Shown in pieces: positions 1-64,000 of a stretch of 64,000 nt of DNA. The stretch covers positions 288,001-352,000 of the forward strand of contig CAVYSE010000028.1 in the NCBI GenBank assembly GCA_963771075.1. The letters run 5' to 3'. Origin of the DNA: a candidate division FCPU426 bacterium (GTDB lineage Bacteria > Oederibacteriota > Muellerivitia > Muellerivitales > Muellerivitaceae). Under the pieces are notes generated by a model. It had not been told where the DNA came from. It did not search any database and saw nothing but the letters and a program-made list of their open reading frames with translations. Within the stretch, counting starts at the first letter, position 1; each line of letters opens with the position of its first letter. The translations under genes were made by a program, and so were the position numbers.

Positions 1-2
1 GG

Positions 3-1004
3 CCGGCCATCGTGACCTGCCTCGTCTGCGCTTTCTTCACATCCTTCACCGGGGGGTCCGGTGTCACCATTTTGGCCCTGGGCGGACTCCTCATGCCCAT
101 TTTGATCGCTGAGAAATATACCGAAAGGAATTCGCTGGGTCTTCTCACTTCCGCCGGGTCCCTGGGATTGCTCTTTCCCCCCAGCCTGCCGGTCATCCTT
201 TATGGGGTCGTCTCCATGACCCCCATCCCTGATTTATTCCTGGGCGGATTATTGCCGGGAGCCCTGCTGGTTTTGGGCACCGCCGCCTGGGGGGTTTGGA
301 AAGGTTCCCAGGAGCAGGCCGCCAAGCATCCTTTCGTAGGCCGGGAAGCCGTGAAGGCCCTTTGGGACGCCAAATGGGAGCTGGCCCTCCCGATCGTGGT
401 TTTCTTTTTCCTCTTCATCGTGAAAGTCACCCTGGTGGAGTCGGCGGCTTTGACCGCCCTTTACGCCTTTGTCGTGGAAGTGATCGTGTTTCGCGACTTG
501 AAGGTGAAGAACATCCCCACGGTCATCACCGAATGCGGCATTTTGGTGGGCGGCGTTCTATTGATTTTGGGGGTTTCACTCGGGTTCACCAATGATATGG
601 TGGACGCCCAGATCCCCGCCAAGCTAGCCACCTGGGTTTCCGCGACCGTGCATTCCCAGTGGCTGTTCCTTTTAATCGTCAATTTCATGCTTCTGATCGT
701 GGGCGGCCTCCTGGAAATCTTCGCGGCCATTATCGTCGTGGTGCCGCTCCTGGTTCCCATTTCCAAGGCCTTTGGGATCGACCAAGTCCGTATGGGGATC
801 ATTTTTCTGGCCAACATGGAATTAGGATTCCTGATGCCACCCCTGGGGCTCAACCTCTTTTTATCCTCCTACCGGTTCAAAAAACCCATGGTTGAAGTTT
901 ATAAGTCTGTATTGCCCATGCTCGCCATGCTGTACGGCATGGTTTTGCTGATTACTTATGTGCCGTTTTTAACTGCCTGGCTTCCCAGTTTGTTCAACAA
1001 ATAA
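3..1004 (+). CDS. dctM: TRAP transporter large permease (DctM family), 5'-truncated by window edge
   Basis: Highly hydrophobic; motifs 'GSLGLLFPPS', 'LFLGGLLPG' and 'ELGFLMPPLGLNLF' are typical of DctM. Confidence 0.9.
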   Translation, partial: PAIVTCLVCAFFTSFTGGSGVTILALGGLLMPILIAEKYTERNSLGLLTSAGSLGLLFPPSLPVILYGVVSMTPIPDLFLGGLLPGALLVLGTAAWGVWKGSQEQAAKHPFVGREAVKALWDAKWELALPIVVFFFLFIVKVTLVESAALTALYAFVVEVIVFRDLKVKNIPTVITECGILVGGVLLILGVSLGFTNDMVDAQIPAKLATWVSATVHSQWLFLLIVNFMLLIVGGLLEIFAAIIVVVPLLVPISKAFGIDQVRMGIIFLANMELGFLMPPLGLNLFLSSYRFKKPMVEVYKSVLPMLAMLYGMVLLITYVPFLTAWLPSLFNK

Positions 1005-1108
1005 CCCAGCAGGGTTTCCTTTTAACTTAAAAAGACCTAATTTCCCAATTAACCCGGAGAGTGAACCCCTTTTTCATCCGAAACGTCTAACAAACATCGA
1101 GGTTATAC

Positions 1109-1666
1109 ATGAAAGCCCTGTTAATCGTGGATGTCCAAAATGACCTTTGCCCGGGCGGGGCCACGCCCGTGCCCGAGGGCGACAAGATAGTGCCCATCCT
1201 GAACCGTCTGATGGATCTCTTTCCCCTGGTCGTGGCTTCCAAGGCCTGGCATCCCAAGGACGCCGCCCATTTCCAAATAGGGCCCCCCCATTGCGTTCAG
1301 AACACACCCGGCGCGGAGTTCCATCCCGGCCTGAACGCCAAGAAAATCTCGAAGGTTTTCCTGCAAGGCGCCACGAAAAAAGACGAGGGATATTCGGCTT
1401 TCGAGGTCACCCACGAGGATTTGGAAATATTCTTGAGAAAAAAGGAAGTGACGGACCTCTATATCGCGGGACTAGCGACCGAATACGCCGTGAAGGCTTC
1501 AGCCTTGGACGCGGATAAGCGGGGATTTGAGACCTTCGTGGTGGAAGACGCGGTGGCTGCGTTCAACGCGAAGGAAGGGGACGGCAAAAAAGCCCTCAAG
1601 GCCATGGAAAAGGCAGGTGTGACCCTGATTGATTCCACGGATATCATCGGGGACGTTGAAAAGTAA
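1109..1666 (+). CDS. Nicotinamidase/pyrazinamidase-like isochorismatase-family protein, catalytic residues substituted
   Basis: 'ALLIVDVQND', 'PPHCVQNTPGAEFHP', 'YSAF', 'GLATEYAV'; RBS GAGG upstream. Confidence 0.85.
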   Translation: MKALLIVDVQNDLCPGGATPVPEGDKIVPILNRLMDLFPLVVASKAWHPKDAAHFQIGPPHCVQNTPGAEFHPGLNAKKISKVFLQGATKKDEGYSAFEVTHEDLEIFLRKKEVTDLYIAGLATEYAVKASALDADKRGFETFVVEDAVAAFNAKEGDGKKALKAMEKAGVTLIDSTDIIGDVEK

Positions 1667-1701
1667 GTTTTAAGTAATATCCAGCAGTGTCTCTGTTTAG
1701 G

Positions 1702-1835
1702 TGTCATTGCGAGCCACTGCACCACTAGGTGCGCTTAGTGGCGTAGCAATCTCAGTCAAAATTCCAACGAATAAAGCACCACCTGAGATTCCCACGGCCC
1801 AAACCACGCCTATTGGCGCTGGGCCTCGGAATGAC
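1702..1835. repeat. Inverted pair of palindromic REP/RPE-like elements (TGTCATTGCGAG...GCAATCTC family)
   Basis: TGTCATTGCGAG-hairpin-GCAATCTCAG at 1702-1755 and inverse CTGAGATTCC...CTCGGAATGAC at 1783-1835; third copy at 63455-63506. Confidence 0.8.
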
Positions 1836-1846
1836 GGCGGAGTTTT

Positions 1847-2230
1847 TTAGCTAAGTTGAATGGTTTCTAAAACTTCCTCGTCATACTGCCATTGCCAGAG
1901 TTGGTCTTCTTTCAGCCCCTTCTTTTTCCCCAGGTTTTTCACTTCCGACTTGAATGATTGCAAAACCCTCAAGAGGTCGTCATCCAACCTTTTAAAATCC
2001 AAGACCAGTTCCACCTTCTCGGGGGAAACGGTGGAAGCCACCACCTTCAACCCGGGAAACCGGCGTTCCAGATTGCGGATTCCCTGTTGAACCAGATGCA
2101 GGATATCCCCAACTAGAAGAGCTTTTTTCTGGGAGGTGTGCAGCGTAGCCTTGACCATGGAATCGGAATGATATTCCAATTTAATTTGCCTTTTATTCTG
2201 GGTGTGTGATTCGGTTTTTACCACACTCAA
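1847..2230 (-). CDS. Degenerate RAYT/IS200-like (Y1 transposase fold) protein
   Basis: Pattern 'RFPGLKVVASTVSPEKVELVL...LLRVLQSFKS...LWQWQYDEEVL' parallels RAYT 'HFP.V.LD.FVVMPNH.HGII...IIRSFKS...LWQRNY.EHII'. Confidence 0.55.
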   Translation of the reverse strand: MSVVKTESHTQNKRQIKLEYHSDSMVKATLHTSQKKALLVGDILHLVQQGIRNLERRFPGLKVVASTVSPEKVELVLDFKRLDDDLLRVLQSFKSEVKNLGKKKGLKEDQLWQWQYDEEVLETIQLS

Positions 2231-2272
2231 GGTTTTCTTTGCGTCTTGGCGGCTTTGCGTTGGATTTGGGTT

Positions 2273-3160
2273 TTATTTCCCGCCTTGAATCGCGAGTTGG
2301 TCGGCCAGGTAACTACTACGGGTTAGGGGGGAGGCCTGCACCGCCAAGCCCATTGCCAAACCTGACTCAGTCCATTTTTCATATCTTTCGAGGGGAACAT
2401 ATTCCACCACTTCCAGGGTCGATCCCGGAGGCTTCAAGTATTGTCCAATGGTAAAGAATTTCACCCCGGCTTCCTTGGCATCCCGCAAAATATCGATGAC
2501 TTCTTCCTCGGTTTCCCCGAAGCCAACCATTAATCCCGCTTTGAGCATTACCTGGTCGGGATGAGCGTGGGCTTTGAACCACCGGAACAGGCCCAGGGAG
2601 CGTTGATAATCGGCACCTGGCCGGATAGGCCCATAAAGCCTTGGCACCGTCTGTAGGTCGTGCGCAATGGTATCCGGTGGGTTTTGCAAAAGAACCTTGT
2701 AGGAACTTTCCTTCCCTTGGAAATCAGGCACGAGAATTTCGATCTTCAACTTGGGGTTAAACTCACGCAGGGCGGTAACAATCCTCACAAACTGAGAGGC
2801 CCCTCCGTCGACCAATTCATCCCGGTTGGGAGAAGTCATGACCAGGTACCGCACCTTCAGGGTCCTGGCAATTTCCACCACCTTCTGTGGTTCTTCTGGG
2901 TCCAAGGGCAGGGGTTTTCCGGTCGTCACCGCGCAAAAAGGGCATCCCCGAGTGCAGATGGAACCCATAACCATGATGGATATGGTTCCATGGCGGGGCA
3001 GGCATTCCCCCCGGTTGGGGCACTTGGCTTCCTCGCAAATCGTATGAACCCCATTCATGGGAAGTTGGGAAATGGCGTTGCGAAACACGTGTTTGGGATG
3101 TGGGTTCAAAAGGAAGTTAGGCATGGGAGGTGAGGTAGTTTTTAAATCGGAAAGTTTCAT
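2273..3160 (-). CDS. lipA: Lipoyl synthase
   Basis: CEEAKCPNRGEC auxiliary cluster motif, radical SAM CTRGCPFC, C-terminal RSSY. Confidence 0.96.
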   Translation of the reverse strand: MKLSDLKTTSPPMPNFLLNPHPKHVFRNAISQLPMNGVHTICEEAKCPNRGECLPRHGTISIMVMGSICTRGCPFCAVTTGKPLPLDPEEPQKVVEIARTLKVRYLVMTSPNRDELVDGGASQFVRIVTALREFNPKLKIEILVPDFQGKESSYKVLLQNPPDTIAHDLQTVPRLYGPIRPGADYQRSLGLFRWFKAHAHPDQVMLKAGLMVGFGETEEEVIDILRDAKEAGVKFFTIGQYLKPPGSTLEVVEYVPLERYEKWTESGLAMGLAVQASPLTRSSYLADQLAIQGGK

Positions 3161-3218
3161 GGGTGGTCTAGGATATTCGAAGGCTGGAATTTAGAAAACC
3201 CTCTAGCCCGGACATAAT

Positions 3219-3246
3219 AAAGGGCCCGGAAAACCCGGACCCTTTT
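3219..3246 (-). terminator. Probable intrinsic terminator
   Basis: GC-rich hairpin AAAGGGCCCGG...CCGGACCCTTTT downstream of the 3271-3744 gene. Confidence 0.55.
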
Positions 3247-3270
3247 GAAACTAACGACCAGAAAAACAAA

Positions 3271-3744
3271 TTACTTGAGGGACTGCCACTGGGCTTTCAT
3301 ATCGTCCTGCAAAGCCTTGATCTGGTCTGAATCGGTGGTGACATCGGCTTTGTCGTTGGCCAAGTCAGAAGCGACCTTATCCTTGTTCAATGAATAGATC
3401 TGGTCCTGGTCAGTTTTGACCTTTTCCAATATCGTCAGTTTGGCCTGGCACTTAGCCGCCTTCTTGGTGTCGTTCTTTGCCTGGGCGTCCGAAACGGCCT
3501 TTTGGGTGTTTTGCATCTCGTGTGCCATCTTGACCGTGTTGTAATTATGTTCCGCCTCGATCAACTGGAGCTTCGCGGCGAACCATTTGTCCCGGGCGGC
3601 CTTGACGTCAGGCGGCAGGGGTTTGGGGGTCGCGATAGGGGTGAGTGCCTCGGTTACGGGGGTCATGGCGGTATTGTCTTGGGCCCAAGCCAACCCTCCG
3701 GTTAAATATGAACTAACAGCCAAAACCCAAACAAACTTATTCAT
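3271..3744 (-). CDS. Secreted coiled-coil hypothetical protein
   Basis: Signal peptide ending AWA; AGGAG RBS before ATG 3744; K/D/Q-rich helical body. Confidence 0.65.
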   Translation of the reverse strand: MNKFVWVLAVSSYLTGGLAWAQDNTAMTPVTEALTPIATPKPLPPDVKAARDKWFAAKLQLIEAEHNYNTVKMAHEMQNTQKAVSDAQAKNDTKKAAKCQAKLTILEKVKTDQDQIYSLNKDKVASDLANDKADVTTDSDQIKALQDDMKAQWQSLK

Positions 3745-3828
3745 GAAATTTCTCCTGGGCATGAATGACACTCACAATGATTAGACGTTTTGCCGATAGG
3801 GAAAGTCGCAACTCTCATTACGGAACGA

Positions 3829-6576
3829 CTAAGCTTTTTTAACAAGTTTAGGCTCCTTTACCGCCTTGACCTCATCCAATCTGGAAACCAGGGTTTCATG
3901 AGGCGCGCTTTTGAAGACATCGGGATTAGATTCCATCTCCTTGCGCATGTTGAGCATGATTTCCACGAATTCATCCAAAGTCTTCTTCGTCTCGGTCTCG
4001 GTGGGTTCGATCATGATAGCCTCATGCACCACCAATGGGAAATAAATGGTGGGCGGATGGACGTTGAAATCAATCAACCGCTTGGCGATATCCAGAGCCG
4101 AGACGCCGAATTTTTCTTTCAAAGGTTCGGCGGTCAGAACGAACTCGTGCTTGCATAGCCGGTCAAAACCGGGGGTATAGGGGCCCTTTAACCGGGCCAG
4201 GATGTAATTGGCGTTCAAGGTGGCGATGCGTCCCACCCTTTCCAACCCCTCTTTCCCCAAGCGTTTGCAGTAGGCCAGGGCGCGTATCAAAACCCCAAAA
4301 TTGCCTACGTTCCCTTTCATGCGGCCAATGGATTGGGGCAAACCTGATTTAAGGTAATAGCGGTTCCCCTCTTTAAAGACCCGGGGTTCGGGCAGGTAGG
4401 GTTCCAGGGCTTTCGTGCAACCCACGGGCCCGCTTCCGGGGCCGCCTCCGCCGTGGGGCGTGGAAAAGGTCTTGTGCAGGTTCAAGTGCACCAGGTCAAA
4501 ACCCATATCCGCCGGGCGGCAAATGCCCACAATGGCGTTCATGTTGGCGCCGTCGTAATAAAGAAGCCCCCCCGCCTCATGCACCAGCCGAGCGACCTCC
4601 AAAATGTTTTCCTCGAAAAGCCCCAGGGTGCTGGGGTTGGTCAGCATCAGGACCGCCGTATCCTTCCCCAATTTTTCCTTCAATTTTTCCACGTCCATAT
4701 TGCCCCGGGCGTCGGTGGGAATGGATACCGTCTTCCACCCCGCCATGGTGGCGGAGGCCGGGTTGGTGCCGTGGGCGGAATCGGGCACGATTACGTTCAC
4801 CCTTTGGTGCTCTCCCCGTTCGGCGAAATAGCGCTTTGCCATCAAGAGCGCCGTGAGTTCCCCGTGGGCTCCCGCGGCTGGCTGGAGGGTCAGGGCGTGA
4901 CAGCCGGTGATCTCATGAAGCCAATGTTCCAGCTCGAACATGACCTGAAGGGCGCCCTGCACCTCATCTTCCCGCTGGGCGGGGTGCAGATTGGCCCAGG
5001 GATCGGAAAGGGCGATTTCCTCGTTCACCTTGGGGTTGTATTTCATGGTGCAGGACCCTAGGGGATAGAAACCATTGTCGATGCAGAAATTCTTGCGGGC
5101 CAGGGCAGTGTAATACCGCACCAACTCCACTTCCGGGTGTTCCTCGATGGCGACGGGTGGACGCGGGCTGATCCAGCCGGGCAATTGGCTGGGTTTTTGG
5201 TGAATCAGTCTTTTGATTCCAACTCCCAGGGTGGGGATGGCCGAGAAAAATTCCTCGCAAGCCGAGAGGAGGGATTCCATGTCATCCAGGCTGTTTAATT
5301 CGGTGCAGGCGACCAACACGCAGTCCTTGTATTCGGGATAGTCCAAGGACAAATCGTAGGGCGCGACCAGGCCCCACTCCGCCAGGAAATCGGTGAACCC
5401 GGCCGAGGGCGGGCGGATGACGAATTCATTGGCATAGCGGGCGGTTTCCACCTTAAAGCCCGGGATTTTCTGGATTTCCGTCACCAAGGTATGCGCGATG
5501 GCCGCGCCGTCCTTGGCCACCTGCTGGGCGCCCTTGCCGCCCTTGAGGTAAAGCCAGGCGGATGCGAAATTGGCCATGAGGGACTGGGTGGTGCAGACGT
5601 TGGAGGCCGCCCGCTCCCTGCGGATATGTTGTTCTCGGGCCTGGAAGGTTAAGACACAACCTGTTTTGCCGTTGCGGTCGGTGGTTTCACCCACAATGCG
5701 GCCTGGCATTTGCCGGATATCCTCAAATCGGGCGGTCAAAAAACCGGCGTGCGGCCCGCCGAAGGAAAGCAGGTTCCCGAATGACTGGGCGCTACCCGCG
5801 CAAACATCGGCGCCGAGGGCCCCCGGGGATGGCAGTAGGGCCAGGTTCATGGCCTCAGCCACGGCCACCACCAGGTAAGAATTCTTTTCCTTGCAAATTT
5901 TGGAAATGGCCGCCAGGTCCTCGATAGTGCCCAGGAAATTGGGATATTGAACCACCACCACCGAATTGGGCCAAAGCTCAGTTTTGAGCTGATCCAAATC
6001 GGTTTCGGTACCCTTCAAGCCGATCTCGCGAATCTTGTGGCCCTGGGGGTTGAGGTAGGTCTGGATGGTCTGCCGGTATTCAGGATGGAGCCCCCGGGAA
6101 ACATAAACAAAGGCTTCGGCCTTTTTCACCCGCAAAGCCAAAAGCGCGGCCTCGGCGACGGCCGAAGCGCCGTCGTAAAGCGATGCGTTGGAGACTTCCA
6201 GCCCGGTCAATTGCGCCATATAAGTTTGGAAATCAAAAAGAACCTGCAGGGTCCCCTGGGCGATCTCCGGCTGGTAGGGTGTATAGGATGTTAAAAATTC
6301 AGGACGGGTCACCACCGCCTTCACGGCGGAGGGCACCTCGTGATTGTAAAGACCCGCTCCCAAAAAGCAGGGCCGGTCGGATACCGGCTGGTTGTTTTTT
6401 GCCGTATTGTTGAAGAATCGCTTGAGTTCAGGTTCGGTGAGCCCCGGGGGAAGGTTCAGCCCTTTTTTCAGGATGACCGAGGGAGGCACATCGGCGAAAA
6501 GGTCGTCGAGGTTCTTCACCCCGATGGCGGAAAGCATGGCCTTTTCATCTTCGGCGGTGATGGGAATGTAGGTCAA
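3829..6576 (-). CDS. gcvP: Glycine dehydrogenase P protein, GcvPA-GcvPB fusion
   Basis: N-half '[13 protein letters not shown]', '[16 protein letters not shown]' (PA type); C-half '[13 protein letters not shown]' and PLP lysine in '[18 protein letters not shown]' (PB type). Confidence 0.95.
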
Positions 6577-6600
6577 AATTTGCTCCGCAAATTTTAAGAT

Positions 6601-6651
6601 TTTAGCCTTTAGCTGATGGCCTTTAGCTAAAAGCCAACAGCTAAAGGCTAA
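6601..6651. repeat. Heptamer-periodic palindrome
   Basis: TTAGCCTTTAGCTGATGGC ... GCCAACAGCTAAAGGCTAA near-perfect inverted repeat between gcvH and gcvP. Confidence 0.7.
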
Positions 6652-6660
6652 TAGGTATTT

Positions 6661-7029
6661 TTATTGCAGCGTTGCGAGATAATCTTGCTCGTTAAGGTAA
6701 TCCGGATGCTCCAAGGCCTTGGGGTTGTCCAACTGCACGACAGCAATCCAGGCGGCCCCTTCCGGGTCCTGGTTGACCAGGCCAGCCTGGTCCTTGAGCT
6801 TCAAGTTCACTTCCAAAACGGTCCCGGCGGGAGAATAAACATCGGCCACGGCCTTGACCGATTCCAGGACGCAGACGCTTTGCTTGTCCGCCAACTTTTT
6901 CCCCACGTCCGGCAATTCCACGAAAACGATGTCGGAAAGCTCGTGCGCGGCGTGTTTGGAGACCCCGATTCGGACCTTTCCCCCTCCCAGGTCTTCATAC
7001 CATTCATGGGACTTGGCGTATTTTCGCAT
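6661..7029 (-). CDS. gcvH: Glycine cleavage system H protein
   Basis: 'KSHEW', 'DIVFVELP', lipoyl-Lys in 'ESVKA', 'VNQDP'. Confidence 0.95.
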   Translation of the reverse strand: MRKYAKSHEWYEDLGGGKVRIGVSKHAAHELSDIVFVELPDVGKKLADKQSVCVLESVKAVADVYSPAGTVLEVNLKLKDQAGLVNQDPEGAAWIAVVQLDNPKALEHPDYLNEQDYLATLQ

Positions 7030-7108
7030 GGGCAAAAACCTCTTTGAACCGCGAAGTCGCGAAGGAAGGCGCCCAATTTCTATAAATCAAAAAAACTTGG
7101 CGTCTTTG

Positions 7109-7183
7109 TCCTCCTTAGCCCCTACGGGCTAAGGGATTCAGGACTATACCGACCTCTTTAAAATGTCTAATAGAAGGTCGGCA
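7109..7183 (-). mobile_element. ~75-bp two-hairpin mini-element (copy 1) with 2-bp CA/TG duplication
   Basis: Reverse complement reads CA-TGCCGAC...GTCGGTATAGTCC...GGA-CA, same architecture as 20417-20493; interrupts a repeat that is intact at 2237-2269. Confidence 0.7.
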
Positions 7184-7295
7184 TGCGACTTTGCGTTGGA
7201 TTTGGCTGTCTGGTGAATGTTGGAGGGCGTGGGAACGGAATTGACTATATTAAAAACAACCTGGGTTTTCCACCCAAATTAGGAATAACAACCTC

Positions 7296-7814
7296 TCACT
7301 TTTTTCTTTTCAGCAAGTCGTGGTAGGCCTTTTCCAGCAGGTCTTTCGGATCGACCTCAAAAGTCCTCAACAGCTTTTTGACTTTGAGGGTTTCCCTCTT
7401 GCGGATCTTGGCGGAGTCTTGGGACATGACCGCCTCGAATTCGAGGAAGTTTCCCAATCCCTTGACCCGGTCCAGGTGCACCCGGACGTTACCGATCATA
7501 AAAAGCTCCCTTTTCTTTTCCACTGCGCCTTCCACTCCCAACAGGCCTTTCAATAAGAACTTGGTCTTGGCGGGATCGGCGACCGGCAGGACCACATATT
7601 GGCTGGTCTTGGGGCCTCGGACATTGGGACGGACATAAGGAATCAACTGGGCACCCTTGAGTGAGGACTCGCGCAATTTGAGCCTTCCCTTGGGAACCTT
7701 AAAGAAGGTGTCCACCTGATGGTCTAAACCCACGAAGTTGGCCTTTGCTTTCAAAGCAATTCGTTTGGCTTTCGCCAGGTCTGGGTATCGGGCTTTGATC
7801 TCAATGTTGGGCAT
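7296..7814 (-). CDS. CYTH-domain protein (class IV adenylate cyclase-like)
   Basis: N-terminal EIK motif, 'QVDTFF', 'RLKLRE', 'RVHLDRVKGLGNFLEFE'. Confidence 0.9.
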   Translation of the reverse strand: MPNIEIKARYPDLAKAKRIALKAKANFVGLDHQVDTFFKVPKGRLKLRESSLKGAQLIPYVRPNVRGPKTSQYVVLPVADPAKTKFLLKGLLGVEGAVEKKRELFMIGNVRVHLDRVKGLGNFLEFEAVMSQDSAKIRKRETLKVKKLLRTFEVDPKDLLEKAYHDLLKRKK

Positions 7815-8382
7815 GGGTCCCATTTCCTTCTTTTATTTTTTTCATAACACACTCAATATAGGCCGTCTTTCCCCCGGTATAGGCTTCCCGGTCGTACTGA
7901 AAACGCAGGGCCAGGTTCTTCTTTAAGGCCTCATAGTTTTTGGCTTCCTGGGGGTGGGTCACTAAATAATCCCGGAAAGCTAACTCCCTCTTCCAGCGTT
8001 CCCCATAAAGCTCATAAACATGGAGATGGTGCGTCCGTTTTTTGCCAAATGGCGGCATTCCCTTAACAAAGAACATTTCATTGGGGTTGGGATTCGAGGT
8101 CCAATGGAGATACCCGGCCATTTCGATGGGTTTTATGAGTTTAGGCCAATCCTCCTTGCGGGAAACCCCCACCATGATGTCCAAAATGGGTTTAGCCGCC
8201 ATATCCGGCACCGAGGTGCTCCCAAAATGCTCAACCTTCAAGCCTGGCATGAAACCTAGGGCGTGGAAGATCGCCCTTTTCTCCAAAGCAAATTTCTCGG
8301 GCCAAAAAGGGTCATATTCAACGATTTCGATGGGATCTTTTTGAGGATCGTAACCTTCGGGAGGGGCGCCGGGCGAAACCAA
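7801..8382 (-). CDS. GrpB-family nucleotidyltransferase-fold protein
   Basis: 'YDPFWP', 'EHFGSTSVPDMAAKPILDI', 'RTHHLHV', 'FRDYL', 'YTGGK'. Confidence 0.9.
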   Translation of the reverse strand: MVSPGAPPEGYDPQKDPIEIVEYDPFWPEKFALEKRAIFHALGFMPGLKVEHFGSTSVPDMAAKPILDIMVGVSRKEDWPKLIKPIEMAGYLHWTSNPNPNEMFFVKGMPPFGKKRTHHLHVYELYGERWKRELAFRDYLVTHPQEAKNYEALKKNLALRFQYDREAYTGGKTAYIECVMKKIKEGNGTHAQH

Positions 8383-8410
8383 GGATGATTCCTTTGGACA
8401 TCAACTCCGA

Positions 8411-8641
8411 TTAGTACTTCAACACCAGGAAGGCGCCCGGAAACAGCTTGATGAAAATAAACAGGGCCAAGATCACCAAAAGGGTCGAGAAAATTCCCAT
8501 ATAGAAGGACCGGCTTTCCATTTTCTTGAACTCGGTTTCCACCGCTTCCGTCAGGTTCTCTTTGGGAACTTCGCCGGAACCAATTTTTTTAGATAGATCG
8601 AGGATCCGCCCGGCCGCTTCCCGGTATTTTTCGTCAGCCAT
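8411..8641 (-). CDS. Small membrane protein
   Basis: GGAGGG RBS; C-terminal hydrophobic helix; lies within the gcv run. Confidence 0.6.
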   Translation of the reverse strand: MADEKYREAAGRILDLSKKIGSGEVPKENLTEAVETEFKKMESRSFYMGIFSTLLVILALFIFIKLFPGAFLVLKY

Positions 8642-8668
8642 GTTTCCCTCCCGCGCAACGGACAAAGT

Positions 8669-9763
8669 TTATTTCAAGGCTGGCGCCTTCGGTTTGGTGA
8701 TATGCCGAACCCAGGGAAGCTTGGTCACCTTTGCCGGGACGGCTTTGCCCCGGATATCAACCGCCAGGTCCTTATCCAGGTATTCTTTTTTGACATAGGC
8801 CAGGGCGATCCCCTTCTTAAGAGTGGGCGAGAAAATGCCGCTGGTGATTTCCCCCGCCTCCTGCCCGTTGGAAACCACCTTGTAATGCTGGCGGGGAATG
8901 GCCTGGCCTTCAAGCGTAAGGCCAATGAGTTTACGGGATGGTTCTTTGCATAATGCCTCCCGGCCGTAGAATCCGCCTTTTTTATCCATTTTCACCGCCC
9001 AACCCAAACCCGCCTCGTAGGGCTGGGTGGACTCGTCGATATCATTGCCGTGCAGGGGCAGGCCGGCCTCCAGTCGGAGGGAATCCCGGGCCCCCAGACC
9101 GCAGGGGGACACTTCAGGTTGGGAGGCCAGTAAATCCCAGATCATGGGGGCGTCTTTCACATCTACCATCAATTCGTATCCATTCTCGCCGGTGTAGCCG
9201 GTGGCCATGATGGTGAGGGATTGGCCCTGCAGGGTTCCCTTGCCGAACCCGAAATAAGGAATCTTGTTTAAATCCACATCCTTCACCAGCCGGTCCAGGA
9301 CCTCATGGGCCCTGGGACCCTGTAGGGCAATGAACCCCGTCTGGTCGGAAAGAACTTCGATTCTCAGGTCTTTCCCCGCCGAGAGCTTCTTTAAATGCTC
9401 CACGTCGGTTTCACGCCCGCCCGCGTTGATGATCCAAAGGAACTTTTCGTTGGTTTCCTTGTAAATGATCACGTCATCGATAACGCCCCCCTGGGGGTTA
9501 AGGAGAAAGCCATAGAGGGCGCTTCCGAAAGGACAGAGGGTCAGGTCATTGGTGAATGCGTAATTGGAAAAGGAGTAGGCGTCGGGCCCCTCGATCCTCA
9601 GGCGGCCCATGTGGGTGATGTTGAATAGGCCGCAAGAGGCGCGGGTGGCCTCATGCTCAAAGAGGATGCCCTTGGCGTAGGAAACGGGCATATTCCAACC
9701 GTGAAAATCGACCAGTTTCGCACCGTGGGCTTGGTCCCAGGCCAGGCAGAAGGTATCGCGCAT
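8669..9763 (-). CDS. gcvT: Glycine cleavage system T protein (aminomethyltransferase)
   Basis: 'FHGWNMP', 'THMG', 'ALQGP', 'TGYTGENGYE', 'CGLGARDSLRLEAGLPLHG'. Confidence 0.96.
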   Translation of the reverse strand: MRDTFCLAWDQAHGAKLVDFHGWNMPVSYAKGILFEHEATRASCGLFNITHMGRLRIEGPDAYSFSNYAFTNDLTLCPFGSALYGFLLNPQGGVIDDVIIYKETNEKFLWIINAGGRETDVEHLKKLSAGKDLRIEVLSDQTGFIALQGPRAHEVLDRLVKDVDLNKIPYFGFGKGTLQGQSLTIMATGYTGENGYELMVDVKDAPMIWDLLASQPEVSPCGLGARDSLRLEAGLPLHGNDIDESTQPYEAGLGWAVKMDKKGGFYGREALCKEPSRKLIGLTLEGQAIPRQHYKVVSNGQEAGEITSGIFSPTLKKGIALAYVKKEYLDKDLAVDIRGKAVPAKVTKLPWVRHITKPKAPALK

Positions 9764-9930
9764 GGGCAACCTCTTTCGATGAAATAATTAATCCTAAAAT
9801 CCAACCCAAAGCCACTAAGCCATAAAGAAACCAATTTTATTGTTCAAAAAAATTATTCTCTTCTTTGAGTCTTCGTGATGGATGTTGGTTAACTTTTATC
9901 GCAACAGTTTCTTTTGTAAAAAAACAAAAT

Positions 9931-10596
9931 TTACACGTCGGCGGAATATTTCATCAGGTACTCTTCCAGCTTTTCGGTCCGCTCATAACAATTCCGGTAG
10001 GAATCGGCCAAAAAAGCGAAATCCTTGTAGGGCATGGGCTTGTGCTCGATGAAATCCAATATCTCAAAAAAAGTGGAATTGTGGTTTTTCTCAAGAATGA
10101 GAATGAACTCACTGTCCAGGTAGCGTTCATAGGTCAGGATCTTGTCCATGGTCCGGCGGATCCTTCGCTTCTGGTGCTCCAAATACTCGAACCAGTTCCC
10201 GAAACCCAGGTAATCCAGTCGAGTGGAACGGTCGGTCGGGTTAATATTCTTGAAGATCTCCAAAAAATCCTCTTCCTTTAAGTTTTTCATATCGCACTGT
10301 CTCTTGGAAGCCGCCAGGAAGCTGTAAAAAATCCCCTTGGTGTCGCTGATCACCGACGACAAATAAGGGACGATGACCCGGTGGATGTTCTTACTGCTGA
10401 CCCGCTCGGGCAGGTAGATGGTGAGGGTGTAAAACACGAAGGAGGAGATATAGGAGAGGGTGATCCAAAGGATCACCTCGCTGCTATGGCCGTCCGCCAC
10501 ATAAACGAGGAAAGCCAGGGCCAAAAGGGCGATCAAAAACCAGGTCCGGCGAAGGAAAAAGTTGATTTCGCGGATGATTTTTTTAAGGAATTTCAT
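9931..10596 (-). CDS. Hypothetical membrane protein (2 TM plus soluble domain)
   Basis: Long ORF with two N-terminal hydrophobic segments. Confidence 0.6.
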   Translation of the reverse strand: MKFLKKIIREINFFLRRTWFLIALLALAFLVYVADGHSSEVILWITLSYISSFVFYTLTIYLPERVSSKNIHRVIVPYLSSVISDTKGIFYSFLAASKRQCDMKNLKEEDFLEIFKNINPTDRSTRLDYLGFGNWFEYLEHQKRRIRRTMDKILTYERYLDSEFILILEKNHNSTFFEILDFIEHKPMPYKDFAFLADSYRNCYERTEKLEEYLMKYSADV

Positions 10597-10721
10597 GTCG
10601 GTCCCGGGGAAAAGGCGTGGGTTTAGTTTATCGGCTCTCGCGGACCCCATCAAGAACGATCCGCCAATGGACGGCTCGACAGCCTTGAGCGGAAAAAGGT
10701 TTGTGGTAGGATACCCGGCCT

Positions 10722-12329
10722 ATGACCGAACCCGCCCTTGCCAACGAGATCAAGAACGCGATCGCGAAACGCCGTACCTTCGCCATCATCAGCCATCCGG
10801 ACGCGGGCAAAACGACCCTGACCGAGAAACTTCTGCTTTATTCCGGCATGATCCAGACCGCCGGCATGGTGCGGGGCCGCAAGGGCGGCAAGGTGGCCGT
10901 GTCCGACTGGATGGGCATGGAGCAGGAACGGGGTATTTCCATCACCGCCTCGGCCATGCAGTTTCCCTATAAGAACGCCATCATCAACGTGCTGGATACG
11001 CCCGGCCACCAGGATTTTTCCGAGGATACCTACCGCACCCTCACCGCCGCCGATTGCGCCATCATGGTCATTGACGCCGCCAAGGGCGTGGAAACCCAAA
11101 CCCGCAAGCTCTTCGACGTCTGCCACCTGCGGGGCATCCCGGTCATGACCTTTATGAACAAGATGGACCTGCCCGGGCGGGACCCGCTGGACTTGATGCA
11201 GGAAGTGGAGCAGGTCTTGAAGATCCATTCCTCCGCCATCAACTGGCCCGTGGGCACGGGAGGGATTTCAGGGGCGTCATGGACCGGCGCACCCAAGAAT
11301 TGCTTTTGTTCTACCAAAATTTCCGTCGGCGGCGCCGCCAAGGGCTGCCGTGGACCGAATGTCTCTCCAAGACCCGACGCTGGAAGACCCGTCTGTACAC
11401 CCGAACTGATTGAAAAGCTGCGCCACGACCTGGAACTGCTGGAAGTCGCGGGAAACCCCTTCAACGACGATAAATTCTTGAACGGTGAAGTCACCCCCGT
11501 TTTTTTCGCCTCGGCCCTGAACAACTTCGGGGTGGAGCCTTTCTTCGACGCCTTCGTGGAAATGGCGCCCCCGCCCGGCGCCCGCACCGCCGACACCCCC
11601 GAAGGCGGGCGAAATGACCGTGGACCCGGTGGATACCCCCTTCTCGGCCTATGTGTTCAAACTGCAGGCCAACATGAACCCCAAGCACCGGGACAGCACG
11701 GCCTTCATGCGGGTCTGTTCGGGCCGATTTGAGCGGGACTTGGTAGTGAAGCACCACCGGTTGGGGAAGAGAACTGCGCCTTTCCCGCCCCCATTCCATG
11801 CTGGCTTCCGACCGCAATACCCTGGACGTGGCCTATCCGGGCGACATCGTGGGCGTGATCAACCCGGGAGTTTTTTCCATCGGCGATACCTTGTCACTGG
11901 AAGGCGGGTTCAATTTCAAACCCCTTCCCCAATTCCAGCCGGAAATTTTCGCCCAAGTCCGGCCCAAGGATGTTTCCAAGCGCAAATCCTTCGACAAGGG
12001 AGTCCAGCAGATGACCGAAGAAGGCACGGTGCAATTATTGAGGAGTTGGAGCGATCTGGATTTTTACGTGGCCGCCGTGGGGCGTCTGCAGTTTGACGTC
12101 TTGCAGTACCGGTTGAAAAGCCGAGTACGGGGCGGAGACCCAGTTGGAACTTTTGCCCTACCAATCGAGCGCCTGGCTGGTGGGCGATCCGGAAACCTTC
12201 GACCCGCCGGTGCAGGTGCTCAAAACCCGTGACCGCCGCGACCGGCCCGTGATTCTTTTCAAGACGCCCTGGGACAAGGAATACACCCAGCGCAAATGCC
12301 CGGACCACAAACTGGTGGATATGGGATAA
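10722..12329 (+). CDS. prfC: Peptide chain release factor 3; several frameshifts (likely sequence errors)
   Basis: '[16 protein letters not shown]', '[14 protein letters not shown]', '[13 protein letters not shown]', '[10 protein letters not shown]' spread over successive frames. Confidence 0.9.
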
Positions 12330-12579
12330 GGACGGTTAAATTCTGAACACGGCGGGACCGTCTTGGACGGCCGGGGGAACCCCGGCCTGGGGGGAACAGC
12401 TTAATGCTCGACGACGTCAAACGGCGCTGTTTGGCTCGGATCACGTTGCGCTCGCACCAACAGGACAGGCAATGGTGCGATCCCAGTTCATCCACGAAGA
12501 TGCTTCCGATTTCACCGACCTACGGCAGGCGTCACACTCAAACAACGGTTCTCCTTTGGGCTTTTTCCGTTAATAACAT
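12259..12579 (-). CDS. Zn-ribbon microprotein, paralogue 2 (apparent compensating indels)
   Basis: ATG 12579 is in frame with ORF 12259-12495; reconstructed MLLTEKAQGEPLFECDAC..VGEIGSIFVDELGSHHCLSCW. Confidence 0.5.
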
Positions 12580-12751
12580 GTATTTCCTTTTTTTCCTTGG
12601 TCTTTTTCTCCGACCGTTTCATATCGTTCAGGCAATTCCAGCAATGGTAGCTGCCGTCATCCTCGACGATGTCGGTGAAAAGTTCTCCCACGTGCTGACA
12701 TCGGTCGCATTGGAACAAGACGCTTTCCGAGAATTGGTCCAGTTTCAGCAT
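12512..12751 (-). CDS. Zn-ribbon microprotein, paralogue 1 (CxxC-x18-CxxC); 3' end uncertain
   Basis: GGAGG RBS; MLKLDQFSESVLFQCDRC...HCWNC. Confidence 0.6.
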   Translation of the reverse strand: MLKLDQFSESVLFQCDRCQHVGELFTDIVEDDGSYHCWNCLNDMKRSEKKTKEKKEIHVINGKSPKENRCLSVTPAVGR

Positions 12752-12843
12752 AGCGTCCTCCAAGACACCATCAGGATCAAGCGTTGGGTAGGTGTCGAAG
12801 GAGCGTCGGGTCGGTGTGGTTGAGAATTATTGTCGGATAAGGA

Positions 12844-12883
12844 TGTTAAAAAATTGTTACACACAGGATGGAAACTTGTTACA
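12844..12883. promoter_or_regulatory. Candidate OmpR/PhoB-type direct-repeat operator
   Basis: TGTTAAA (12844), TGTTACA (12855), TGTTACA (12877): 11- and 22-bp spacing. Confidence 0.4.
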
Positions 12884-12939
12884 AAAGGCCTCAAGCTACC
12901 CGGGTTGGATAGGGGGCTTGAACCCAGCGAGCGAGTACC

Positions 12940-13254
12940 TTACTTGGCGTAGAATCCCACCGATGTAATAATCCGGCGGGCCGAAAGTGCCGGGCCGGGC
13001 GGTGGCTGCAAAGGATGGTTCCCGGTGGGAAAGAAATAACCCCATTCATTTCGGCAGGTATTTTGCGGGTAATAGAAGCGGTATTTGGAAACGTCCTCGT
13101 GGGTCACCAAATAAAGGATCCGCCCGGTGGAGTGATAGGGCATGGTTTGAGTGGCGTTATAGGTAGTTACCGTGTGGTAAGGCCATTTCATGTCAAAGCG
13201 GGTCGAGGTGGTAGTGCTGGAAATAACCTTCATCGGCGGATCGGCCCAGGCCAA
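12940..13254 (-). CDS. Hypothetical secreted protein
   Basis: ORF preceded in frame by signal-peptide-like KKALALFLFLPGSSLAWA; start uncertain. Confidence 0.45.
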   Translation of the reverse strand: MAWADPPMKVISSTTTSTRFDMKWPYHTVTTYNATQTMPYHSTGRILYLVTHEDVSKYRFYYPQNTCRNEWGYFFPTGNHPLQPPPGPALSARRIITSVGFYAK

Positions 13255-13423
13255 CGAAGACCCAGGAAGGAAGAGGAATAACGCAAGGGCTTTTTTAAAT
13301 CACCGGCTGTCTCCGGCAGGGATACATCCCATTCTAGATTGACCACCCCATCTTAAAACCTAACGGCACAAAACATAAAGACTGAACCACAAGTTTTGAC
13401 CTATTTTTCAATGATTTACGATA

Positions 13424-14714
13424 TCAATGAAAGTTAAAAATCTCATTGAGCGTCGGATGGGGGTGGACGACCCTTTTCAGTTCTTCCAAAAGTAATCCCC
13501 TTCGAAACCATCAAACAAGCCTCCCCGATCAGGTCCGTGGCCTCGGGACCCACGAATTGAACCCCCAGGATCCGCCCCGAGCCTCCTTCGGCGATGACCT
13601 TGCCCCAACCCTGGATCTCTCCCAGTATCCGGGCCTTGCTGTTGGCGGCGAAGTTGTTTTTATGGACTATGACATTGGGATAGACCCCCCGGGCTTCCTT
13701 TTCGGTATATCCCACCGAGGCGATCTCAGGCGAGGTGAAGACCACATGGGGAACCTTGTGGTCCTCCATGGATTCAGCGTGTCCCTTCCCTTCTATATCC
13801 TGAGCCGCGAGCCGGGCATGCTCATAAGCCGTATGGGCATAGGGATAGTTGCCCGTCAAATCGCCGATGGCATAAACCCCCGGAAGGGAAGTTCGCATTT
13901 GTCCGTTGGTCTTGATCTTGGGGCCTTGTTTTTCCAACCCCAAGGCGGGTAATCCCGCCAAGTCGCTGTTAGGCACCCTTCCCGCCGCCACCAAAACCAG
14001 TTCCTCGTTTTTCCTTTCCACCTTGGGCAATCCCAACTCGATCTCCACCCCAAGTTTTCGCAGGGCGTTGATCAAATGCTGGGCCGCTTCCTCATCCATG
14101 GTTGGTAAAACCTGGGAAAGCACATCCCCCACCCTCACCTTCACGCCTAGTTGGGCGTAAAGGCATGCAAATTCCAAACCAATAACCCCCGCGCCGACGA
14201 TGAGGAGGGATTGGGGAAGCCGGGGCTGGGTCAGCAATTCATCACTGGTCACGATGAACTCCCCAACCGGGAAATCGGATAGCTGACGGGGCCGGGAACC
14301 CAGGGCGAGGATCAGGAATTTCCCTTGGTATTCCTCTCCCTGGCATGCAACCAGGTCCGGGGCTTTCACCATCCCCTCTCCCTGGATGACTTCAATCTTG
14401 GAAGCCGCCAACTGGGACTGGATGCCCCTTTCAAGGATGGAAATGGTTTTTTGGGACCGCTCGACGAGCGTTTGGAAATTAAACTTCACGTTTTCCGCCT
14501 CGATGCCCCAGGCCTTTCCCTCCTTGGAAAGAAGGTAGAAACGGGCCGCGGCGGACTGGAGCAGTTTAGTTGGGATACAACCGACATGAAGGCAGGAACC
14601 GCCGATTTTCTTCTTCTCGAACAGGGCCACGGTCTTGCCCTGGCGGGCCAGCCGCAAGGCCGCGCTGTAGCCGCCCGGGCCACCTCCCAACACCAACGCG
14701 TCGTATTTTTTCAT
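13424..14714 (-). CDS. lpdA: Dihydrolipoamide dehydrogenase; one frameshift near 13490
   Basis: GGGPGGY, redox-active 'GGSCLHVGCIPTK', GAGVIG; C-terminal HPHPTLNE recovered in an alternative frame. Confidence 0.92.
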
Positions 14715-14788
14715 GGGGTCCCCCGCTGGATGACAAGCGGGATTAGTTTCTCAAACCCGGGAGGGGAAGGCACCTGGAAAATCACTCC

Positions 14789-15472
14789 CTATTGGGTGAA
14801 GACAATGCCTTCTTCCTCGAAAGAATGGCGGATACCCCTTTCCAAATTTTCTTGGCTGACGGGGTCCAGGACCGGGTCCTCGTTCAAACCCGTCATGTTG
14901 TCCAATCCGGATCCGGGAAAGGCCTTTTTCCATTCATCCGCCACCCGAAGGAGTATGACGCCCTGCTGGAGAAAAACTTCCCCCCTGCGGGCTTGGGCCC
15001 CACCCGCCACTTTCTTCCCTTTCCAGGTTAACTCGGCCTGGCTGGGTGCCGAGAAACAATGGGGATCCCCCAAGCCCAAATGTTTGTCCTCGCTCATGCA
15101 AACATCCCTGCCAAGGGATTGGATGCCTCTGGCCAGGATCTTCCCGATCCGGCAGTAGCTTTCGATCAATGCGCCTCCGACCACCGGATCCTGTTTTGAA
15201 GCAAGCAGGGCATAACAAAGGTCCCCCGGGCCATGAAGAACCCCCCGCCCTCCCGTGGGCCTGATTTCATGCGGAAAGGGAAGGCGTTGAACTCTCAACC
15301 GCCGAGCCTCCAAACGACCCAAGGTGAGGGTAGGCGTTGGAAAATTAAAAAATCGAAGGATGGGCGGGTCTTCCGGATGGAAATCGGTGAACAATTTCCC
15401 GTCGTAATCCATTTGCCCCATGGATGGGACAAGGTTGGATGGAATATAGCGCCATGGTTTCATGCGGGGCAT
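14789..15472 (-). CDS. Lipoate-protein ligase family (LipM/LplA-like octanoyltransferase)
   Basis: 'LRFF', 'LTLG', 'RPTGGRGVLH', 'CF', 'GKKVAGGAQ', 'LQQG'; adjacent to lpdA. Confidence 0.85.
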   Translation of the reverse strand: MPRMKPWRYIPSNLVPSMGQMDYDGKLFTDFHPEDPPILRFFNFPTPTLTLGRLEARRLRVQRLPFPHEIRPTGGRGVLHGPGDLCYALLASKQDPVVGGALIESYCRIGKILARGIQSLGRDVCMSEDKHLGLGDPHCFSAPSQAELTWKGKKVAGGAQARRGEVFLQQGVILLRVADEWKKAFPGSGLDNMTGLNEDPVLDPVSQENLERGIRHSFEEEGIVFTQ

Positions 15473-16214
15473 TTTAAGTTTGGAAGGAACAAATGGGAAT
15501 CAGAACATTGGGGTCAGGTCTTCATTTTATATTATCTATCCGGGCCTTGAACCTCGCCTCTCCCTCCATCCTCTTCTTTACCATCGCTATCCGGTTCCCC
15601 ACGGCCGAATATTTTACACCAAATTTTTCCGCGATCTCTTTCAGGCTCATCTGTGCTCTTTTTCGTAGAAGGTACATACCAACGTCCCTCGCCTCGTTGG
15701 CCTTGTGGAACTTAGTCGTGATTTCCTTTTCCTCAACCTTATATGCTTTCGAGACCTTTTGGATAACATCTTCCGCCGTATGTTTCTCGATCCGATGGTG
15801 TTTCATCGGTATTTCCGGGTCTTTCTTATCCAACAACCCCTTTAATTTCTCCTTTAGACCCTCACCCCCGTAATAAACCCCACCCTCCATCTTTTCCCAT
15901 GGCGATTCCTTTTTTCGCAACCCTTCCAATACGAACTTCCGATAGGCTCTTTGGGCTTGCTTGGATTGCCTGCCAAATTGCCCCAATACCCAATCCACCT
16001 CAAACCAAGGTTCTTTCTTCTCGATCCCGGCCGTCGCCCGATAGCTGCTCCACTTCCATTTCCGGGGATGTTTCACCAACCGCGCTCTTACCGGGTTCAA
16101 GACCACATATCGGCACAACTCCAACAAATGGGTTCCCTTTTCCACGTGGATCGCCTTATAACGGCCTTGAAAGAGATGCCCTACCCGGTTATTCCGTCGA
16201 TTGAATTTCTGGGT

Positions 16215-17627
16215 CACTCTTGTCCTAAATAAAGGACTAAAAAAAGACACCTCCGACTGAAGTAGAATTGGGTTAGTCGACAAGCCCAAAGCGACGGTTA
16301 CCAGCCGTCGCTACTTCAAACATCCGGAGGCGTATTTCGATGGTACCACCAACCAGTCTTTTTGCCCAAGTGTTGAAAATTGTGGATCGCACGGCTTTTG
16401 AACGAATTGTGCGGGAGTTTGAAGCCGAAAAACACGCCAAGGGGTTCAGTTGCTGGAATCAGTTTGTTTCCATGCTTTTCTGCCAGATGGGAGCCGCCCA
16501 TTCCTTGAGGGAAATCTGTGGTGGCCTCCACACGGCCCTTGGGAAATTGACCCATTTGGGTCTTTGCGAAGCACCCACTAAATCCACCTTGGCTTACGCT
16601 AACGCCAACCGTCCTTGGCAGGTTCAGCAAAGTCTTTTCTACCATCTGCTATCGAAGTGTCAGCTACAGGCGGCCATCTCGAAGAGGAAATTCAAGTTCA
16701 AGAATCCCCTCTACAGCCTGGACTCCAGCACCATTGATCTTTGTTTGTCAGTCTTCGACTGGGCAAAGTTCCGTAGGACCAAAGGGGCCATCAAACTCCA
16801 TCTCTTGCTGGATCATCAGGGATACTTGCCCTGCTGGGGACTCGTAACGGAGGGAGGCGTGCATGACGTGAAAGTGGCTCAAAAGCTGGATTTTCCGGTG
16901 GATTCAATCGTAGTGATGGATCGGGGATATGTGGATTTCTTTCTTCTGGCCCGATGGACGTTCCAAGGCGTGTGGTGGGTGACCCGTGCCAAGATCAACA
17001 TGGCCTACGAGGTGGTGAAGAACCTGCCGGTTCCGAAAACGGGCAACGTCCTGAAGGACCAAGTGATACGGTTAACAACGTTTCGGTCACAGGAAGCCTA
17101 CCCGAAAGAGATGCGACGAGTGGTGGTATGGGACGAAGACCAGAAGCGGGAACTCGTATTCCTTACCAACCACATGGGTTTTGCTGCCTCGACGGTGGCG
17201 GCCATCTACAAGGAACGTTGGCAGATCGAGTTGTTCTTCAAGGCTCTCAAGCAGAACTTACGGGTGAAGACTTTCGTAGGGACCACTGAGAATGCTGTTC
17301 AGACGCAGATTTGGACAGCATTGATTGCCATGCTGCTGTTGAAATTCCTTCAACTGAAGAGCCATATCGCCTGGAGCCTGTCCCACTTGGCGGCCATGCT
17401 GCGGATGAATCTATTGACCTACCGCGATTTGTGGGCTTGGTTGGATGCACCATTCCTGGTGGCGAGATTGGAACCGGCGGAAAAACAGATGGAATTAATA
17501 CCCTCGTGATTTGGACAGCATCCGGACGAAAGGGGGGGGCTTATCCCTGGAAATTCACAAACCTGTCCAAAATCGCTTGTTTTTCTTGGGGGGCAGCGGT
17601 CAGATTGAGTTGTTTAGGATAGCAGTG
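16215..17627 (+). mobile_element. IS4-family insertion sequence, 1413 bp
   Basis: 9-bp target duplication TTTCTGGGT (16206-16214, 17628-17636); TIRs CACTCTTGTCCTAAATAA / CACTGCTATCCTAAACAA (14 of 18 match). Confidence 0.93.
16340..17509 (+). CDS. IS4-family DDE transposase (DUF4372-type N-terminus)
   Basis: 'DSSTIDL', 'IKLH', 'MDRGY', YREK motif 'YKERWQIELFFK'. Confidence 0.95.
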   Translation: MVPPTSLFAQVLKIVDRTAFERIVREFEAEKHAKGFSCWNQFVSMLFCQMGAAHSLREICGGLHTALGKLTHLGLCEAPTKSTLAYANANRPWQVQQSLFYHLLSKCQLQAAISKRKFKFKNPLYSLDSSTIDLCLSVFDWAKFRRTKGAIKLHLLLDHQGYLPCWGLVTEGGVHDVKVAQKLDFPVDSIVVMDRGYVDFFLLARWTFQGVWWVTRAKINMAYEVVKNLPVPKTGNVLKDQVIRLTTFRSQEAYPKEMRRVVVWDEDQKRELVFLTNHMGFAASTVAAIYKERWQIELFFKALKQNLRVKTFVGTTENAVQTQIWTALIAMLLLKFLQLKSHIAWSLSHLAAMLRMNLLTYRDLWAWLDAPFLVARLEPAEKQMELIPS

Positions 17628-17944
17628 TTTCTGGGTATAAACACCATTCAGGTGCCGTATGGCCCGTGACAAGTTGGCTTCCGGCGTCTCCACCAACAAG
17701 TGGTAATGATTATCCATCAATACCCAGGCATGGCACATCACATGATGATCCTCCACGACTTGGGCCAATACCCACAAAAACAATTCCCGGTCCTTATCCG
17801 ACCGGACAATGTTTTTCCGCTCGTTCCCCCGCGAGGTAACGTGATAAACAGCGCCTTCATAATGCACTCTTAACGGTCTAGCCATTTGCGGATCTTATCA
17901 CAAAGATAATATAAAATGAAGACCTGACCCCGTTGTTCTTTATT

Positions 17945-18589
17945 ATAAACCCCACCCTCCATCTTTTCCCATGGCGATTCCTTTTTTCGCAACCCTTCCA
18001 ATACGAACTTCCGATAGGCTCTTTGGGCTTGCTTGGATTGCCTGCCAAATTGCCCCAATACCCAATCCACCTCAAACCAAGGTTCTTTCTTCTCGATCCC
18101 GGCCGTCGCCCGATAGCTGCTCCACTTCCATTTCCGGGGATGTTTCACCAACCGCGCTCTTACCGGGTTCAAGACCACATATCGGCACAACTCCAACAAA
18201 TGGGTTCCCTTTTCCACGTGAATCGCCTTATAACGGCCTTGAAAGAGATGCCCTACCCGGTTATTCCGTCGATTGAATTTCTGGGTATAAACACCATTCA
18301 GGTGCCGTATGGCCCGTGACAAGTTGGCTTCCGGCGTCTCCACCAACAAGTGGTAATGATTATCCATCAATACCCAGGCATGGCACATCACATGATGATC
18401 CTCCACGACTTGGGCCAATACCCACAAAAACAATTCCCGGTCCTTATCCGACCGGACAATGTTTTTCCGCTCGTTCCCCCGCGAGGTAACGTGATAAACA
18501 GCGCCTTCATAATGCACTCTTAACGGTCTAGCCATTTGCGGATCTTATCACAAAGATAATATAAAATGAAGACCTGACCCCGTTGTTCT
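17945..18589 (-). pseudogene. Near-identical tandem copy of RAYT 5' part plus IR, truncated after EGGVY
   Basis: 650-bp offset duplicate (start 18535 vs 17885); lacks the IS; IR at 18554-18581. Confidence 0.85.
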
Positions 18590-18596
18590 TTTTTTG

Positions 18597-18761
18597 CTCA
18601 GGGAATATATCGCCCATTTTCACGCCGAACGCGTTCATCAAGGGCTTCAAGCCATCCCTTTCCCATCGCCTGAAACCGACAGGGGCAGTCCTAAAGGAAG
18701 AATATTACGCCGCCAACGTTTAGGCGGCTTGCTCAATTTCTATTACCGGGAGGCCGCATGA
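18597..18761 (+). pseudogene. C-terminal remnant of an integrase-core (rve, IS481/IS3-like) transposase
   Basis: Translates LREYIAHFHAERVHQGL...RRQRLGGLLNFYYREAA*. Confidence 0.7.
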
Positions 18762-18889
18762 CCTCGACGGAATTTTTGCACCATAAGGCGTAGGCATTCC
18801 CACACCAAAGGCCACGCCCTTGATCATGGCCAATATCAAAATCAGTACCAAACAATTCATGTTTCCTTCTCTGCTTCGCAAACTAGTAA

Positions 18890-19639
18890 TCAACAATCAA
18901 ATGAAAACTCTTTCAGTATTTCAGGGGCATCTATTTCGTTAAATCTTTTTATGAGATACATGGTTCTCTCAATCAACGCGGGAACGTCCTCAGGATAAAG
19001 ACTACCCGGCCATTCAGAAGCCACCGAAAGGGCATATTCATATCGAAAAATGTACTTTATTTGTAGATCTTTTTTGTAAGAAATATCGAAACAAAGGAAA
19101 TCCGAATCATAATGGCTTAAAGTTAAATCTGTTCGAACCATCCACTCTGCTATGGCCCTTTCAAAGAAAATTTCACCAGGGTCGAAACGCTTTTCCTTTT
19201 CACCGAAAAAGGTTCGACATCTTTCAAGTAACGGCTTCTTAAAGAGATTGACCATATCGGCTTTTTTTATTTTTCTATCTTGGGCCATTCTTTCGGGCTT
19301 AATACTCTCCAGATATAATTCGTGTTGGATTTTTTTTGTCTCCAGCTCTATTTCTTCGATTTTTTTTTGTTCAGAGGCGTTTACTAGTTCTTCCATTTTT
19401 GACAATATTTCTTTGTAACATTCCTTGAGCGAAGCCATGATCAAAAGGTCGTATTCTTGTTTAGACCCTTTTTTAGCTAAATTAAGAATAGCCTTGGCAC
19501 GGCTGTCTCTAAACCCGGAAAGCAATTGAAAATCTTCCGAACGATCTTTTAGCAAGGCCCAACGGGCCCAATTATATTCCCTAATACTAAAACGTTCTTC
19601 GATTACTAATATCTTTTCATTTGAAAGCGACAATGTCAT
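18890..19639 (-). CDS. AT-rich hypothetical protein (possible orphan immunity protein)
   Basis: 249-aa ORF, AAGGAG RBS, visibly lower GC than flanks. Confidence 0.65.
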   Translation of the reverse strand: MTLSLSNEKILVIEERFSIREYNWARWALLKDRSEDFQLLSGFRDSRAKAILNLAKKGSKQEYDLLIMASLKECYKEILSKMEELVNASEQKKIEEIELETKKIQHELYLESIKPERMAQDRKIKKADMVNLFKKPLLERCRTFFGEKEKRFDPGEIFFERAIAEWMVRTDLTLSHYDSDFLCFDISYKKDLQIKYIFRYEYALSVASEWPGSLYPEDVPALIERTMYLIKRFNEIDAPEILKEFSFDC

Positions 19640-19785
19640 TTCTCCTTATATACCACCTTCAACTGCTAATCCTTGGGCAACCACAGTTTCTCCCTCCAAA
19701 GCCGTCATTTCCGCCTGCGTATATTTTGCAATTAATCTAGAAATTGCCGAAAATTCAAATAAATTCCCAGCACCACCCGCTTCAA

Positions 19786-20109
19786 GAACATTGGGGTCAG
19801 GTCTTTATTTTATATTATCTATCCGGGCCTTGAACCGCGTCTCTCCCTCCATCCGCTTCTTTATTATCGCTATCCGGTTCCCCACGGTCGAAGAAGAAAA
19901 AAGGCGCCTGGCCAATATTCAACACTTTAAGCCGTTCATTCCCCTGGAACATTGGGGTCAGGTCTTTATTTTATATTATCTATCCGGGCCTTGAACCGCG
20001 TCTCTCCCTCCATCCGCTTCTTTATTATCGCTATCCGGTTCCCCACGGCCGAAGAAGAAAAAAGGCGCCTGGCCAATATTCAACACTTTAAGCCGTTCAT
20101 TCCCCTGGA
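19786..20109. repeat. Two tandem 161-bp units, each RAYT IR + RAYT 3' end + ~60 bp unrelated sequence
   Basis: GAACATTGGGGTCAGGTC starts at 19786 and 19947; first ~100 bp match 15503-15607. Confidence 0.9.
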
Positions 20110-20416
20110 GTCATTGATCATCGTACTCCTGAAATCTCCCTGGCGCCCTTCAGGAAATCAGTTTACAGTTCGCCCCAATAGCTCATGGCAATTGGGATCA
20201 CCAAACCACGCCTCTCACCTTGAAGGTTCGAGGCAGGAGACAGTTCGCAGCCCATAAACGGCAGAAAAACTGCAACATTATTGACCGATTTTGACCCTTT
20301 AGGCTTGTTCCCCACCCAAAAATTCGCTTTCAGTCAATTTTCCAATTGAAACAAGAAATGGGATCGATTTATTTTAAAAACCAAGGGCACCCATTTCTGA
20401 TTCGGAAATGGGTGCA

Positions 20417-20493
20417 TGCCGACTCTTTCATGAGGATTTCATGGATGTCGGTATAGTCCCGATAACCTCAAAATCTTTATTTGAGAATCGGGA
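20417..20493 (+). mobile_element. ~77-bp two-hairpin mini-element (copy 2) with CA duplication
   Basis: CA-TGCCGAC...GTCGGTATAGTCCCGAT...ATCGGGA-CA. Confidence 0.7.
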
Positions 20494-20547
20494 CACCCAA
20501 GACACATCCAACAACTTGAGGTTGGTGGATAGGGGAGAATTCCATTA

Positions 20548-20627
20548 GTTGGCGGTCGACAGTCGACGGTCGGCAGTTAGGCCTTTAAAGCTGGCTGTCG
20601 ACAGTGGGCTGTGGACTGTCGACGGCC
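20548..20627. repeat. Heptamer-periodic inverted repeat (GTCGACA-like)
   Basis: GTCGACA GTCGACG GTCGGCA ... CTGTCGA CAGTGGG CTGTGGA CTGTCGA. Confidence 0.6.
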
Positions 20628-20642
20628 TTTGGAGGCTCCGCT

Positions 20643-23102
20643 ATGTCACAATCCCCATCTACCCCCGGTACACCCGAAGAATCGCCAAAAGCAAACCCGC
20701 CCGAAATCCTGGTCGTTTCCCTGGACCAAATGCTGGTCGTGCCGGAGGACAACCCCCGGGGGGCCTACCCCCAGCAAGATGTCTTGGACATGGCCCGAAC
20801 CCTCAAGCAGTCCGGACAGGAGGATCCCATCCTCCTGAGGCGCCGGACGCCCGAGGAAAGGGCTCAGGCCCACCCGGACATTCCCTATCGGCTGGTAGGG
20901 GGATTCCTCCGTGTTGCCGCCGCCCCCCTGGCGGGCCTGGCCGCCCTTGAAGCCATTGTGCGGGATATGACCCCCCAAAAGGCACTGCAAGCCGCAATCC
21001 TGGACAATGTTCGTAAAGACATGAATTGGCTGGCCTGGGCCCAATCCGCCGATAGCCTGATTAAGGACGGAATGAAGCTCCAAGAAGCCTCCGATGCACT
21101 TGCGAAAGATGCCTCATGGGTCGGAAAACTGCTAAAACTGTTGTCATTATTGGATTTTCCAACACGCCAGCTCATTTCGGAAAATTTCCGGAAAAAGGAC
21201 GGTTACGACCTTCCGGAATCCCATGCCCACTGTTTGGAAGACCTGGCGACCGGGGGGCCAAACGATCAGGTTCTTATAGGTAATGCCATACGAGTGGTAA
21301 TAGACCGCCAAATGCCTTTTGAACTTGTGAAAAAGCTGGTCGAATGGATCCAAAAGGGAAACAGCCCTGAAAGCTTCCCCCAAGACGGCAAAACAGAGGT
21401 CAAGAAGGGGGTTAAAAACCAGAGGTTCGACCCCGCCGACCCCCTGGCCAAGCTTTGGCAAGACCTGCCCCGCACCATCAAGGTGCGTCCGACACCCAAG
21501 GGCTATAAGGCGGTACTGGCCCTTTCTAAAGACGAAGCGGTACTGGCCCTTTATGGCGCCCTGGGCACGGTGGAGGAGGCCAAGAGGCTTCAAGGCCAGC
21601 CCCATGACCCCCGGTTCGCGGCTGCTTTGGCTGACCTCATTCCTGGAGGTAGGCCTGGTGGAATTCTGAATGCGTCCTTTCCGGCCTCCCCCGCCAGCCT
21701 GGGCCTGGGCTCCTGGCTTAAAGGGGTATGGGCGGCATGGATGGGCAGTCTTAAAGCTGGCGGTCCGAAGACACCAGCTGACAGCCCACAGTCGTCGGTC
21801 GACAGCACGCCAAACCCCGGGACAATGGAAAAAACTATATGGGAACTCTTGGCGGGGATCCCTATCACCGCCAAGATAAGGGCCAAAGTCAAGAAGGGGG
21901 AAAGGCCGACCTTTTGGGAAGTTCTCATCCTCCTTTTAGCCATCCTTGGGATGTTTTTGGGCTTGCTGGGGAAATACCTTTGGAAATTTGCCCAGGGGGG
22001 TTGGCGTTTGGCGAAGACCTTCCTCGGAAAGGCCTTCCGGCTCCTGGGGGAGGTGGTAGGCAAGCCCGCCAAGAAAATAACCCAGGGCGTGGTGGGTATC
22101 GCCTTGGTAGTGGGCCTGGCTTATGGGCTCTATCTATTCTTCTTCCACCCGGCAGGGCTAAGGGGCTTGTTGAGCCGGACCGCCTCCGGGGCAATCCATT
22201 GGGTAGGGTCTTGGGTAAACCCTTGGGAAGGCGATACGCACACCGATTCCCCTAAGGAATCGGTGCAATCAAGTCATGGGCCTCAACCAGCCGATTCCAC
22301 TATGGAATCGGCACAGTCACACCAAGCCCCCAATGGGCTTGGTATAGCCCAACCTTCATCACCCGTTTTGAGAACGGGTGATGGGGCGAATCCCGGGCCT
22401 CAGCTTGGGGCTTCGGCCCAGACGCAAGTTTCGGCCCAGATGAAGCCAGAGTCGGTACCTACGCCTGGTCTGAAACCTCCGGTTTCGGACCAAGCCTTGG
22501 CAGTACCCATATCTAAATCAGATATGGGTACCCCTGTTCCCACGCCTGAGGTTTTTAAAACTAAGCGCCTAAAACTCAAAACTTCTAAATCTCTGAAAAA
22601 GTCCATTCCGGTGGCAGTGGTTTCAACGCAAAACTCAACACCTAAAACTGAGAACGCGGCCCCATCGGGCCAGTCCCAGTTGGATCTTCTCAACCAAATC
22701 AACGCGGAATCAAAAACCGCCCAGGCTTTCGCCCAGGCCTTTTACGCGGCGGATTATAACGACCTGTTGGGCAGGAGAACCAAACTCAGCAAATATTTGA
22801 GCCCAGGCTATTCCGGCGCTTTTTTCAAAGCCTTTCCAATCGCTTTGAAGATCAAGGAAATCGGCGAACATAAGCTGGTTGAAAGTTTCAAACCCTTGGG
22901 CGACGCGAAACTGTTGAGGTCGGACGATCAATCGGAGGAATTCCAAGTGGAGGGCACATTGGTCACCCGGAGTGAGATGGATATTTCGGAACCCGTCACC
23001 ACCCAAAAACCCGCGGGGCTCGTGATTGACCTCTCCCGTGAGCCGGAGTCGAAGGGGCTAGTGACCGGCGTGCGGGAAATAGTTTTTCCGGGAAAAAAGT
23101 AG
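20643..23102 (+). CDS. ParB/Srx N-terminal domain protein with transmembrane segments and C-terminal extracytoplasmic domain
   Basis: 'DNPR', 'GQEDPILLR', 'LVGGFLRVAA', 'DNVRKDM', HTH-like 'LQEASDALAKDASWVGKLL'; two hydrophobic helices; P/S/Q-rich linker. Confidence 0.75.
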   Translation: MSQSPSTPGTPEESPKANPPEILVVSLDQMLVVPEDNPRGAYPQQDVLDMARTLKQSGQEDPILLRRRTPEERAQAHPDIPYRLVGGFLRVAAAPLAGLAALEAIVRDMTPQKALQAAILDNVRKDMNWLAWAQSADSLIKDGMKLQEASDALAKDASWVGKLLKLLSLLDFPTRQLISENFRKKDGYDLPESHAHCLEDLATGGPNDQVLIGNAIRVVIDRQMPFELVKKLVEWIQKGNSPESFPQDGKTEVKKGVKNQRFDPADPLAKLWQDLPRTIKVRPTPKGYKAVLALSKDEAVLALYGALGTVEEAKRLQGQPHDPRFAAALADLIPGGRPGGILNASFPASPASLGLGSWLKGVWAAWMGSLKAGGPKTPADSPQSSVDSTPNPGTMEKTIWELLAGIPITAKIRAKVKKGERPTFWEVLILLLAILGMFLGLLGKYLWKFAQGGWRLAKTFLGKAFRLLGEVVGKPAKKITQGVVGIALVVGLAYGLYLFFFHPAGLRGLLSRTASGAIHWVGSWVNPWEGDTHTDSPKESVQSSHGPQPADSTMESAQSHQAPNGLGIAQPSSPVLRTGDGANPGPQLGASAQTQVSAQMKPESVPTPGLKPPVSDQALAVPISKSDMGTPVPTPEVFKTKRLKLKTSKSLKKSIPVAVVSTQNSTPKTENAAPSGQSQLDLLNQINAESKTAQAFAQAFYAADYNDLLGRRTKLSKYLSPGYSGAFFKAFPIALKIKEIGEHKLVESFKPLGDAKLLRSDDQSEEFQVEGTLVTRSEMDISEPVTTQKPAGLVIDLSREPESKGLVTGVREIVFPGKK

Positions 23103-23404
23103 TGGTTCATTTTGAATAATTCCCCACTTCCCCCATGCCTCTACTGAGAAAAATGATACGGGGCATGGGGACGCCCCCATTTTCATTTCGTATGTTTTCA
23201 AATCAAAAATGGGGGTGAAAAAGGGGGGATAACTTCGCGAACATAGAATCAGATAAGCACTTACCAAACCTGAGTAAATCGCAGGTGCTTTGTGCATAGG
23301 CACGCAATTATTAGGTAGCAGAGGTGCCCTTTAGCTTCAAGGGTTCAAAATGCGGTTGTAACCGGCCATTTCCTTGAATTCAAAATCATTCCATTTGGTA
23401 ACCG

Positions 23405-23650
23405 TTAGTAAATCAGTATCTCCTTGCCGTCATAAAGGACGAAGGACAAATGGGCCGCAACCCCACCCAGTTGGTGCTGGAGCGTCATCGCCGCCCAGGT
23501 GGGCGCACAACCCTTCAGGACCACGTGCTTGCCCCGGTAGGGTTGGAGGTCGAACTGGGGTAGCTTTGATTTCACGGAAAATTCCGTGACCTTTCCATCC
23601 ATCCCAGCCAATACATCCGTATTAATCACAATCTTTTCGAGTGTTTCCAT
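23405..23650 (-). CDS. Small protein resembling DUF2480/Csx3-like fold
   Basis: 'DLQPYRGKHVVLKGCAPTWAAM'; directly downstream of erpA. Confidence 0.5.
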   Translation of the reverse strand: METLEKIVINTDVLAGMDGKVTEFSVKSKLPQFDLQPYRGKHVVLKGCAPTWAAMTLQHQLGGVAAHLSFVLYDGKEILIY

Positions 23651-23681
23651 TGCCCGCCCTTTTGAACGATGCGCTAAAAAA

Positions 23682-23707
23682 CAAAAGGCGGCTCGCGCCG
23701 CCTTTTG
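23682..23707. terminator. Intrinsic terminator-like hairpin
   Basis: CAAAAGGCGGC-TCGC-GCCGCCTTTTG perfect stem after the erpA stop. Confidence 0.75.
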
Positions 23708-23729
23708 GCATGAAATGGATTAGCGTTAT

Positions 23730-24053
23730 CTAGAAGCTGACGCTGTGCCCGCAACCACAAGAACCCGTGGAATTGGGATTCTCAATCACGAATCCCGCTC
23801 CCTTCAAATCCTCGACGTAGTCGATCTTGGACCCCTTCAGGTAATGGGCGCTTTGGGGATCAATCAACACTTCCACGTCCCCCGTCCTGGAGACCTCGTC
23901 ATCGTCTCGTTTTTGGTCAAAGGCGAAACCGTAGGAGAACCCGTTGCAGCCTCCACCCTGCACGTAAACTCGGAAATTCTTGCCTTGGTAGGACGTGTTT
24001 TTCGTAGCGAAATCCTTAACTTTGGAAACCGCCGAATCGGTCAATTGAACCAT
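23730..24053 (-). CDS. erpA: A-type Fe-S carrier (ErpA/IscA, HesB family)
   Basis: 'RVYVQGGGCNGFSY', 'NPN...CGCGHS'. Confidence 0.88.
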   Translation of the reverse strand: MVQLTDSAVSKVKDFATKNTSYQGKNFRVYVQGGGCNGFSYGFAFDQKRDDDEVSRTGDVEVLIDPQSAHYLKGSKIDYVEDLKGAGFVIENPNSTGSCGCGHSVSF

Positions 24054-24077
24054 GGTGTCCTCACTTCTCATGTCTAA

Positions 24078-24092
24078 TGAAAATGATTATCA
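24078..24092. promoter_or_regulatory. Fur box upstream of erpA
   Basis: TGAAAATGATTATCA is the 7-1-7 Fur consensus TGATAATnATTATCA with one mismatch. Confidence 0.7.
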
Positions 24093-24127
24093 ACTTACTA
24101 ATTATAGGTTGGTCTCCCCTTTCCAAG

Positions 24128-24636
24128 TCAAGGGGTCAGGGCAATACCCGGCTGGCCTTCCACCTTACGCCCCTGGATAAAAAGCAGGCCCACCCTTCTT
24201 TTTCCCGGCCCCTTTTGCCCCTCGGGAAGGCGGCCTGAAAAAGACCCCGGATTAAAGAAAAAGGTTTCCCCATATTGCCGGGCCAGAGGCTCAAAATTAT
24301 TTCCGAAGACCAGGACCTGCACCGGTTCCTCCTCGAATTGGCGCAGGAGAAATTGCTTCAAGTGCTGGGGCTTTCCATAGCCATGGGTAAGCCCCAAAGT
24401 GATGGGGCCCTGGCGCCAGGCGATCCGGACATACATCTCCGATCGGACGATAGAACTCTCGGCGTTGCCGCATACCCCCTTGGTGGGCGCCAATTGTTCC
24501 AGTTGTTCCAGAACCCTCAAGTCCCCCACCGGCCCCGCGTGGAGAATGGCGTCCACGCCCTTAAAGGCTCGTCGAAGCAGGTGAGATCACTCGATGTCAG
24601 CAAGGCGGCGGTATCCGCCAAGACCCCGAAGACCAT
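24128..24636 (-). CDS. YfcE/MJ0936-like metallophosphoesterase homologue, degenerate; one frameshift near 24580
   Basis: 'GVLADT', 'DAILHAG', 'VCGN', 'LTHG', 'FNPGS'. Confidence 0.7.
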
Positions 24637-24736
24637 CCCATTCCTCCCTTTTTGACTTAGTGATAGCTTCACCTTACACTAGGCGCTCAATCCCATCCGG
24701 CGACTATTTCGCCGCCGGATCTATACCGGGGCATCC

Positions 24737-26382
24737 ATGAAAATCGCTATTTGCCAGATTAACACCACCGTGGGCGACTTTGACGGCAATATCGCCAAGG
24801 TCACCGGGGCGCTCCAAAAGGCCAAGAAACAGGGCTGTGCGATGGCCCTTTTTCCCGAATTGACCTTGACCGGGCTACCCCCCCGCGACCTGTTGGACCA
24901 TTTTTCCTTTTTCGAGGCCTCCCAAAAGGCAATGGAGCGGGTGGCCCAGGCTTCCAAGGGTATCCTTGCCGTCGTGGGCACCATCCTGGAAAACAAGGGT
25001 TCGGGCCCGGCGCTTTTTAACGCGGCCGTGGCGGTGAAGGATGGAAAGATCCTCCATATCTTACCACAAGGTCCTGCTTCCCAACTACGACGTCTTTGAT
25101 GAGGCCCGTTATTTCGCGCCGGCCGCCAAGCCCGCGCCCCCCTTTTCCTACCAGGGCCTGAAGATTGGCATTACCCTTTGCGAGGACATCTGGAACGCGC
25201 AAGGGCTTTTCCCGAACCGGCTTTACGAGAAGGACCCCGTCCTGGAGATCGCCAAGGGTAAACCCGATGTGATCCTGAACCTTTCCGCCTCCCCCTTTCA
25301 CGCCGCCAAGCTTCCCCTGCGCCAGGCCCTCTTGAAGGAGGTCACCCAAAAGACCGGGGCGCCCGTTCTTTATTGCAACCTGGTGGGCGGCAATGACGAG
25401 TTAGTCTTTGACGGCTGCAGCATGGCGATGGACGGGGGCGGGAACCTTTTCCAGGTCGGCAAAGCCTTTGAGGAGGATTTCTTCGTTTTCGATACCGAAA
25501 ACCCATCGGCCAAAAATCTTCCCCCAGCCATCACCGAAACCGGATGGATTTACCAGGCACTGGTAACGGGGACCCGGGACTACGTGCGCAAGTGCGGGTT
25601 TGAAAAGGTGCTGGTCGGGCTTTCGGGCGGCATCGATTCGGCCCTGGTGGCCTGCCATCGCCTCCGAGGCTTTGGGGCCGGAAAACGTCATGGGAGTCAC
25701 CATGCCCTCCCCCTTTTCTTCCAAAGGTTCCATCGAGGACTCGCGCCTGTTGGCGGAAGGGTTGGGCATCGAGTTCAAGGAAATCCCCATTACCCCCCTA
25801 TACCAGGCGGCTCGCTTCAAACCCTGACACCCGTTCTTTGAGGGGAAAAATCCCGATACGGCGGAGGAAAATATACAGGCTCGGTTACGCGGACTCCTTT
25901 TGATGGGCCTGTCCAACAAATTCAACCGCCTGGTACTTTCCACAGGCAATAAAAGCGAGCTGGCGGTGGGCTATTGCACCCTTTACGGCGACATGTGCGG
26001 GGGCCTGGCCGCCATCTCGGACGTCCCCAAGGGTATGGTCTATAAGCTGGCCGGCTACGCGAACCGGGTGAAGCCTGTAATCCCCCAAGCGGTCTTTGAC
26101 AAGGCTCCCTCGGCGGAATTAAGGCCCGGTCAAAAGGACCAGGATTCCCTGCCCCCCTACGATCTTTTGGACGGTATCCTCCGCCTTTACATCGAGGAAA
26201 ACCAGCCGCCTTCCAAGCTTGAAAAGGCGGGATACGACAAGGACCTCATCCAAAGCGTCGTGCAAATGATCAACCGCAACGAATACAAACGCCGACAGAT
26301 GGCGCCGGGCCTCAAGGTCACCACCAAGGCCTTCGGCATGGGCCGCCGCATGCCGATTGCCCAGAAGTTCAAGGATCATTAA
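24737..26382 (+). CDS. nadE: Glutamine-dependent NAD+ synthetase; ~3 frameshifts (likely errors)
   Basis: Nitrilase domain 'FPEL', 'LPNYDVFDE', 'CEDIW'; 'GLSGGIDS', 'ENIQARLR', 'TGNKSE', 'NEYKRRQ'. Confidence 0.92.
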
Positions 26383-26472
26383 TTCCACCCAGGAATACGG
26401 AGACACAGGGTCAATCCCAATAATGATTTTCTCGGCGTCCCTCCGACTCACTGGCGAAAGAGGTCTTGGCTT

Positions 26473-27021
26473 ATGCCTAAAGATTTAATTGAACTGACAA
26501 AGGAAATCACATTCGAGGCGGCCCATTACCTGCATCATCCCGATTGGGACAGGGCCCGGAACCTGGAGACCTTTAAAAAATGCTCCGGCTACCGGAAAGA
26601 CAATCCGAAAGCCGTTCATTTTCCCCATGGGCATTCTTACCGCCTCAGGGTGACCGTGAAGGGTCCCATCCATCCCGATACGGGTTTCGTGATCGACTTT
26701 AAGGTCTTGAAGGAAATCTTAAAAAGGGAAGTGTTTGATCTTCTGGACCACCGCTTCATCAATCATGAGGTGGAACCCTTTAAAAAGGATCCCTACTTCC
26801 AGACCACCGTGGAAAACCTGCTGGTGGTGATCTGGAAAAGGCTGGAGCCGGTCCTCAAGAAAGAAAAGGTCGCCTTGCGCGAATTGACCCTTTGGGAGAC
26901 AGCCTCGAATTTCGCCACGCTCAGAAGACAAATAGGATCAGAAGCCGAAGGAAAGAGATTCGGGGTCTTCCGCCGGCTCAATGCATTCGGGCTCATTGAA
27001 AGTCGTCTTGTTGACCAGTGA
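26473..27021 (+). CDS. queD: 6-carboxytetrahydropterin synthase (QueD/PTPS family); 3' end uncertain
   Basis: 'FEAAH', 'KC', 'HGHSY', 'LDH', 'TVEN', 'LWET'. Confidence 0.85.
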   Translation: MPKDLIELTKEITFEAAHYLHHPDWDRARNLETFKKCSGYRKDNPKAVHFPHGHSYRLRVTVKGPIHPDTGFVIDFKVLKEILKREVFDLLDHRFINHEVEPFKKDPYFQTTVENLLVVIWKRLEPVLKKEKVALRELTLWETASNFATLRRQIGSEAEGKRFGVFRRLNAFGLIESRLVDQ

Positions 27022-27630
27022 GCTGACCGCCAGGCCCGTCATTCGATCCGCGGGAAAGGGTCTCAAAAGCTCCTTCAGCTTCTTGAAATCCCGGTTATCC
27101 ACCGAATCCATCCACAAGGGAAAATCCTTTTCTTCCAGTATCACCGGCATCCGGTCGTGGATGGCCCTCACTTCCGCGTTTGGCGTGGTAGTCATGAGGC
27201 TTAAGGAATCAATGGTTCCCGTTTCCAATGTTCTGGGTGGCCCAAATCCCGGCCACCGCGAAGGGCCTCTCATCCTTCATTTTGAAATAATAGGGGCTGG
27301 GTTTCCCTCGCCTCGTGCCGCCAAACATAAAACCCATCCATCGGCACCAGACAACGCCATTTCTCGAAACTATCTTGAAAAAGGGTCCGGTCCTGGATGT
27401 CCTCCGCGCGGAGTATTGATGACCAACCGTCCGCCCTGGGTCCAGGAAGCCACGAACCCCCATTGAAGCATCTTGACGATCCGCGTTTGACTATCCATGG
27501 GGCGGATGACCGCAGGAACCAGGTGGGATGGAGCGATGTTATAGCTGGGTTTCCAATCAAAGGGTTTGTCCAGTTTGAATAACCCGGTTAGGGAGGACGG
27601 GCTGCTTTTTAGGACATATCGGGTACACAT
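26938..27630 (-). CDS. SOS response-associated peptidase (SRAP/YedK); frameshifted
   Basis: N-terminal MC.RY, 'YNIAPS', 'RCLVPMDGFY', 'IHDRMPVIL', 'VSSLVN' in successive frames. Confidence 0.88.
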
Positions 27631-27709
27631 AGGATTTCATTGTAACAAACTAAGGAGGGTGTCCCCAAAATCAAAAACCCCCGCCGGCTTTTTCCGGAAG
27701 GGGTTCGTT

Positions 27710-27786
27710 TGGTGGACATTACTGGACTCGAACCAGTGACCTTCGCGATGTGAACGCGACGCTCTAACCAGCTGAGCTAAATGTCC
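27710..27786 (-). tRNA. tRNA-Val(CAC)
   Basis: Acceptor GGACATT/AATGTCC + ACCA, D-arm AGCTCAGCTGGTTAGAGC, anticodon arm TCGCG-TTCACAT-CGCGA, T-loop GGTTCGAGTCC. Confidence 0.97.
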
Positions 27787-27961
27787 CTATCAATCCACAT
27801 AACTAAACTACGGATAAATATCCTTCAAAATGCGGGAGTGAATGGATCTCCAAGGGAGTGTGCCTCTCTTGGAAGGTGGGGTAGTTTATAGTGAAAAAAA
27901 AGCCATTTCAACCAACATGGAAAACCAGCCTCGTTCCCCGGCTTCATCTTGGAATCAGCCG

Positions 27962-28450
27962 TTAAAAGAACTCCCACTTGCTGAACATTTTTTTCATTCC
28001 CGGCTCGCTCCAGGCGGTGTTTCCCTTCAAGGCCTTCATGGCCTTGGCCCGGGAAAACTCAAAATGCGCCACCTTTTGAAGACTGTCCCAGCTTGGCAAC
28101 CCATACGAGTCTCTTTCCAGCACATAAACGATATCCACCTTGACCATGTCCGCCTTCGCCGTAGCGGGATGAAGCTTGGCGGTTAATTCCAGGGCGGCGT
28201 CCGCAAGACGATATTTCCGGTCCTCCCCCTGGAAATTGGTTTTCGCGTCCTGGGCGTTCCAGAAATAGTGGACATAAGTCTCCTTATTGGAAACCAGGGT
28301 GTTCTTGGTAAACCAATCTACCCACGGGACGTCCGAGGCTTTCCAATGGCCCTGCGGGATGGTGATGACCGTCACTTGGGCGGTTGGCTCGGTCTGGGCC
28401 TTCAAAAGGCACGCCAAAAGTAGAAAGAACAAGGTCCATCGGGTTCTCAT
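27962..28450 (-). CDS. Secreted protein of unknown family (paralogue of 31187-31723)
   Basis: Signal peptide; shares 'YVH.FWNAQD', 'KVDIVYVL.RD.YG.P.W', 'VAH.EFSR'. Confidence 0.75.
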   Translation of the reverse strand: MRTRWTLFFLLLACLLKAQTEPTAQVTVITIPQGHWKASDVPWVDWFTKNTLVSNKETYVHYFWNAQDAKTNFQGEDRKYRLADAALELTAKLHPATAKADMVKVDIVYVLERDSYGLPSWDSLQKVAHFEFSRAKAMKALKGNTAWSEPGMKKMFSKWEFF

Positions 28451-28506
28451 GATTCCTCCGGGAAATCCAATGTATTCAGGGTTTAAGCCAAGATAACCCT
28501 TTTAAA

Positions 28507-29713
28507 TCAAAAACTCAAAAAACATCTGGTGAATTTTACCACTTGATCCATGGGATAGAAGAAGAGGAGCCATCCATATGCCACAAAAACATTCGTCGCC
28601 GCCACACCGATCCACCGGCTGGCGGGCAAATCCGCGAACCGGCGGCCGAGGGCCGATTTTTCCCAAACATTGTGCACCACCATCCCCAAGCCCTGGTAGA
28701 GGCCCCAAATGCCGAAATGCCAGCTCGCCCCGTGCCACAACCCGCAGATGAAGAAAGTCAACATGAGGTTGAAGAACTGGCGGCCTTTTCCCTTTCGATT
28801 ACCGCCTAAGGAAATATAGATATAGTCCCGGATCCAGCTTGAAAGGGAGATATGCCAGCGCCGCCAAAACTCGGTGATGCTACTGGCAGATATAGGGGAA
28901 ATTGAAATTGGCGGGCAGGTCCAGCCCAATCATTTTGCCCAACCCAATAGCGATGTCGCTGTAGCCCGAGAAATCAAAAAGGATGCGGATGGAGAGGAGG
29001 GTGAGAAGAAGGCTGGTGGTCCCGAAGGACAGATCGGTCCTCTTTTCAAGCAGATGGATCACCATCGTGGCGTTATCCGCGATGACAAGTTTCTTGAAAA
29101 ATCCCAGCAAAACCTGGAAAAAACCCAGCAAGGCCTTTTCGGTCTCCGGGCGCTTTAATCCCGTCCTGAAGCTGGGCAAGGAAAGGCTGGTAGCGCTTAA
29201 TAGGGCCCCGAAACGATGGAGGGATAAAAAGAAGCAGAAAATGCCGAACTTGACCGGATTCTTCACCGGTTCACTGCCATGGTAAACGTCCGTCAGGTAA
29301 TGGACAAACTCGAAGGTGAAGAAAGATATGCCAAGGGGCATGGCGGGCTGGTAGGCGTGACCTAGAAGCCATTCCCCCGCCCCCCCGCCCAGGAGACTTC
29401 CAAGCGAAGAGACCAAGAGATGCTGGTACTTGTAATACAACAGTCCAACCAAGGGAACCAGGAGCGCGAAAAAGAATATCCATTTTCCCTTGCGCGGCTC
29501 TCCCCTTTTTTGCGCGATTTTCAAAGCAAAGAAATAGGTCAAGACCGCCATGACAAGGATGGGTTGGATTCCCGCGGGCCCGGCGAAATAGTATTGGAAG
29601 ACCACGCTGGCGATGAGCGCGAAGACAAGCCGAACCTGGGCCGTGGGCATGAGCCAAAGCAGGATGTAAAAGAGGACGAAAAAGATAAAAAACCAACTGG
29701 TGTTGAAGATCAA
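28507..29713 (-). CDS. MBOAT O-acyltransferase (DltB/PatA/AlgI type), no C-terminal Tyr motif; frameshifted
   Basis: 'PLGISFFTF', 'KKLVIAD', 'DFSGYSDIA', 'EFWRRWHISLSSW', catalytic 'GLWHGA'. Confidence 0.9.
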
Positions 29714-29730
29714 AAGGTATCCCCGGTTTC

Positions 29731-29850
29731 CTAAAAATCCACATAAATGAACTTGGATGCGGACAGGTCCCCCGAAAACAGGAGGATTGCCAGTAAGAGG
29801 AGAAAGAGCACCAGCCCCAATCCCATGCCTTTCAAGAACGAGCGATCCAT
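29731..29850 (-). CDS. DltX/PatC-like 39-aa membrane peptide
   Basis: Single TM helix, C-terminal FIYVDF; TGATG-coupled to the upstream SGNH gene; immediately precedes MBOAT. Confidence 0.85.
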   Translation of the reverse strand: MDRSFLKGMGLGLVLFLLLLAILLFSGDLSASKFIYVDF

Positions 29851-30955
29851 CAACTGGTCCCCTTTCCGTTGAGAAGTTCGGACAGATCCTTGGCGTAAGC
29901 CTGGTTGCCCTCGGGTGTCAAATGGCAATGATCGAGGAATAGAGCCGGTTCATAACGGTTGGACCAATCCCGGAAATCCATGCCTTGGAAATAATGGGTG
30001 TGACCTCATGAACGTTCGCAAGGTTTTTCCGGTTGAATTCATAACTTGGGCGGTCCAGATAATCACCCATAAATCCGGGATTCTGCGGAGACAAAATTAC
30101 CTCCACCGGAACGCCGCATTCTTTCAACCTTCCCAAAAGGAGGTCCAAGCTTTGAAAGGGCAGTGCGTCTGCCGGCCAATGATAGGCCTGGTAATAGGTC
30201 GCGATCTTGAGCTTCAACCCCGCCTCCACGAAATCCGAATCCTCCTTGGGCGGTCCCATGACATGCTCAAGCTGTCGCTGGAAAAAATCCTTCTGGCTGG
30301 GGTAATACCATAGATTTTTTGCCATTTGACTTTCGCGAAAAAGGAAACAATGACGGGATAGGAAGCCGTAGAGTTGGTCGCTCAGGGCGTTTTCTTCCGT
30401 CCGCTTGGGGTCGGTCCCAATGGCTTGAAGTATGGAGGAGGGCAGGTCTTCCTTCAAAAATTCCCGAGAGAGGGCCTTTGGGCCGGACGCGAAATCTTGG
30501 GCGAACATCCGGAAGTTGAGGATCAAAAGAATTTTTTCCGGCGGGAGTTGATTTGGAGGAATGTTTCCCCGCTGGATTTCACCTGCCAACGCCGCCAGAT
30601 CGGGCAGGAGGGCCCCGTCCGCCCCGAGGGGAATGAGATGACTCCCCCTTCCGCTCAATTCTTGGTTTAAATAAATCCCCAAGGTCTTTTGCCGGGCTTT
30701 CGGCAGGCGGTGTTCCATCAAGGCAGTCGCTCCCAGGATGCTATCCCCCAGTGCCAACACCCGGGGCCCCTCCCCGGGTGCCATGTAACGCAACCGGTCC
30801 CGGATCTCGGCAAGGCTTGTGAAATCCGAGGTCAAATTGAATTGGCGGTACCAAAAACCCGACGGCACGGACAGGCGCAAGAATAGTTCGAATAGAAAAA
30901 TTAAGCCCAACAGAGAAACCAGGGCACCTTGAGCAAGTTTCTTTGAAAAGGTCAT
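29850..30955 (-). CDS. Membrane-anchored SGNH-like acyltransferase (DltD/AlgJ/PatB-like); frameshifted near 3' end
   Basis: N-terminal TM, 'LALGDS'; DxxH motif 'FLDHCHLTPEGN' in an alternative frame ending at 29850. Confidence 0.75.
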
Positions 30956-31186
30956 TTGATTTGGCCGGCAGAGTAGGAGGATGACTTGAATAGGCGAAGA
31001 ATTAATTTCAAAGTTCGCAGATCCATCCTCCTAAAAGCTGACGTTCCTGCCCGAAAAGGGGAAAAACTAAAAAAAGCCATGCTCATCAAGATGACTAAAA
31101 CCCAAAACAAAGTTCAAAGGCCCTAAAGTATCATTTTCCGGAAAGGAACCCTGTTCCTGGATCCGGCACTCGCGAGAATGATTCCT

Positions 31187-31723
31187 TTAATAAAATTCCA
31201 CCGCGGAGAATATTTTTTTCATCCTAGCTTCGGTCAGGGGTTTATTTTCTTTCGACCATTCGACCGCCGATGTCCGGGAGAACTCATAATGGGCCACCCG
31301 GTGCATGGTATTCCAGCGGGGTTGTCCGTAATTATCCCGTTGCAGTACGTAGACAATATCTACCTTGGCCAGATCCGAGGTCGCCGTTTCAGGTTGGAGT
31401 TTCACGGCCATTTCCAGCGCCGATTCGGCCAAGCGCCTTTTCTTGTCCTTGCCCTTGAAATTATCCCTTAAATCCTGGGCGTTCCAGAAAAAATGGACAT
31501 AATCGGTTTTGTCGGTGACTTGGGCGTTATCCTTGAACCATTCATCCCAGGGAACGGCATCCATCGACCATTTTTTGATAAGGGCGTGGTGCTGGACAGG
31601 AACCGCCATCGTGGAAAGGGTATCCGACCCGTTCATATCCGCCGTCGGGGTCGCCAGGGGCTCTTGAGCCGAAGCCATCCTTGCGATGATTAAAAAGCTC
31701 AAGAACAAAACGATTTTTCTCAT
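31187..31723 (-). CDS. Secreted protein of unknown family (paralogue of 27962-28450)
   Basis: Signal peptide MRKIVLF...ASA; shared conserved blocks. Confidence 0.75.
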   Translation of the reverse strand: MRKIVLFLSFLIIARMASAQEPLATPTADMNGSDTLSTMAVPVQHHALIKKWSMDAVPWDEWFKDNAQVTDKTDYVHFFWNAQDLRDNFKGKDKKRRLAESALEMAVKLQPETATSDLAKVDIVYVLQRDNYGQPRWNTMHRVAHYEFSRTSAVEWSKENKPLTEARMKKIFSAVEFY

Positions 31724-31968
31724 TTTCGATTCCCTTCCCCGCCCTTGTTTATACTCAATTAGCCCGCAACAAGAGGTAAAACGCAAGGATGTCCTACGAA
31801 AACAACCCCTCAACATCGCATAAAGATATGCGATTTGATAATTTCCATAAAGTACATTATGGCTTGGGCTTTCTCAAAATGGGTTAGGATGGGATAAAAT
31901 AAAAAGGTTCGGACTTTTGAACCCCTTGGTCATGAGGGGGTTTACCTAAGGGCTTTACCGGGGGAAAA

Positions 31969-32424
31969 ATGAAAAAGCTATGGATTCCCATTTTACTTTT
32001 GATTCTGGCATTAAACGCGAATGAATGTCCCGCCAAGGACACGCCCGATTTAGCGAAACAATATAAACTTGTCTCGGTCTATTATTCCGTGCCGGACAAC
32101 GACCAACAAAATTTCGCCAACGTCGTGTTCCGTTTCGCCTGGAACGGCAAAACGCCCTCTCAAATCGCCGTTCAATTCGTCAACCGGGCCTATGCCGACC
32201 GGAAACTCAAGTTCGCGATCAAGGACGTCACTTCCAAAAAACTCGTGCTTTTGGACCCGGTTCATAATTCCCGATTCGGGACGGAATCGTTAAAGGCGAA
32301 CTCGAGGGGGAAAATTTGGTCCGGTGAAGTGGACAACATCAATGACAGTTTTTCGCTTCATGTCTGGAACGGTTCGGGCGACGAATTCGACAAGGTGCCC
32401 ATCTCCCTCAAAGACCAGCAATGA
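31969..32424 (+). CDS. Secreted beta-rich hypothetical protein
   Basis: Signal peptide MKKLWIPILLLILALNA; upstream of fkbH. Confidence 0.65.
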   Translation: MKKLWIPILLLILALNANECPAKDTPDLAKQYKLVSVYYSVPDNDQQNFANVVFRFAWNGKTPSQIAVQFVNRAYADRKLKFAIKDVTSKKLVLLDPVHNSRFGTESLKANSRGKIWSGEVDNINDSFSLHVWNGSGDEFDKVPISLKDQQ

Positions 32425-32671
32425 GTTCGATAACCCGGTGGGATAATCATTTCTACCGAAAGACCGCCCTTGCCTTTTTTGTAAGTGTTCACCGCCAAGA
32501 CGCTAAGACGCCAAAAAAGGCTTACTTTTGGAAAAAAACAAAATCGAAACTAAAACCAGAAAATATTTTGGCGTTATCCAAAATCCTTTGTTTTACTTGG
32601 TTTTCTTCGCGGCTTCGCGGTAATGGCCTGAACATCAGTTACCTTTTTTTAATATCAGGAATTGACCTCTT

Positions 32672-34564
32672 ATGAATATGGACTGGCTTCCAAAAAACCC
32701 CGACTTGGCCAAGCAACTGACAGCGATCAAAAAATCGCCTCCTGCGGAAGCTTGGGGCCTGTTGACCGCGATCGCCCAACAGGACCTCAATTTCCTCGAA
32801 ACCTTACAGGTGGATAAGGCTTTAAAGGAAAAATTCGCCGACGCCCCGCCCCCCACCCTCAAAACCAAACCGGTTCGTTTGGCCCTTTTGAGTTCCTGCA
32901 CGGTGGACCAGCTCTTGCCTGGCATTCGGATCGGCGCGCTACGCCGAGAAATCTGGGCCACCACCTACCTGACGGATTACGGGCAATCCCTTCAGGAGAT
33001 AATGGAGCCCTCTTCCCGTCTTCACCTCTTCAAGCCAACCACGGTCCTAGTCGCCTATGACGCGATCCATTTATTCGGAACCCAGCCCTTGGGCCAAAAG
33101 GCGGAAGACGCCGACCTAAAGCTGGAGCGGGCCCTGGAAGAGGTTCAAAACCTTTGGCGGCTTTCCCGGGAAAAATGGGGAACCCGGGTTATCCAACAAA
33201 CTCCTCTTCCGCTTTTTCCTCCCCTGATGGGTCAAAATGAGCATCGGCTCTCGGGTTCCCCCGCGCACCTCTTGCGTCTTTTTAACGAGCGCCTGCGCGG
33301 CTTGGCCGACGAGCAAAAGGTGGATCTGCTTGACCTTAACGCTTGGGCTTCGGGGGAAGGCTTGAGGGCTTGGCACGACCCCGTCCTTTGGCACAAGGCC
33401 AAGCAGGAAGTGAGCCCGGTAGCGGGACCCCTTTATGGAGATCTAGTCGGCCGTCTTTTGGCGGCCCAGCAGGGACGCTCCTCCAAATGTCTGGTCCTGG
33501 ACCTGGACAATACCCTCTGGGGCGGTGTGATCGGAGATGACGGGCTTGAGGGCATTCACTTGGGACAGGGGAGCGCTTTGGGGGAAGCCTACGTGGCCTT
33601 CCAACGATACGCCCGGGACCTGTCCGGCCGGGGCGTCATCCTGGCGGTTTGCTCCAAGAACGACGAGAAGAACGCCTTGGAACCCTTTGAGAAGCATCCG
33701 GAAATGATCTTAAGGAAAAAAGATATCGCCTGTTTCGTGGCCAATTGGAACGACAAGGCGTCGAACCTTAAGCTCATCGCCCAGCAATTGAACATCGGGT
33801 TGGATTCACTGGTCTTCGTGGATGACAATCCCTTCGAGCGTAACCAGGTAAGGGGAGAATGCCCGCAGGTGGCGGTGCCCGAACTGCCCGAGGATCCCTC
33901 GCTTTATCCCGCCTGCCTGGCGAACGCGGGATATTTCGAGTCCATCGCCCTGACCCGGGACGACCTGGCTCGTACCGAGCAATACCAAAAGAACCTGGAG
34001 CGGGAGAAGGCGCAAGCCTCTTTTGGTAACGTGGCCGAGTACCTCAAAAGCCTGGAGATGGAGCTGATCTGGGGGCCTTTTGACCCCCTCAGCCTGCCCC
34101 GCGTCACCCAGTTGATCAATAAAACCAACCAATTCAATTTGACGACCCGCCGTTATTCGGAGGAAGATACCTCCCGTTTCGCGTCCGACCCCAAGTCCAT
34201 TACCCTGCGTTGCCGGTTGACCGACCGCTTCGGGGATAATGGGATCATCGGCATTGTGATCGCAGTCCAGGAAGGCCCCGATGACTGGGACATCGACACC
34301 TGGCTGATGAGCTGCCGGGTTCTGGGCCGGGGCGTGGAACAGGCCATGCTGGACCTGCTGGTCCAGGAAGTTTCGGCACGGGGAGGGAAAAGGTTGTTGG
34401 GCCGTTACATCCCCACCGAAAAGAATGGTATGGTCAAAGACCATTACGCCGGCCTGGGATTTGTCGCCTTGGGGGACCCTGGGCCGGGGGAGACCCGTTG
34501 GGTTTTAGGGGTCGATGACAAAAAACGCTTCGAATATCCCATCCATTTGAAAAAAGGAAACTAA
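32672..34564 (+). CDS. FkbH-like HAD-IIIC glyceryl transferase/phosphatase
   Basis: 'LVLDLDNTLWGG', 'CSKN', 'VFVDDNPFER', 'KTNQFN', 'DRFGDNG', 'LMSCRVLGR'. Confidence 0.93.
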   Translation: MNMDWLPKNPDLAKQLTAIKKSPPAEAWGLLTAIAQQDLNFLETLQVDKALKEKFADAPPPTLKTKPVRLALLSSCTVDQLLPGIRIGALRREIWATTYLTDYGQSLQEIMEPSSRLHLFKPTTVLVAYDAIHLFGTQPLGQKAEDADLKLERALEEVQNLWRLSREKWGTRVIQQTPLPLFPPLMGQNEHRLSGSPAHLLRLFNERLRGLADEQKVDLLDLNAWASGEGLRAWHDPVLWHKAKQEVSPVAGPLYGDLVGRLLAAQQGRSSKCLVLDLDNTLWGGVIGDDGLEGIHLGQGSALGEAYVAFQRYARDLSGRGVILAVCSKNDEKNALEPFEKHPEMILRKKDIACFVANWNDKASNLKLIAQQLNIGLDSLVFVDDNPFERNQVRGECPQVAVPELPEDPSLYPACLANAGYFESIALTRDDLARTEQYQKNLEREKAQASFGNVAEYLKSLEMELIWGPFDPLSLPRVTQLINKTNQFNLTTRRYSEEDTSRFASDPKSITLRCRLTDRFGDNGIIGIVIAVQEGPDDWDIDTWLMSCRVLGRGVEQAMLDLLVQEVSARGGKRLLGRYIPTEKNGMVKDHYAGLGFVALGDPGPGETRWVLGVDDKKRFEYPIHLKKGN

Positions 34565-34566
34565 TC

Positions 34567-34818
34567 ATGGACTCGTCGGAAATTTTAACCCGCTTGACCC
34601 GGATCATCACCCAGGTCTTGGGGGATGATTCAATTGTCTTGAATCTGGCCACCACCGCTCAGGATGTGCCGGGCTGGGACTCCTTCAACCACATCAATAT
34701 CATCGTTGGGACGGAGGCGGAGTTCGGGATCAAGTTCAACGCGTCCGAATTGGAGGACCTGAAGAACGTCGGGGATTTCGTGGCGCTGGTTGAAAAACGG
34801 ATGGCCAAGAAAAAATAA
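34567..34818 (+). CDS. Acyl carrier protein
   Basis: 83 aa, acidic, phosphopantetheine site 'GWDSFNH'. Confidence 0.92.
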   Translation: MDSSEILTRLTRIITQVLGDDSIVLNLATTAQDVPGWDSFNHINIIVGTEAEFGIKFNASELEDLKNVGDFVALVEKRMAKKK

Positions 34819-34842
34819 CCCACGCCCCTTTAAGGACCCGGC

Positions 34843-36438
34843 ATGCTTTTTAACTCCACGCTCTTTCTCCTCCTTTTTTTGCCTGTTTCCCTGATCGTTT
34901 ATTTCCTGCTAGGTTACTACCGGATGAACGCCGCCAAATTTTGGCTGGCTTTCCTGTCCTTCGTCTTTTATGGCTGGTGGAACCCAAGCTACCTCCTGCT
35001 ATTGGCCCTTTCGATCCTATTCAACTATTGCTTCGGTTATTGCATCCAGCTTTTCCAGGATAAACCCAAGATCTCCCGTTGGATCCTGGCGGCGGGGATC
35101 ACGGGCAATTTGGGGACGCTTTTTTACTACAAATACCTGCTCACCCTCCTCAATTGGTTTCATGAAATGGGCGTCTATCACGGCCCCGATTGGGGTGCCC
35201 TGATCCTTCCCCTCGGCATTTCCTTTTTCACCTTCACCCAGATCGGCTTTCTGGTCGATACCCAGGGAGGGATCGCCAAGGAGCGGGGGTTTTTGGAATA
35301 CGTGCTGTTCGTCACCTTTTTCCCCCATTTGTTCGCCGGGCCCATCCTCCACCACCGCGAGATCATGCCCCAGTTTTCCAAAAAAGAGACCTATTTCCTG
35401 AACTGGAACAATCTCGCGGTTGGGTTGGGTATCTTTATCATTGGGTTGGCCAAGAAGGTCCTGATCGCGGACCAGATTGCCCCCATCGCCAACGATATCT
35501 TCCGGCATACGGCGGAAAAACATGTTTTGGAAGCGTGGACGGGAGTGCTGGCCTATTCCTTCCAGCTTTATTTTGATTTCGCCGGATATTCGGAAATGGC
35601 CCTGGGTTTGGCACGAATGTTCAACGTGAAGTTTCCCGCTAACTTCGACTCCCCTTATAAAAGCAAAAACATCATCGACTTTTGGCAGCGATGGCACATT
35701 TCCCTCACCCGCTATTTGACGCTTTACCTCTACAATCCCCTCTCCCTTTGGATCATGCGCCGCCGGGCGGCCAAGGGGATGGCCTTATTAAGGCCCCAAG
35801 AAACGACTTGGGAAGGTTTTTTCATGATGCTAGCCCTTCCCACGCTTTACACCATGATCCTGGCGGGGGTTTGGCATGGAGCGGGTTTCCAATTCTTTAT
35901 ATTCGGACTCCTTCACGGACTTTATCTTTGTATCAATCATGCCTGGCGCTTTTTCGGCCCCAAACAATCGAAAACACCCCTGAAAACCCTCGTTTCCTGG
36001 CTCGACGGAGCCTGGAAATGGGGCCTGACCTATTTCGCCGTTCTGATCGCCCAGATCTTTTTCCGGGCGAAGACGGCCAAGGACGCCTGGCAATTGATCC
36101 AATGTCTTTTCGGTCGTGGAACAGGGGACAGCCCGGGCGGGGCCACGGGCGTCTTGGAATCGATCCTGGATTATTTCGGTACTCCCGTTCCCTATTGGAA
36201 CTATTCCAACTCCCTGGTCACGCTGGGGGTCCTCTTTGTGTTCATCCTCGTGATGCCCAATGTCCTCCAGATTTATGACCGGGAAGAGGCTTCCCTGACC
36301 AAGCTTCGGTCGGCCCCGGCCTTATTCCAATTTCAATTCCGCCCAAATGTCCTTTGGGGGTTTTTATTGGCGGTGTTGGCTTTGGTCACTTTGCTGATGG
36401 TGACAGGTAATTCCGAATTTTTATATTTCCGTTTCTGA
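34843..36438 (+). CDS. MBOAT O-acyltransferase (AlgI type) with fused C-terminal Tyr motif
   Basis: 'LPLGISFFTF', 'FDFAGYS', 'DFWQRWHISL', 'GVWHGA'; ends EFLYFRF. Confidence 0.93.
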   Translation: MLFNSTLFLLLFLPVSLIVYFLLGYYRMNAAKFWLAFLSFVFYGWWNPSYLLLLALSILFNYCFGYCIQLFQDKPKISRWILAAGITGNLGTLFYYKYLLTLLNWFHEMGVYHGPDWGALILPLGISFFTFTQIGFLVDTQGGIAKERGFLEYVLFVTFFPHLFAGPILHHREIMPQFSKKETYFLNWNNLAVGLGIFIIGLAKKVLIADQIAPIANDIFRHTAEKHVLEAWTGVLAYSFQLYFDFAGYSEMALGLARMFNVKFPANFDSPYKSKNIIDFWQRWHISLTRYLTLYLYNPLSLWIMRRRAAKGMALLRPQETTWEGFFMMLALPTLYTMILAGVWHGAGFQFFIFGLLHGLYLCINHAWRFFGPKQSKTPLKTLVSWLDGAWKWGLTYFAVLIAQIFFRAKTAKDAWQLIQCLFGRGTGDSPGGATGVLESILDYFGTPVPYWNYSNSLVTLGVLFVFILVMPNVLQIYDREEASLTKLRSAPALFQFQFRPNVLWGFLLAVLALVTLLMVTGNSEFLYFRF

Positions 36439-36453
36439 TAGGACGTTTAAAAG

Positions 36454-37473
36454 ATGCATAAATTCATGATTTCTTTCACCTTGGTCCTCGCGTTCGGACT
36501 GGCCTTTGCCTGGAACTGGGGGGTGAGTCATCGCCTGTCTTACCTGAGCCGGGATTACGCCCTCCTGACCGGCAAAAACAGGCTGATGGACGGCTGGAAC
36601 AAGCCCGGATTGGCCATCTTCGGGGACTCGACCGTCATGGACGGCGTCTTGCCCGAAAGGTTGGGGCCGGACGTGGTCAATTTCGCCTTAAATGGCTGCA
36701 CGCCTATCGAAAGTTATTTCATGGCGCGCCGTTTGCTGAAAGGCCCGGTCCCACCGAAAGCGGTTCTCCTTTCCTATAACGCCTATCACTTCGTGCATCC
36801 GGATTTTTACTGGGAAAACACGGTGAAATTCGGCGTGATCAGCGGCTTGGAAGCCGACGAGGTCTTGGCCCATATCCTCGAAACGAACGATCAGGAACTA
36901 TTGACCACCTCGAGCCTTTGGCATTTGGAGCAACGGCTCTATTCCTTCCTGCTCTCGCGCGGCTTTCCCTCCTACTATATGTCGTCCCTTTTCGCCGAAC
37001 GCTATGGGGTCCGGGAAAAGGAAAACGAGGAGGCCCTCAAGGTCATCGCCCGCACCCGGGGCCAATATTACTTCCCCCTGTCGGATGGGTCCCAAGACTT
37101 GAACGCGGACACCAAATTGAAGACCTTTAATGTCAGCCCGGTGGTGGATATTTATTTCCGAAAAACCCTCGATATGCTCCGAGAAGCCCATATTCCGCTT
37201 TATTTTTACGCCATGCCCATCAACGAATCGTCCGTTCCCCATCTTGACCCGGGTGTTTTCAAAAGTTATCAGGTTTATTTGGAGGGTCTGGCGAAAGCCG
37301 ATCCCCAATTCCACATCCTTTATCCCATGCGGACGGTTTATCCCTGGAGGCTTTTTTCCGACTACGCCCATTTGAATAAAAATGGTACCCAGCGTTTTAA
37401 CAGGGAATTCGCCCGGATCTTGAACCGTTCCAGGGTCCCGGGCGGGCCTTATGGAGCCCCTTCCGGTCGATGA
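36454..37473 (+). CDS. Membrane-anchored SGNH-like acyltransferase (DltD/AlgJ-like)
   Basis: N-terminal TM, 'IFGDST', 'FSDYAHLN'. Confidence 0.8.
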   Translation: MHKFMISFTLVLAFGLAFAWNWGVSHRLSYLSRDYALLTGKNRLMDGWNKPGLAIFGDSTVMDGVLPERLGPDVVNFALNGCTPIESYFMARRLLKGPVPPKAVLLSYNAYHFVHPDFYWENTVKFGVISGLEADEVLAHILETNDQELLTTSSLWHLEQRLYSFLLSRGFPSYYMSSLFAERYGVREKENEEALKVIARTRGQYYFPLSDGSQDLNADTKLKTFNVSPVVDIYFRKTLDMLREAHIPLYFYAMPINESSVPHLDPGVFKSYQVYLEGLAKADPQFHILYPMRTVYPWRLFSDYAHLNKNGTQRFNREFARILNRSRVPGGPYGAPSGR

Positions 37474-37531
37474 CTTCATTTGGTCGTTGAACCTTCTAAT
37501 TTACCTGCCACAAAGTTGGGTTAAGATTGGT

Positions 37532-39004
37532 ATGGTTTTGACCGATTCAAAGGAGTTGTCCTTGCCCGGAATCAAGCTTTACGCGAAAAAAAAGTTCAAC
37601 CCAAGGGACCTGGGCGCTTTCGCGGCCTTAACGGGCGATCAAAACCCGATCCATATGGACGCCCTCGTCGCGAGGAGGGCTTTTGAGGGTTCCCGTGTGG
37701 TACATGGAGTATTGGTGCTGCTTCATGGTTTGGATCAGTGGGCCAGGGTACAAAAGAAATGGCCTGTTCAAAGAATAAAGTGTGACTTTAAAAAACCGGT
37801 TCTCCTGGATGAATCAGTCGAATATGTTTGGGGAGAAACCGGGACGGGCTCCATCAGGATAAGGGCCCTGGTGGATGAGGTCGTCTGTGCTGAGATCGAG
37901 TTATTCGGGGAAATGGGAAATGGTTCTTCCCTCCTCCCCTCCCGGGGAGGTCACGAGCCGCTCGATGCCTTAAAAAGCCCTTTAGAATGGGACCCGAGCA
38001 GTGGAAACAAGTTATCCGGGACCCTCTCCAATCCCCCAAACGCCCTTCTTAAAAAACATTTTCCCGATCTTTGCCGTTGGCTCCCGGCTTCGAAGGCATC
38101 CGCCCTGTCCCGCCTTTCCTATATCGTCGGCATGATCTGCCCTGGCCTTTACTCGCTTTTTGCTTCCCTGGATATCTCCCTCACGGACGACAGCCCCTCC
38201 CCCGGTTTGACCCTCTTTTCCATTCATCATTACGATGATCGTTTCCATCAAGTGGAGATCCAGGTCAGCGGTGAATGGGGAGGAACGGTCAAGGCCTTTC
38301 TCCGTCCCAAGCCCTACCAACAACCCGGAATGGAATCGATCCGGGGTTTGGTGGTGCCGGAGGAATTTCTATCGGCCCGGGCACTGGTCATCGGCGGATC
38401 CAGGGGGTTAGGGGAGCTCACGGCCAAGCTTCTTTGTTCGGGTGGAGCAAGGGTCACTCTGGGTTATCGGGCGGGAAAAGAGGAAGCTTTGCGAATTAAG
38501 GACGAAATATCAAAATCCGGCCTGGGATCCTGCCAGCCGCTCCAGGTGGATATCCTCAAGCCCCCTTCCAAAACGTTTATCGAAGCGTTAAGCGGGATCA
38601 ACGGTCTTTATTACTTTCCAACTCCCGTGATCTTCAAAAAAGAATCGAGACTATTCGTCAAAAAGCATTTCGACGATTTCATCGACTATTACGTCGACCG
38701 CTTTTATGCGGTTTGTTTAGCCCTTGAAAATAATTCAGCAAATAAGGTTCAGGTCTTCTTTCCCTCCACCGTTTTCATCGATCAAAGGCCAAACGGTATG
38801 ACGGGTTACGCCATGGCAAAGGCGGCTGCCGAGATCTTGATCCAGGACATCAACCGTTCTTTCAAAAAGGTCAACGTGGTCTCGGCCCGTTTGCCCCGAC
38901 TTGGAAGCGATCAAACCAATTCGATCTTTGAAACCAAGAAGGAGGACGGCATATCCGTCCTACTTCCCATTCTTCGATCCATTCAAAGCCGTTTGAACGA
39001 ATGA
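37532..39004 (+). CDS. MaoC-type dehydratase / SDR ketoreductase fusion
   Basis: 'FAALTGDQNPIH...HGVL' (MaoC), 'IGGSRGLG' and 'YAMAK' (SDR). Confidence 0.88.
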   Translation: MVLTDSKELSLPGIKLYAKKKFNPRDLGAFAALTGDQNPIHMDALVARRAFEGSRVVHGVLVLLHGLDQWARVQKKWPVQRIKCDFKKPVLLDESVEYVWGETGTGSIRIRALVDEVVCAEIELFGEMGNGSSLLPSRGGHEPLDALKSPLEWDPSSGNKLSGTLSNPPNALLKKHFPDLCRWLPASKASALSRLSYIVGMICPGLYSLFASLDISLTDDSPSPGLTLFSIHHYDDRFHQVEIQVSGEWGGTVKAFLRPKPYQQPGMESIRGLVVPEEFLSARALVIGGSRGLGELTAKLLCSGGARVTLGYRAGKEEALRIKDEISKSGLGSCQPLQVDILKPPSKTFIEALSGINGLYYFPTPVIFKKESRLFVKKHFDDFIDYYVDRFYAVCLALENNSANKVQVFFPSTVFIDQRPNGMTGYAMAKAAAEILIQDINRSFKKVNVVSARLPRLGSDQTNSIFETKKEDGISVLLPILRSIQSRLNE

Positions 39005-39038
39005 TTCCCTTTCAACTACACCCCTCGAGGAGACATGC

Positions 39039-40940
39039 ATGAGCCGTTTTTTATTATTATTCGTACTGGCCGCCCTTACCGCCGGGCTCGAACCTTGCGG
39101 GGCCCTCACCCCCATGGACTATTACCAAAGCCTAGTGGCGGGAGCCGATGAGGACGGCTTTCAGGATGGCGGCTTTTCCCTGGCTCGTTTTAACAATCCT
39201 TCCGGCTTGGCTTTTGACGCCACGGGCCGCCAACTTTATGTAGCGGATAGGGACAATCAAAGGATACGGGTTGTGGATCTGGACCAGGACAATAGGGTAA
39301 AAACCCTGGCAGGTACCGGCGCGGTCGGATCTCAGGATGGCCCCCTATTCAAAGCCACCTTTAACGCTCCTTCCTTACTCGCCGCGATACCCAATCACCG
39401 CCTGGCCCTTTTTGACGCCGGAAGCGGGCGAATCCGCATTTTGGACCTTCAAAGCCAAACTGTTTCCACCCTCGCGAAAGGCGTCACGATTTGGAACATG
39501 ATTTACCTTCCACAAGACGATTGCCTGTATTTTTCGGAGCCCGACAACAAAAAAATCGAGAAATTGAACATGAAATCATTGGCGATCACGGATGTCGTGT
39601 CAGGCCAATCCCAGCTTTCTTCCCCCGGGGCTTTATGCCTATTTCAGGACCACCTTTGCGTGGCGGACACGCGCTTGCCCACGATTTATGAAGTGAGTGC
39701 GAATCCGGCTTCCGCTTCTGTTTCCCTTTTCCCCGTGGGAAAGGCTAAGGATATCCTGGCCTTGGCCTCTTCGGACGGCATCCTTTATGCGTTGGAGAAA
39801 GGCGACCAGTTGGTCAAGGTGGGTTTGACCGGCCCCGCCACGATCCAATTCCCCACCCCTTGGGGTTTTTTGCTCAAGAATGGGGAACATGAAGGCGCGA
39901 TGAGCCTATTCCATCTTCAAGAGGAAAACCCCGTCGGGTTCCTTTCTTCCCCCTCCGAACCCCGGAAGCTCTACCTATCCACCCAACATTCGATTTTGAG
40001 CGTGCGGGATTATGATTTTGAAAAATGGTGGTCCGCCTTCAAGGATAACGGGCATCACTTGACGGATTTTGATTACCCCGCCCCCAAACCGCCTCGAACC
40101 TTCCGGATCTTGGCCATCGGAACCTCCCGTAATTCCACGTCGGTATTCCTACCCCCCGACCTCAAGGCCGGCATTGACGAGAACATCGAGACACCCCGGG
40201 TCCTCACCTTTTCCAAACGGTTGGAGCTTTTGTTGAACACCGAGGCCACCCTTCAAAACTCGAAGGTTCATTTCGAGGTTTTAAACCTGACCCACCGCGG
40301 GGAACCCATGAGCACCTACGGTTATTATGAAGTCCCTGATTTCGTAAAAAAATATGACATTGATCTGGTGATTGGCCTGGCGGATCAAACGGGCTACATC
40401 GATTATTTTGAGAGGCCCATGACATCCGAAGGCATCCCCGCCCATTCCCTCGATTACGAATATATGTTCAAGCCCCTCTCCCAACGGGCGAATTCGGACG
40501 TGGCCAAAAACCTGCTGGAGCGCTGTAAAGCCCTGAAGATTCCCCTATCGGATAAACAGGATTACCCGGGCGACGGCACTTGGAGCCTTTTTTGCAATGG
40601 CGACTCGCAAATGCAAAGGGATCTCCGGGAGATGACAGGCCGAAGGCTCCAACTCCTTGATCAAAAACTGAAAAATATGAAAACGTCCGGGGGAAATAGA
40701 CCGGGTTTGGTTTTTTATTACGTCCCCGGAGGTGCCCTCCCTAATGATTGCGGCGGGCCTTTTTGGAGGGAGGTTTGCGCCCAGTTCCGCTTGAGTTTCC
40801 TCGACTTGAGCGAACCTTTTAACGCCCTGAAAACCAGCTATGCCCCCGTCTATTTCGACCATTTCACGGCCTACGGAAACGAACTGGTCGCCCTGCTGTT
40901 AGGGCATTACCTGGTCGAGGATAAGTTCATTCCTTTTTGA
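39039..40940 (+). CDS. Secreted NHL beta-propeller + SGNH-like domain protein (paralogue 1)
   Basis: 'FNNPSGLA...LYVADRDNQRIR'; 'FRILAIGTS'; 'DHFT'. Confidence 0.75.
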   Translation: MSRFLLLFVLAALTAGLEPCGALTPMDYYQSLVAGADEDGFQDGGFSLARFNNPSGLAFDATGRQLYVADRDNQRIRVVDLDQDNRVKTLAGTGAVGSQDGPLFKATFNAPSLLAAIPNHRLALFDAGSGRIRILDLQSQTVSTLAKGVTIWNMIYLPQDDCLYFSEPDNKKIEKLNMKSLAITDVVSGQSQLSSPGALCLFQDHLCVADTRLPTIYEVSANPASASVSLFPVGKAKDILALASSDGILYALEKGDQLVKVGLTGPATIQFPTPWGFLLKNGEHEGAMSLFHLQEENPVGFLSSPSEPRKLYLSTQHSILSVRDYDFEKWWSAFKDNGHHLTDFDYPAPKPPRTFRILAIGTSRNSTSVFLPPDLKAGIDENIETPRVLTFSKRLELLLNTEATLQNSKVHFEVLNLTHRGEPMSTYGYYEVPDFVKKYDIDLVIGLADQTGYIDYFERPMTSEGIPAHSLDYEYMFKPLSQRANSDVAKNLLERCKALKIPLSDKQDYPGDGTWSLFCNGDSQMQRDLREMTGRRLQLLDQKLKNMKTSGGNRPGLVFYYVPGGALPNDCGGPFWREVCAQFRLSFLDLSEPFNALKTSYAPVYFDHFTAYGNELVALLLGHYLVEDKFIPF

Positions 40941-40960
40941 TCCTTTGCTTTCATGTTTAA

Positions 40961-42991
40961 TCACTTGACCGGAGGTGTTTGGGGGGCCTCAGGGGGGCTA
41001 TCCAGTACCGGGGTAGGTGTCGGCTCGGGAACGGGGAAGTCAATGATATGTCGCTTGATCATTTCATGGGCGATAAAGTAAGCCACGATGTTGCAGAACT
41101 CGGGTGTGTAATGGCCGATACCCCCGCCCTCATCCGTGGGAAAATAGGTCGGCGTGGAAACAATGAAATCATCCACCAAGTCGATATAAGGCCAACCTTG
41201 TTGTTCGGCCACCGTTTTCCAGAAATTCCGGTATAGTTCCAAGGTTCCCGGAGCGTATCGGGATAGGGTCAAGGCCATTTGATACCGGACCGGTTTTCCA
41301 TCCCTGGTTTTTAATTTTCTCAGTTTTTCCGACAACATGCCTATAGGCTTCCCGAGTAATTCAAGTAAATCCTGGCGGATGGCCTTGTCGGTAATCGTCT
41401 TGTCCATATCCTCCATTTGAAAGGCAACATCGGACTTTGGGATGATCCACCCTTTCGCCTTGCATTTATTGTAAAAATCCTCCGGTAGGCCCTTGGGAAT
41501 CTTGTCCTTCCAAGGCTTCAAACCGTATTCCCCATCCCAATTCATTTCTGGAATTCCCTCGGGTGTCATGGGAAACCAGTAATAGCTGATGTAACCGTAA
41601 GTTGGGACAGTCCCGAAGAGATACAAGACCAAATCAATGTCAAATTTATTGACCAAATCGGGTACCTCATAATAGGGCCAAAGAAAAGAGGGCATTCCTT
41701 GATAGCCATGCCCCACGGACAGGACCTCATAATTCATCGGAACGTCATCCAGGGCCGCCTCGGTATTCAACAAAAGCTCCAACCTCTTGGGCATCGCCAA
41801 GATTCGGGAAGGCCCATAAGGTTGATTGGCCGGTTGATAAAAATATGAAAAGGTCAAGGAATCACCCACGATCAATATTCGATAGGTATGGGCGGGCTTT
41901 TTAAAAGGATAGGTGTAATCATTGAGGTTACTGACCGGGTTTCTTGAGTCCAAACCCCATTTCTCATGGATGTCAAAATCGTAATCTTTCAATCGTAGGA
42001 TGTTTTGACTAGTGCCTCCAGTCATGTAAAAACATCTTTCCTGGTTCGGGTCCGCCACGAACCCGGCGCTCTCCTCGTTAAAATGACATAGGTTGGTGAG
42101 ATAGGGACCCCAAGCCGAGGTAATATTCAAATCTCCTTGAGGAATCAGCCGCCCCCAGGGGGCTCCTTGGGAATCGGTCAAACAATAAAGTTTGTCGGCC
42201 CAGCTTGCCATCGCGAGAATATTCCCGTTGATCCCATTTTGTGAAATGATACTGACACTGGTGGAAAAACTGGCGGAAACAGTATTGGGGTGGCAATCAA
42301 CTTGGTAGGTAATCGAACCCATGCGGTTGGAGACGCAAAGATGTCCTTGATAGAGACAAAGGGCGGCGGGGTTTGGGAGATGTTGATCGTTTTTGAGGAT
42401 CACCTGGGTCAATCCGGTTTTAAGGTCTAGCCTCTTTAGAAAACCTTCAATGGGTTGGGTGAAATAGAGAGAGTCCTCGGTTGGGACATAGGTTAGGTTC
42501 CAGACGTCTGGGAGGGATGGATCTTTTGGTTTTCCATCCTTGTCTGGATCCAGTAACAGGGTGTTCACTTGCTTTTGATCCAAATCAAGGACTCGGATCT
42601 TAGCATTTCCTGAATCAAAGACCGCCAAACGGTTACCGGAAAGAAAGGCCAAGACCGTCGGTTTATTAAAGAGCGCCTGGTCGAAGGGGCCGTCTTTAAA
42701 ACCCGGCTTTCCTGACCCTGCCAGTGTCTCCACTCGGTTGTTTTCCTCCAGAAAAACAACCCGGACACAATGATTTTCCCGATCCGCTACGAAAAGTTCT
42801 GTCCCCTCGGGGTTGGTGGCCAGTCCCTGGGGATTGTTAAAAAGAGCGGATTGAAAAGGCCCATCCCGGTAACCCGTGTCACCTTCTCCCGCAACCAGGT
42901 CGTGATACTGAACGAGTGGTTTCAAGGCAAATGCATCGGATATCAAGCCGTTGCACAAGAGAAAAGCCAATAACAAAAGTCGAAAATTCAT
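40961..42991 (-). CDS. Secreted NHL beta-propeller + SGNH-like domain protein (paralogue 2)
   Basis: 'FNNPQGLA...LFVADRENHCVR'; 'YRILIVGDS'; 'GHYT'. Confidence 0.75.
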   Translation of the reverse strand: MNFRLLLLAFLLCNGLISDAFALKPLVQYHDLVAGEGDTGYRDGPFQSALFNNPQGLATNPEGTELFVADRENHCVRVVFLEENNRVETLAGSGKPGFKDGPFDQALFNKPTVLAFLSGNRLAVFDSGNAKIRVLDLDQKQVNTLLLDPDKDGKPKDPSLPDVWNLTYVPTEDSLYFTQPIEGFLKRLDLKTGLTQVILKNDQHLPNPAALCLYQGHLCVSNRMGSITYQVDCHPNTVSASFSTSVSIISQNGINGNILAMASWADKLYCLTDSQGAPWGRLIPQGDLNITSAWGPYLTNLCHFNEESAGFVADPNQERCFYMTGGTSQNILRLKDYDFDIHEKWGLDSRNPVSNLNDYTYPFKKPAHTYRILIVGDSLTFSYFYQPANQPYGPSRILAMPKRLELLLNTEAALDDVPMNYEVLSVGHGYQGMPSFLWPYYEVPDLVNKFDIDLVLYLFGTVPTYGYISYYWFPMTPEGIPEMNWDGEYGLKPWKDKIPKGLPEDFYNKCKAKGWIIPKSDVAFQMEDMDKTITDKAIRQDLLELLGKPIGMLSEKLRKLKTRDGKPVRYQMALTLSRYAPGTLELYRNFWKTVAEQQGWPYIDLVDDFIVSTPTYFPTDEGGGIGHYTPEFCNIVAYFIAHEMIKRHIIDFPVPEPTPTPVLDSPPEAPQTPPVK

Positions 42992-43174
42992 CGTTTCCTC
43001 ATAATAAAGTCTGAAGAATCCTTTTTCACCAAGTGTAATTTCAATGGTGAACAAAATTCATATTATGTCTATCTTAGGGTACTATTCTAAGGTTATCGAC
43101 CCCCTTTCAAGATTGGAAGGGATATTCCTGGTGACCCCAAACCGCCGCCCTTCATTTTGAAAGGAACCCGCGTA

Positions 43175-45193
43175 ATGGAAAACTATTTTTCAAAACACAA
43201 CTCTTTGTTCTTTCTTCTCTTCTTCGCCGTACTCTTTCCACAAACGTCCTGGGCCCTCCGGCCCTATTCTTCCCGAATGGCGCTTGTTGCCGGCACGACC
43301 AGTCCAGGTTTCCAAGATGGGGATTTCTTAACCTCCACTTTTAACCGTCCACTGGGAATCACGATTAACCCGGATGGAACCGAACTATTTATCTCCGATA
43401 CGGACAATAACCGTATCCGAATTGTTCATTTGGACCAGAAAAACAACGTCACCACCTTATCCGGGGGTAGGCAAGCGGGAAATCAAAATGGTTCCTTGAC
43501 GGAAGCCCGGTTTAATAAACCCCAGCAAATCCTCTATCTGCCGGGGGACCGGCTGGCGGTGAATGACGCCGGTAATAAGCTTTTGCGCCTGGTGGACCTG
43601 AAGGCGGGGACGGTTTCCACCCTTGCCGGAAGCGCCTCCGCCACCTTGAATGAAGGCCCCGCAACCCAGGTATCCATGAGTTCCATCCAGGACATGGCCT
43701 ACTTTTCGGATCTCGATTCCATCCTTCTGGCTTTCTACGATAAGCCGGGGATTAAAAGGCTGGACCTGAAAAGCGGCACGCTGACCCAGATCAGCTCTGT
43801 TCCCACCAACGGCTTGAACCAGCTAAAACCAGGGGCCCTCCTGGTTTGGGACAAAAAGGTCTACCTTTCCGACAGCAGTTCCCCCAAGGTATTCGCCATG
43901 GAATTGAATGAGAAGGGCGTTGCCGATCCGGTATCCATCGCGACCGCCATGTCCTCGGTGATTGCCTTGGCGCAAAACGGAGGCATCCTGTATGCCCTTC
44001 AGAGAAACGACATGGACCCGATGGATCGGCTTCTTCCCTATCATTATCCGGTCACCTTTGTTTCCGACTGGGGCGACGCGGTACAGAATCCGGCCGGCCG
44101 TCTTCCCACTTTTAAGGACATCTTTAACAACGATTCTCATATGTCGTTTGTGACCGATCCAAACGACAAACGGAAATTTTACCTACTTAACCCTAGCTCG
44201 AATATCGTGACGTCCTTCCGGGATCTCTTTGGAACGGAATTCGCGGGTGGGGACGACCGCAATTACAACGGATTCAACGATTTCGCCTATCCCGAGATCA
44301 AACCGCCCCATACCTTCCGCATCATGCTGGTGGGCGATTCCCGTCCGACCGTAATCCACATGATTCTTTCGACCGATCCCACCCGGAGGCAGCTGACCCT
44401 CTGCAAGAGGATGGAGACCGAACTGAATATGTTGGCGGCCATTGACGACCAACCCCTCAATTACGAGGTGGAGTTCCTGGGACATTCCGCCGGTAACCCG
44501 TTATTCCATTGGCCCACCTACGAAGTCCCCCCCTTGGCCGCCAAAAACGACGTCGATTTGGTGATCCTTTTCATGACGGTGCTTGCGGGGGATAATCCCC
44601 TTTCCGCCTATTTCATGAGCCCCTTGACCAAAGAGGGGATTATGCCTTCCTACTATTACGATCCGGAATTCTGCATGAAACCGGCTGAGCAACGGATTTC
44701 CCCGGGGATCTTGAGGAAATTCTACGACCTCCTCAAGGCCCACCACCTGGTTCAAATCAAGGACAACAATTTCATATTGGACAACGCCCTCGAAAAGGAA
44801 CCGGACCTTCATGACACGGTAGTCCAGCTTTATGGAAAACCAGTCGCCGTGCTAAACCAAAGGCTATCCTCCATCAAAACTTCCTCAGGTAAGCCTGTGC
44901 GCCTGCTTCTTTGTTTCGTCCCCGACACCAACTACCTGATGGACTTTTCCCCCGAATCCAAAATCTGGGAGGACGCGGCCAGCCGGTTCAATTTTCCTTT
45001 TTTGAACCTTTTTCCCGAGGTCACGGCCACGAAGCTTTCCTTTTACCCTCAAGATGAGGAAAGCTGGGCGGGTCATTTCACCGCCAACGGCCACCTGTAC
45101 ATGGGTTCGCTTCTCGTGCACGACTTGATCAAAAAGGGCCTCATCCCCTGGGAAAAGAACCCCGAAGCCACTCCTACTATCGATGAAAAGTAA
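43175..45193 (+). CDS. Secreted NHL beta-propeller + SGNH-like domain protein (paralogue 3)
   Basis: 'FNRPLGIT...LFISDTDNNRIR'; 'FRIMLVGDS'; 'GHFTANG'. Confidence 0.75.
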   Translation: MENYFSKHNSLFFLLFFAVLFPQTSWALRPYSSRMALVAGTTSPGFQDGDFLTSTFNRPLGITINPDGTELFISDTDNNRIRIVHLDQKNNVTTLSGGRQAGNQNGSLTEARFNKPQQILYLPGDRLAVNDAGNKLLRLVDLKAGTVSTLAGSASATLNEGPATQVSMSSIQDMAYFSDLDSILLAFYDKPGIKRLDLKSGTLTQISSVPTNGLNQLKPGALLVWDKKVYLSDSSSPKVFAMELNEKGVADPVSIATAMSSVIALAQNGGILYALQRNDMDPMDRLLPYHYPVTFVSDWGDAVQNPAGRLPTFKDIFNNDSHMSFVTDPNDKRKFYLLNPSSNIVTSFRDLFGTEFAGGDDRNYNGFNDFAYPEIKPPHTFRIMLVGDSRPTVIHMILSTDPTRRQLTLCKRMETELNMLAAIDDQPLNYEVEFLGHSAGNPLFHWPTYEVPPLAAKNDVDLVILFMTVLAGDNPLSAYFMSPLTKEGIMPSYYYDPEFCMKPAEQRISPGILRKFYDLLKAHHLVQIKDNNFILDNALEKEPDLHDTVVQLYGKPVAVLNQRLSSIKTSSGKPVRLLLCFVPDTNYLMDFSPESKIWEDAASRFNFPFLNLFPEVTATKLSFYPQDEESWAGHFTANGHLYMGSLLVHDLIKKGLIPWEKNPEATPTIDEK

Positions 45194-45310
45194 TATCGCC
45201 CTTTTCTTAAGGGATAAAAGTGGCTCACCCCTTCGGCCTATCCCGGCCGATGACATCGGGTAAATTGCTTCCGTCCACCGAATAAAAACCGCACGGTGCA
45301 AAAAAGAAAC

Positions 45311-46180
45311 ATGGACAAATATATATCTTCCAAGTTAGATTCCGCTTACCGTTCCTGTGAACAACAATCCTTCTCCCATTATGAGAATTTCCCCGTAGCC
45401 TCCCTTTTGCTTCCAAAGGTTGTCCGCCCCCATGTGGCCGCCCTCTATGTCTTCGCCCGCACCGCCGATGATTTTGCCGATGAGCCCCGTTTTGAGGGCC
45501 GTCGGTTGGGGGAAATCAACCGATGGGAGAGGGCTTTACGGGACAGCCTGCAAGGAAAACCTTCCCCTCCCGAGCTCGAGGCCTTTGCTCACACCCTTCA
45601 AACCTTTCATATCCCGCTTTCCCTACCGCTTGACCTTCTGAAAGCCTACCGAATGGATGTGGCGCACCGCCGATATTCGACATGGAAAGCCCTTCTTTAT
45701 TACTGCCGGCATAGCGCCAACCCGGTCGGGCGGATGATGCTATTGATCATGGGTTATCGGGATAAAATGCTTCACCGTTGGTCGGATTATATTTGTTCCG
45801 GGCTCCAGCTCATCAACTTCTGGCAGGACACAGCCATCGATTTAAAAAGAAAGCGGATTTATTATCCCTTGGAGGAATTGAAAAGCTCAGGCGTCAAATC
45901 CTCGGATTTGCTGGCCCTTCGGGATTCCCCCCAGGTTCGGGTGCTCGTGCGCTCATGCGTGAACTATACGGAAAACTATTTCCGTTCGGGCTATCCACTG
46001 CTTTCCCACGTTCGAGGGCGGTTTCGGCTGGAACTTCAGGCAACTTACCTGGGCGGTCAGGGAATCCTCTCTAAAATACGCGCCCTGGATTACAATGTGA
46101 TTCAGAATCGCCCGTTTTGGAACCGGTTCGATAAAGGGGAGCTGGCTATCAAGGCGCTCCTGGGTTTCATTCGCCCCTAA
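45311..46180 (+). CDS. hpnC: Squalene synthase-like HpnC (hydroxysqualene synthase)
   Basis: 'HYENFPVAS', 'FARTADDFADE', 'YCRHSANPVGR', 'QLINFWQD'. Confidence 0.9.
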   Translation: MDKYISSKLDSAYRSCEQQSFSHYENFPVASLLLPKVVRPHVAALYVFARTADDFADEPRFEGRRLGEINRWERALRDSLQGKPSPPELEAFAHTLQTFHIPLSLPLDLLKAYRMDVAHRRYSTWKALLYYCRHSANPVGRMMLLIMGYRDKMLHRWSDYICSGLQLINFWQDTAIDLKRKRIYYPLEELKSSGVKSSDLLALRDSPQVRVLVRSCVNYTENYFRSGYPLLSHVRGRFRLELQATYLGGQGILSKIRALDYNVIQNRPFWNRFDKGELAIKALLGFIRP

Positions 46181-46218
46181 AACTAAAGCTCTCTATTAAA
46201 TTCCCAAGAGGAAGCGGC

Positions 46219-47073
46219 TTGAACCTCCAACATGGGTCGCTGGAAAAAAAATCCAGTTTTTATTTCCCCCTCCTTTTGCTTCCCTCCCGGCAAAGGGCCG
46301 CGATGGAGGAACTTTACCGTTTTTGCTGGACCGCGGACGAGATCGCGGACGCTCCCCACCCCCTTTCCGAAAGAAAGCGATTAATCCAACAACTGGCCCA
46401 GGAGCTACGTAGGGCTTTCCAGGGAAAAGCCAAGGCGGATTGGATGAAATCCTTTCAAGGGGTCATCCAGGATTTCCAACTTTCCCCCGAGCCCCTGGAG
46501 AGCATCCTGAAGGGGGTCGCGAGGGATTTTAAACAAGTCCGTTTCAATGAGTTCAAGGAACTATATTCCTACGCCCTTCAAGTGGCGGGTGGTCCCGGCC
46601 TGGCGAGTATGGAGATTTTCGGTTTCCGGGACGAGCCCCATCGCCTTTACGCCGAAAATCTGGGTGTTTTTCTTCAGTTGGTCAACATTACCCGGGATTA
46701 CAAGGAAGATCTGGAATTAGGACGCGTTTATTTTCCCGCGAAGGACTTCCGCCGGTTCCATTTGACCCCGGGTAAAATCGAAAGGGAAAATTCCCATTGG
46801 CCCCTCTTCGTTCGATTCCAGTTGGATCGGGCTTGGAGCTTCCTGGCCTTTTCCCGATCCGCCCTTTCCAGCCGTCAAAGGGCTTGTTTGACCACCGCCG
46901 AAGCGATCGCGGCGGTCTACGTAAAGCTTTACCAGCGCCTTTACGACCAGCCCCATAAGATCCTGGAGGAAAAAAGGTCTCTTTCCCGATCGGACAAATT
47001 GTTGTCCGTCGTTGGTGCACTGGGCCGTTGCGCCTTGGGGAGCGTCCTGCCAGATTCAAAAGGGAAGCCATGA
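46219..47073 (+). CDS. hpnD: Presqualene diphosphate synthase HpnD (phytoene/squalene synthase family)
   Basis: 'SSFY', 'YRFC..ADEIAD', 'QLVNITRDYKED..GRVYFP'; lies between hpnC and hpnE. Confidence 0.82.
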   Translation: MNLQHGSLEKKSSFYFPLLLLPSRQRAAMEELYRFCWTADEIADAPHPLSERKRLIQQLAQELRRAFQGKAKADWMKSFQGVIQDFQLSPEPLESILKGVARDFKQVRFNEFKELYSYALQVAGGPGLASMEIFGFRDEPHRLYAENLGVFLQLVNITRDYKEDLELGRVYFPAKDFRRFHLTPGKIERENSHWPLFVRFQLDRAWSFLAFSRSALSSRQRACLTTAEAIAAVYVKLYQRLYDQPHKILEEKRSLSRSDKLLSVVGALGRCALGSVLPDSKGKP

Positions 47074-47074
47074 C

Positions 47075-48412
47075 ATGAGCCAAGTGATCGTGGTAGGAGG
47101 GGGATATGCCGGGATTTCAGCCGCCACCGCCCTTGCCGAGCGGGAAATAGGCGTGACCCTGTTGGAAACCCGTTCTTCCCTGGGAGGGCGGGTTTACACC
47201 ATTCCACCCTCCAATTACTTTCCGGCCCCTTGCGATAACGGACCCCATCTTTTTATGGGATGCTACCAGGATACGTGGAAGCTTTTTGACCGATTAGGCG
47301 TCGAAAACGCCTTTCATTGGATCAACCCGCTGGAAATCACATGGATGACCCAAGGAGGTATTCCGGCTTCCTTTACTTGCGCGGATCTTCCGGCACCCCT
47401 CCATTTAGCGGTCGGATTAATCCGGTCCAAGGTTTTTCCCTGGCGTGAAAAACTTTCGCTGGCCCTGGCCCTTCGTCATTTCTCACAGAAACCCTTTTCT
47501 TTACCTCCCGGAGTTCTCACCCTGGCTCAGTTCCTCGACCGGACCCGCCAGGGGCCCCTCTCCCGGGAAAGGTTTTGGGACCCCCTTTGCCGTGCGGTCA
47601 TGAACCTCCAGCCCGATCTTGCCTCCTTGCCGGAATTCGGGGAGGCCTTGCACCGCGCTTTTTTTGGGAAACGTTCGGAATGCACGATGGCTATTCCCTC
47701 AAAGCCCCTCAGTGAGCTGGGCTTTCCCCTGGTAGAAGACTACCTGACAAAAAGAGGTGGATTGGTTCATCGTGGAGATGGGGCTCGCCGTCTTCGCCTG
47801 GCCAGCGGGCCCTTTAAGGTTGAAACCGCCTCTGGCATGGTTTACACCGGGGACGCGCTGGTTCTGGCCCTTCCTCCCCGCTCGTTGGAATCCCTCTGGG
47901 CCACGTCCGGTCTTACCCCTCCCCTATCCTCTGAAAGGATGGGACGATCTCCCATCCTTTCAGTAAATCTTATTTTGGACCACCCCGTGATGGAAGGCCA
48001 TTGGGCGGGTCTCCCAGGCGCCCATTTCGAGTGGGTTTTCAATCGGAATTCCAACTGGGCATACGCCGGACCCGGCCAATACCTGAGCCTGGTATCCAGT
48101 GCGGACCCGGGCCTCGCCTCGAGGAACGAAAAGGAGATCCTGATCCTGGCCCTGGAAGAACTTCAGCGCCATTTCCCCTTGGCCCAAACGGCCCAACGGA
48201 TTCATTCCAAGGTAGTCAAGGAAATGGCCGCCACCCTATCCTTGACTCCGGCTATTTCCACTTTGCGGCCGAAATGCGAATCGGCTTTTGAGGACGTTTT
48301 CTTGGCCGGGGATTTCACGGCCACTGGGTTGCCAGCCACCATCGAGGGCGCTTGTTTCTCGGGCCACCGGGCGGCCGATAAGGTAACGGATTATTTAAAA
48401 TCAAACACGTGA
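47075..48412 (+). CDS. hpnE: Hydroxysqualene dehydroxylase HpnE (FAD-dependent)
   Basis: 'GGGYAG', 'LGGR', 'DNGPHLFMGCY', 'LAGDFTATGLPATIEGA'. Confidence 0.9.
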   Translation: MSQVIVVGGGYAGISAATALAEREIGVTLLETRSSLGGRVYTIPPSNYFPAPCDNGPHLFMGCYQDTWKLFDRLGVENAFHWINPLEITWMTQGGIPASFTCADLPAPLHLAVGLIRSKVFPWREKLSLALALRHFSQKPFSLPPGVLTLAQFLDRTRQGPLSRERFWDPLCRAVMNLQPDLASLPEFGEALHRAFFGKRSECTMAIPSKPLSELGFPLVEDYLTKRGGLVHRGDGARRLRLASGPFKVETASGMVYTGDALVLALPPRSLESLWATSGLTPPLSSERMGRSPILSVNLILDHPVMEGHWAGLPGAHFEWVFNRNSNWAYAGPGQYLSLVSSADPGLASRNEKEILILALEELQRHFPLAQTAQRIHSKVVKEMAATLSLTPAISTLRPKCESAFEDVFLAGDFTATGLPATIEGACFSGHRAADKVTDYLKSNT

Positions 48413-48413
48413 A

Positions 48414-50534
48414 ATGGAAATGATGCCCTTTCTTCGCCGGCAAAGATTTTTTTTCTTTCCCTCCGCTTCCTGGACTTCGTTCAGTTTATTTTTAATATCA
48501 AATTCTTTTCTGTCGCATGGCTCTCTCGACTGGAAATCCAAACTGCTACTGGGATTCACCGGTCTTTTATTCCCCTTTTTAATTCTCCTTTTCAAACCTT
48601 ACCACCCACTTCCCGGGCCCGAGGGGTGTCAAGAAAAAGAGATTCCCCCCTTATCCCTGTTTTTTTGGATTCTCCTGCTTTTGGCGGCTGGGTACCTGCG
48701 TTTTCACGACCTCACCACCCTCTGCACCTGGCCATTCGTGGACGAAGGACGTTTCGGGTATTTCTCCCTTTGTTTGAGTGAGAAGTGGAGATGGAATCTT
48801 TTTTTTGACCAAACCCAAATTCCCCCTTTTTACTACTGGGGGCTAGGGTTGTTCTTCAAGGTATTCGGGCCATCTCTCCAGAATTTGTGGCTTTTCCCGG
48901 CGATCCTGTCTTTATCGGCTATCCCTCTGGTTTATTTCGCTTCCCGGCTTTTTTTTCCATCTTCGCGTTCGGTATGCGTTACCCTTTTCTGGGCCTTGAG
49001 TTACTGGCCCCTTTTTACCGGTCGTCAAAGCTCATTTTTGTCGCTTCTCCTCCTTTGGCAATTGTTGGCTTTTTATGTTTTGGGTTTATATCTGCGACAA
49101 GAACAACGAGGGTCCCATAAAGCGCAGGCTTTGATTTTGGGCCTCGTTCTAGGCGCCGGGTTTTACGTCAGCGTCCACTGGGTGTTTATGGCCGCTTGGA
49201 CCACCCTGGTCGTGGGGTTCCACCAATTTCGGAAACCCGTCAAAAGCCTCCTCCCTGTGATTTATTTTGGGGGCCCACTTCTTTTATTGCCACTGCCGAT
49301 CTTGGTTGCCTTCCTGACGGGGGATCACGGCTCCTATTTGCAATCCCTCAGCGTTTTTAGCAATGATTTTCAATGGTCTAAACAGGTGCACATTTGGTGG
49401 AAATACATGAGTACCCCGATTTGGGGGGACCCGAATGAACGCCTGGGTTATAACCCGATTTGGGGGGGGTATCTAAATCCCGTGGCGGGCGCATTCTTTT
49501 TATTCGGATTAGCGGAAACATTCCGGAATTTTAAGCAACCGAAGAATTTAGGACTTTTATCGGGTTTTGCTTTTTTCGCATTGCCTGGACTCATGACCTG
49601 CCAATATGAACCTTTTCGCCTTCTTCTCATCCTTCCGGTCCTTGCGTCGATAACCGGACTAGGTATTTGGAAATTATTCACCGAATCAGATAAAGCTACT
49701 TCAAGGCTATTTTGCGTTCTCTTATTGGTTACTTCGATCGCTTTGGATATATACCATTTGGATGGCCCTTACCAACACCTGTGGCGTACCGATTGGAAAG
49801 CCGCGCATATATCATCCAAACTATTGGAACGATGGAAAGCTTTCGAAATTCTCTCATCCATCGAAAGAAAATCGGGCCCGGGTCTTATATTCACGGAATT
49901 TGATCAAACACTCATTGATCAAACCTTAACCACCGCTCTTTATCCCTTTAACGCGTCGCGGAATCCCTCCCTCTCCCCCGATCAGGCCCGTTGGGCGAGT
50001 CTCCTGACCAACATCAATTACGCCCCTTTCCTGAACAAACGCTTTCCCGATTCCAAATGGTTTCCCTTATCGTCCGATCAAGACCCGTCCCATGCGACCC
50101 TGGTCCTGGGCATTATCCCGGTGGAACCCGAAAACAAAAAAACGTTCCTTCATTGGCTTGAAATCGAGAGAAGCCTCCGTCCCGAAACCTTTGAATGGCT
50201 CCAAATCCCTTTGAACCGGACCAGCCCCCACTTGAGCCAATGGCTTTACCCGATTCTTTCCATGACAGAAAAGGACCCTTTTTTGGAATCTTGTCTGGGA
50301 GAAAGGCTTTTTTATGCCGAAATGACCAACGCTCATTGGAACGATGTATTCAAGGTTCTTCAACGGGCCATCACCTTGGGCTACCCATCCGCCAATCTAT
50401 ACAATGATTTGGGTGTTTATTGGTTCGCGATGGGGAATCCCGACAAAGCCCGCGAAGCCTTTCAAGCCGCTAGGCGTTCACCCCTCCATTACATCGGCTC
50501 TCCCTATAATCCTCAGGTCACGACCCATCCCTAA
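48414..50534 (+). CDS. GT-C glycosyltransferase (PMT_2/ArnT-like) with C-terminal TPR
   Basis: Multi-TM, 'WPFVDEG' acidic motif after the R-bearing helix, 'PPFY', terminal TPR-like 'LYNDLGVYW'. Confidence 0.75.
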   Translation: MEMMPFLRRQRFFFFPSASWTSFSLFLISNSFLSHGSLDWKSKLLLGFTGLLFPFLILLFKPYHPLPGPEGCQEKEIPPLSLFFWILLLLAAGYLRFHDLTTLCTWPFVDEGRFGYFSLCLSEKWRWNLFFDQTQIPPFYYWGLGLFFKVFGPSLQNLWLFPAILSLSAIPLVYFASRLFFPSSRSVCVTLFWALSYWPLFTGRQSSFLSLLLLWQLLAFYVLGLYLRQEQRGSHKAQALILGLVLGAGFYVSVHWVFMAAWTTLVVGFHQFRKPVKSLLPVIYFGGPLLLLPLPILVAFLTGDHGSYLQSLSVFSNDFQWSKQVHIWWKYMSTPIWGDPNERLGYNPIWGGYLNPVAGAFFLFGLAETFRNFKQPKNLGLLSGFAFFALPGLMTCQYEPFRLLLILPVLASITGLGIWKLFTESDKATSRLFCVLLLVTSIALDIYHLDGPYQHLWRTDWKAAHISSKLLERWKAFEILSSIERKSGPGLIFTEFDQTLIDQTLTTALYPFNASRNPSLSPDQARWASLLTNINYAPFLNKRFPDSKWFPLSSDQDPSHATLVLGIIPVEPENKKTFLHWLEIERSLRPETFEWLQIPLNRTSPHLSQWLYPILSMTEKDPFLESCLGERLFYAEMTNAHWNDVFKVLQRAITLGYPSANLYNDLGVYWFAMGNPDKAREAFQAARRSPLHYIGSPYNPQVTTHP

Positions 50535-50591
50535 ACACCCCGGGTATTCCCGGTACCCTACAAGCACCCCTTCTCGAAGGGTTGAGGTAAA

Positions 50592-52685
50592 ATGAACCGG
50601 ATGAAATCCATTCCTTCCTTTATATTCAATCCCTGGGTTTACTTTCTTCTTTTCGGGGCCACTCTCGCTCTCCTTTCTTTTGGGCCCTTTTCTCTCCCTG
50701 CAAAAACCGGGATTGGATTTCTGGGTTTGGTCCTTCCCTTTCTCGCGGCTTTAATCCTCTGTCCCTCCGGTCAGACATTGGAAATCTCCAATCGAAGGGA
50801 ATGGCTTCCATCCGCCCCCGTTTGGTTTTGGATCCTTTTGGGCGGGGTCGCGGTTCTGCTCCGATTTTTTGATCTGACCACCTTTGCGGCCTGGCCCCAT
50901 TACGACGAAGGTCTCACTTCCTACTACGTCCTCGATCTTTGCCGGCATTGGCAATGGAAATTATTTTTCGGCAATAACCAAACCCCTCCTCTTTTCCTCT
51001 GGGGGCTGGCCTTGGTTTACAAGGTGGGCGGGGCTTCTCTTTTTTCCCTCTGGTTTTATCCCGCGGTCATTTCCCTTTTGACAGTCCCCTTGGGCTATTT
51101 CGCCGCGCGTTCATTTTTCCCAAGGTCATTTTCCTTGACCCTTGCTTGTCTCCTCTCCGTTGGTTTTTGGCCTGTTTTTATCGGCCGATTTTCCATACCC
51201 GCCGTATTGGTGGTTTGGGGAGAATGCGGGGTTCTTGCCTTGTTGGGATGGTCTTTCCGTTCCTTCCCCGCCGATAGGAACAAACGTTTATTACTTTTGG
51301 GCCTGGGGGTCGGGCTTGGATTTTACATTTTCATTTCTTGGCCGGTCGTGGCCCTGATGCTGGGGATCGGTGTGGCAGGGTTGGGTCAGTCCATTCGTCA
51401 TCCGCGGGAATTCGCAAAAAGCATGGTGTTTTTTGGGGCCCCCTGCCTTTTGGTCATCACACCCTTGATCTGGGAAGCCATTCGACTGGGTTACGGGGAT
51501 GATTTGACCAACCTGGCCGCCTTTGGCCATTCCATTCCGTTGAGTGAGCAATTTCAGGTTTCCTTTTCCTATCTCACTTCCCTCTTTTGGGGGCTCGATC
51601 CCCAGTACCATACCTATCAACCGGTTTGGGGAGGGTATTTAAACCCCCTTTTGGGCGCTTTATTCCTATTGGGCGCGCTTGAAATCATTCAAAACCGGGA
51701 CAAGGGGATTTACCAATGGCTGGCCCTGGCCTTCCTTGTTTTCCTCTTGCCGGGAATCTTCACGCGGGAAAGAGAGACTTTTCGCATCGTGACCATCCTC
51801 CCGATTTTATTCACCATCACCACTCTCGGGATGGTTCGGCTTTTAGCCACGGCCTCGGTCAAGAAAAACGCCTGGTTGCTCTCGCTTTTCCTCATTTCCT
51901 CCGCGGGCTTGGATATTTGCCATTTGGATAAATATCACCACCTATGGGATCGGGCGGACAATTGGAAAGGCTACGCCAAATCCCTGGAACGCTCTCGAGC
52001 CTATGGCATTCTTGAGAAAGTAAGCGAGGAGGAAGGCACGGGGGGTGTTTTTTCCGATTTCACGCCCGGCCTGAGCGACCAGACCTTAAGCCTCGCCGAC
52101 TATCGGTTTAACGGGGTAGAAAACCCAGCCCTTCCCTGGGAAAACACGCGCTGGGCGGCTGTTTTAACCAATGTCAATGAAAGACCTTTTCTGGAAAGAC
52201 GTTTCGGGCCGGGGCGGGCCTATGCCCTCTCCCGGGAGGAGCTCCCTGCCGATGGAGGCTGGATGCTTTGGATCATCCCCTTGAATGAGACCAACCGTCC
52301 GGTGTTTGGGCGGTGGGTTCAGGCAAACCAGGCCCTGCGGCCATTTACGGAAACCCTCCTGACCCATCTCCAAGGCCAAAGCTATGAAAAAAGCCTTGCG
52401 ACCCTGGCCGATGCGCTGCCCTCTTTCGGCCGGGATCCCTTTCTCCTTTCCTTCTACTGGGAAAAACGGGCGGACCTGTTGATGGAAACGGGAAATCTTT
52501 CCGGGGCCGAGGAATCCCTTCAACAGGCGGTGATCCAAGGTGAACCCTCCGCTGATTTATACTACCGGTTAGGGGTTGTCGAGCTGATCCTGAAAAAAAC
52601 GAAGACGGCCCAAGGGGCCTTTCAATCCGCCCTCCGCGCCCCCTTGAATATAACGAACTCATCCCAGGCCTTGATCTCCAAATGA
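50592..52685 (+). CDS. GT-C glycosyltransferase (PMT_2/ArnT-like) with C-terminal TPR
   Basis: 'WPHYDEG', 'PPLF', 'WGGYLNP', TPR 'LYYRLGVV'; paralogue of neighbour. Confidence 0.75.
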   Translation: MNRMKSIPSFIFNPWVYFLLFGATLALLSFGPFSLPAKTGIGFLGLVLPFLAALILCPSGQTLEISNRREWLPSAPVWFWILLGGVAVLLRFFDLTTFAAWPHYDEGLTSYYVLDLCRHWQWKLFFGNNQTPPLFLWGLALVYKVGGASLFSLWFYPAVISLLTVPLGYFAARSFFPRSFSLTLACLLSVGFWPVFIGRFSIPAVLVVWGECGVLALLGWSFRSFPADRNKRLLLLGLGVGLGFYIFISWPVVALMLGIGVAGLGQSIRHPREFAKSMVFFGAPCLLVITPLIWEAIRLGYGDDLTNLAAFGHSIPLSEQFQVSFSYLTSLFWGLDPQYHTYQPVWGGYLNPLLGALFLLGALEIIQNRDKGIYQWLALAFLVFLLPGIFTRERETFRIVTILPILFTITTLGMVRLLATASVKKNAWLLSLFLISSAGLDICHLDKYHHLWDRADNWKGYAKSLERSRAYGILEKVSEEEGTGGVFSDFTPGLSDQTLSLADYRFNGVENPALPWENTRWAAVLTNVNERPFLERRFGPGRAYALSREELPADGGWMLWIIPLNETNRPVFGRWVQANQALRPFTETLLTHLQGQSYEKSLATLADALPSFGRDPFLLSFYWEKRADLLMETGNLSGAEESLQQAVIQGEPSADLYYRLGVVELILKKTKTAQGAFQSALRAPLNITNSSQALISK

Positions 52686-52701
52686 AGGGAAGGTGGACCA
52701 A

Positions 52702-53067
52702 ATGGCGCATCGAGACTTTTTAAGCCTGGATTTGGCGGATCAGTGCGAAAGCTTGGCGGGGGAGGTCAACAAGGTTTATTCCCATTTAGCCTGGGCCATG
52801 AAAAACGCCACCGTTTCCCGCCTGAAGCGGCAGATCCACGAGTTGTCCGAGCAGGTCCATAAGGCCAAGACCTCCTCGGGGGCCCTCAAAACCCAGAAAC
52901 ATCTCAAAGAGGCGCTGTCCCTGACCCATGAGTGTGTTCCCCTGATGGCCCTCTGCTTGAAGAAGAACATGCTGTCCAAGGAGCTCCATGACCGATGGGT
53001 GAGACAACTAGGGGCGATCGAAGTTCAACTGGAAGACTGGCTAAAGGGAACGGGTGGTAAGGCGTAG
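52702..53067 (+). CDS. Four-helix bundle (23S rRNA IVP-like) protein, divergent
   Basis: Length and helical pattern match the family, but the conserved NIAEG motif is absent. Confidence 0.4.
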   Translation: MAHRDFLSLDLADQCESLAGEVNKVYSHLAWAMKNATVSRLKRQIHELSEQVHKAKTSSGALKTQKHLKEALSLTHECVPLMALCLKKNMLSKELHDRWVRQLGAIEVQLEDWLKGTGGKA

Positions 53068-53074
53068 AAGCGGA

Positions 53075-54034
53075 TTAAGAGTTGGATCCCTGGAGCTGGA
53101 CGGTAGAGACGGTTTCCACCTGAAGCGTGGAATGATGAATTCCCTTTTTTTCCTCCAACCATCGGCTGGAACGTCGAAGGATCTCCTGGGCCCCGCTCAA
53201 GGGCTGGTCTTCCACCACCAGGTGGGCGGTTAATTGAATCTCCCCTGAGCCCACTTCCCAAAGATGCACATGGTGGACGTCCCGGATCTCCTTGATCTCC
53301 TCCATGAGATCTTTGCGAATCACGTCCGGGGTCATTCCACGGGGCGCCGACTCCAGCAGGATACGCAGGGCCCGCCGGAAAAGTTTGAATGCGATCAAGC
53401 CGATGAGGCAGGCGATCCCCAGGCTCAAGAGGGGATCCACCCAGGCCCATCCGGTTTTCGCGATGACAACCACGGCCACTAATACCCCCAGGGAGGAGGC
53501 AAGGTCACCCATCACATGGATCCAAGCGCTCTGCAGGTTCAAATCATGGCCTTCGGCCCCATGCAGGAACCAAGCCGACAGCGCGTTGGCCAGAAACCCC
53601 ACACCCGCGATGATTCCCATGGTTTTCCAATCGGGAAGACTTGGGTGGGAAAAACGCTGGAAGGCCTCCCAGGCCACCCCTCCGACCATGAGAAAAAAAG
53701 TCATGGAATTGCCCAGCGCGGCCAAGACCTCCAGCCGGGCCCATCCGTAGGTGTGGCGGGAACTGGCGGGCCTCTCGGCCATAATCATGGCGGCGAGGGA
53801 AATGAGAAGCGCGGCCAAATCCGTGAGCATGTGCCCCGCGTCGGAAAGCAACGCCAGGGAACCCGAGAGCACTCCTCCCACCGCTTCCAGGACCAGGATA
53901 CCGCCCGTGATTCCGATGGCCCATAACATTCGGGATTGGCGGCCTCGATCCAAGAACTCCTGGGTCTCGTGAGCATGCGAATGGGCCGATGGGTGGGTAA
54001 GCTTTATTGAATGAGAATGGCTCATGAGCCCCAT
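53075..54034 (-). CDS. Cation diffusion facilitator (ZitB/CzcD-like)
   Basis: His-rich N-terminus, 'SLALLSDAGHMLTD', 'HVMGD', 'HHVHLW', 'HSTLQVE'. Confidence 0.95.
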   Translation of the reverse strand: MGLMSHSHSIKLTHPSAHSHAHETQEFLDRGRQSRMLWAIGITGGILVLEAVGGVLSGSLALLSDAGHMLTDLAALLISLAAMIMAERPASSRHTYGWARLEVLAALGNSMTFFLMVGGVAWEAFQRFSHPSLPDWKTMGIIAGVGFLANALSAWFLHGAEGHDLNLQSAWIHVMGDLASSLGVLVAVVVIAKTGWAWVDPLLSLGIACLIGLIAFKLFRRALRILLESAPRGMTPDVIRKDLMEEIKEIRDVHHVHLWEVGSGEIQLTAHLVVEDQPLSGAQEILRRSSRWLEEKKGIHHSTLQVETVSTVQLQGSNS

Positions 54035-54172
54035 TGTATTGTCTTCACTTTCCCTTTAAACAGGGGATTAAAGGGATAAATTTACTTTCATTTCAAGGCA
54101 GGGTGAAGACTTGTTAAAATCGAAAAGTTCCCTGGCTGATTCCAATCCCAGCTTCCCGCGGACAAGCGAACA

Positions 54173-56284
54173 ATGGAAAACAGATTCAACTCCCATTTGG
54201 GAACAAGCCTGCGTTCTTGGTTTTGTTTTATTTGTTTTTCCCTCACACTTTCGGTTTTAGCCTACTTCCCACTTTCTTTTACTTGTAAAGCCTGGATCTT
54301 CCTTTTAGGTTTTGGAATTCCATTATTTGTTATTTTTGCTTTTACCCCCACTCCTCCTCCCTCAGGCCAGGTAATCCCTCCTTTCCTGGCTGAGGATCAC
54401 CTGGGCCCTCTCCACACCCGTCCCTGGATCGGACTTGTCTTGGTTCTCATCGCGGGGTTGGCCCGATTTTGGGATATCGGGTCCTCGAACCGCTGGCCGG
54501 GCGGGGATCCCGCCCTGACGGCCTTATCGGTCATTCCCTGGATGGATCATTTACAATGGAAACCCTTTGTCACCCTCAGCCAGATCCCTAGCACGCTTTA
54601 TTATCTTTTCTATCTCGTAACAAGGATGACAGGCTCCTTTATTTTGGGCATCCAGCTTCCTTCCGCAGTTCTCTCGTTTTTGACCCTCCTGATGGGATAT
54701 TCCGCCGGTCGAATATTTTTCCCCCGCACCCTCTCAATGATTTTGGGATCATTGATCGCTTTCAACATCTGGGACCTTATGCTTTCGCGTTGCGATGAGG
54801 CCGGGGTCTTACTTCCCCTTTGGGAGTGGAGCGTTTATGTTGTCCTCGGGCTCTTGATTAAATCTGCAAACCCCACAACCTGTAAGTTTCGGGCCTGCCT
54901 TTTGGGATTGGTCCTAGGATTGGGGCCTTATACCTTTATGGCTTGGCCCGTACTGGCGGTTTTGGTTTTTGGAATCGCGATGGGTTGGTTTTGGAAAAAA
55001 CGTGACGCGGCGGCTGGGGGATTTTTTTTATTTTTCCTGTTTCTGGCCCTAACCCCTTTCTTGCTTTCGGTGATGCGGGAAGGCTACGGCGGGCATCTCC
55101 ATGATGTGGCGGCCTGGAACGCTCCAGCATTTTCATGGTTCGCCCAAACATGGGTGGTTTTCAGCTATTTTCAGTCGATTTTCTGGGGCGGGACACCCGG
55201 TATCGATTTGGCTCCCGGGGGAGGGTTTTTAAATCCCATCCTGGGATCCTTTCTTCTCCTGGGTCTCCTTGAAGTCGTAAAATTCAGGCGTCATTTCCTT
55301 TCTCGGTTCCTACTAGTTGCATTACCCCTTTTCCTCCTGCCCGGGCTTCTCTCCCGTAATCTCGAAGCTCATCGGATGATTCTTGTTTTACCCATCCTTT
55401 TGATCATCGCAGCGGTGGGAATCCAATCCTTGGTAACTTCCGTTCCCGGCCGTATCCGCCTGATCATACTGGTCGGGTTCTTGGGAATTTCCGCCATTGG
55501 TGACTCAAGTCGCCTGTTCTTGCCTACAACTGAGATAAAACAAACCTTAGAGTCCCGGGAGGATTTTCGGACCTTACAGGCTTTGGCTCGCGAGCAAGGT
55601 CCAGGGTGGTTCTTTTCCGATATGATTCCCAATACGGAGGATTATTCTCTCGCCTATTGCACCTATCCTTTCAACGCGGCCTGGAATCAACACCTCAAGC
55701 AAGACGTGAAATGGGCCGCCGTTTTTACCCAAACCCATTATCTTCCCTTTCTTTCCAAGGCCTTTCCTTCCTGCCAATGGAGGGTCGCTCCGGCGGATAA
55801 ACCCGGGGTCCCCAGCCGTCACGCTTTGGGGGCGATGGTGGTCACCCCTGAAAACCGCTCACGATTGGAAGGATGGAGGTCATTTTATTTAATCCAGCAA
55901 GAGCTCAATTTGGAATCAGCGGATATCCCGACCGGAAAATCCCATCAAGCCGTCCTGGAAAAATTCCTCCGGGCTTATCCGCAAGTTCCGGCGGACCCCT
56001 TCCTTCAATCCTGTTATTTTGAAAAACTGGTCTATAACTTTTCCTGGGAAAATACCTTTAATCCCGAGGATACATGGACGAATTGGAAGAATTTTTCCGA
56101 TATCTTCCAAAAATCGTTTGAGAAAAGTTACCGGGACGCGGAACTCTGCGAGAAATACGGCCACCTCCTGGCCGTGGAGGGGGAAGACGACAGGGCGAAA
56201 AAAATGCTGGAGAGAGCGGTGAAACTTGCGCCCGGGGTTCCCTGGTTGAAGTATGAAATCAAGCAGTTGGGTTTAGGGAGTTAA
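54173..56284 (+). CDS. GT-C glycosyltransferase-like protein with C-terminal TPR
   Basis: Paralogue of the 48414 and 50592 proteins ('WPGGD', 'GGFLNP', 'YPFNA'). Confidence 0.72.
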   Translation: MENRFNSHLGTSLRSWFCFICFSLTLSVLAYFPLSFTCKAWIFLLGFGIPLFVIFAFTPTPPPSGQVIPPFLAEDHLGPLHTRPWIGLVLVLIAGLARFWDIGSSNRWPGGDPALTALSVIPWMDHLQWKPFVTLSQIPSTLYYLFYLVTRMTGSFILGIQLPSAVLSFLTLLMGYSAGRIFFPRTLSMILGSLIAFNIWDLMLSRCDEAGVLLPLWEWSVYVVLGLLIKSANPTTCKFRACLLGLVLGLGPYTFMAWPVLAVLVFGIAMGWFWKKRDAAAGGFFLFFLFLALTPFLLSVMREGYGGHLHDVAAWNAPAFSWFAQTWVVFSYFQSIFWGGTPGIDLAPGGGFLNPILGSFLLLGLLEVVKFRRHFLSRFLLVALPLFLLPGLLSRNLEAHRMILVLPILLIIAAVGIQSLVTSVPGRIRLIILVGFLGISAIGDSSRLFLPTTEIKQTLESREDFRTLQALAREQGPGWFFSDMIPNTEDYSLAYCTYPFNAAWNQHLKQDVKWAAVFTQTHYLPFLSKAFPSCQWRVAPADKPGVPSRHALGAMVVTPENRSRLEGWRSFYLIQQELNLESADIPTGKSHQAVLEKFLRAYPQVPADPFLQSCYFEKLVYNFSWENTFNPEDTWTNWKNFSDIFQKSFEKSYRDAELCEKYGHLLAVEGEDDRAKKMLERAVKLAPGVPWLKYEIKQLGLGS

Positions 56285-59200
56285 AGTGGGACAGCTTTGG
56301 CCCGGTTTTCTCGGATGAAAAGAAGATGCGCTTCCTTGACGGGATAAGGAGTGGTCTGTCCCAGAAGTTTGGCGTAATGCTTCAATTGCTTGCCGTATTT
56401 CTCGGCTAACTTGTTCGGGTCACGGTCGGTTTTATAATCAACGATCACCCATTTCCCTTCTTCCAGAAAAACTAGGTCGAGCACGGCGTTCAAGAAATCC
56501 TTTTCGTGTTTCCCCGTGAGAGGTAATTCCCGGAAGGTCCGTTCGGACCTTTTAGCCCTTTGGATGAGAGGGTTCGCAAGGGTTTGTTCAACCCACTGGG
56601 CGGCCTCGAGTCTTTGCTCGGATGTGAGCCCCATCTTCTCCCCGTAATATTCCGCTGCTTGGGGGATCTGGGCCGGTTTCCAATCCCAGGCCTTTTCCAA
56701 AAGTAAATGCGTGAATGAACCCAATTCCTTTCCTCCCCAGGGGGAACTGGGCTCGGGCCCTTCCCAGAAACGCTCTTCGGTTTCCTTTTTATCTTCATCC
56801 ACCCCGAGAACTGAGGTAACGGATTGAAAGGTGCGCTTACCCCTCATCCCTTCGACCTGGTTTTTTCTCATTTGCCGTTCAGAATCGAGTTTTTCTTTTT
56901 CCGTTTGAAGCGCTGGGTCTTTGGGATCCACGTTCAGCTTCACCGTCCAGACCGGCGGGTCTTCTAAGGATTCCTTGAGGCTGTCAGGCTCGGCCCAAAG
57001 CACTGGCGAGCCCTTTTCTTCCAAGGCCTTCAAGAGCGGTCCCGCAAATAGGTTTTCGTTTTGGAATTTGCCCTCGGGGGGCAATTGGAAATACGGTAGC
57101 AAAAGACAATCCCGGGCGCGGGTGACGGCCACATAGAGCAGGCGGGTGTTCTCAGCCAGTTGTTGTAGTTCCTCGTCTTGTTTGACCGGGTCGTAATTGG
57201 TCGTCTTTAGACCCAGGTCAACCTTGCCCACCTTGAAGGCACCCGCCATGGCCTTGCGGTCCACCAGGCTCCCCGAATCCTTCGGGTCCGACGCCCAGGC
57301 GGAAATAAAGACGATAGGAAATTCCAGCCCCTTGGCCTTGTGGATGGTCATCAAGGTGATGCGGTCCTCCGAGGAATCGGGCCCAGGGGCCTCGCCCTCT
57401 AAGGTTCCCTCTTCCTGTTGGGTGATCAGCCATTGGGTGAAGGCCCGGTAGGTGAAATGCTGGGTGGTTTCCAGATTCCGAGCCTGGTCCAACACCTTCA
57501 TCAGGTTGGCGACCCGCTGTTCCCCGTGGGGTTGTCCAGCGGTGATGGCCAGAAGGTTGGTGTGCTCATAAAGGTAGCTCAGGGTTTCCGAAACGCCGAG
57601 GATGCGGGTGGCATCGAACCAATCCCGTAAACACTTAAAGGCTTTTCCCATCTTTTCTTTCGCATCTTCTTGAAACAGGAAAGAACCTTTGTCGGCACGA
57701 TGAAGGAACAAATCTTCGTCCGAAAACCCAAAGAGGGGCCCCCGCAAGACCGCCACGCAGGCCGCCTCGTCCGCCGGCGAGGAGAGGCAGGTGAGGAGGG
57801 TAGAAAGGGCAACGATCTCGGGCCGGTTGTAGAATCTTTTGCCCCCGATGATCTGGTAGGGCAGGTCCCGCTTGCGCAAGGCTTCTTCCCAGAATTCCTC
57901 GTTTTCATTGGAAAGGTCTCGAAACAGGATGGCGATATCACCCGCCCGAATCGGTCTTTTCTCATGTGTCTGCGGGTCCGAGACCGTCCATCCACCATTA
58001 AGGACCTTTTCTTTCAAGTAGGCCGCCACCCATTCAGCTTCCTGCTGACGGTAAAAGGATTTGGTATCTTCCGACCATTCGGGAATGGGAACCTTCAGAC
58101 CCCAAAGAATAGGGAGTGTGCCTTCGGTCTTCCCTTTTTCCCTGCTGGCGTTCAAGGCCCGATAGGTGATGCCCGAACCCTCGAATTGGGGAAGAAACCG
58201 CTCGTTGACCCATTCGACCAACCCACCCACGGTTCGGAAATTCTCGGTCAGCACCTCCACCTTGCCGCCATTGGCTAGGATTCGTTCCTTGGTAGCTTCG
58301 TAGATGGCCACGTCCGCCCTCCGGAAACGGTAGATGCTTTGTTTGGGGTCTCCCACCAAGAACAGCTTTCCAGGTTCAAGAGCAGCCTTCTTCCAGTCTT
58401 TTTCGTGGCGCCCCTGTAATTCGCAAAGGAAGAAAACTATCTCGACCTGAAGCGGGTCTGTGTCTTGGAACTCGTCCACAAAGAGGGTGTCGAACCGTTT
58501 TTTTATCTCTTCCCGGCTGTCCGGGTGGTCACGTAGAAGGTCCCGAGTCTTTAAAAGCAGGTCGTCGAAATCGAGGAATCCGCTTCGAGCCTTCTGGGTT
58601 TCCCATTCCTTCAAGTAGCCCCCGATCCAATGGATGAGGTTCAACAACACCGCTTCCCGGAAGGGGGCAAAAGCGGAGCTGTGATCCTCGGCGAGTCGTT
58701 CAAAACGCAGGCGGATCTCTTCCAAAACCGCCTTGTCCCAAGCCTTTTGATTGCCTTTCTTTTTGGCCTTGGGAATATCGAGTGAAGCCAATTCAAAAGC
58801 TATCTCTTCAGGCTTTATCGGACCACTCGCATCAATTGCTTTCCCCTTCTCCCTTGCGGGGAGAAGGTCGGGATGTGGGTGGGAATGGCTAACATGGTTA
58901 CCCCTCACCCTACCCTCTCCCTCAAGGGGAGAGGGTTTTTCCAAAATTTCGATGATTTGACTATCGGCCCAGAAGGATTCAAGAGCTTCATACAACTTGT
59001 CTTTGTGGTCCTTGCAGTCTTTCGCGGTCTTTTTGCTCCAAGCGAGGAATTCTTTCCACTCCTTGCGGAATGGCTCGACCGAGAGAAGCGCTTGTTTTTC
59101 CGGGGTTTTCAGAAGAGTCCGATTGCGTTTGAGGAATTGTTTGAGTTTATCCACATGCTCGAAAGTTCCCCCCAGGCGCAGGAACCGGAAGAGGGGTTCA

Positions 59201-59673
59201 ACTGGATGGGAAAGGTTCTTCTTGAGCCAATGTTCCCAGGTCTGGGTCTCAAAAGCGCCGGATTGAACCTCATCCATCAATGCAAATTGGGGGTCCACCC
59301 CGGCTTCGACTGGGTATTCCTTCAATAATCCAGCGCAGAATGAGTGGATGGTCGAAATGGGGGCCTTTTCCATATCTTCTAAGGCTTTTAGGATCAGGTC
59401 TTTTTGTTCGGGTTGTTTTGCTAGGGCCTCTTCAAGTTTGGAGCGCAGACGTTGGGCCAGCTCGGCGGCGGCCTTTTCGGTGAAGGTAATAGCCGCGATG
59501 CGGCTTAAGGGAACCTTTTTTTCAAGCAATAGGGCGATGAGCCGGGCGACCAATTGTGTGGTCTTGCCCGTGCCCGCTCCCGCGTCTACCGCGAAGAGGG
59601 TCTCATGTTCATGAGTGACACGGTCCCGAATTGATTCGTCGGAAACACTTTTCAACTTTCTATTTCCTTTCAA
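56281..59673 (-). CDS. addA: AddA-like UvrD helicase / PD-(D/E)XK nuclease
   Basis: 'AGAGTGKT', 'TFTEKAA', 'DEFQD', 'GDPKQSIYRFR', 'TIHKAKGLEF', 'LYVAVTRA', 'VDYKTD'. Confidence 0.9.
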   Translation of the reverse strand: MKGNRKLKSVSDESIRDRVTHEHETLFAVDAGAGTGKTTQLVARLIALLLEKKVPLSRIAAITFTEKAAAELAQRLRSKLEEALAKQPEQKDLILKALEDMEKAPISTIHSFCAGLLKEYPVEAGVDPQFALMDEVQSGAFETQTWEHWLKKNLSHPVEPLFRFLRLGGTFEHVDKLKQFLKRNRTLLKTPEKQALLSVEPFRKEWKEFLAWSKKTAKDCKDHKDKLYEALESFWADSQIIEILEKPSPLEGEGRVRGNHVSHSHPHPDLLPAREKGKAIDASGPIKPEEIAFELASLDIPKAKKKGNQKAWDKAVLEEIRLRFERLAEDHSSAFAPFREAVLLNLIHWIGGYLKEWETQKARSGFLDFDDLLLKTRDLLRDHPDSREEIKKRFDTLFVDEFQDTDPLQVEIVFFLCELQGRHEKDWKKAALEPGKLFLVGDPKQSIYRFRRADVAIYEATKERILANGGKVEVLTENFRTVGGLVEWVNERFLPQFEGSGITYRALNASREKGKTEGTLPILWGLKVPIPEWSEDTKSFYRQQEAEWVAAYLKEKVLNGGWTVSDPQTHEKRPIRAGDIAILFRDLSNENEEFWEEALRKRDLPYQIIGGKRFYNRPEIVALSTLLTCLSSPADEAACVAVLRGPLFGFSDEDLFLHRADKGSFLFQEDAKEKMGKAFKCLRDWFDATRILGVSETLSYLYEHTNLLAITAGQPHGEQRVANLMKVLDQARNLETTQHFTYRAFTQWLITQQEEGTLEGEAPGPDSSEDRITLMTIHKAKGLEFPIVFISAWASDPKDSGSLVDRKAMAGAFKVGKVDLGLKTTNYDPVKQDEELQQLAENTRLLYVAVTRARDCLLLPYFQLPPEGKFQNENLFAGPLLKALEEKGSPVLWAEPDSLKESLEDPPVWTVKLNVDPKDPALQTEKEKLDSERQMRKNQVEGMRGKRTFQSVTSVLGVDEDKKETEERFWEGPEPSSPWGGKELGSFTHLLLEKAWDWKPAQIPQAAEYYGEKMGLTSEQRLEAAQWVEQTLANPLIQRAKRSERTFRELPLTGKHEKDFLNAVLDLVFLEEGKWVIVDYKTDRDPNKLAEKYGKQLKHYAKLLGQTTPYPVKEAHLLFIRENRAKAVPL
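58843..58935. repeat. Inverted pair of CCCTCTCCC-N5-GGGAGAGGG REP-like elements in frame inside addA
   Basis: Encodes PSPLEGEGRVRG...PHPDLLPAREKG. Confidence 0.85.
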
Positions 59674-60124
59674 ACATTAATATCAATATTTCACTTATTT
59701 CATTTTCCTTTGCATCTCGAATAAAAAAGCCATTCCCAATTTGTGTTTCAAAAAAGTTAGGACCAATTCCAAAATATCCTAAGAATTTACCATCTGAATA
59801 AAACTCAATCCGTTTTTTGTGAACGGGAACTCCGTACCACGGAACATACCAATATTTACTTTTTAGACCTATAAATGTTTTAATTTTTTTTATTGTTTCA
59901 GCATCTCTGGTCTCGCCAAATTTTGAATCCATGTTACTTTTAAAAATTAAGTGGTCCGCTTTCTCAATTGATGCGACTGGATAGGTATTTTTCTGATTAT
60001 CATTAAATACCGAACAACCACAAAAAAAAGAGGTCGTAAGGAAAAAAGAAATAATACCTTTAGCGAATCGAAAATTACTCGCGGCTAATTTATTTCCTGT
60101 TGAACCTACATTTTCTTGGCTCAT
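59660..60124 (-). CDS. AT-rich hypothetical (lipoprotein-like) protein
   Basis: Hydrophobic segment ending FCGC; low GC. Confidence 0.6.
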   Translation of the reverse strand: MSQENVGSTGNKLAASNFRFAKGIISFFLTTSFFCGCSVFNDNQKNTYPVASIEKADHLIFKSNMDSKFGETRDAETIKKIKTFIGLKSKYWYVPWYGVPVHKKRIEFYSDGKFLGYFGIGPNFFETQIGNGFFIRDAKENEISEILILMFERK

Positions 60125-60344
60125 ACCGGTTCCTCCAGCTTGAAAAAATCCCAACCTTATAATCTTCCCGTTTCCGCTCGCCTCGCTTTTCCGCGCCAGG
60201 TCCGCATAAAAATCTACAGTTGCACCGCTCACAAGCCTTGGCCGCAGCGGGGAAAAGGCCCTGCTCCACGTCTTACGATGCGGTCATCAAATGAGCCTTT
60301 AAGTCCCACTTGTTCCCTTTCCCTGGGCGCAATATACTTACGCC

Positions 60345-60527
60345 ATGACACTCAAAACCCTTGAAAAAGCCATCCAAAAGCTGAAGCCGGAAGAGCAACG
60401 TAAGTTTCTTCGCGACTTACCCGCCCTGATCCGCCTTTCCAAGGACGATTTAGCCCGGCTGAAGGCAGCTGAAAAATCCTTTGCCTTCTGGAACAACCCC
60501 GAAGATGCCGTTTATGACCACCTTTAA
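60345..60527 (+). CDS. Putative antitoxin
   Basis: 60 aa, ends 'FWNNPEDAVYDHL', overlaps the toxin start. Confidence 0.8.
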   Translation: MTLKTLEKAIQKLKPEEQRKFLRDLPALIRLSKDDLARLKAAEKSFAFWNNPEDAVYDHL

Positions 60528-60858
60528 AAAGGGTGACATCGTTCTAGTAGCTTTTCCCTTTACCGACCTTACCACCACCAAAGTACGTCCGGCTTTAGTC
60601 ATTTCCTCAGACTCTTTTCAAAGGTCAAGCCTAGATATTGTTTTAGCAGGCATTACCTCCCAGATTCCCAAAAAGCTACCCATTACTGATTTCCTTTTGT
60701 CGGAAGAGGACCAACACCAAGCTGGCCTCCCCAAACCCTCCATCGTGCGGCTAGGCAAGATCGTCACCTTGGACAAACGGTTGATTCGAAAAAAATTAGG
60801 CCATCTTCCTGAGGTCACCCTATCCAAGTTGACCATGGAACTACATAAAGTTATTTAA
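60514..60858 (+). CDS. MazF/PemK-family endoribonuclease toxin
   Basis: 'KGDIVLVAFPFTD...KVRPALVIS', 'ITSQ', 'GLPKPS'. Confidence 0.92.
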   Translation: MTTFKKGDIVLVAFPFTDLTTTKVRPALVISSDSFQRSSLDIVLAGITSQIPKKLPITDFLLSEEDQHQAGLPKPSIVRLGKIVTLDKRLIRKKLGHLPEVTLSKLTMELHKVI

Positions 60859-63800
60859 GTTAGCTCCTCCAACTTGAAATAATCTCCAACTCTCATATCT
60901 TCACGTTTCCGCTCGCCACGCTTTTCAGAACCAGGTCCGCAGAGCAACCTGAAATCGCATCTCTCGCAAGCCTTGGCTGCCGCAGGGAAGAGACCCCGTT
61001 CCACAGCTTGGGATGCGTTCATTAATAGAGCTTTCAAAGGTTCTTCAACTTTATCCCAATCGGTGGCGTCGAAGGGGGTGGAGCTGTATCCGCCCTTGGC
61101 CGTGATGAACTCATAGACCGCCTGTTCGGGGGTTAGATTTGGATAGAGCGTGCGACAGGCCCAGAGGTAGAGGGGCATCTGAATTTTGGTGCCTTCCTTT
61201 ACGCTGTTCTTCTTGAAGCCGATGTTGCTTCCCGATTTGTAATCCACGACCCTTAAGTGTTTCCCATCCGCTTTGACATCCACCCGGTCCATGAAGCCTT
61301 CCAGCCGGAAGGTCCCGGCGGGGGTGGTAAAGGCCACCTCGGCCTGGCCTGAGCGGCCAAAGGCCTTCTCAAAATCCACCGGCGTCCAATCGGGGTCTTC
61401 CAAGACCTCCCGTAAGACCCTTTCCAGGTCATGGGTCAAAATGAACTGGCTCCATTGCCACAACGCTAGCGAACCGGGTACGCCTTCCTTCTCGAATCGC
61501 CTGAAGATGCGCTGGGTTTCCTCGCTCAGGGCCAGTCGGGCCTTCTTCTGGTCTCGTTCTTTCAGCCAGCCTTCCTTCACGCCCCGGGAAAGCACTTCTT
61601 CCAAAACCTCGTGCATAAGGTTTCCCTTTTCCGCAGGGTCCAACTGAAAGACCCGCTCGGGTTCTGGGTGAATCTTCAACCCCAGCACATAACGGTAGAA
61701 ATAACGCAGGGGGCAGGCGGCGTAGGTTTCCAGGCGTGAGGCCGAGAGGGTCTTTTGTTTCAGGGAATGTTCCTGGCTGAGCCTTTCGATGGTCTTGGCG
61801 TCCTCGAAGACCCCGTCATAGGGGGTGAAGCGGCGTTTGCCCTGTCGTTCCTGGAGCATTTCCCGGGCTTCCTGGTAGAAGGGCTTCCCTTCCAGATAGG
61901 CCTGGGCGGGCAGGGGGTTGCCCTGTCGGGCTTCCTGGAACCGGGTGAGCACCTCTTCCAGGTCGTCGACCCGGGTGGCTCCTTCGCCCCTGATCCAATC
62001 CGAGACCGAGACCTTCTTGATATAGGGGGAATCCGCGCCCCATTCGGTCTGCCGCTTACCCGTTACAGCCCGCAGGGTTTCGTGCAGGTAGCTGGAAGGA
62101 ACCCTTGGGGCACCGGTGCCGGGATGCAGGTGAGAGGCGGTGAGGATGAGGCATTTCTGGGCGCTTCGGGCCATGAGAAGAAAGAGAAGCTTTTCTTCAA
62201 GGCGGCCTTCCGCCTTCTCGGGGATATGGGCCTTACCCTCGAGAAGACCATTGAGAATTCGTCTTTCCTCATCCAAGAGCAGTGGGTCTTGCCGGGGCAC
62301 CCGGGGAAAACCCTGTTCGACCAAGCCAGGCAGTACGATGACGTCGAATGGAACTCCCCGGGCCTGCATGAGTTCCGAAACCTCGACCCCGCCAAACTTG
62401 GGTGTTTCCCAGGGAATCGATACCTCATCCATGAGCCCAGTAAGCAGGGCGGCCAACTCATCTTTCTCGACCGTGAAAGAATCTTTGGTAAGAATCTCCA
62501 CACCCCACCTCAGGGTCTTCAATTGTTCCTTCGCCTCGGAAGGCCGGAAGATCTTTTCGACCAGGTCGAAGAGCACCCGGGTCTTGCCCACCCAGTTTTT
62601 TTCTTTCTCGAAAAGATGCCGATTGTTGATGAGAATCTGTAAAACCTTTTTCCGAAAGCCTGTTAGCGAATCTCTTTCTTCTTTCGAGAAACTTTCCTCT
62701 TCACGCCTTTCGGGGTCGGAACCTTCATGCAGGTGATCCTGCATGCGGTCCAGCCAAGCGCCCTCGCCTTCCACGATGCCCGCTTCCTTGGAAGCCTGAT
62801 CCCACAAATGAGGATTCCAGTCGGCGCCCTTGAGGCCGAACCCTTCCGGGTTGAGGTTGGGGCTGGAAAGGAAATTCATGAGGGTCTCGCGGGGGAATTC
62901 GTTCTGGAAACACTCAAGCAGAAGCAGGAAGGCCTTGGCCTCCGGGGTTTCCAAGAGGAAGACCGGGGGCTTTTTGGCGATGGGTATTCCTTGGCCGTCG
63001 AAGGCCGGGACGATTTCCCGTCGGTAGGCGTCGAATTGGCGAAGGATCAACCCGCATTGGGTGAAGGTGGTTTTTCTTCGCTCTGCTTCCTCAGTAATGG
63101 AACGCACGACTTCCCGCATTTCCCTAGGCTCACCAGGGCACAAGAGAACCTTCAAATCGGAGTCCTCAAACCTCATCGAACCATCACCCTCATCCCGGCC
63201 TTCTCCCCTCAAGGGAGAAGGAGAACCAGCCACCCTCGCCCCTTGAGGGAGAGGGTCAGGGTGAGGGGTGCCTTGAGATTGTTCCGTTATAAATAAATCG
63301 TTTTGCAATCTGCCAAGCGGTGTCGCCTTTAAGCTTTCATACTTACCAACTCCTTTAACCGTTCCATTTTCTTTCACCCATTCCACGAAAGGTTTGGCGT
63401 ATTCAAAAGCCGGATGATCCTCATAGGGGATGAACCAATAATTTTCCATTTTATTGTCATTGCGAGGAGCCGCCCCAATCGGGGCGTTTGGCGACGTGGC
63501 AATCTCAGTTTTTGCTGTTAAATGAAGTAATACTTTTTTTTGTAGTGCCGGCGCGTCGTAAAAACCGTAGGTCCAGAGCGGGGTTTCGGGCGGCGGCAGG
63601 GTCAGGACGTCGACATAGAGGTCTTCGCGGTCTTTCCATTTCTCCCTATTCTTCCAGGCTTCATAGGCGGCAAGAACCCGGGAGAATTCGTCCCATTTTT
63701 CCGAAAGTCGCTTACGGGTTTTGTCCTTCCCGATCTTGCGGGAGGATCCTTTTAGGTCCGCCGGGTCGATGCTGGCCTGCCGAAGCTCGGATAGGGTGGC

Positions 63801-64000
63801 CTGGAGGGTCTTGTGGAAACCGGGGGTATCCTCCACTGCCTTGAAGGATCGCAAGGCGGGTTTGAGGCCCCGGGCCGTCTCCCGCAAAACCCAGGGCACC
63901 AGGGATTCGGGCAGCATCCGAAAACCCTCCTGAATCCATTTTCCCTCGGTGGCTTCCAGCAAGTATTGGTGGAAAGTCAGGAACCGGATGTTGAAAACTT
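60855..64000 (-). CDS. addB: AddB-like PD-(D/E)XK nuclease subunit with Fe-S cysteines; 5' end beyond window
   Basis: 'SASRLETYAACP', 'G..DRVD', 'VDYKSG', 'QMPLY', 'CERCDFRLLC'. Confidence 0.85.
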   Translation of the reverse strand, partial: VFNIRFLTFHQYLLEATEGKWIQEGFRMLPESLVPWVLRETARGLKPALRSFKAVEDTPGFHKTLQATLSELRQASIDPADLKGSSRKIGKDKTRKRLSEKWDEFSRVLAAYEAWKNREKWKDREDLYVDVLTLPPPETPLWTYGFYDAPALQKKVLLHLTAKTEIATSPNAPIGAAPRNDNKMENYWFIPYEDHPAFEYAKPFVEWVKENGTVKGVGKYESLKATPLGRLQNDLFITEQSQGTPHPDPLPQGARVAGSPSPLRGEGRDEGDGSMRFEDSDLKVLLCPGEPREMREVVRSITEEAERRKTTFTQCGLILRQFDAYRREIVPAFDGQGIPIAKKPPVFLLETPEAKAFLLLLECFQNEFPRETLMNFLSSPNLNPEGFGLKGADWNPHLWDQASKEAGIVEGEGAWLDRMQDHLHEGSDPERREEESFSKEERDSLTGFRKKVLQILINNRHLFEKEKNWVGKTRVLFDLVEKIFRPSEAKEQLKTLRWGVEILTKDSFTVEKDELAALLTGLMDEVSIPWETPKFGGVEVSELMQARGVPFDVIVLPGLVEQGFPRVPRQDPLLLDEERRILNGLLEGKAHIPEKAEGRLEEKLLFLLMARSAQKCLILTASHLHPGTGAPRVPSSYLHETLRAVTGKRQTEWGADSPYIKKVSVSDWIRGEGATRVDDLEEVLTRFQEARQGNPLPAQAYLEGKPFYQEAREMLQERQGKRRFTPYDGVFEDAKTIERLSQEHSLKQKTLSASRLETYAACPLRYFYRYVLGLKIHPEPERVFQLDPAEKGNLMHEVLEEVLSRGVKEGWLKERDQKKARLALSEETQRIFRRFEKEGVPGSLALWQWSQFILTHDLERVLREVLEDPDWTPVDFEKAFGRSGQAEVAFTTPAGTFRLEGFMDRVDVKADGKHLRVVDYKSGSNIGFKKNSVKEGTKIQMPLYLWACRTLYPNLTPEQAVYEFITAKGGYSSTPFDATDWDKVEEPLKALLMNASQAVERGLFPAAAKACERCDFRLLCGPGSEKRGERKREDMRVGDYFKLEELT
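63187..63268. repeat. Inverted pair of the same REP-like elements in frame inside addB
   Basis: CCTTCTCCC-CTCAA-GGGAGAAGG and CCCTCGCCC-CTTGA-GGGAGAGGG; encodes PHPDPLPQGARV...PSPLRGEGRDEG. Confidence 0.85.
63455..63506. repeat. TGTCATTGCGAG...GCAATCTC palindromic element in frame inside addB
   Basis: Same ends as the intergenic copy at 1702-1755; encodes EIATSPNAPIGAAPRND. Confidence 0.8.

Follow-up and report, generated by a model that had tools for sequence, protein, structure and literature searches.

The locus comprises five open reading frames, all on the forward strand between positions 32672 and 39004 of the window (the whole 64,000-nucleotide stretch analyzed here), encoding an FkbH-type protein, an acyl carrier protein (ACP), an MBOAT, an SGNH protein and a MaoC dehydratase fused to an SDR ketoreductase (MaoC–SDR). 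Gaps of 2 bp (FkbH/ACP), 24 bp (ACP/MBOAT) and 15 bp (MBOAT/SGNH) separate the first four genes, and MaoC–SDR starts either at ATG 37451, overlapping the SGNH gene by 23 bp, or at ATG 37532, which leaves a spacing of 58 bp and yields the 490-residue database protein P0001. Contigs from four other public runs have zero indels listed in the five genes and span both the SGNH/MaoC–SDR and the MaoC–SDR/NHL junctions. The reading frames and motifs confirm the claim of the sequence-only reading that five co-oriented, closely spaced genes with intact catalytic motifs lie here. Its statement that the window holds no KS or NRPS domain is also borne out and extends to modular PKSs and NRPSs genome-wide: a search of this genome (96.7% complete) gave no condensation domain, and the six ketoacyl-synthase matches correspond to open frames of at most 465 residues on other contigs. 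The genome encodes two PPTases. A promoter and terminator scan was uninformative (4 promoter-like sequences versus 5.8 in shuffles; 21 terminator-like versus 16.1). Surrounding genes encode NHL–SGNH proteins, three PMT_2/TPR-type membrane proteins (with a PMT_2 match in two) and the hopanoid proteins HpnCDE, and no polysaccharide synthesis genes adjoin the cassette in this window.

Table 1. Features of the cassette, with positions in the window.
Feature	Position	Strand	Basis or remarks
FkbH-type glyceryl loader (predicted), 630 aa	32672..34564	+	N-terminal FkbH_N/SGNH-like domain, HAD-IIIC core, C-terminal Cys-bearing domain
Dedicated acyl carrier protein, 83 aa	34567..34818	+	PF00550; WDS39; net charge -4
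MBOAT, 531 aa, His345 and fused C-terminal acyl-shuttle hexapeptide	34843..36438	+	PF03062, 61 bits
Extended helix, MBOAT residues 286–310, predicted ACP docking site	35698..35772	+	Linker survey, HMM alignment to 6bug, AlphaFold helix
FLYFRF acyl-shuttle motif (FxYxxF, Tyr528)	36418..36435	+	Sequence
DltD-like SGNH acyltransferase (predicted), 339 aa	36454..37473	+	N-terminal hydrophobic helix; Ser59/Asp303/His306
MaoC double-hotdog dehydratase fused to SDR ketoreductase, 490 aa	37532..39004	+	ORF open from 37451
Probable sixth gene, secreted NHL-propeller and GDSL/SGNH-like protein	39039..40940	+	NHL PF01436; synteny

The FkbH protein scores 308 bits against TIGR01686 (cut-off 147), is homologous to PDB 3slr (E 3e-65) and carries the motifs D277-L-D-N-T, SKN328, FVDD382 and S547-C-R. 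The ACP passes the PF00550 cut-off (22.6 bits versus 20.8) and shares 29% identity over 51 residues with an Enterococcus DltC. Within its W37-D-S39 motif, W37 and D38 are invariant among 29 aligned ACPs and S39 is present in at least 90% of them.

The MBOAT harbors the motifs W281xxWH and G342xWH345 and ends in F526-L-Y528-F-R-F, an instance of the FxYxxF acyl-shuttle motif (defined in PMC12148441) of which Y528 and F531 are invariant among 22 aligned MBOATs. The best match of its structure model is DltB (E 3e-13). Residues 286–310 stand where the GG[N/S]R loop sits in acetyl-CoA-type MBOATs and align with the DltC-docking helix of DltB, the linker being 56 residues long and helix-rich in the window MBOAT versus 36 residues with GG[N/S]R at a Neisseria locus. 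The GG loop is present in the Neisseria PatA-like MBOAT and absent from three DltBs. The DltB residues docking DltC, M302, V305, I306, M309, K312 and R317 (PMC11035591), align with N298, S301, L302, M305, R308 and M313 in the HMM alignment to 6bug, R317 having no matching Arg in the window MBOAT. From this alignment and the modeled fold, we predict that the cytoplasmic helix of the MBOAT is where the ACP docks.

The SGNH protein has no Pfam match above cut-off (DUF1574, E 0.003), and its G57-D-S59 and D303xxH306 motifs are invariant among 38 homologues. Foldseek ranks DltD chains as the top eight PDB matches of its model (E 8.7e-6 to 4.6e-4, TM about 0.43); the HMM match to DltD is weak (E 0.015) and a pairwise BLASTP comparison with an Enterococcus DltD was not significant. 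By these closest folds, the protein resembles DltD more than AlgJ. The probable sixth gene, which the sequence-only reading did not include, begins 34 bp downstream of MaoC–SDR, and its counterpart directly follows the SGNH gene in two related genomes (G052 and G044); similarity of the C-terminal part of the NHL protein to GDSL/SGNH clusters provides a lead.

MaoC–SDR matches PF01575 (43 bits) and adh_short (26 bits) and retains the motifs D63xNPxH, GGSRGLG315 and Y453xxxK. A profile of 62 MaoC–SDR homologues (A1) matches the N-terminus of a PKS encoded on plasmid p1 of Burkholderia FERM BP-3421 (E 3e-45). The match extends over the two hotdog halves as well as the SDR and preserves DxNPxH, GGSRGLG and YxxxK, at 26% identity between MaoC–SDR and the PKS DH–KR. 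This MaoC/SDR-like DH–KR is followed in the PKS by FkbH–ACP–KS, and our FkbH family profile matches its FkbH domain over positions 92–593 of 627 (E 3e-100). We take the starter-module PKS of FR901464/spliceostatin to be the one named Fr9C. Plasmid p1 bears the spliceostatin/FR901464 cluster (PMC10589681), and the FR901464 DH–KR is described as yielding lactyl-ACP from glyceryl-ACP (PMC4765723). A DH–KR–FkbH–ACP set starts an Ensifer PKS as well. MaoC–SDR, FkbH and ACP are joined, in two orders, in the fusion proteins P0121, which adds a thioesterase, and P0122; these were the only longer fused forms among 7995 scored candidates, in a search that is insensitive because it missed the PKS that tblastn later found. 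Judged domain by domain from alignment, true homology links the MaoC–SDR family to the PKS starter DH–KR.

We propose, with somewhat better than even confidence, that the cassette is a carrier-protein-fed envelope acylation relay exporting a C3 acid, probably lactate, to an acceptor that is probably a glycan. FkbH would charge the ACP with glycerate taken from 1,3-bisphosphoglycerate, and MaoC–SDR would dehydrate the glyceryl-ACP to pyruvoyl before reducing it to lactyl-ACP. The acyl-ACP would then dock at the cytoplasmic helix of the MBOAT, and the acyl group would pass from MBOAT Tyr528 to SGNH Ser59 and on to the probable glycan outside the membrane. Glyceryl loading by FkbH, lactyl formation by DH–KR and the Tyr/Ser relay are predicted by analogy with known pathways; we infer ACP–MBOAT docking, lactyl as the exported group and the glycan acceptor alongside directly observed gene content, motifs, folds, homologies and co-occurrence. 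Comparative genomics bore on all three refutations proposed in the sequence-only reading, contradicted it on none and lends support to the earlier view of a Dlt-like relay fed by PKS starter chemistry. A carrier-fed MBOAT route is described only for D-alanine in the literature that we found. We found no published description of it; the supplements of Schultz et al. 2023, reportedly a study of the Dlt mechanism with a motif survey, may already list ACP-linked MBOATs.

The same 8 of 31 family genomes carry both FkbH and an MBOAT of at least 63% identity, and MaoC–SDR is present in six of these eight and none of the other 23. It is absent from G044 and from G066, in which a transposase follows the ACP and FkbH–ACP and MBOAT–SGNH lie on separate contigs. 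The status of MaoC–SDR as a cassette part, asserted earlier, holds for the window, where the gene is intact; in kin it is optional (a glyceryl variant). Its absence there and from many FkbH+MBOAT loci favors an alternative in which the same ACP-fed relay exports glyceryl (or pyruvoyl) and MaoC–SDR is an optional editor that handles only some of the pool, or a different substrate. Among 16 Pseudomonadota places with FkbH and MBOAT, nine have MaoC and three MaoC plus SDR, and the Sinorhizobium pSymB version has no MaoC–SDR in the stretch examined. At eight MaoC–SDR loci, a PQQ dehydrogenase family (cluster c16) adjoins the MBOAT-type cassette and could oxidize lactyl outside the cell; the lankacidin quinoprotein may be a parallel to this neighbor, and a plasmid search with MaoC–SDR returned no Streptomyces record, while a literature search gave regulatory papers only. 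Gellan, moreover, bears O-glyceryl esters (PMC9104527). We nevertheless consider glyceryl export unlikely, as MaoC–SDR is intact and within the operon here and is homologous to a characterized glyceryl-to-lactyl DH–KR. It is also not monophyletic with the MaoC–SDR of kin (AU p 1.3e-5) and lies downstream where the relatives' copy lies upstream, so that the activity was re-acquired from another lineage (xenologous replacement).

The cassette recurs, its five genes together, in unrelated bacteria. Cultured carriers are Sphingomonas oligophenolica and Terracidiphilus gabretensis, Sinorhizobium meliloti having the version without MaoC–SDR. FkbH, ACP and MBOAT genes lie within 6 kb at 63, 61 and 29 of 79 MaoC–SDR loci, respectively, and an MBOAT lies within 6 kb at 12 of the 20 best-scoring FkbH places in Pseudomonadota. 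MBOAT plus SGNH was counted at 20/79 MaoC–SDR loci and 2/73 FkbH places, both underestimates as SGNH sub-family c42 has no profile, in a survey that is more sensitive at MaoC–SDR loci because its profiles were built from MaoC-anchored loci. Close fkbH homologues, for which the sequence-only reading had asked whether they go with PKSs or MBOATs, accompany MBOATs and other glycan acyltransferases. A donor module specific to MBOATs was not borne out: elsewhere the FkbH–ACP–MaoC/SDR core accompanies and serves AAC(3)-like, AT3, hexapeptide and WcbI-like proteins, and is therefore a swappable donor module. The same donor and relay could also act on a glycoprotein glycan, a lipid-linked sugar or a membrane lipid instead of a polysaccharide, in keeping with the NHL–SGNH, PMT_2/TPR-type and hpnCDE neighbors of the cassette and the lack of a polysaccharide locus beside it. 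This appears improbable, given the glycan gene at 50 of the 79 MaoC–SDR loci and the fact that every characterized MBOAT–SGNH pair in PMC12148441 acylates envelope polymers.

The MBOAT–SGNH pair might, alternatively, be an ordinary acetyl-CoA system of the PatAB/AlgIJ type, with FkbH–ACP–MaoC/SDR feeding another cytoplasmic enzyme or releasing a small molecule. The fused shuttle, as in acyl-CoA-using MBOATs, the other transferases fed elsewhere, the thioesterase fusion of P0121 and a second orthologous MBOAT–SGNH pair in G049, which has no ACP in its 18-kb locus, point in that direction. We rate it as quite improbable, however, since the operon contains no such alternative transferase, MBOAT and AAC(3)-like genes are nearly mutually exclusive at the donor module (together at 1/79 MaoC–SDR loci and 0/73 FkbH places), FkbH and MBOAT share their 8/31 distribution, and GG-loop loss goes with ACP linkage clade-wide, including with a swapped loader. 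In a FastTree phylogeny, the clade of the window MBOAT (31 rows, support 99) has ACP/FkbH within 2.5 kb in 26 rows, the other five being three short contigs, one row without ACP/FkbH and a Ralstonia locus with an ACP and an AMP-ligase. Sister MBOATs pair an ACP with an adenylation enzyme. In the MBOAT-anchored metagenome set, ACP/FkbH is adjacent to all eight GG-loop-less MBOATs with long flanks (three more flanks are too short), versus two with and 25 without it among GG-loop MBOATs (38 flanks too short); GG-loop MBOATs L158 and L202 lie beside FkbH. Corrected for kinship, about 2.4 of four starred pairs run the same way and 0.1 the opposite way (sign test p 0.5), a test that cannot reach significance because there are only four such pairs. 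That the cassette acts in trans as the starter module of a PKS/NRPS encoded elsewhere is hardly credible: such sets do start the FR901464-plasmid and Ensifer PKSs and 10/73 FkbH places are PKS/NRPS-linked, but all ten fall in the low-scoring tail, the 96.7%-complete genome has no modular KS or condensation domain and KS was found at none of 79–80 MaoC–SDR loci.

We see about an even chance that carrier feeding of MBOATs extends beyond Dlt and that FkbH–ACP–(MaoC–SDR) serves bacteria as a general source of C3 acyl groups for both O- and N-acylation of their glycans. In this view, several AlgI/PatA-type lineages would have given up the GG[N/S]R loop, gained a DltB-like helix for ACP docking in its place and taken on interchangeable loaders: FkbH alone would provide glyceryl, FkbH with DH–KR lactyl, and adenylation enzymes other acyl groups. 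If so, the missing biosynthesis of known glyceryl and lactyl substituents would be supplied: L-glycerate occurs on gellan (PMC9104527), lactyl is listed among bacterial glycan substituents (PMC4432689), the genetic basis of N-glyceroyl pseudaminic acid has been called a major challenge (PMC5378307), and the literature we found describes no enzyme route to such substituents. Linker sequence would then predict the donor type of an MBOAT and offer a handle for engineering polysaccharide acylation. The five-protein set is amenable to in vitro reconstitution.

The cassette resembles Dlt in its dedicated carrier protein with a Ppant serine (WDS39), its MBOAT, which has an FxYxxF Tyr shuttle and an extended helix on the cytoplasmic side at the position used by DltC on DltB, and its DltD-like SGNH partner. 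It differs in that the loader is FkbH, no AMP-binding gene (the DltA adenylation enzyme) being present in the operon, in the added on-carrier dehydratase/reductase and in the fusion of the Tyr shuttle to the MBOAT C-terminus, whereas Dlt has the separate DltX microprotein. The MBOAT also scores only 163 bits against TIGR04091 (DltB; cut-off 375) and lies apart from the three DltBs in the tree, nesting among PatA/AlgI/WssH-type MBOATs. With PatA/PatB, AlgI/AlgJ/AlgX and WssH/WssI it shares an MBOAT of about 480–530 residues, the fused FxYxxF and an SGNH neighbor with a Ser-Asp-His triad and N-terminal membrane helix. MBOAT/SGNH pathways other than Dlt have no carrier protein because they use acyl-CoA (PMC12148441, 2025) and keep the 36-residue GG[N/S]R linker (Neisseria locus), whereas here an ACP gene lies 24 bp upstream of an MBOAT with a 56-residue, helix-rich linker; we predict that the cassette and its clade depart from this rule, with new donor chemistry drawn from glycolysis. 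Finally, the FR901464/spliceostatin and lankacidin starters share with the cassette homologous domains (MaoC double-hotdog, SDR and long FkbH) whose catalytic motifs are conserved, but the window proteins are stand-alone, have no KS and are predicted to deliver their product to a membrane acyltransferase instead of to chain extension.

Five co-oriented ORFs (gaps of 2, 24 and 15 bp) fill the cassette, the fifth probably starting at ATG 37532. Family scans assign FkbH (TIGR01686, 308 bits), ACP (PF00550), MBOAT (PF03062) and a fifth protein fusing MaoC and SDR, and gave no Pfam match above cut-off for the fourth, SGNH. Catalytic motifs are present in full across the cassette and kept in homologue alignments. 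The AlphaFold model of the MBOAT (pLDDT 84) matches DltB (E 3e-13), and DltD provides the top eight matches of the SGNH model (pLDDT 87; E 8.7e-6 and above, TM about 0.43). The intact five-gene set described by the sequence-only reading is thus borne out by ORFs, family scans, motif conservation and models. By tblastn, the cassette genes are single-copy in the genome except the MBOAT, of which a single distant paralogue lies 5 kb upstream. The five genes are free of indels in contigs from four public DNA runs, which sample bog, soil and unspecified metagenomes, and these contigs also span two gene junctions (SGNH/MaoC-SDR and MaoC-SDR/NHL).

Features of the window and of three comparison loci
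Feature	Coordinates	Strand	Remarks
Split NAD synthase gene	25041-26382
SRAP gene	26938-27630
Small secreted proteins	27962-28450, 31187-31816, 31969-32424		no Pfam match; two are 48% identical paralogues
Second MBOAT module	28507-30955	-	mirrors the cassette
Second-module MBOAT	within 28507-30955	-	400 aa, no fused shuttle, GG[N/S]R loop
DltX-like microprotein	29731-29850	-	39 aa, C-terminal FIYVDF
SGNH-like gene, second module	29918-30955	-
Cassette	32672-39004	+	FkbH, ACP, MBOAT, SGNH, MaoC-SDR
Secreted NHL-propeller + SGNH/GDSL-like family	39039-45193		three genes
hpnC/hpnD/hpnE (hopanoid), then three membrane/TPR proteins	45296-56284		about 700 aa each; two match PMT_2 glycosyltransferase
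Ralstonia locus L270	5736-11351		window-clade MBOAT, two AlgX-type SGNH genes, ACP, AMP-binding ligase
Locus L116			same gene set as L270
L110, Sinorhizobium meliloti pSymB-type plasmid	815-5849		MBOAT, 409-aa gene, ACP, FkbH; no MaoC-SDR

The proposal that starter chemistry was borrowed from PKSs has real homology behind it, at a pairwise identity of 26%. The A1 profile, built from 62 MaoC-SDR homologues out of 120 listed, was run against four plasmid matches. One of these falls at the N-terminal end of a 4.9-kaa PKS, presumably Fr9C, encoded by plasmid p1 of Burkholderia FERM BP-3421, where the domain order is MaoC-SDR-FkbH-ACP-KS. A1 spans both hotdog halves and the reductase of this protein (E 3e-45), which is also matched by the long FkbH profile (E 3e-100); the homology rests on these matches and on two database fusions, P0121 (MaoC-SDR, FkbH, ACP, thioesterase) and P0122 (FkbH, MaoC-SDR, ACP, a tail of no known family). 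A passage of PMC10589681 places the spliceostatin/FR901464 cluster on plasmid 1, and part of a review (PMC4765723) describes conversion of glyceryl-ACP to lactyl-ACP by DH-KR proteins in FR901464 and lankacidin biosynthesis.

In a MaoC-SDR-anchored survey (best 80 of 588 confirmed GTDB stretches), BLASTP with the window proteins found FkbH at 64/80 loci, ACP at 53/80 and MBOAT at 30/80. Profiles applied within 6 kb to the 79 of these loci holding a MaoC domain detected FkbH in 63, ACP in 61 and MBOAT in 29 (19 with both FkbH and ACP), besides other transferase-type neighbours (AAC(3)-like 22, AT3 10, hexapeptide 7, WcbI-like 2) and an unnamed 285-aa family, c12 (11/79). A second survey, anchored on FkbH, scored up to 3 candidates in each of 401 sampled Pseudomonadota genomes and located 76 places in 47 of them. 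It gave 73 regions, the remaining three places falling inside other collected loci; ACP occurs in 45, MaoC in 32, MBOAT in 16 and AAC(3)-like proteins in 13, and the 20 best places have MBOAT in 12 and ACP in 18. FkbH and ACP lie near most MaoC-SDR genes, and PKS/NRPS linkage is confined to 10/73 FkbH regions, every one in the low-scoring tail. MBOAT is found at a minority of MaoC loci, and the 16 MBOAT-bearing FkbH places hold MaoC in only 9 and MaoC with SDR in 3. The cassette is real and recurrent.

FkbH is present in 9/99 genomes of the phylum; within the family (31 genomes), FkbH is found in 8, exactly those that have a close MBOAT (at least 63% identity), and 6 of these carry MaoC-SDR, compared with 0 of the other 23. 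The copy in G048 is broken. Five kin have MaoC-SDR upstream of FkbH, only 33-38% identical to the window's copy, which sits between SGNH and NHL-SGNH, and a single clade for window and kin MaoC-SDR is rejected by an AU test (31 rows, p 1.3e-5). A xenologue has taken the place of a lost MaoC-SDR gene, and this speaks for selection to keep the coupled activity. Two genomes count against strict linkage: G049 carries a further MBOAT-SGNH pair without a nearby ACP, and the cassette halves of G066 lie on different contigs.

Onto these observed parts, motifs, folds, homologies and co-occurrences we map a mechanism. By analogy with established pathways, FkbH would load glycerate from 1,3-BPG onto the ACP (such loading is described in parts of PMC13122637 and PMC4552970) and MaoC-SDR, acting as DH-KR, would turn glyceryl-ACP into lactyl-ACP. 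The ACP would dock at a predicted site on MBOAT helix 286-310, and lactyl would move to Tyr528, then Ser59, then an envelope acceptor, in the manner that PMC12148441 outlines for the Tyr shuttle of MBOATs and the Ser relay of SGNH proteins; the neighbouring NHL-SGNH protein may assist. On balance, we favor transfer of a lactyl group to a glycan. Export of glyceryl or pyruvoyl is rather unlikely, the rarity of MaoC with SDR at FkbH-MBOAT places speaking for it and the replacement of the window's MaoC-SDR by an intact xenologue against it. The L110 set, in which the glyceryl variant should be readily studied, has rkp capsule export genes some 9 kb away; its 409-aa gene is annotated as a TonB receptor and has no Pfam match, and FkbH homologues occur in 40 Sinorhizobium plasmid records. 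Several MBOAT-type cassettes (L048, L052, L057, L062, L071, L076, L080, L082, L117) have beside them a gene for a cytochrome c-PQQ dehydrogenase, which could oxidize exported lactyl to pyruvoyl.

We consider a non-polysaccharide acceptor improbable; a glycan-related gene occurs in 50/79 MaoC loci. AAC(3)-like (PF02522) proteins adjoin FkbH-ACP-MaoC/SDR in glycan loci (L021-L094, cluster c4, 23 loci; L214-L256). They are near mutually exclusive with MBOAT (together once versus about 8 expected in the 79 MaoC loci, Fisher p 1.6e-4, kin not being independent; 0 of the 73 FkbH regions), are fused to FkbH twice (L232, L237) and score below AAC(3) resistance-gene cut-offs. They are candidates for ACP-dependent transfer of N-lactyl/N-glyceroyl groups to amino sugars.

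An acetyl-CoA-type MBOAT is very unlikely. In a survey anchored on the MBOAT (best 80 of 596 metagenome loci), most relatives lack ACP or FkbH, and a relaxed motif scan of these loci yielded no further ACPs. Judged from sequence, the difference between ACP-linked and other MBOATs maps to one segment, WxxWH to GxWH, which is 36 residues long and carries a GG[N/S]R loop in ordinary MBOATs, including a Neisseria PatA-like protein, is 43 long and loop-free in three DltBs, and reaches 56 in the window MBOAT. Among 76 MBOAT ORFs scored from these best 80 loci (fragments <330 aa and unparsed ones dropped), ACP/FkbH lies within 2.5 kb of 8 loop-less MBOATs (0 without, 3 on short contigs) and 2 loop-bearing ones (25 without, 38 short; Fisher p 2e-6); for one of these two, the carrier is a housekeeping-type AcpP next to a KS gene. 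Across all sets with adequate flanks, ACP/FkbH adjoins 46/51 loop-less versus 3/31 loop-bearing MBOATs, and four of the five non-adjacent loop-less MBOATs have it at 2.6-2.8 kb. The window MBOAT clade (31 rows, support 99, FastTree) includes 26 ACP-linked, 3 short and 1 unlinked members. Loop state changes 7 times on a tree made without loop columns; because only 4 starred pairs are independent (2.4 the same way, 0.1 opposite, p 0.5), the evolutionary loop-ACP correlation is suggestive, not proven. DltC contacts on DltB listed in sections of PMC11035591 (similarly PMC9338922), M302, V305, I306, M309, K312 and R317, align to window MBOAT N298, S301, L302, M305, R308 and M313, which fall on continuous helix 286-310 of the AlphaFold model.

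That the cassette is a PKS starter, as the homology might suggest, can be practically dismissed; profiles found KS within 6 kb at 0/79 MaoC loci, and in the genome, where two PPTases and three ACP matches were detected, every KS gene is stand-alone and lies on another contig, and we found no condensation domain. Taken together, the odds of the separate readings make an ACP-fed relay as a whole highly probable.

The second MBOAT module is kept in kin G044, G047, G053, G050 and G061, the last four without FkbH/ACP, and apparently has a DltX-type split shuttle without a carrier protein, a feature that, according to PMC12148441, is missing from other pathways. Single extra bases at 28889, 29163, 29206, 29231 and 30013 break its MBOAT and SGNH genes; they are missing from contigs of other public runs and probably reflect mistakes in the assembly, which makes an intact module likely. 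The split NAD synthase and SRAP genes may have the same cause. About four more NHL + SGNH/GDSL-like genes lie elsewhere in the genome (including contigs C11 and C3); this family, possibly AlgX-like terminal transferases, clusters around both MBOAT modules in kin, where the small secreted proteins are also kept.

Full-text searches, in which subscription journals are thinly covered and supplements excluded, turned up no description of FkbH, ACP and MBOAT working as one system; papers that name both FkbH and MBOAT concern aeruginosin/suomilide NRPS clusters, each of the two acting separately. Glyceryl or lactyl glycans are known from parts of PMC9104527, PMC4432689, PMC5378307 and PMC10609480, to which the text seen of PMC12838833 adds little. 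The cassette is proposed to work like Dlt, yet is not a member, having no DltA, no DltX and an MBOAT below the DltB cut-off; the Ralstonia and L116 sets resemble Dlt, with an adenylation loader, but in a Gram-negative. PMC12148441, in its passages on MBOAT/SGNH pathways besides Dlt, describes the carrier protein as absent. The cassette shares the MBOAT-SGNH relay with PatA, including a PatA-type fused shuttle, and differs from acyl-CoA MBOAT-SGNH systems in that it would be carrier-fed.
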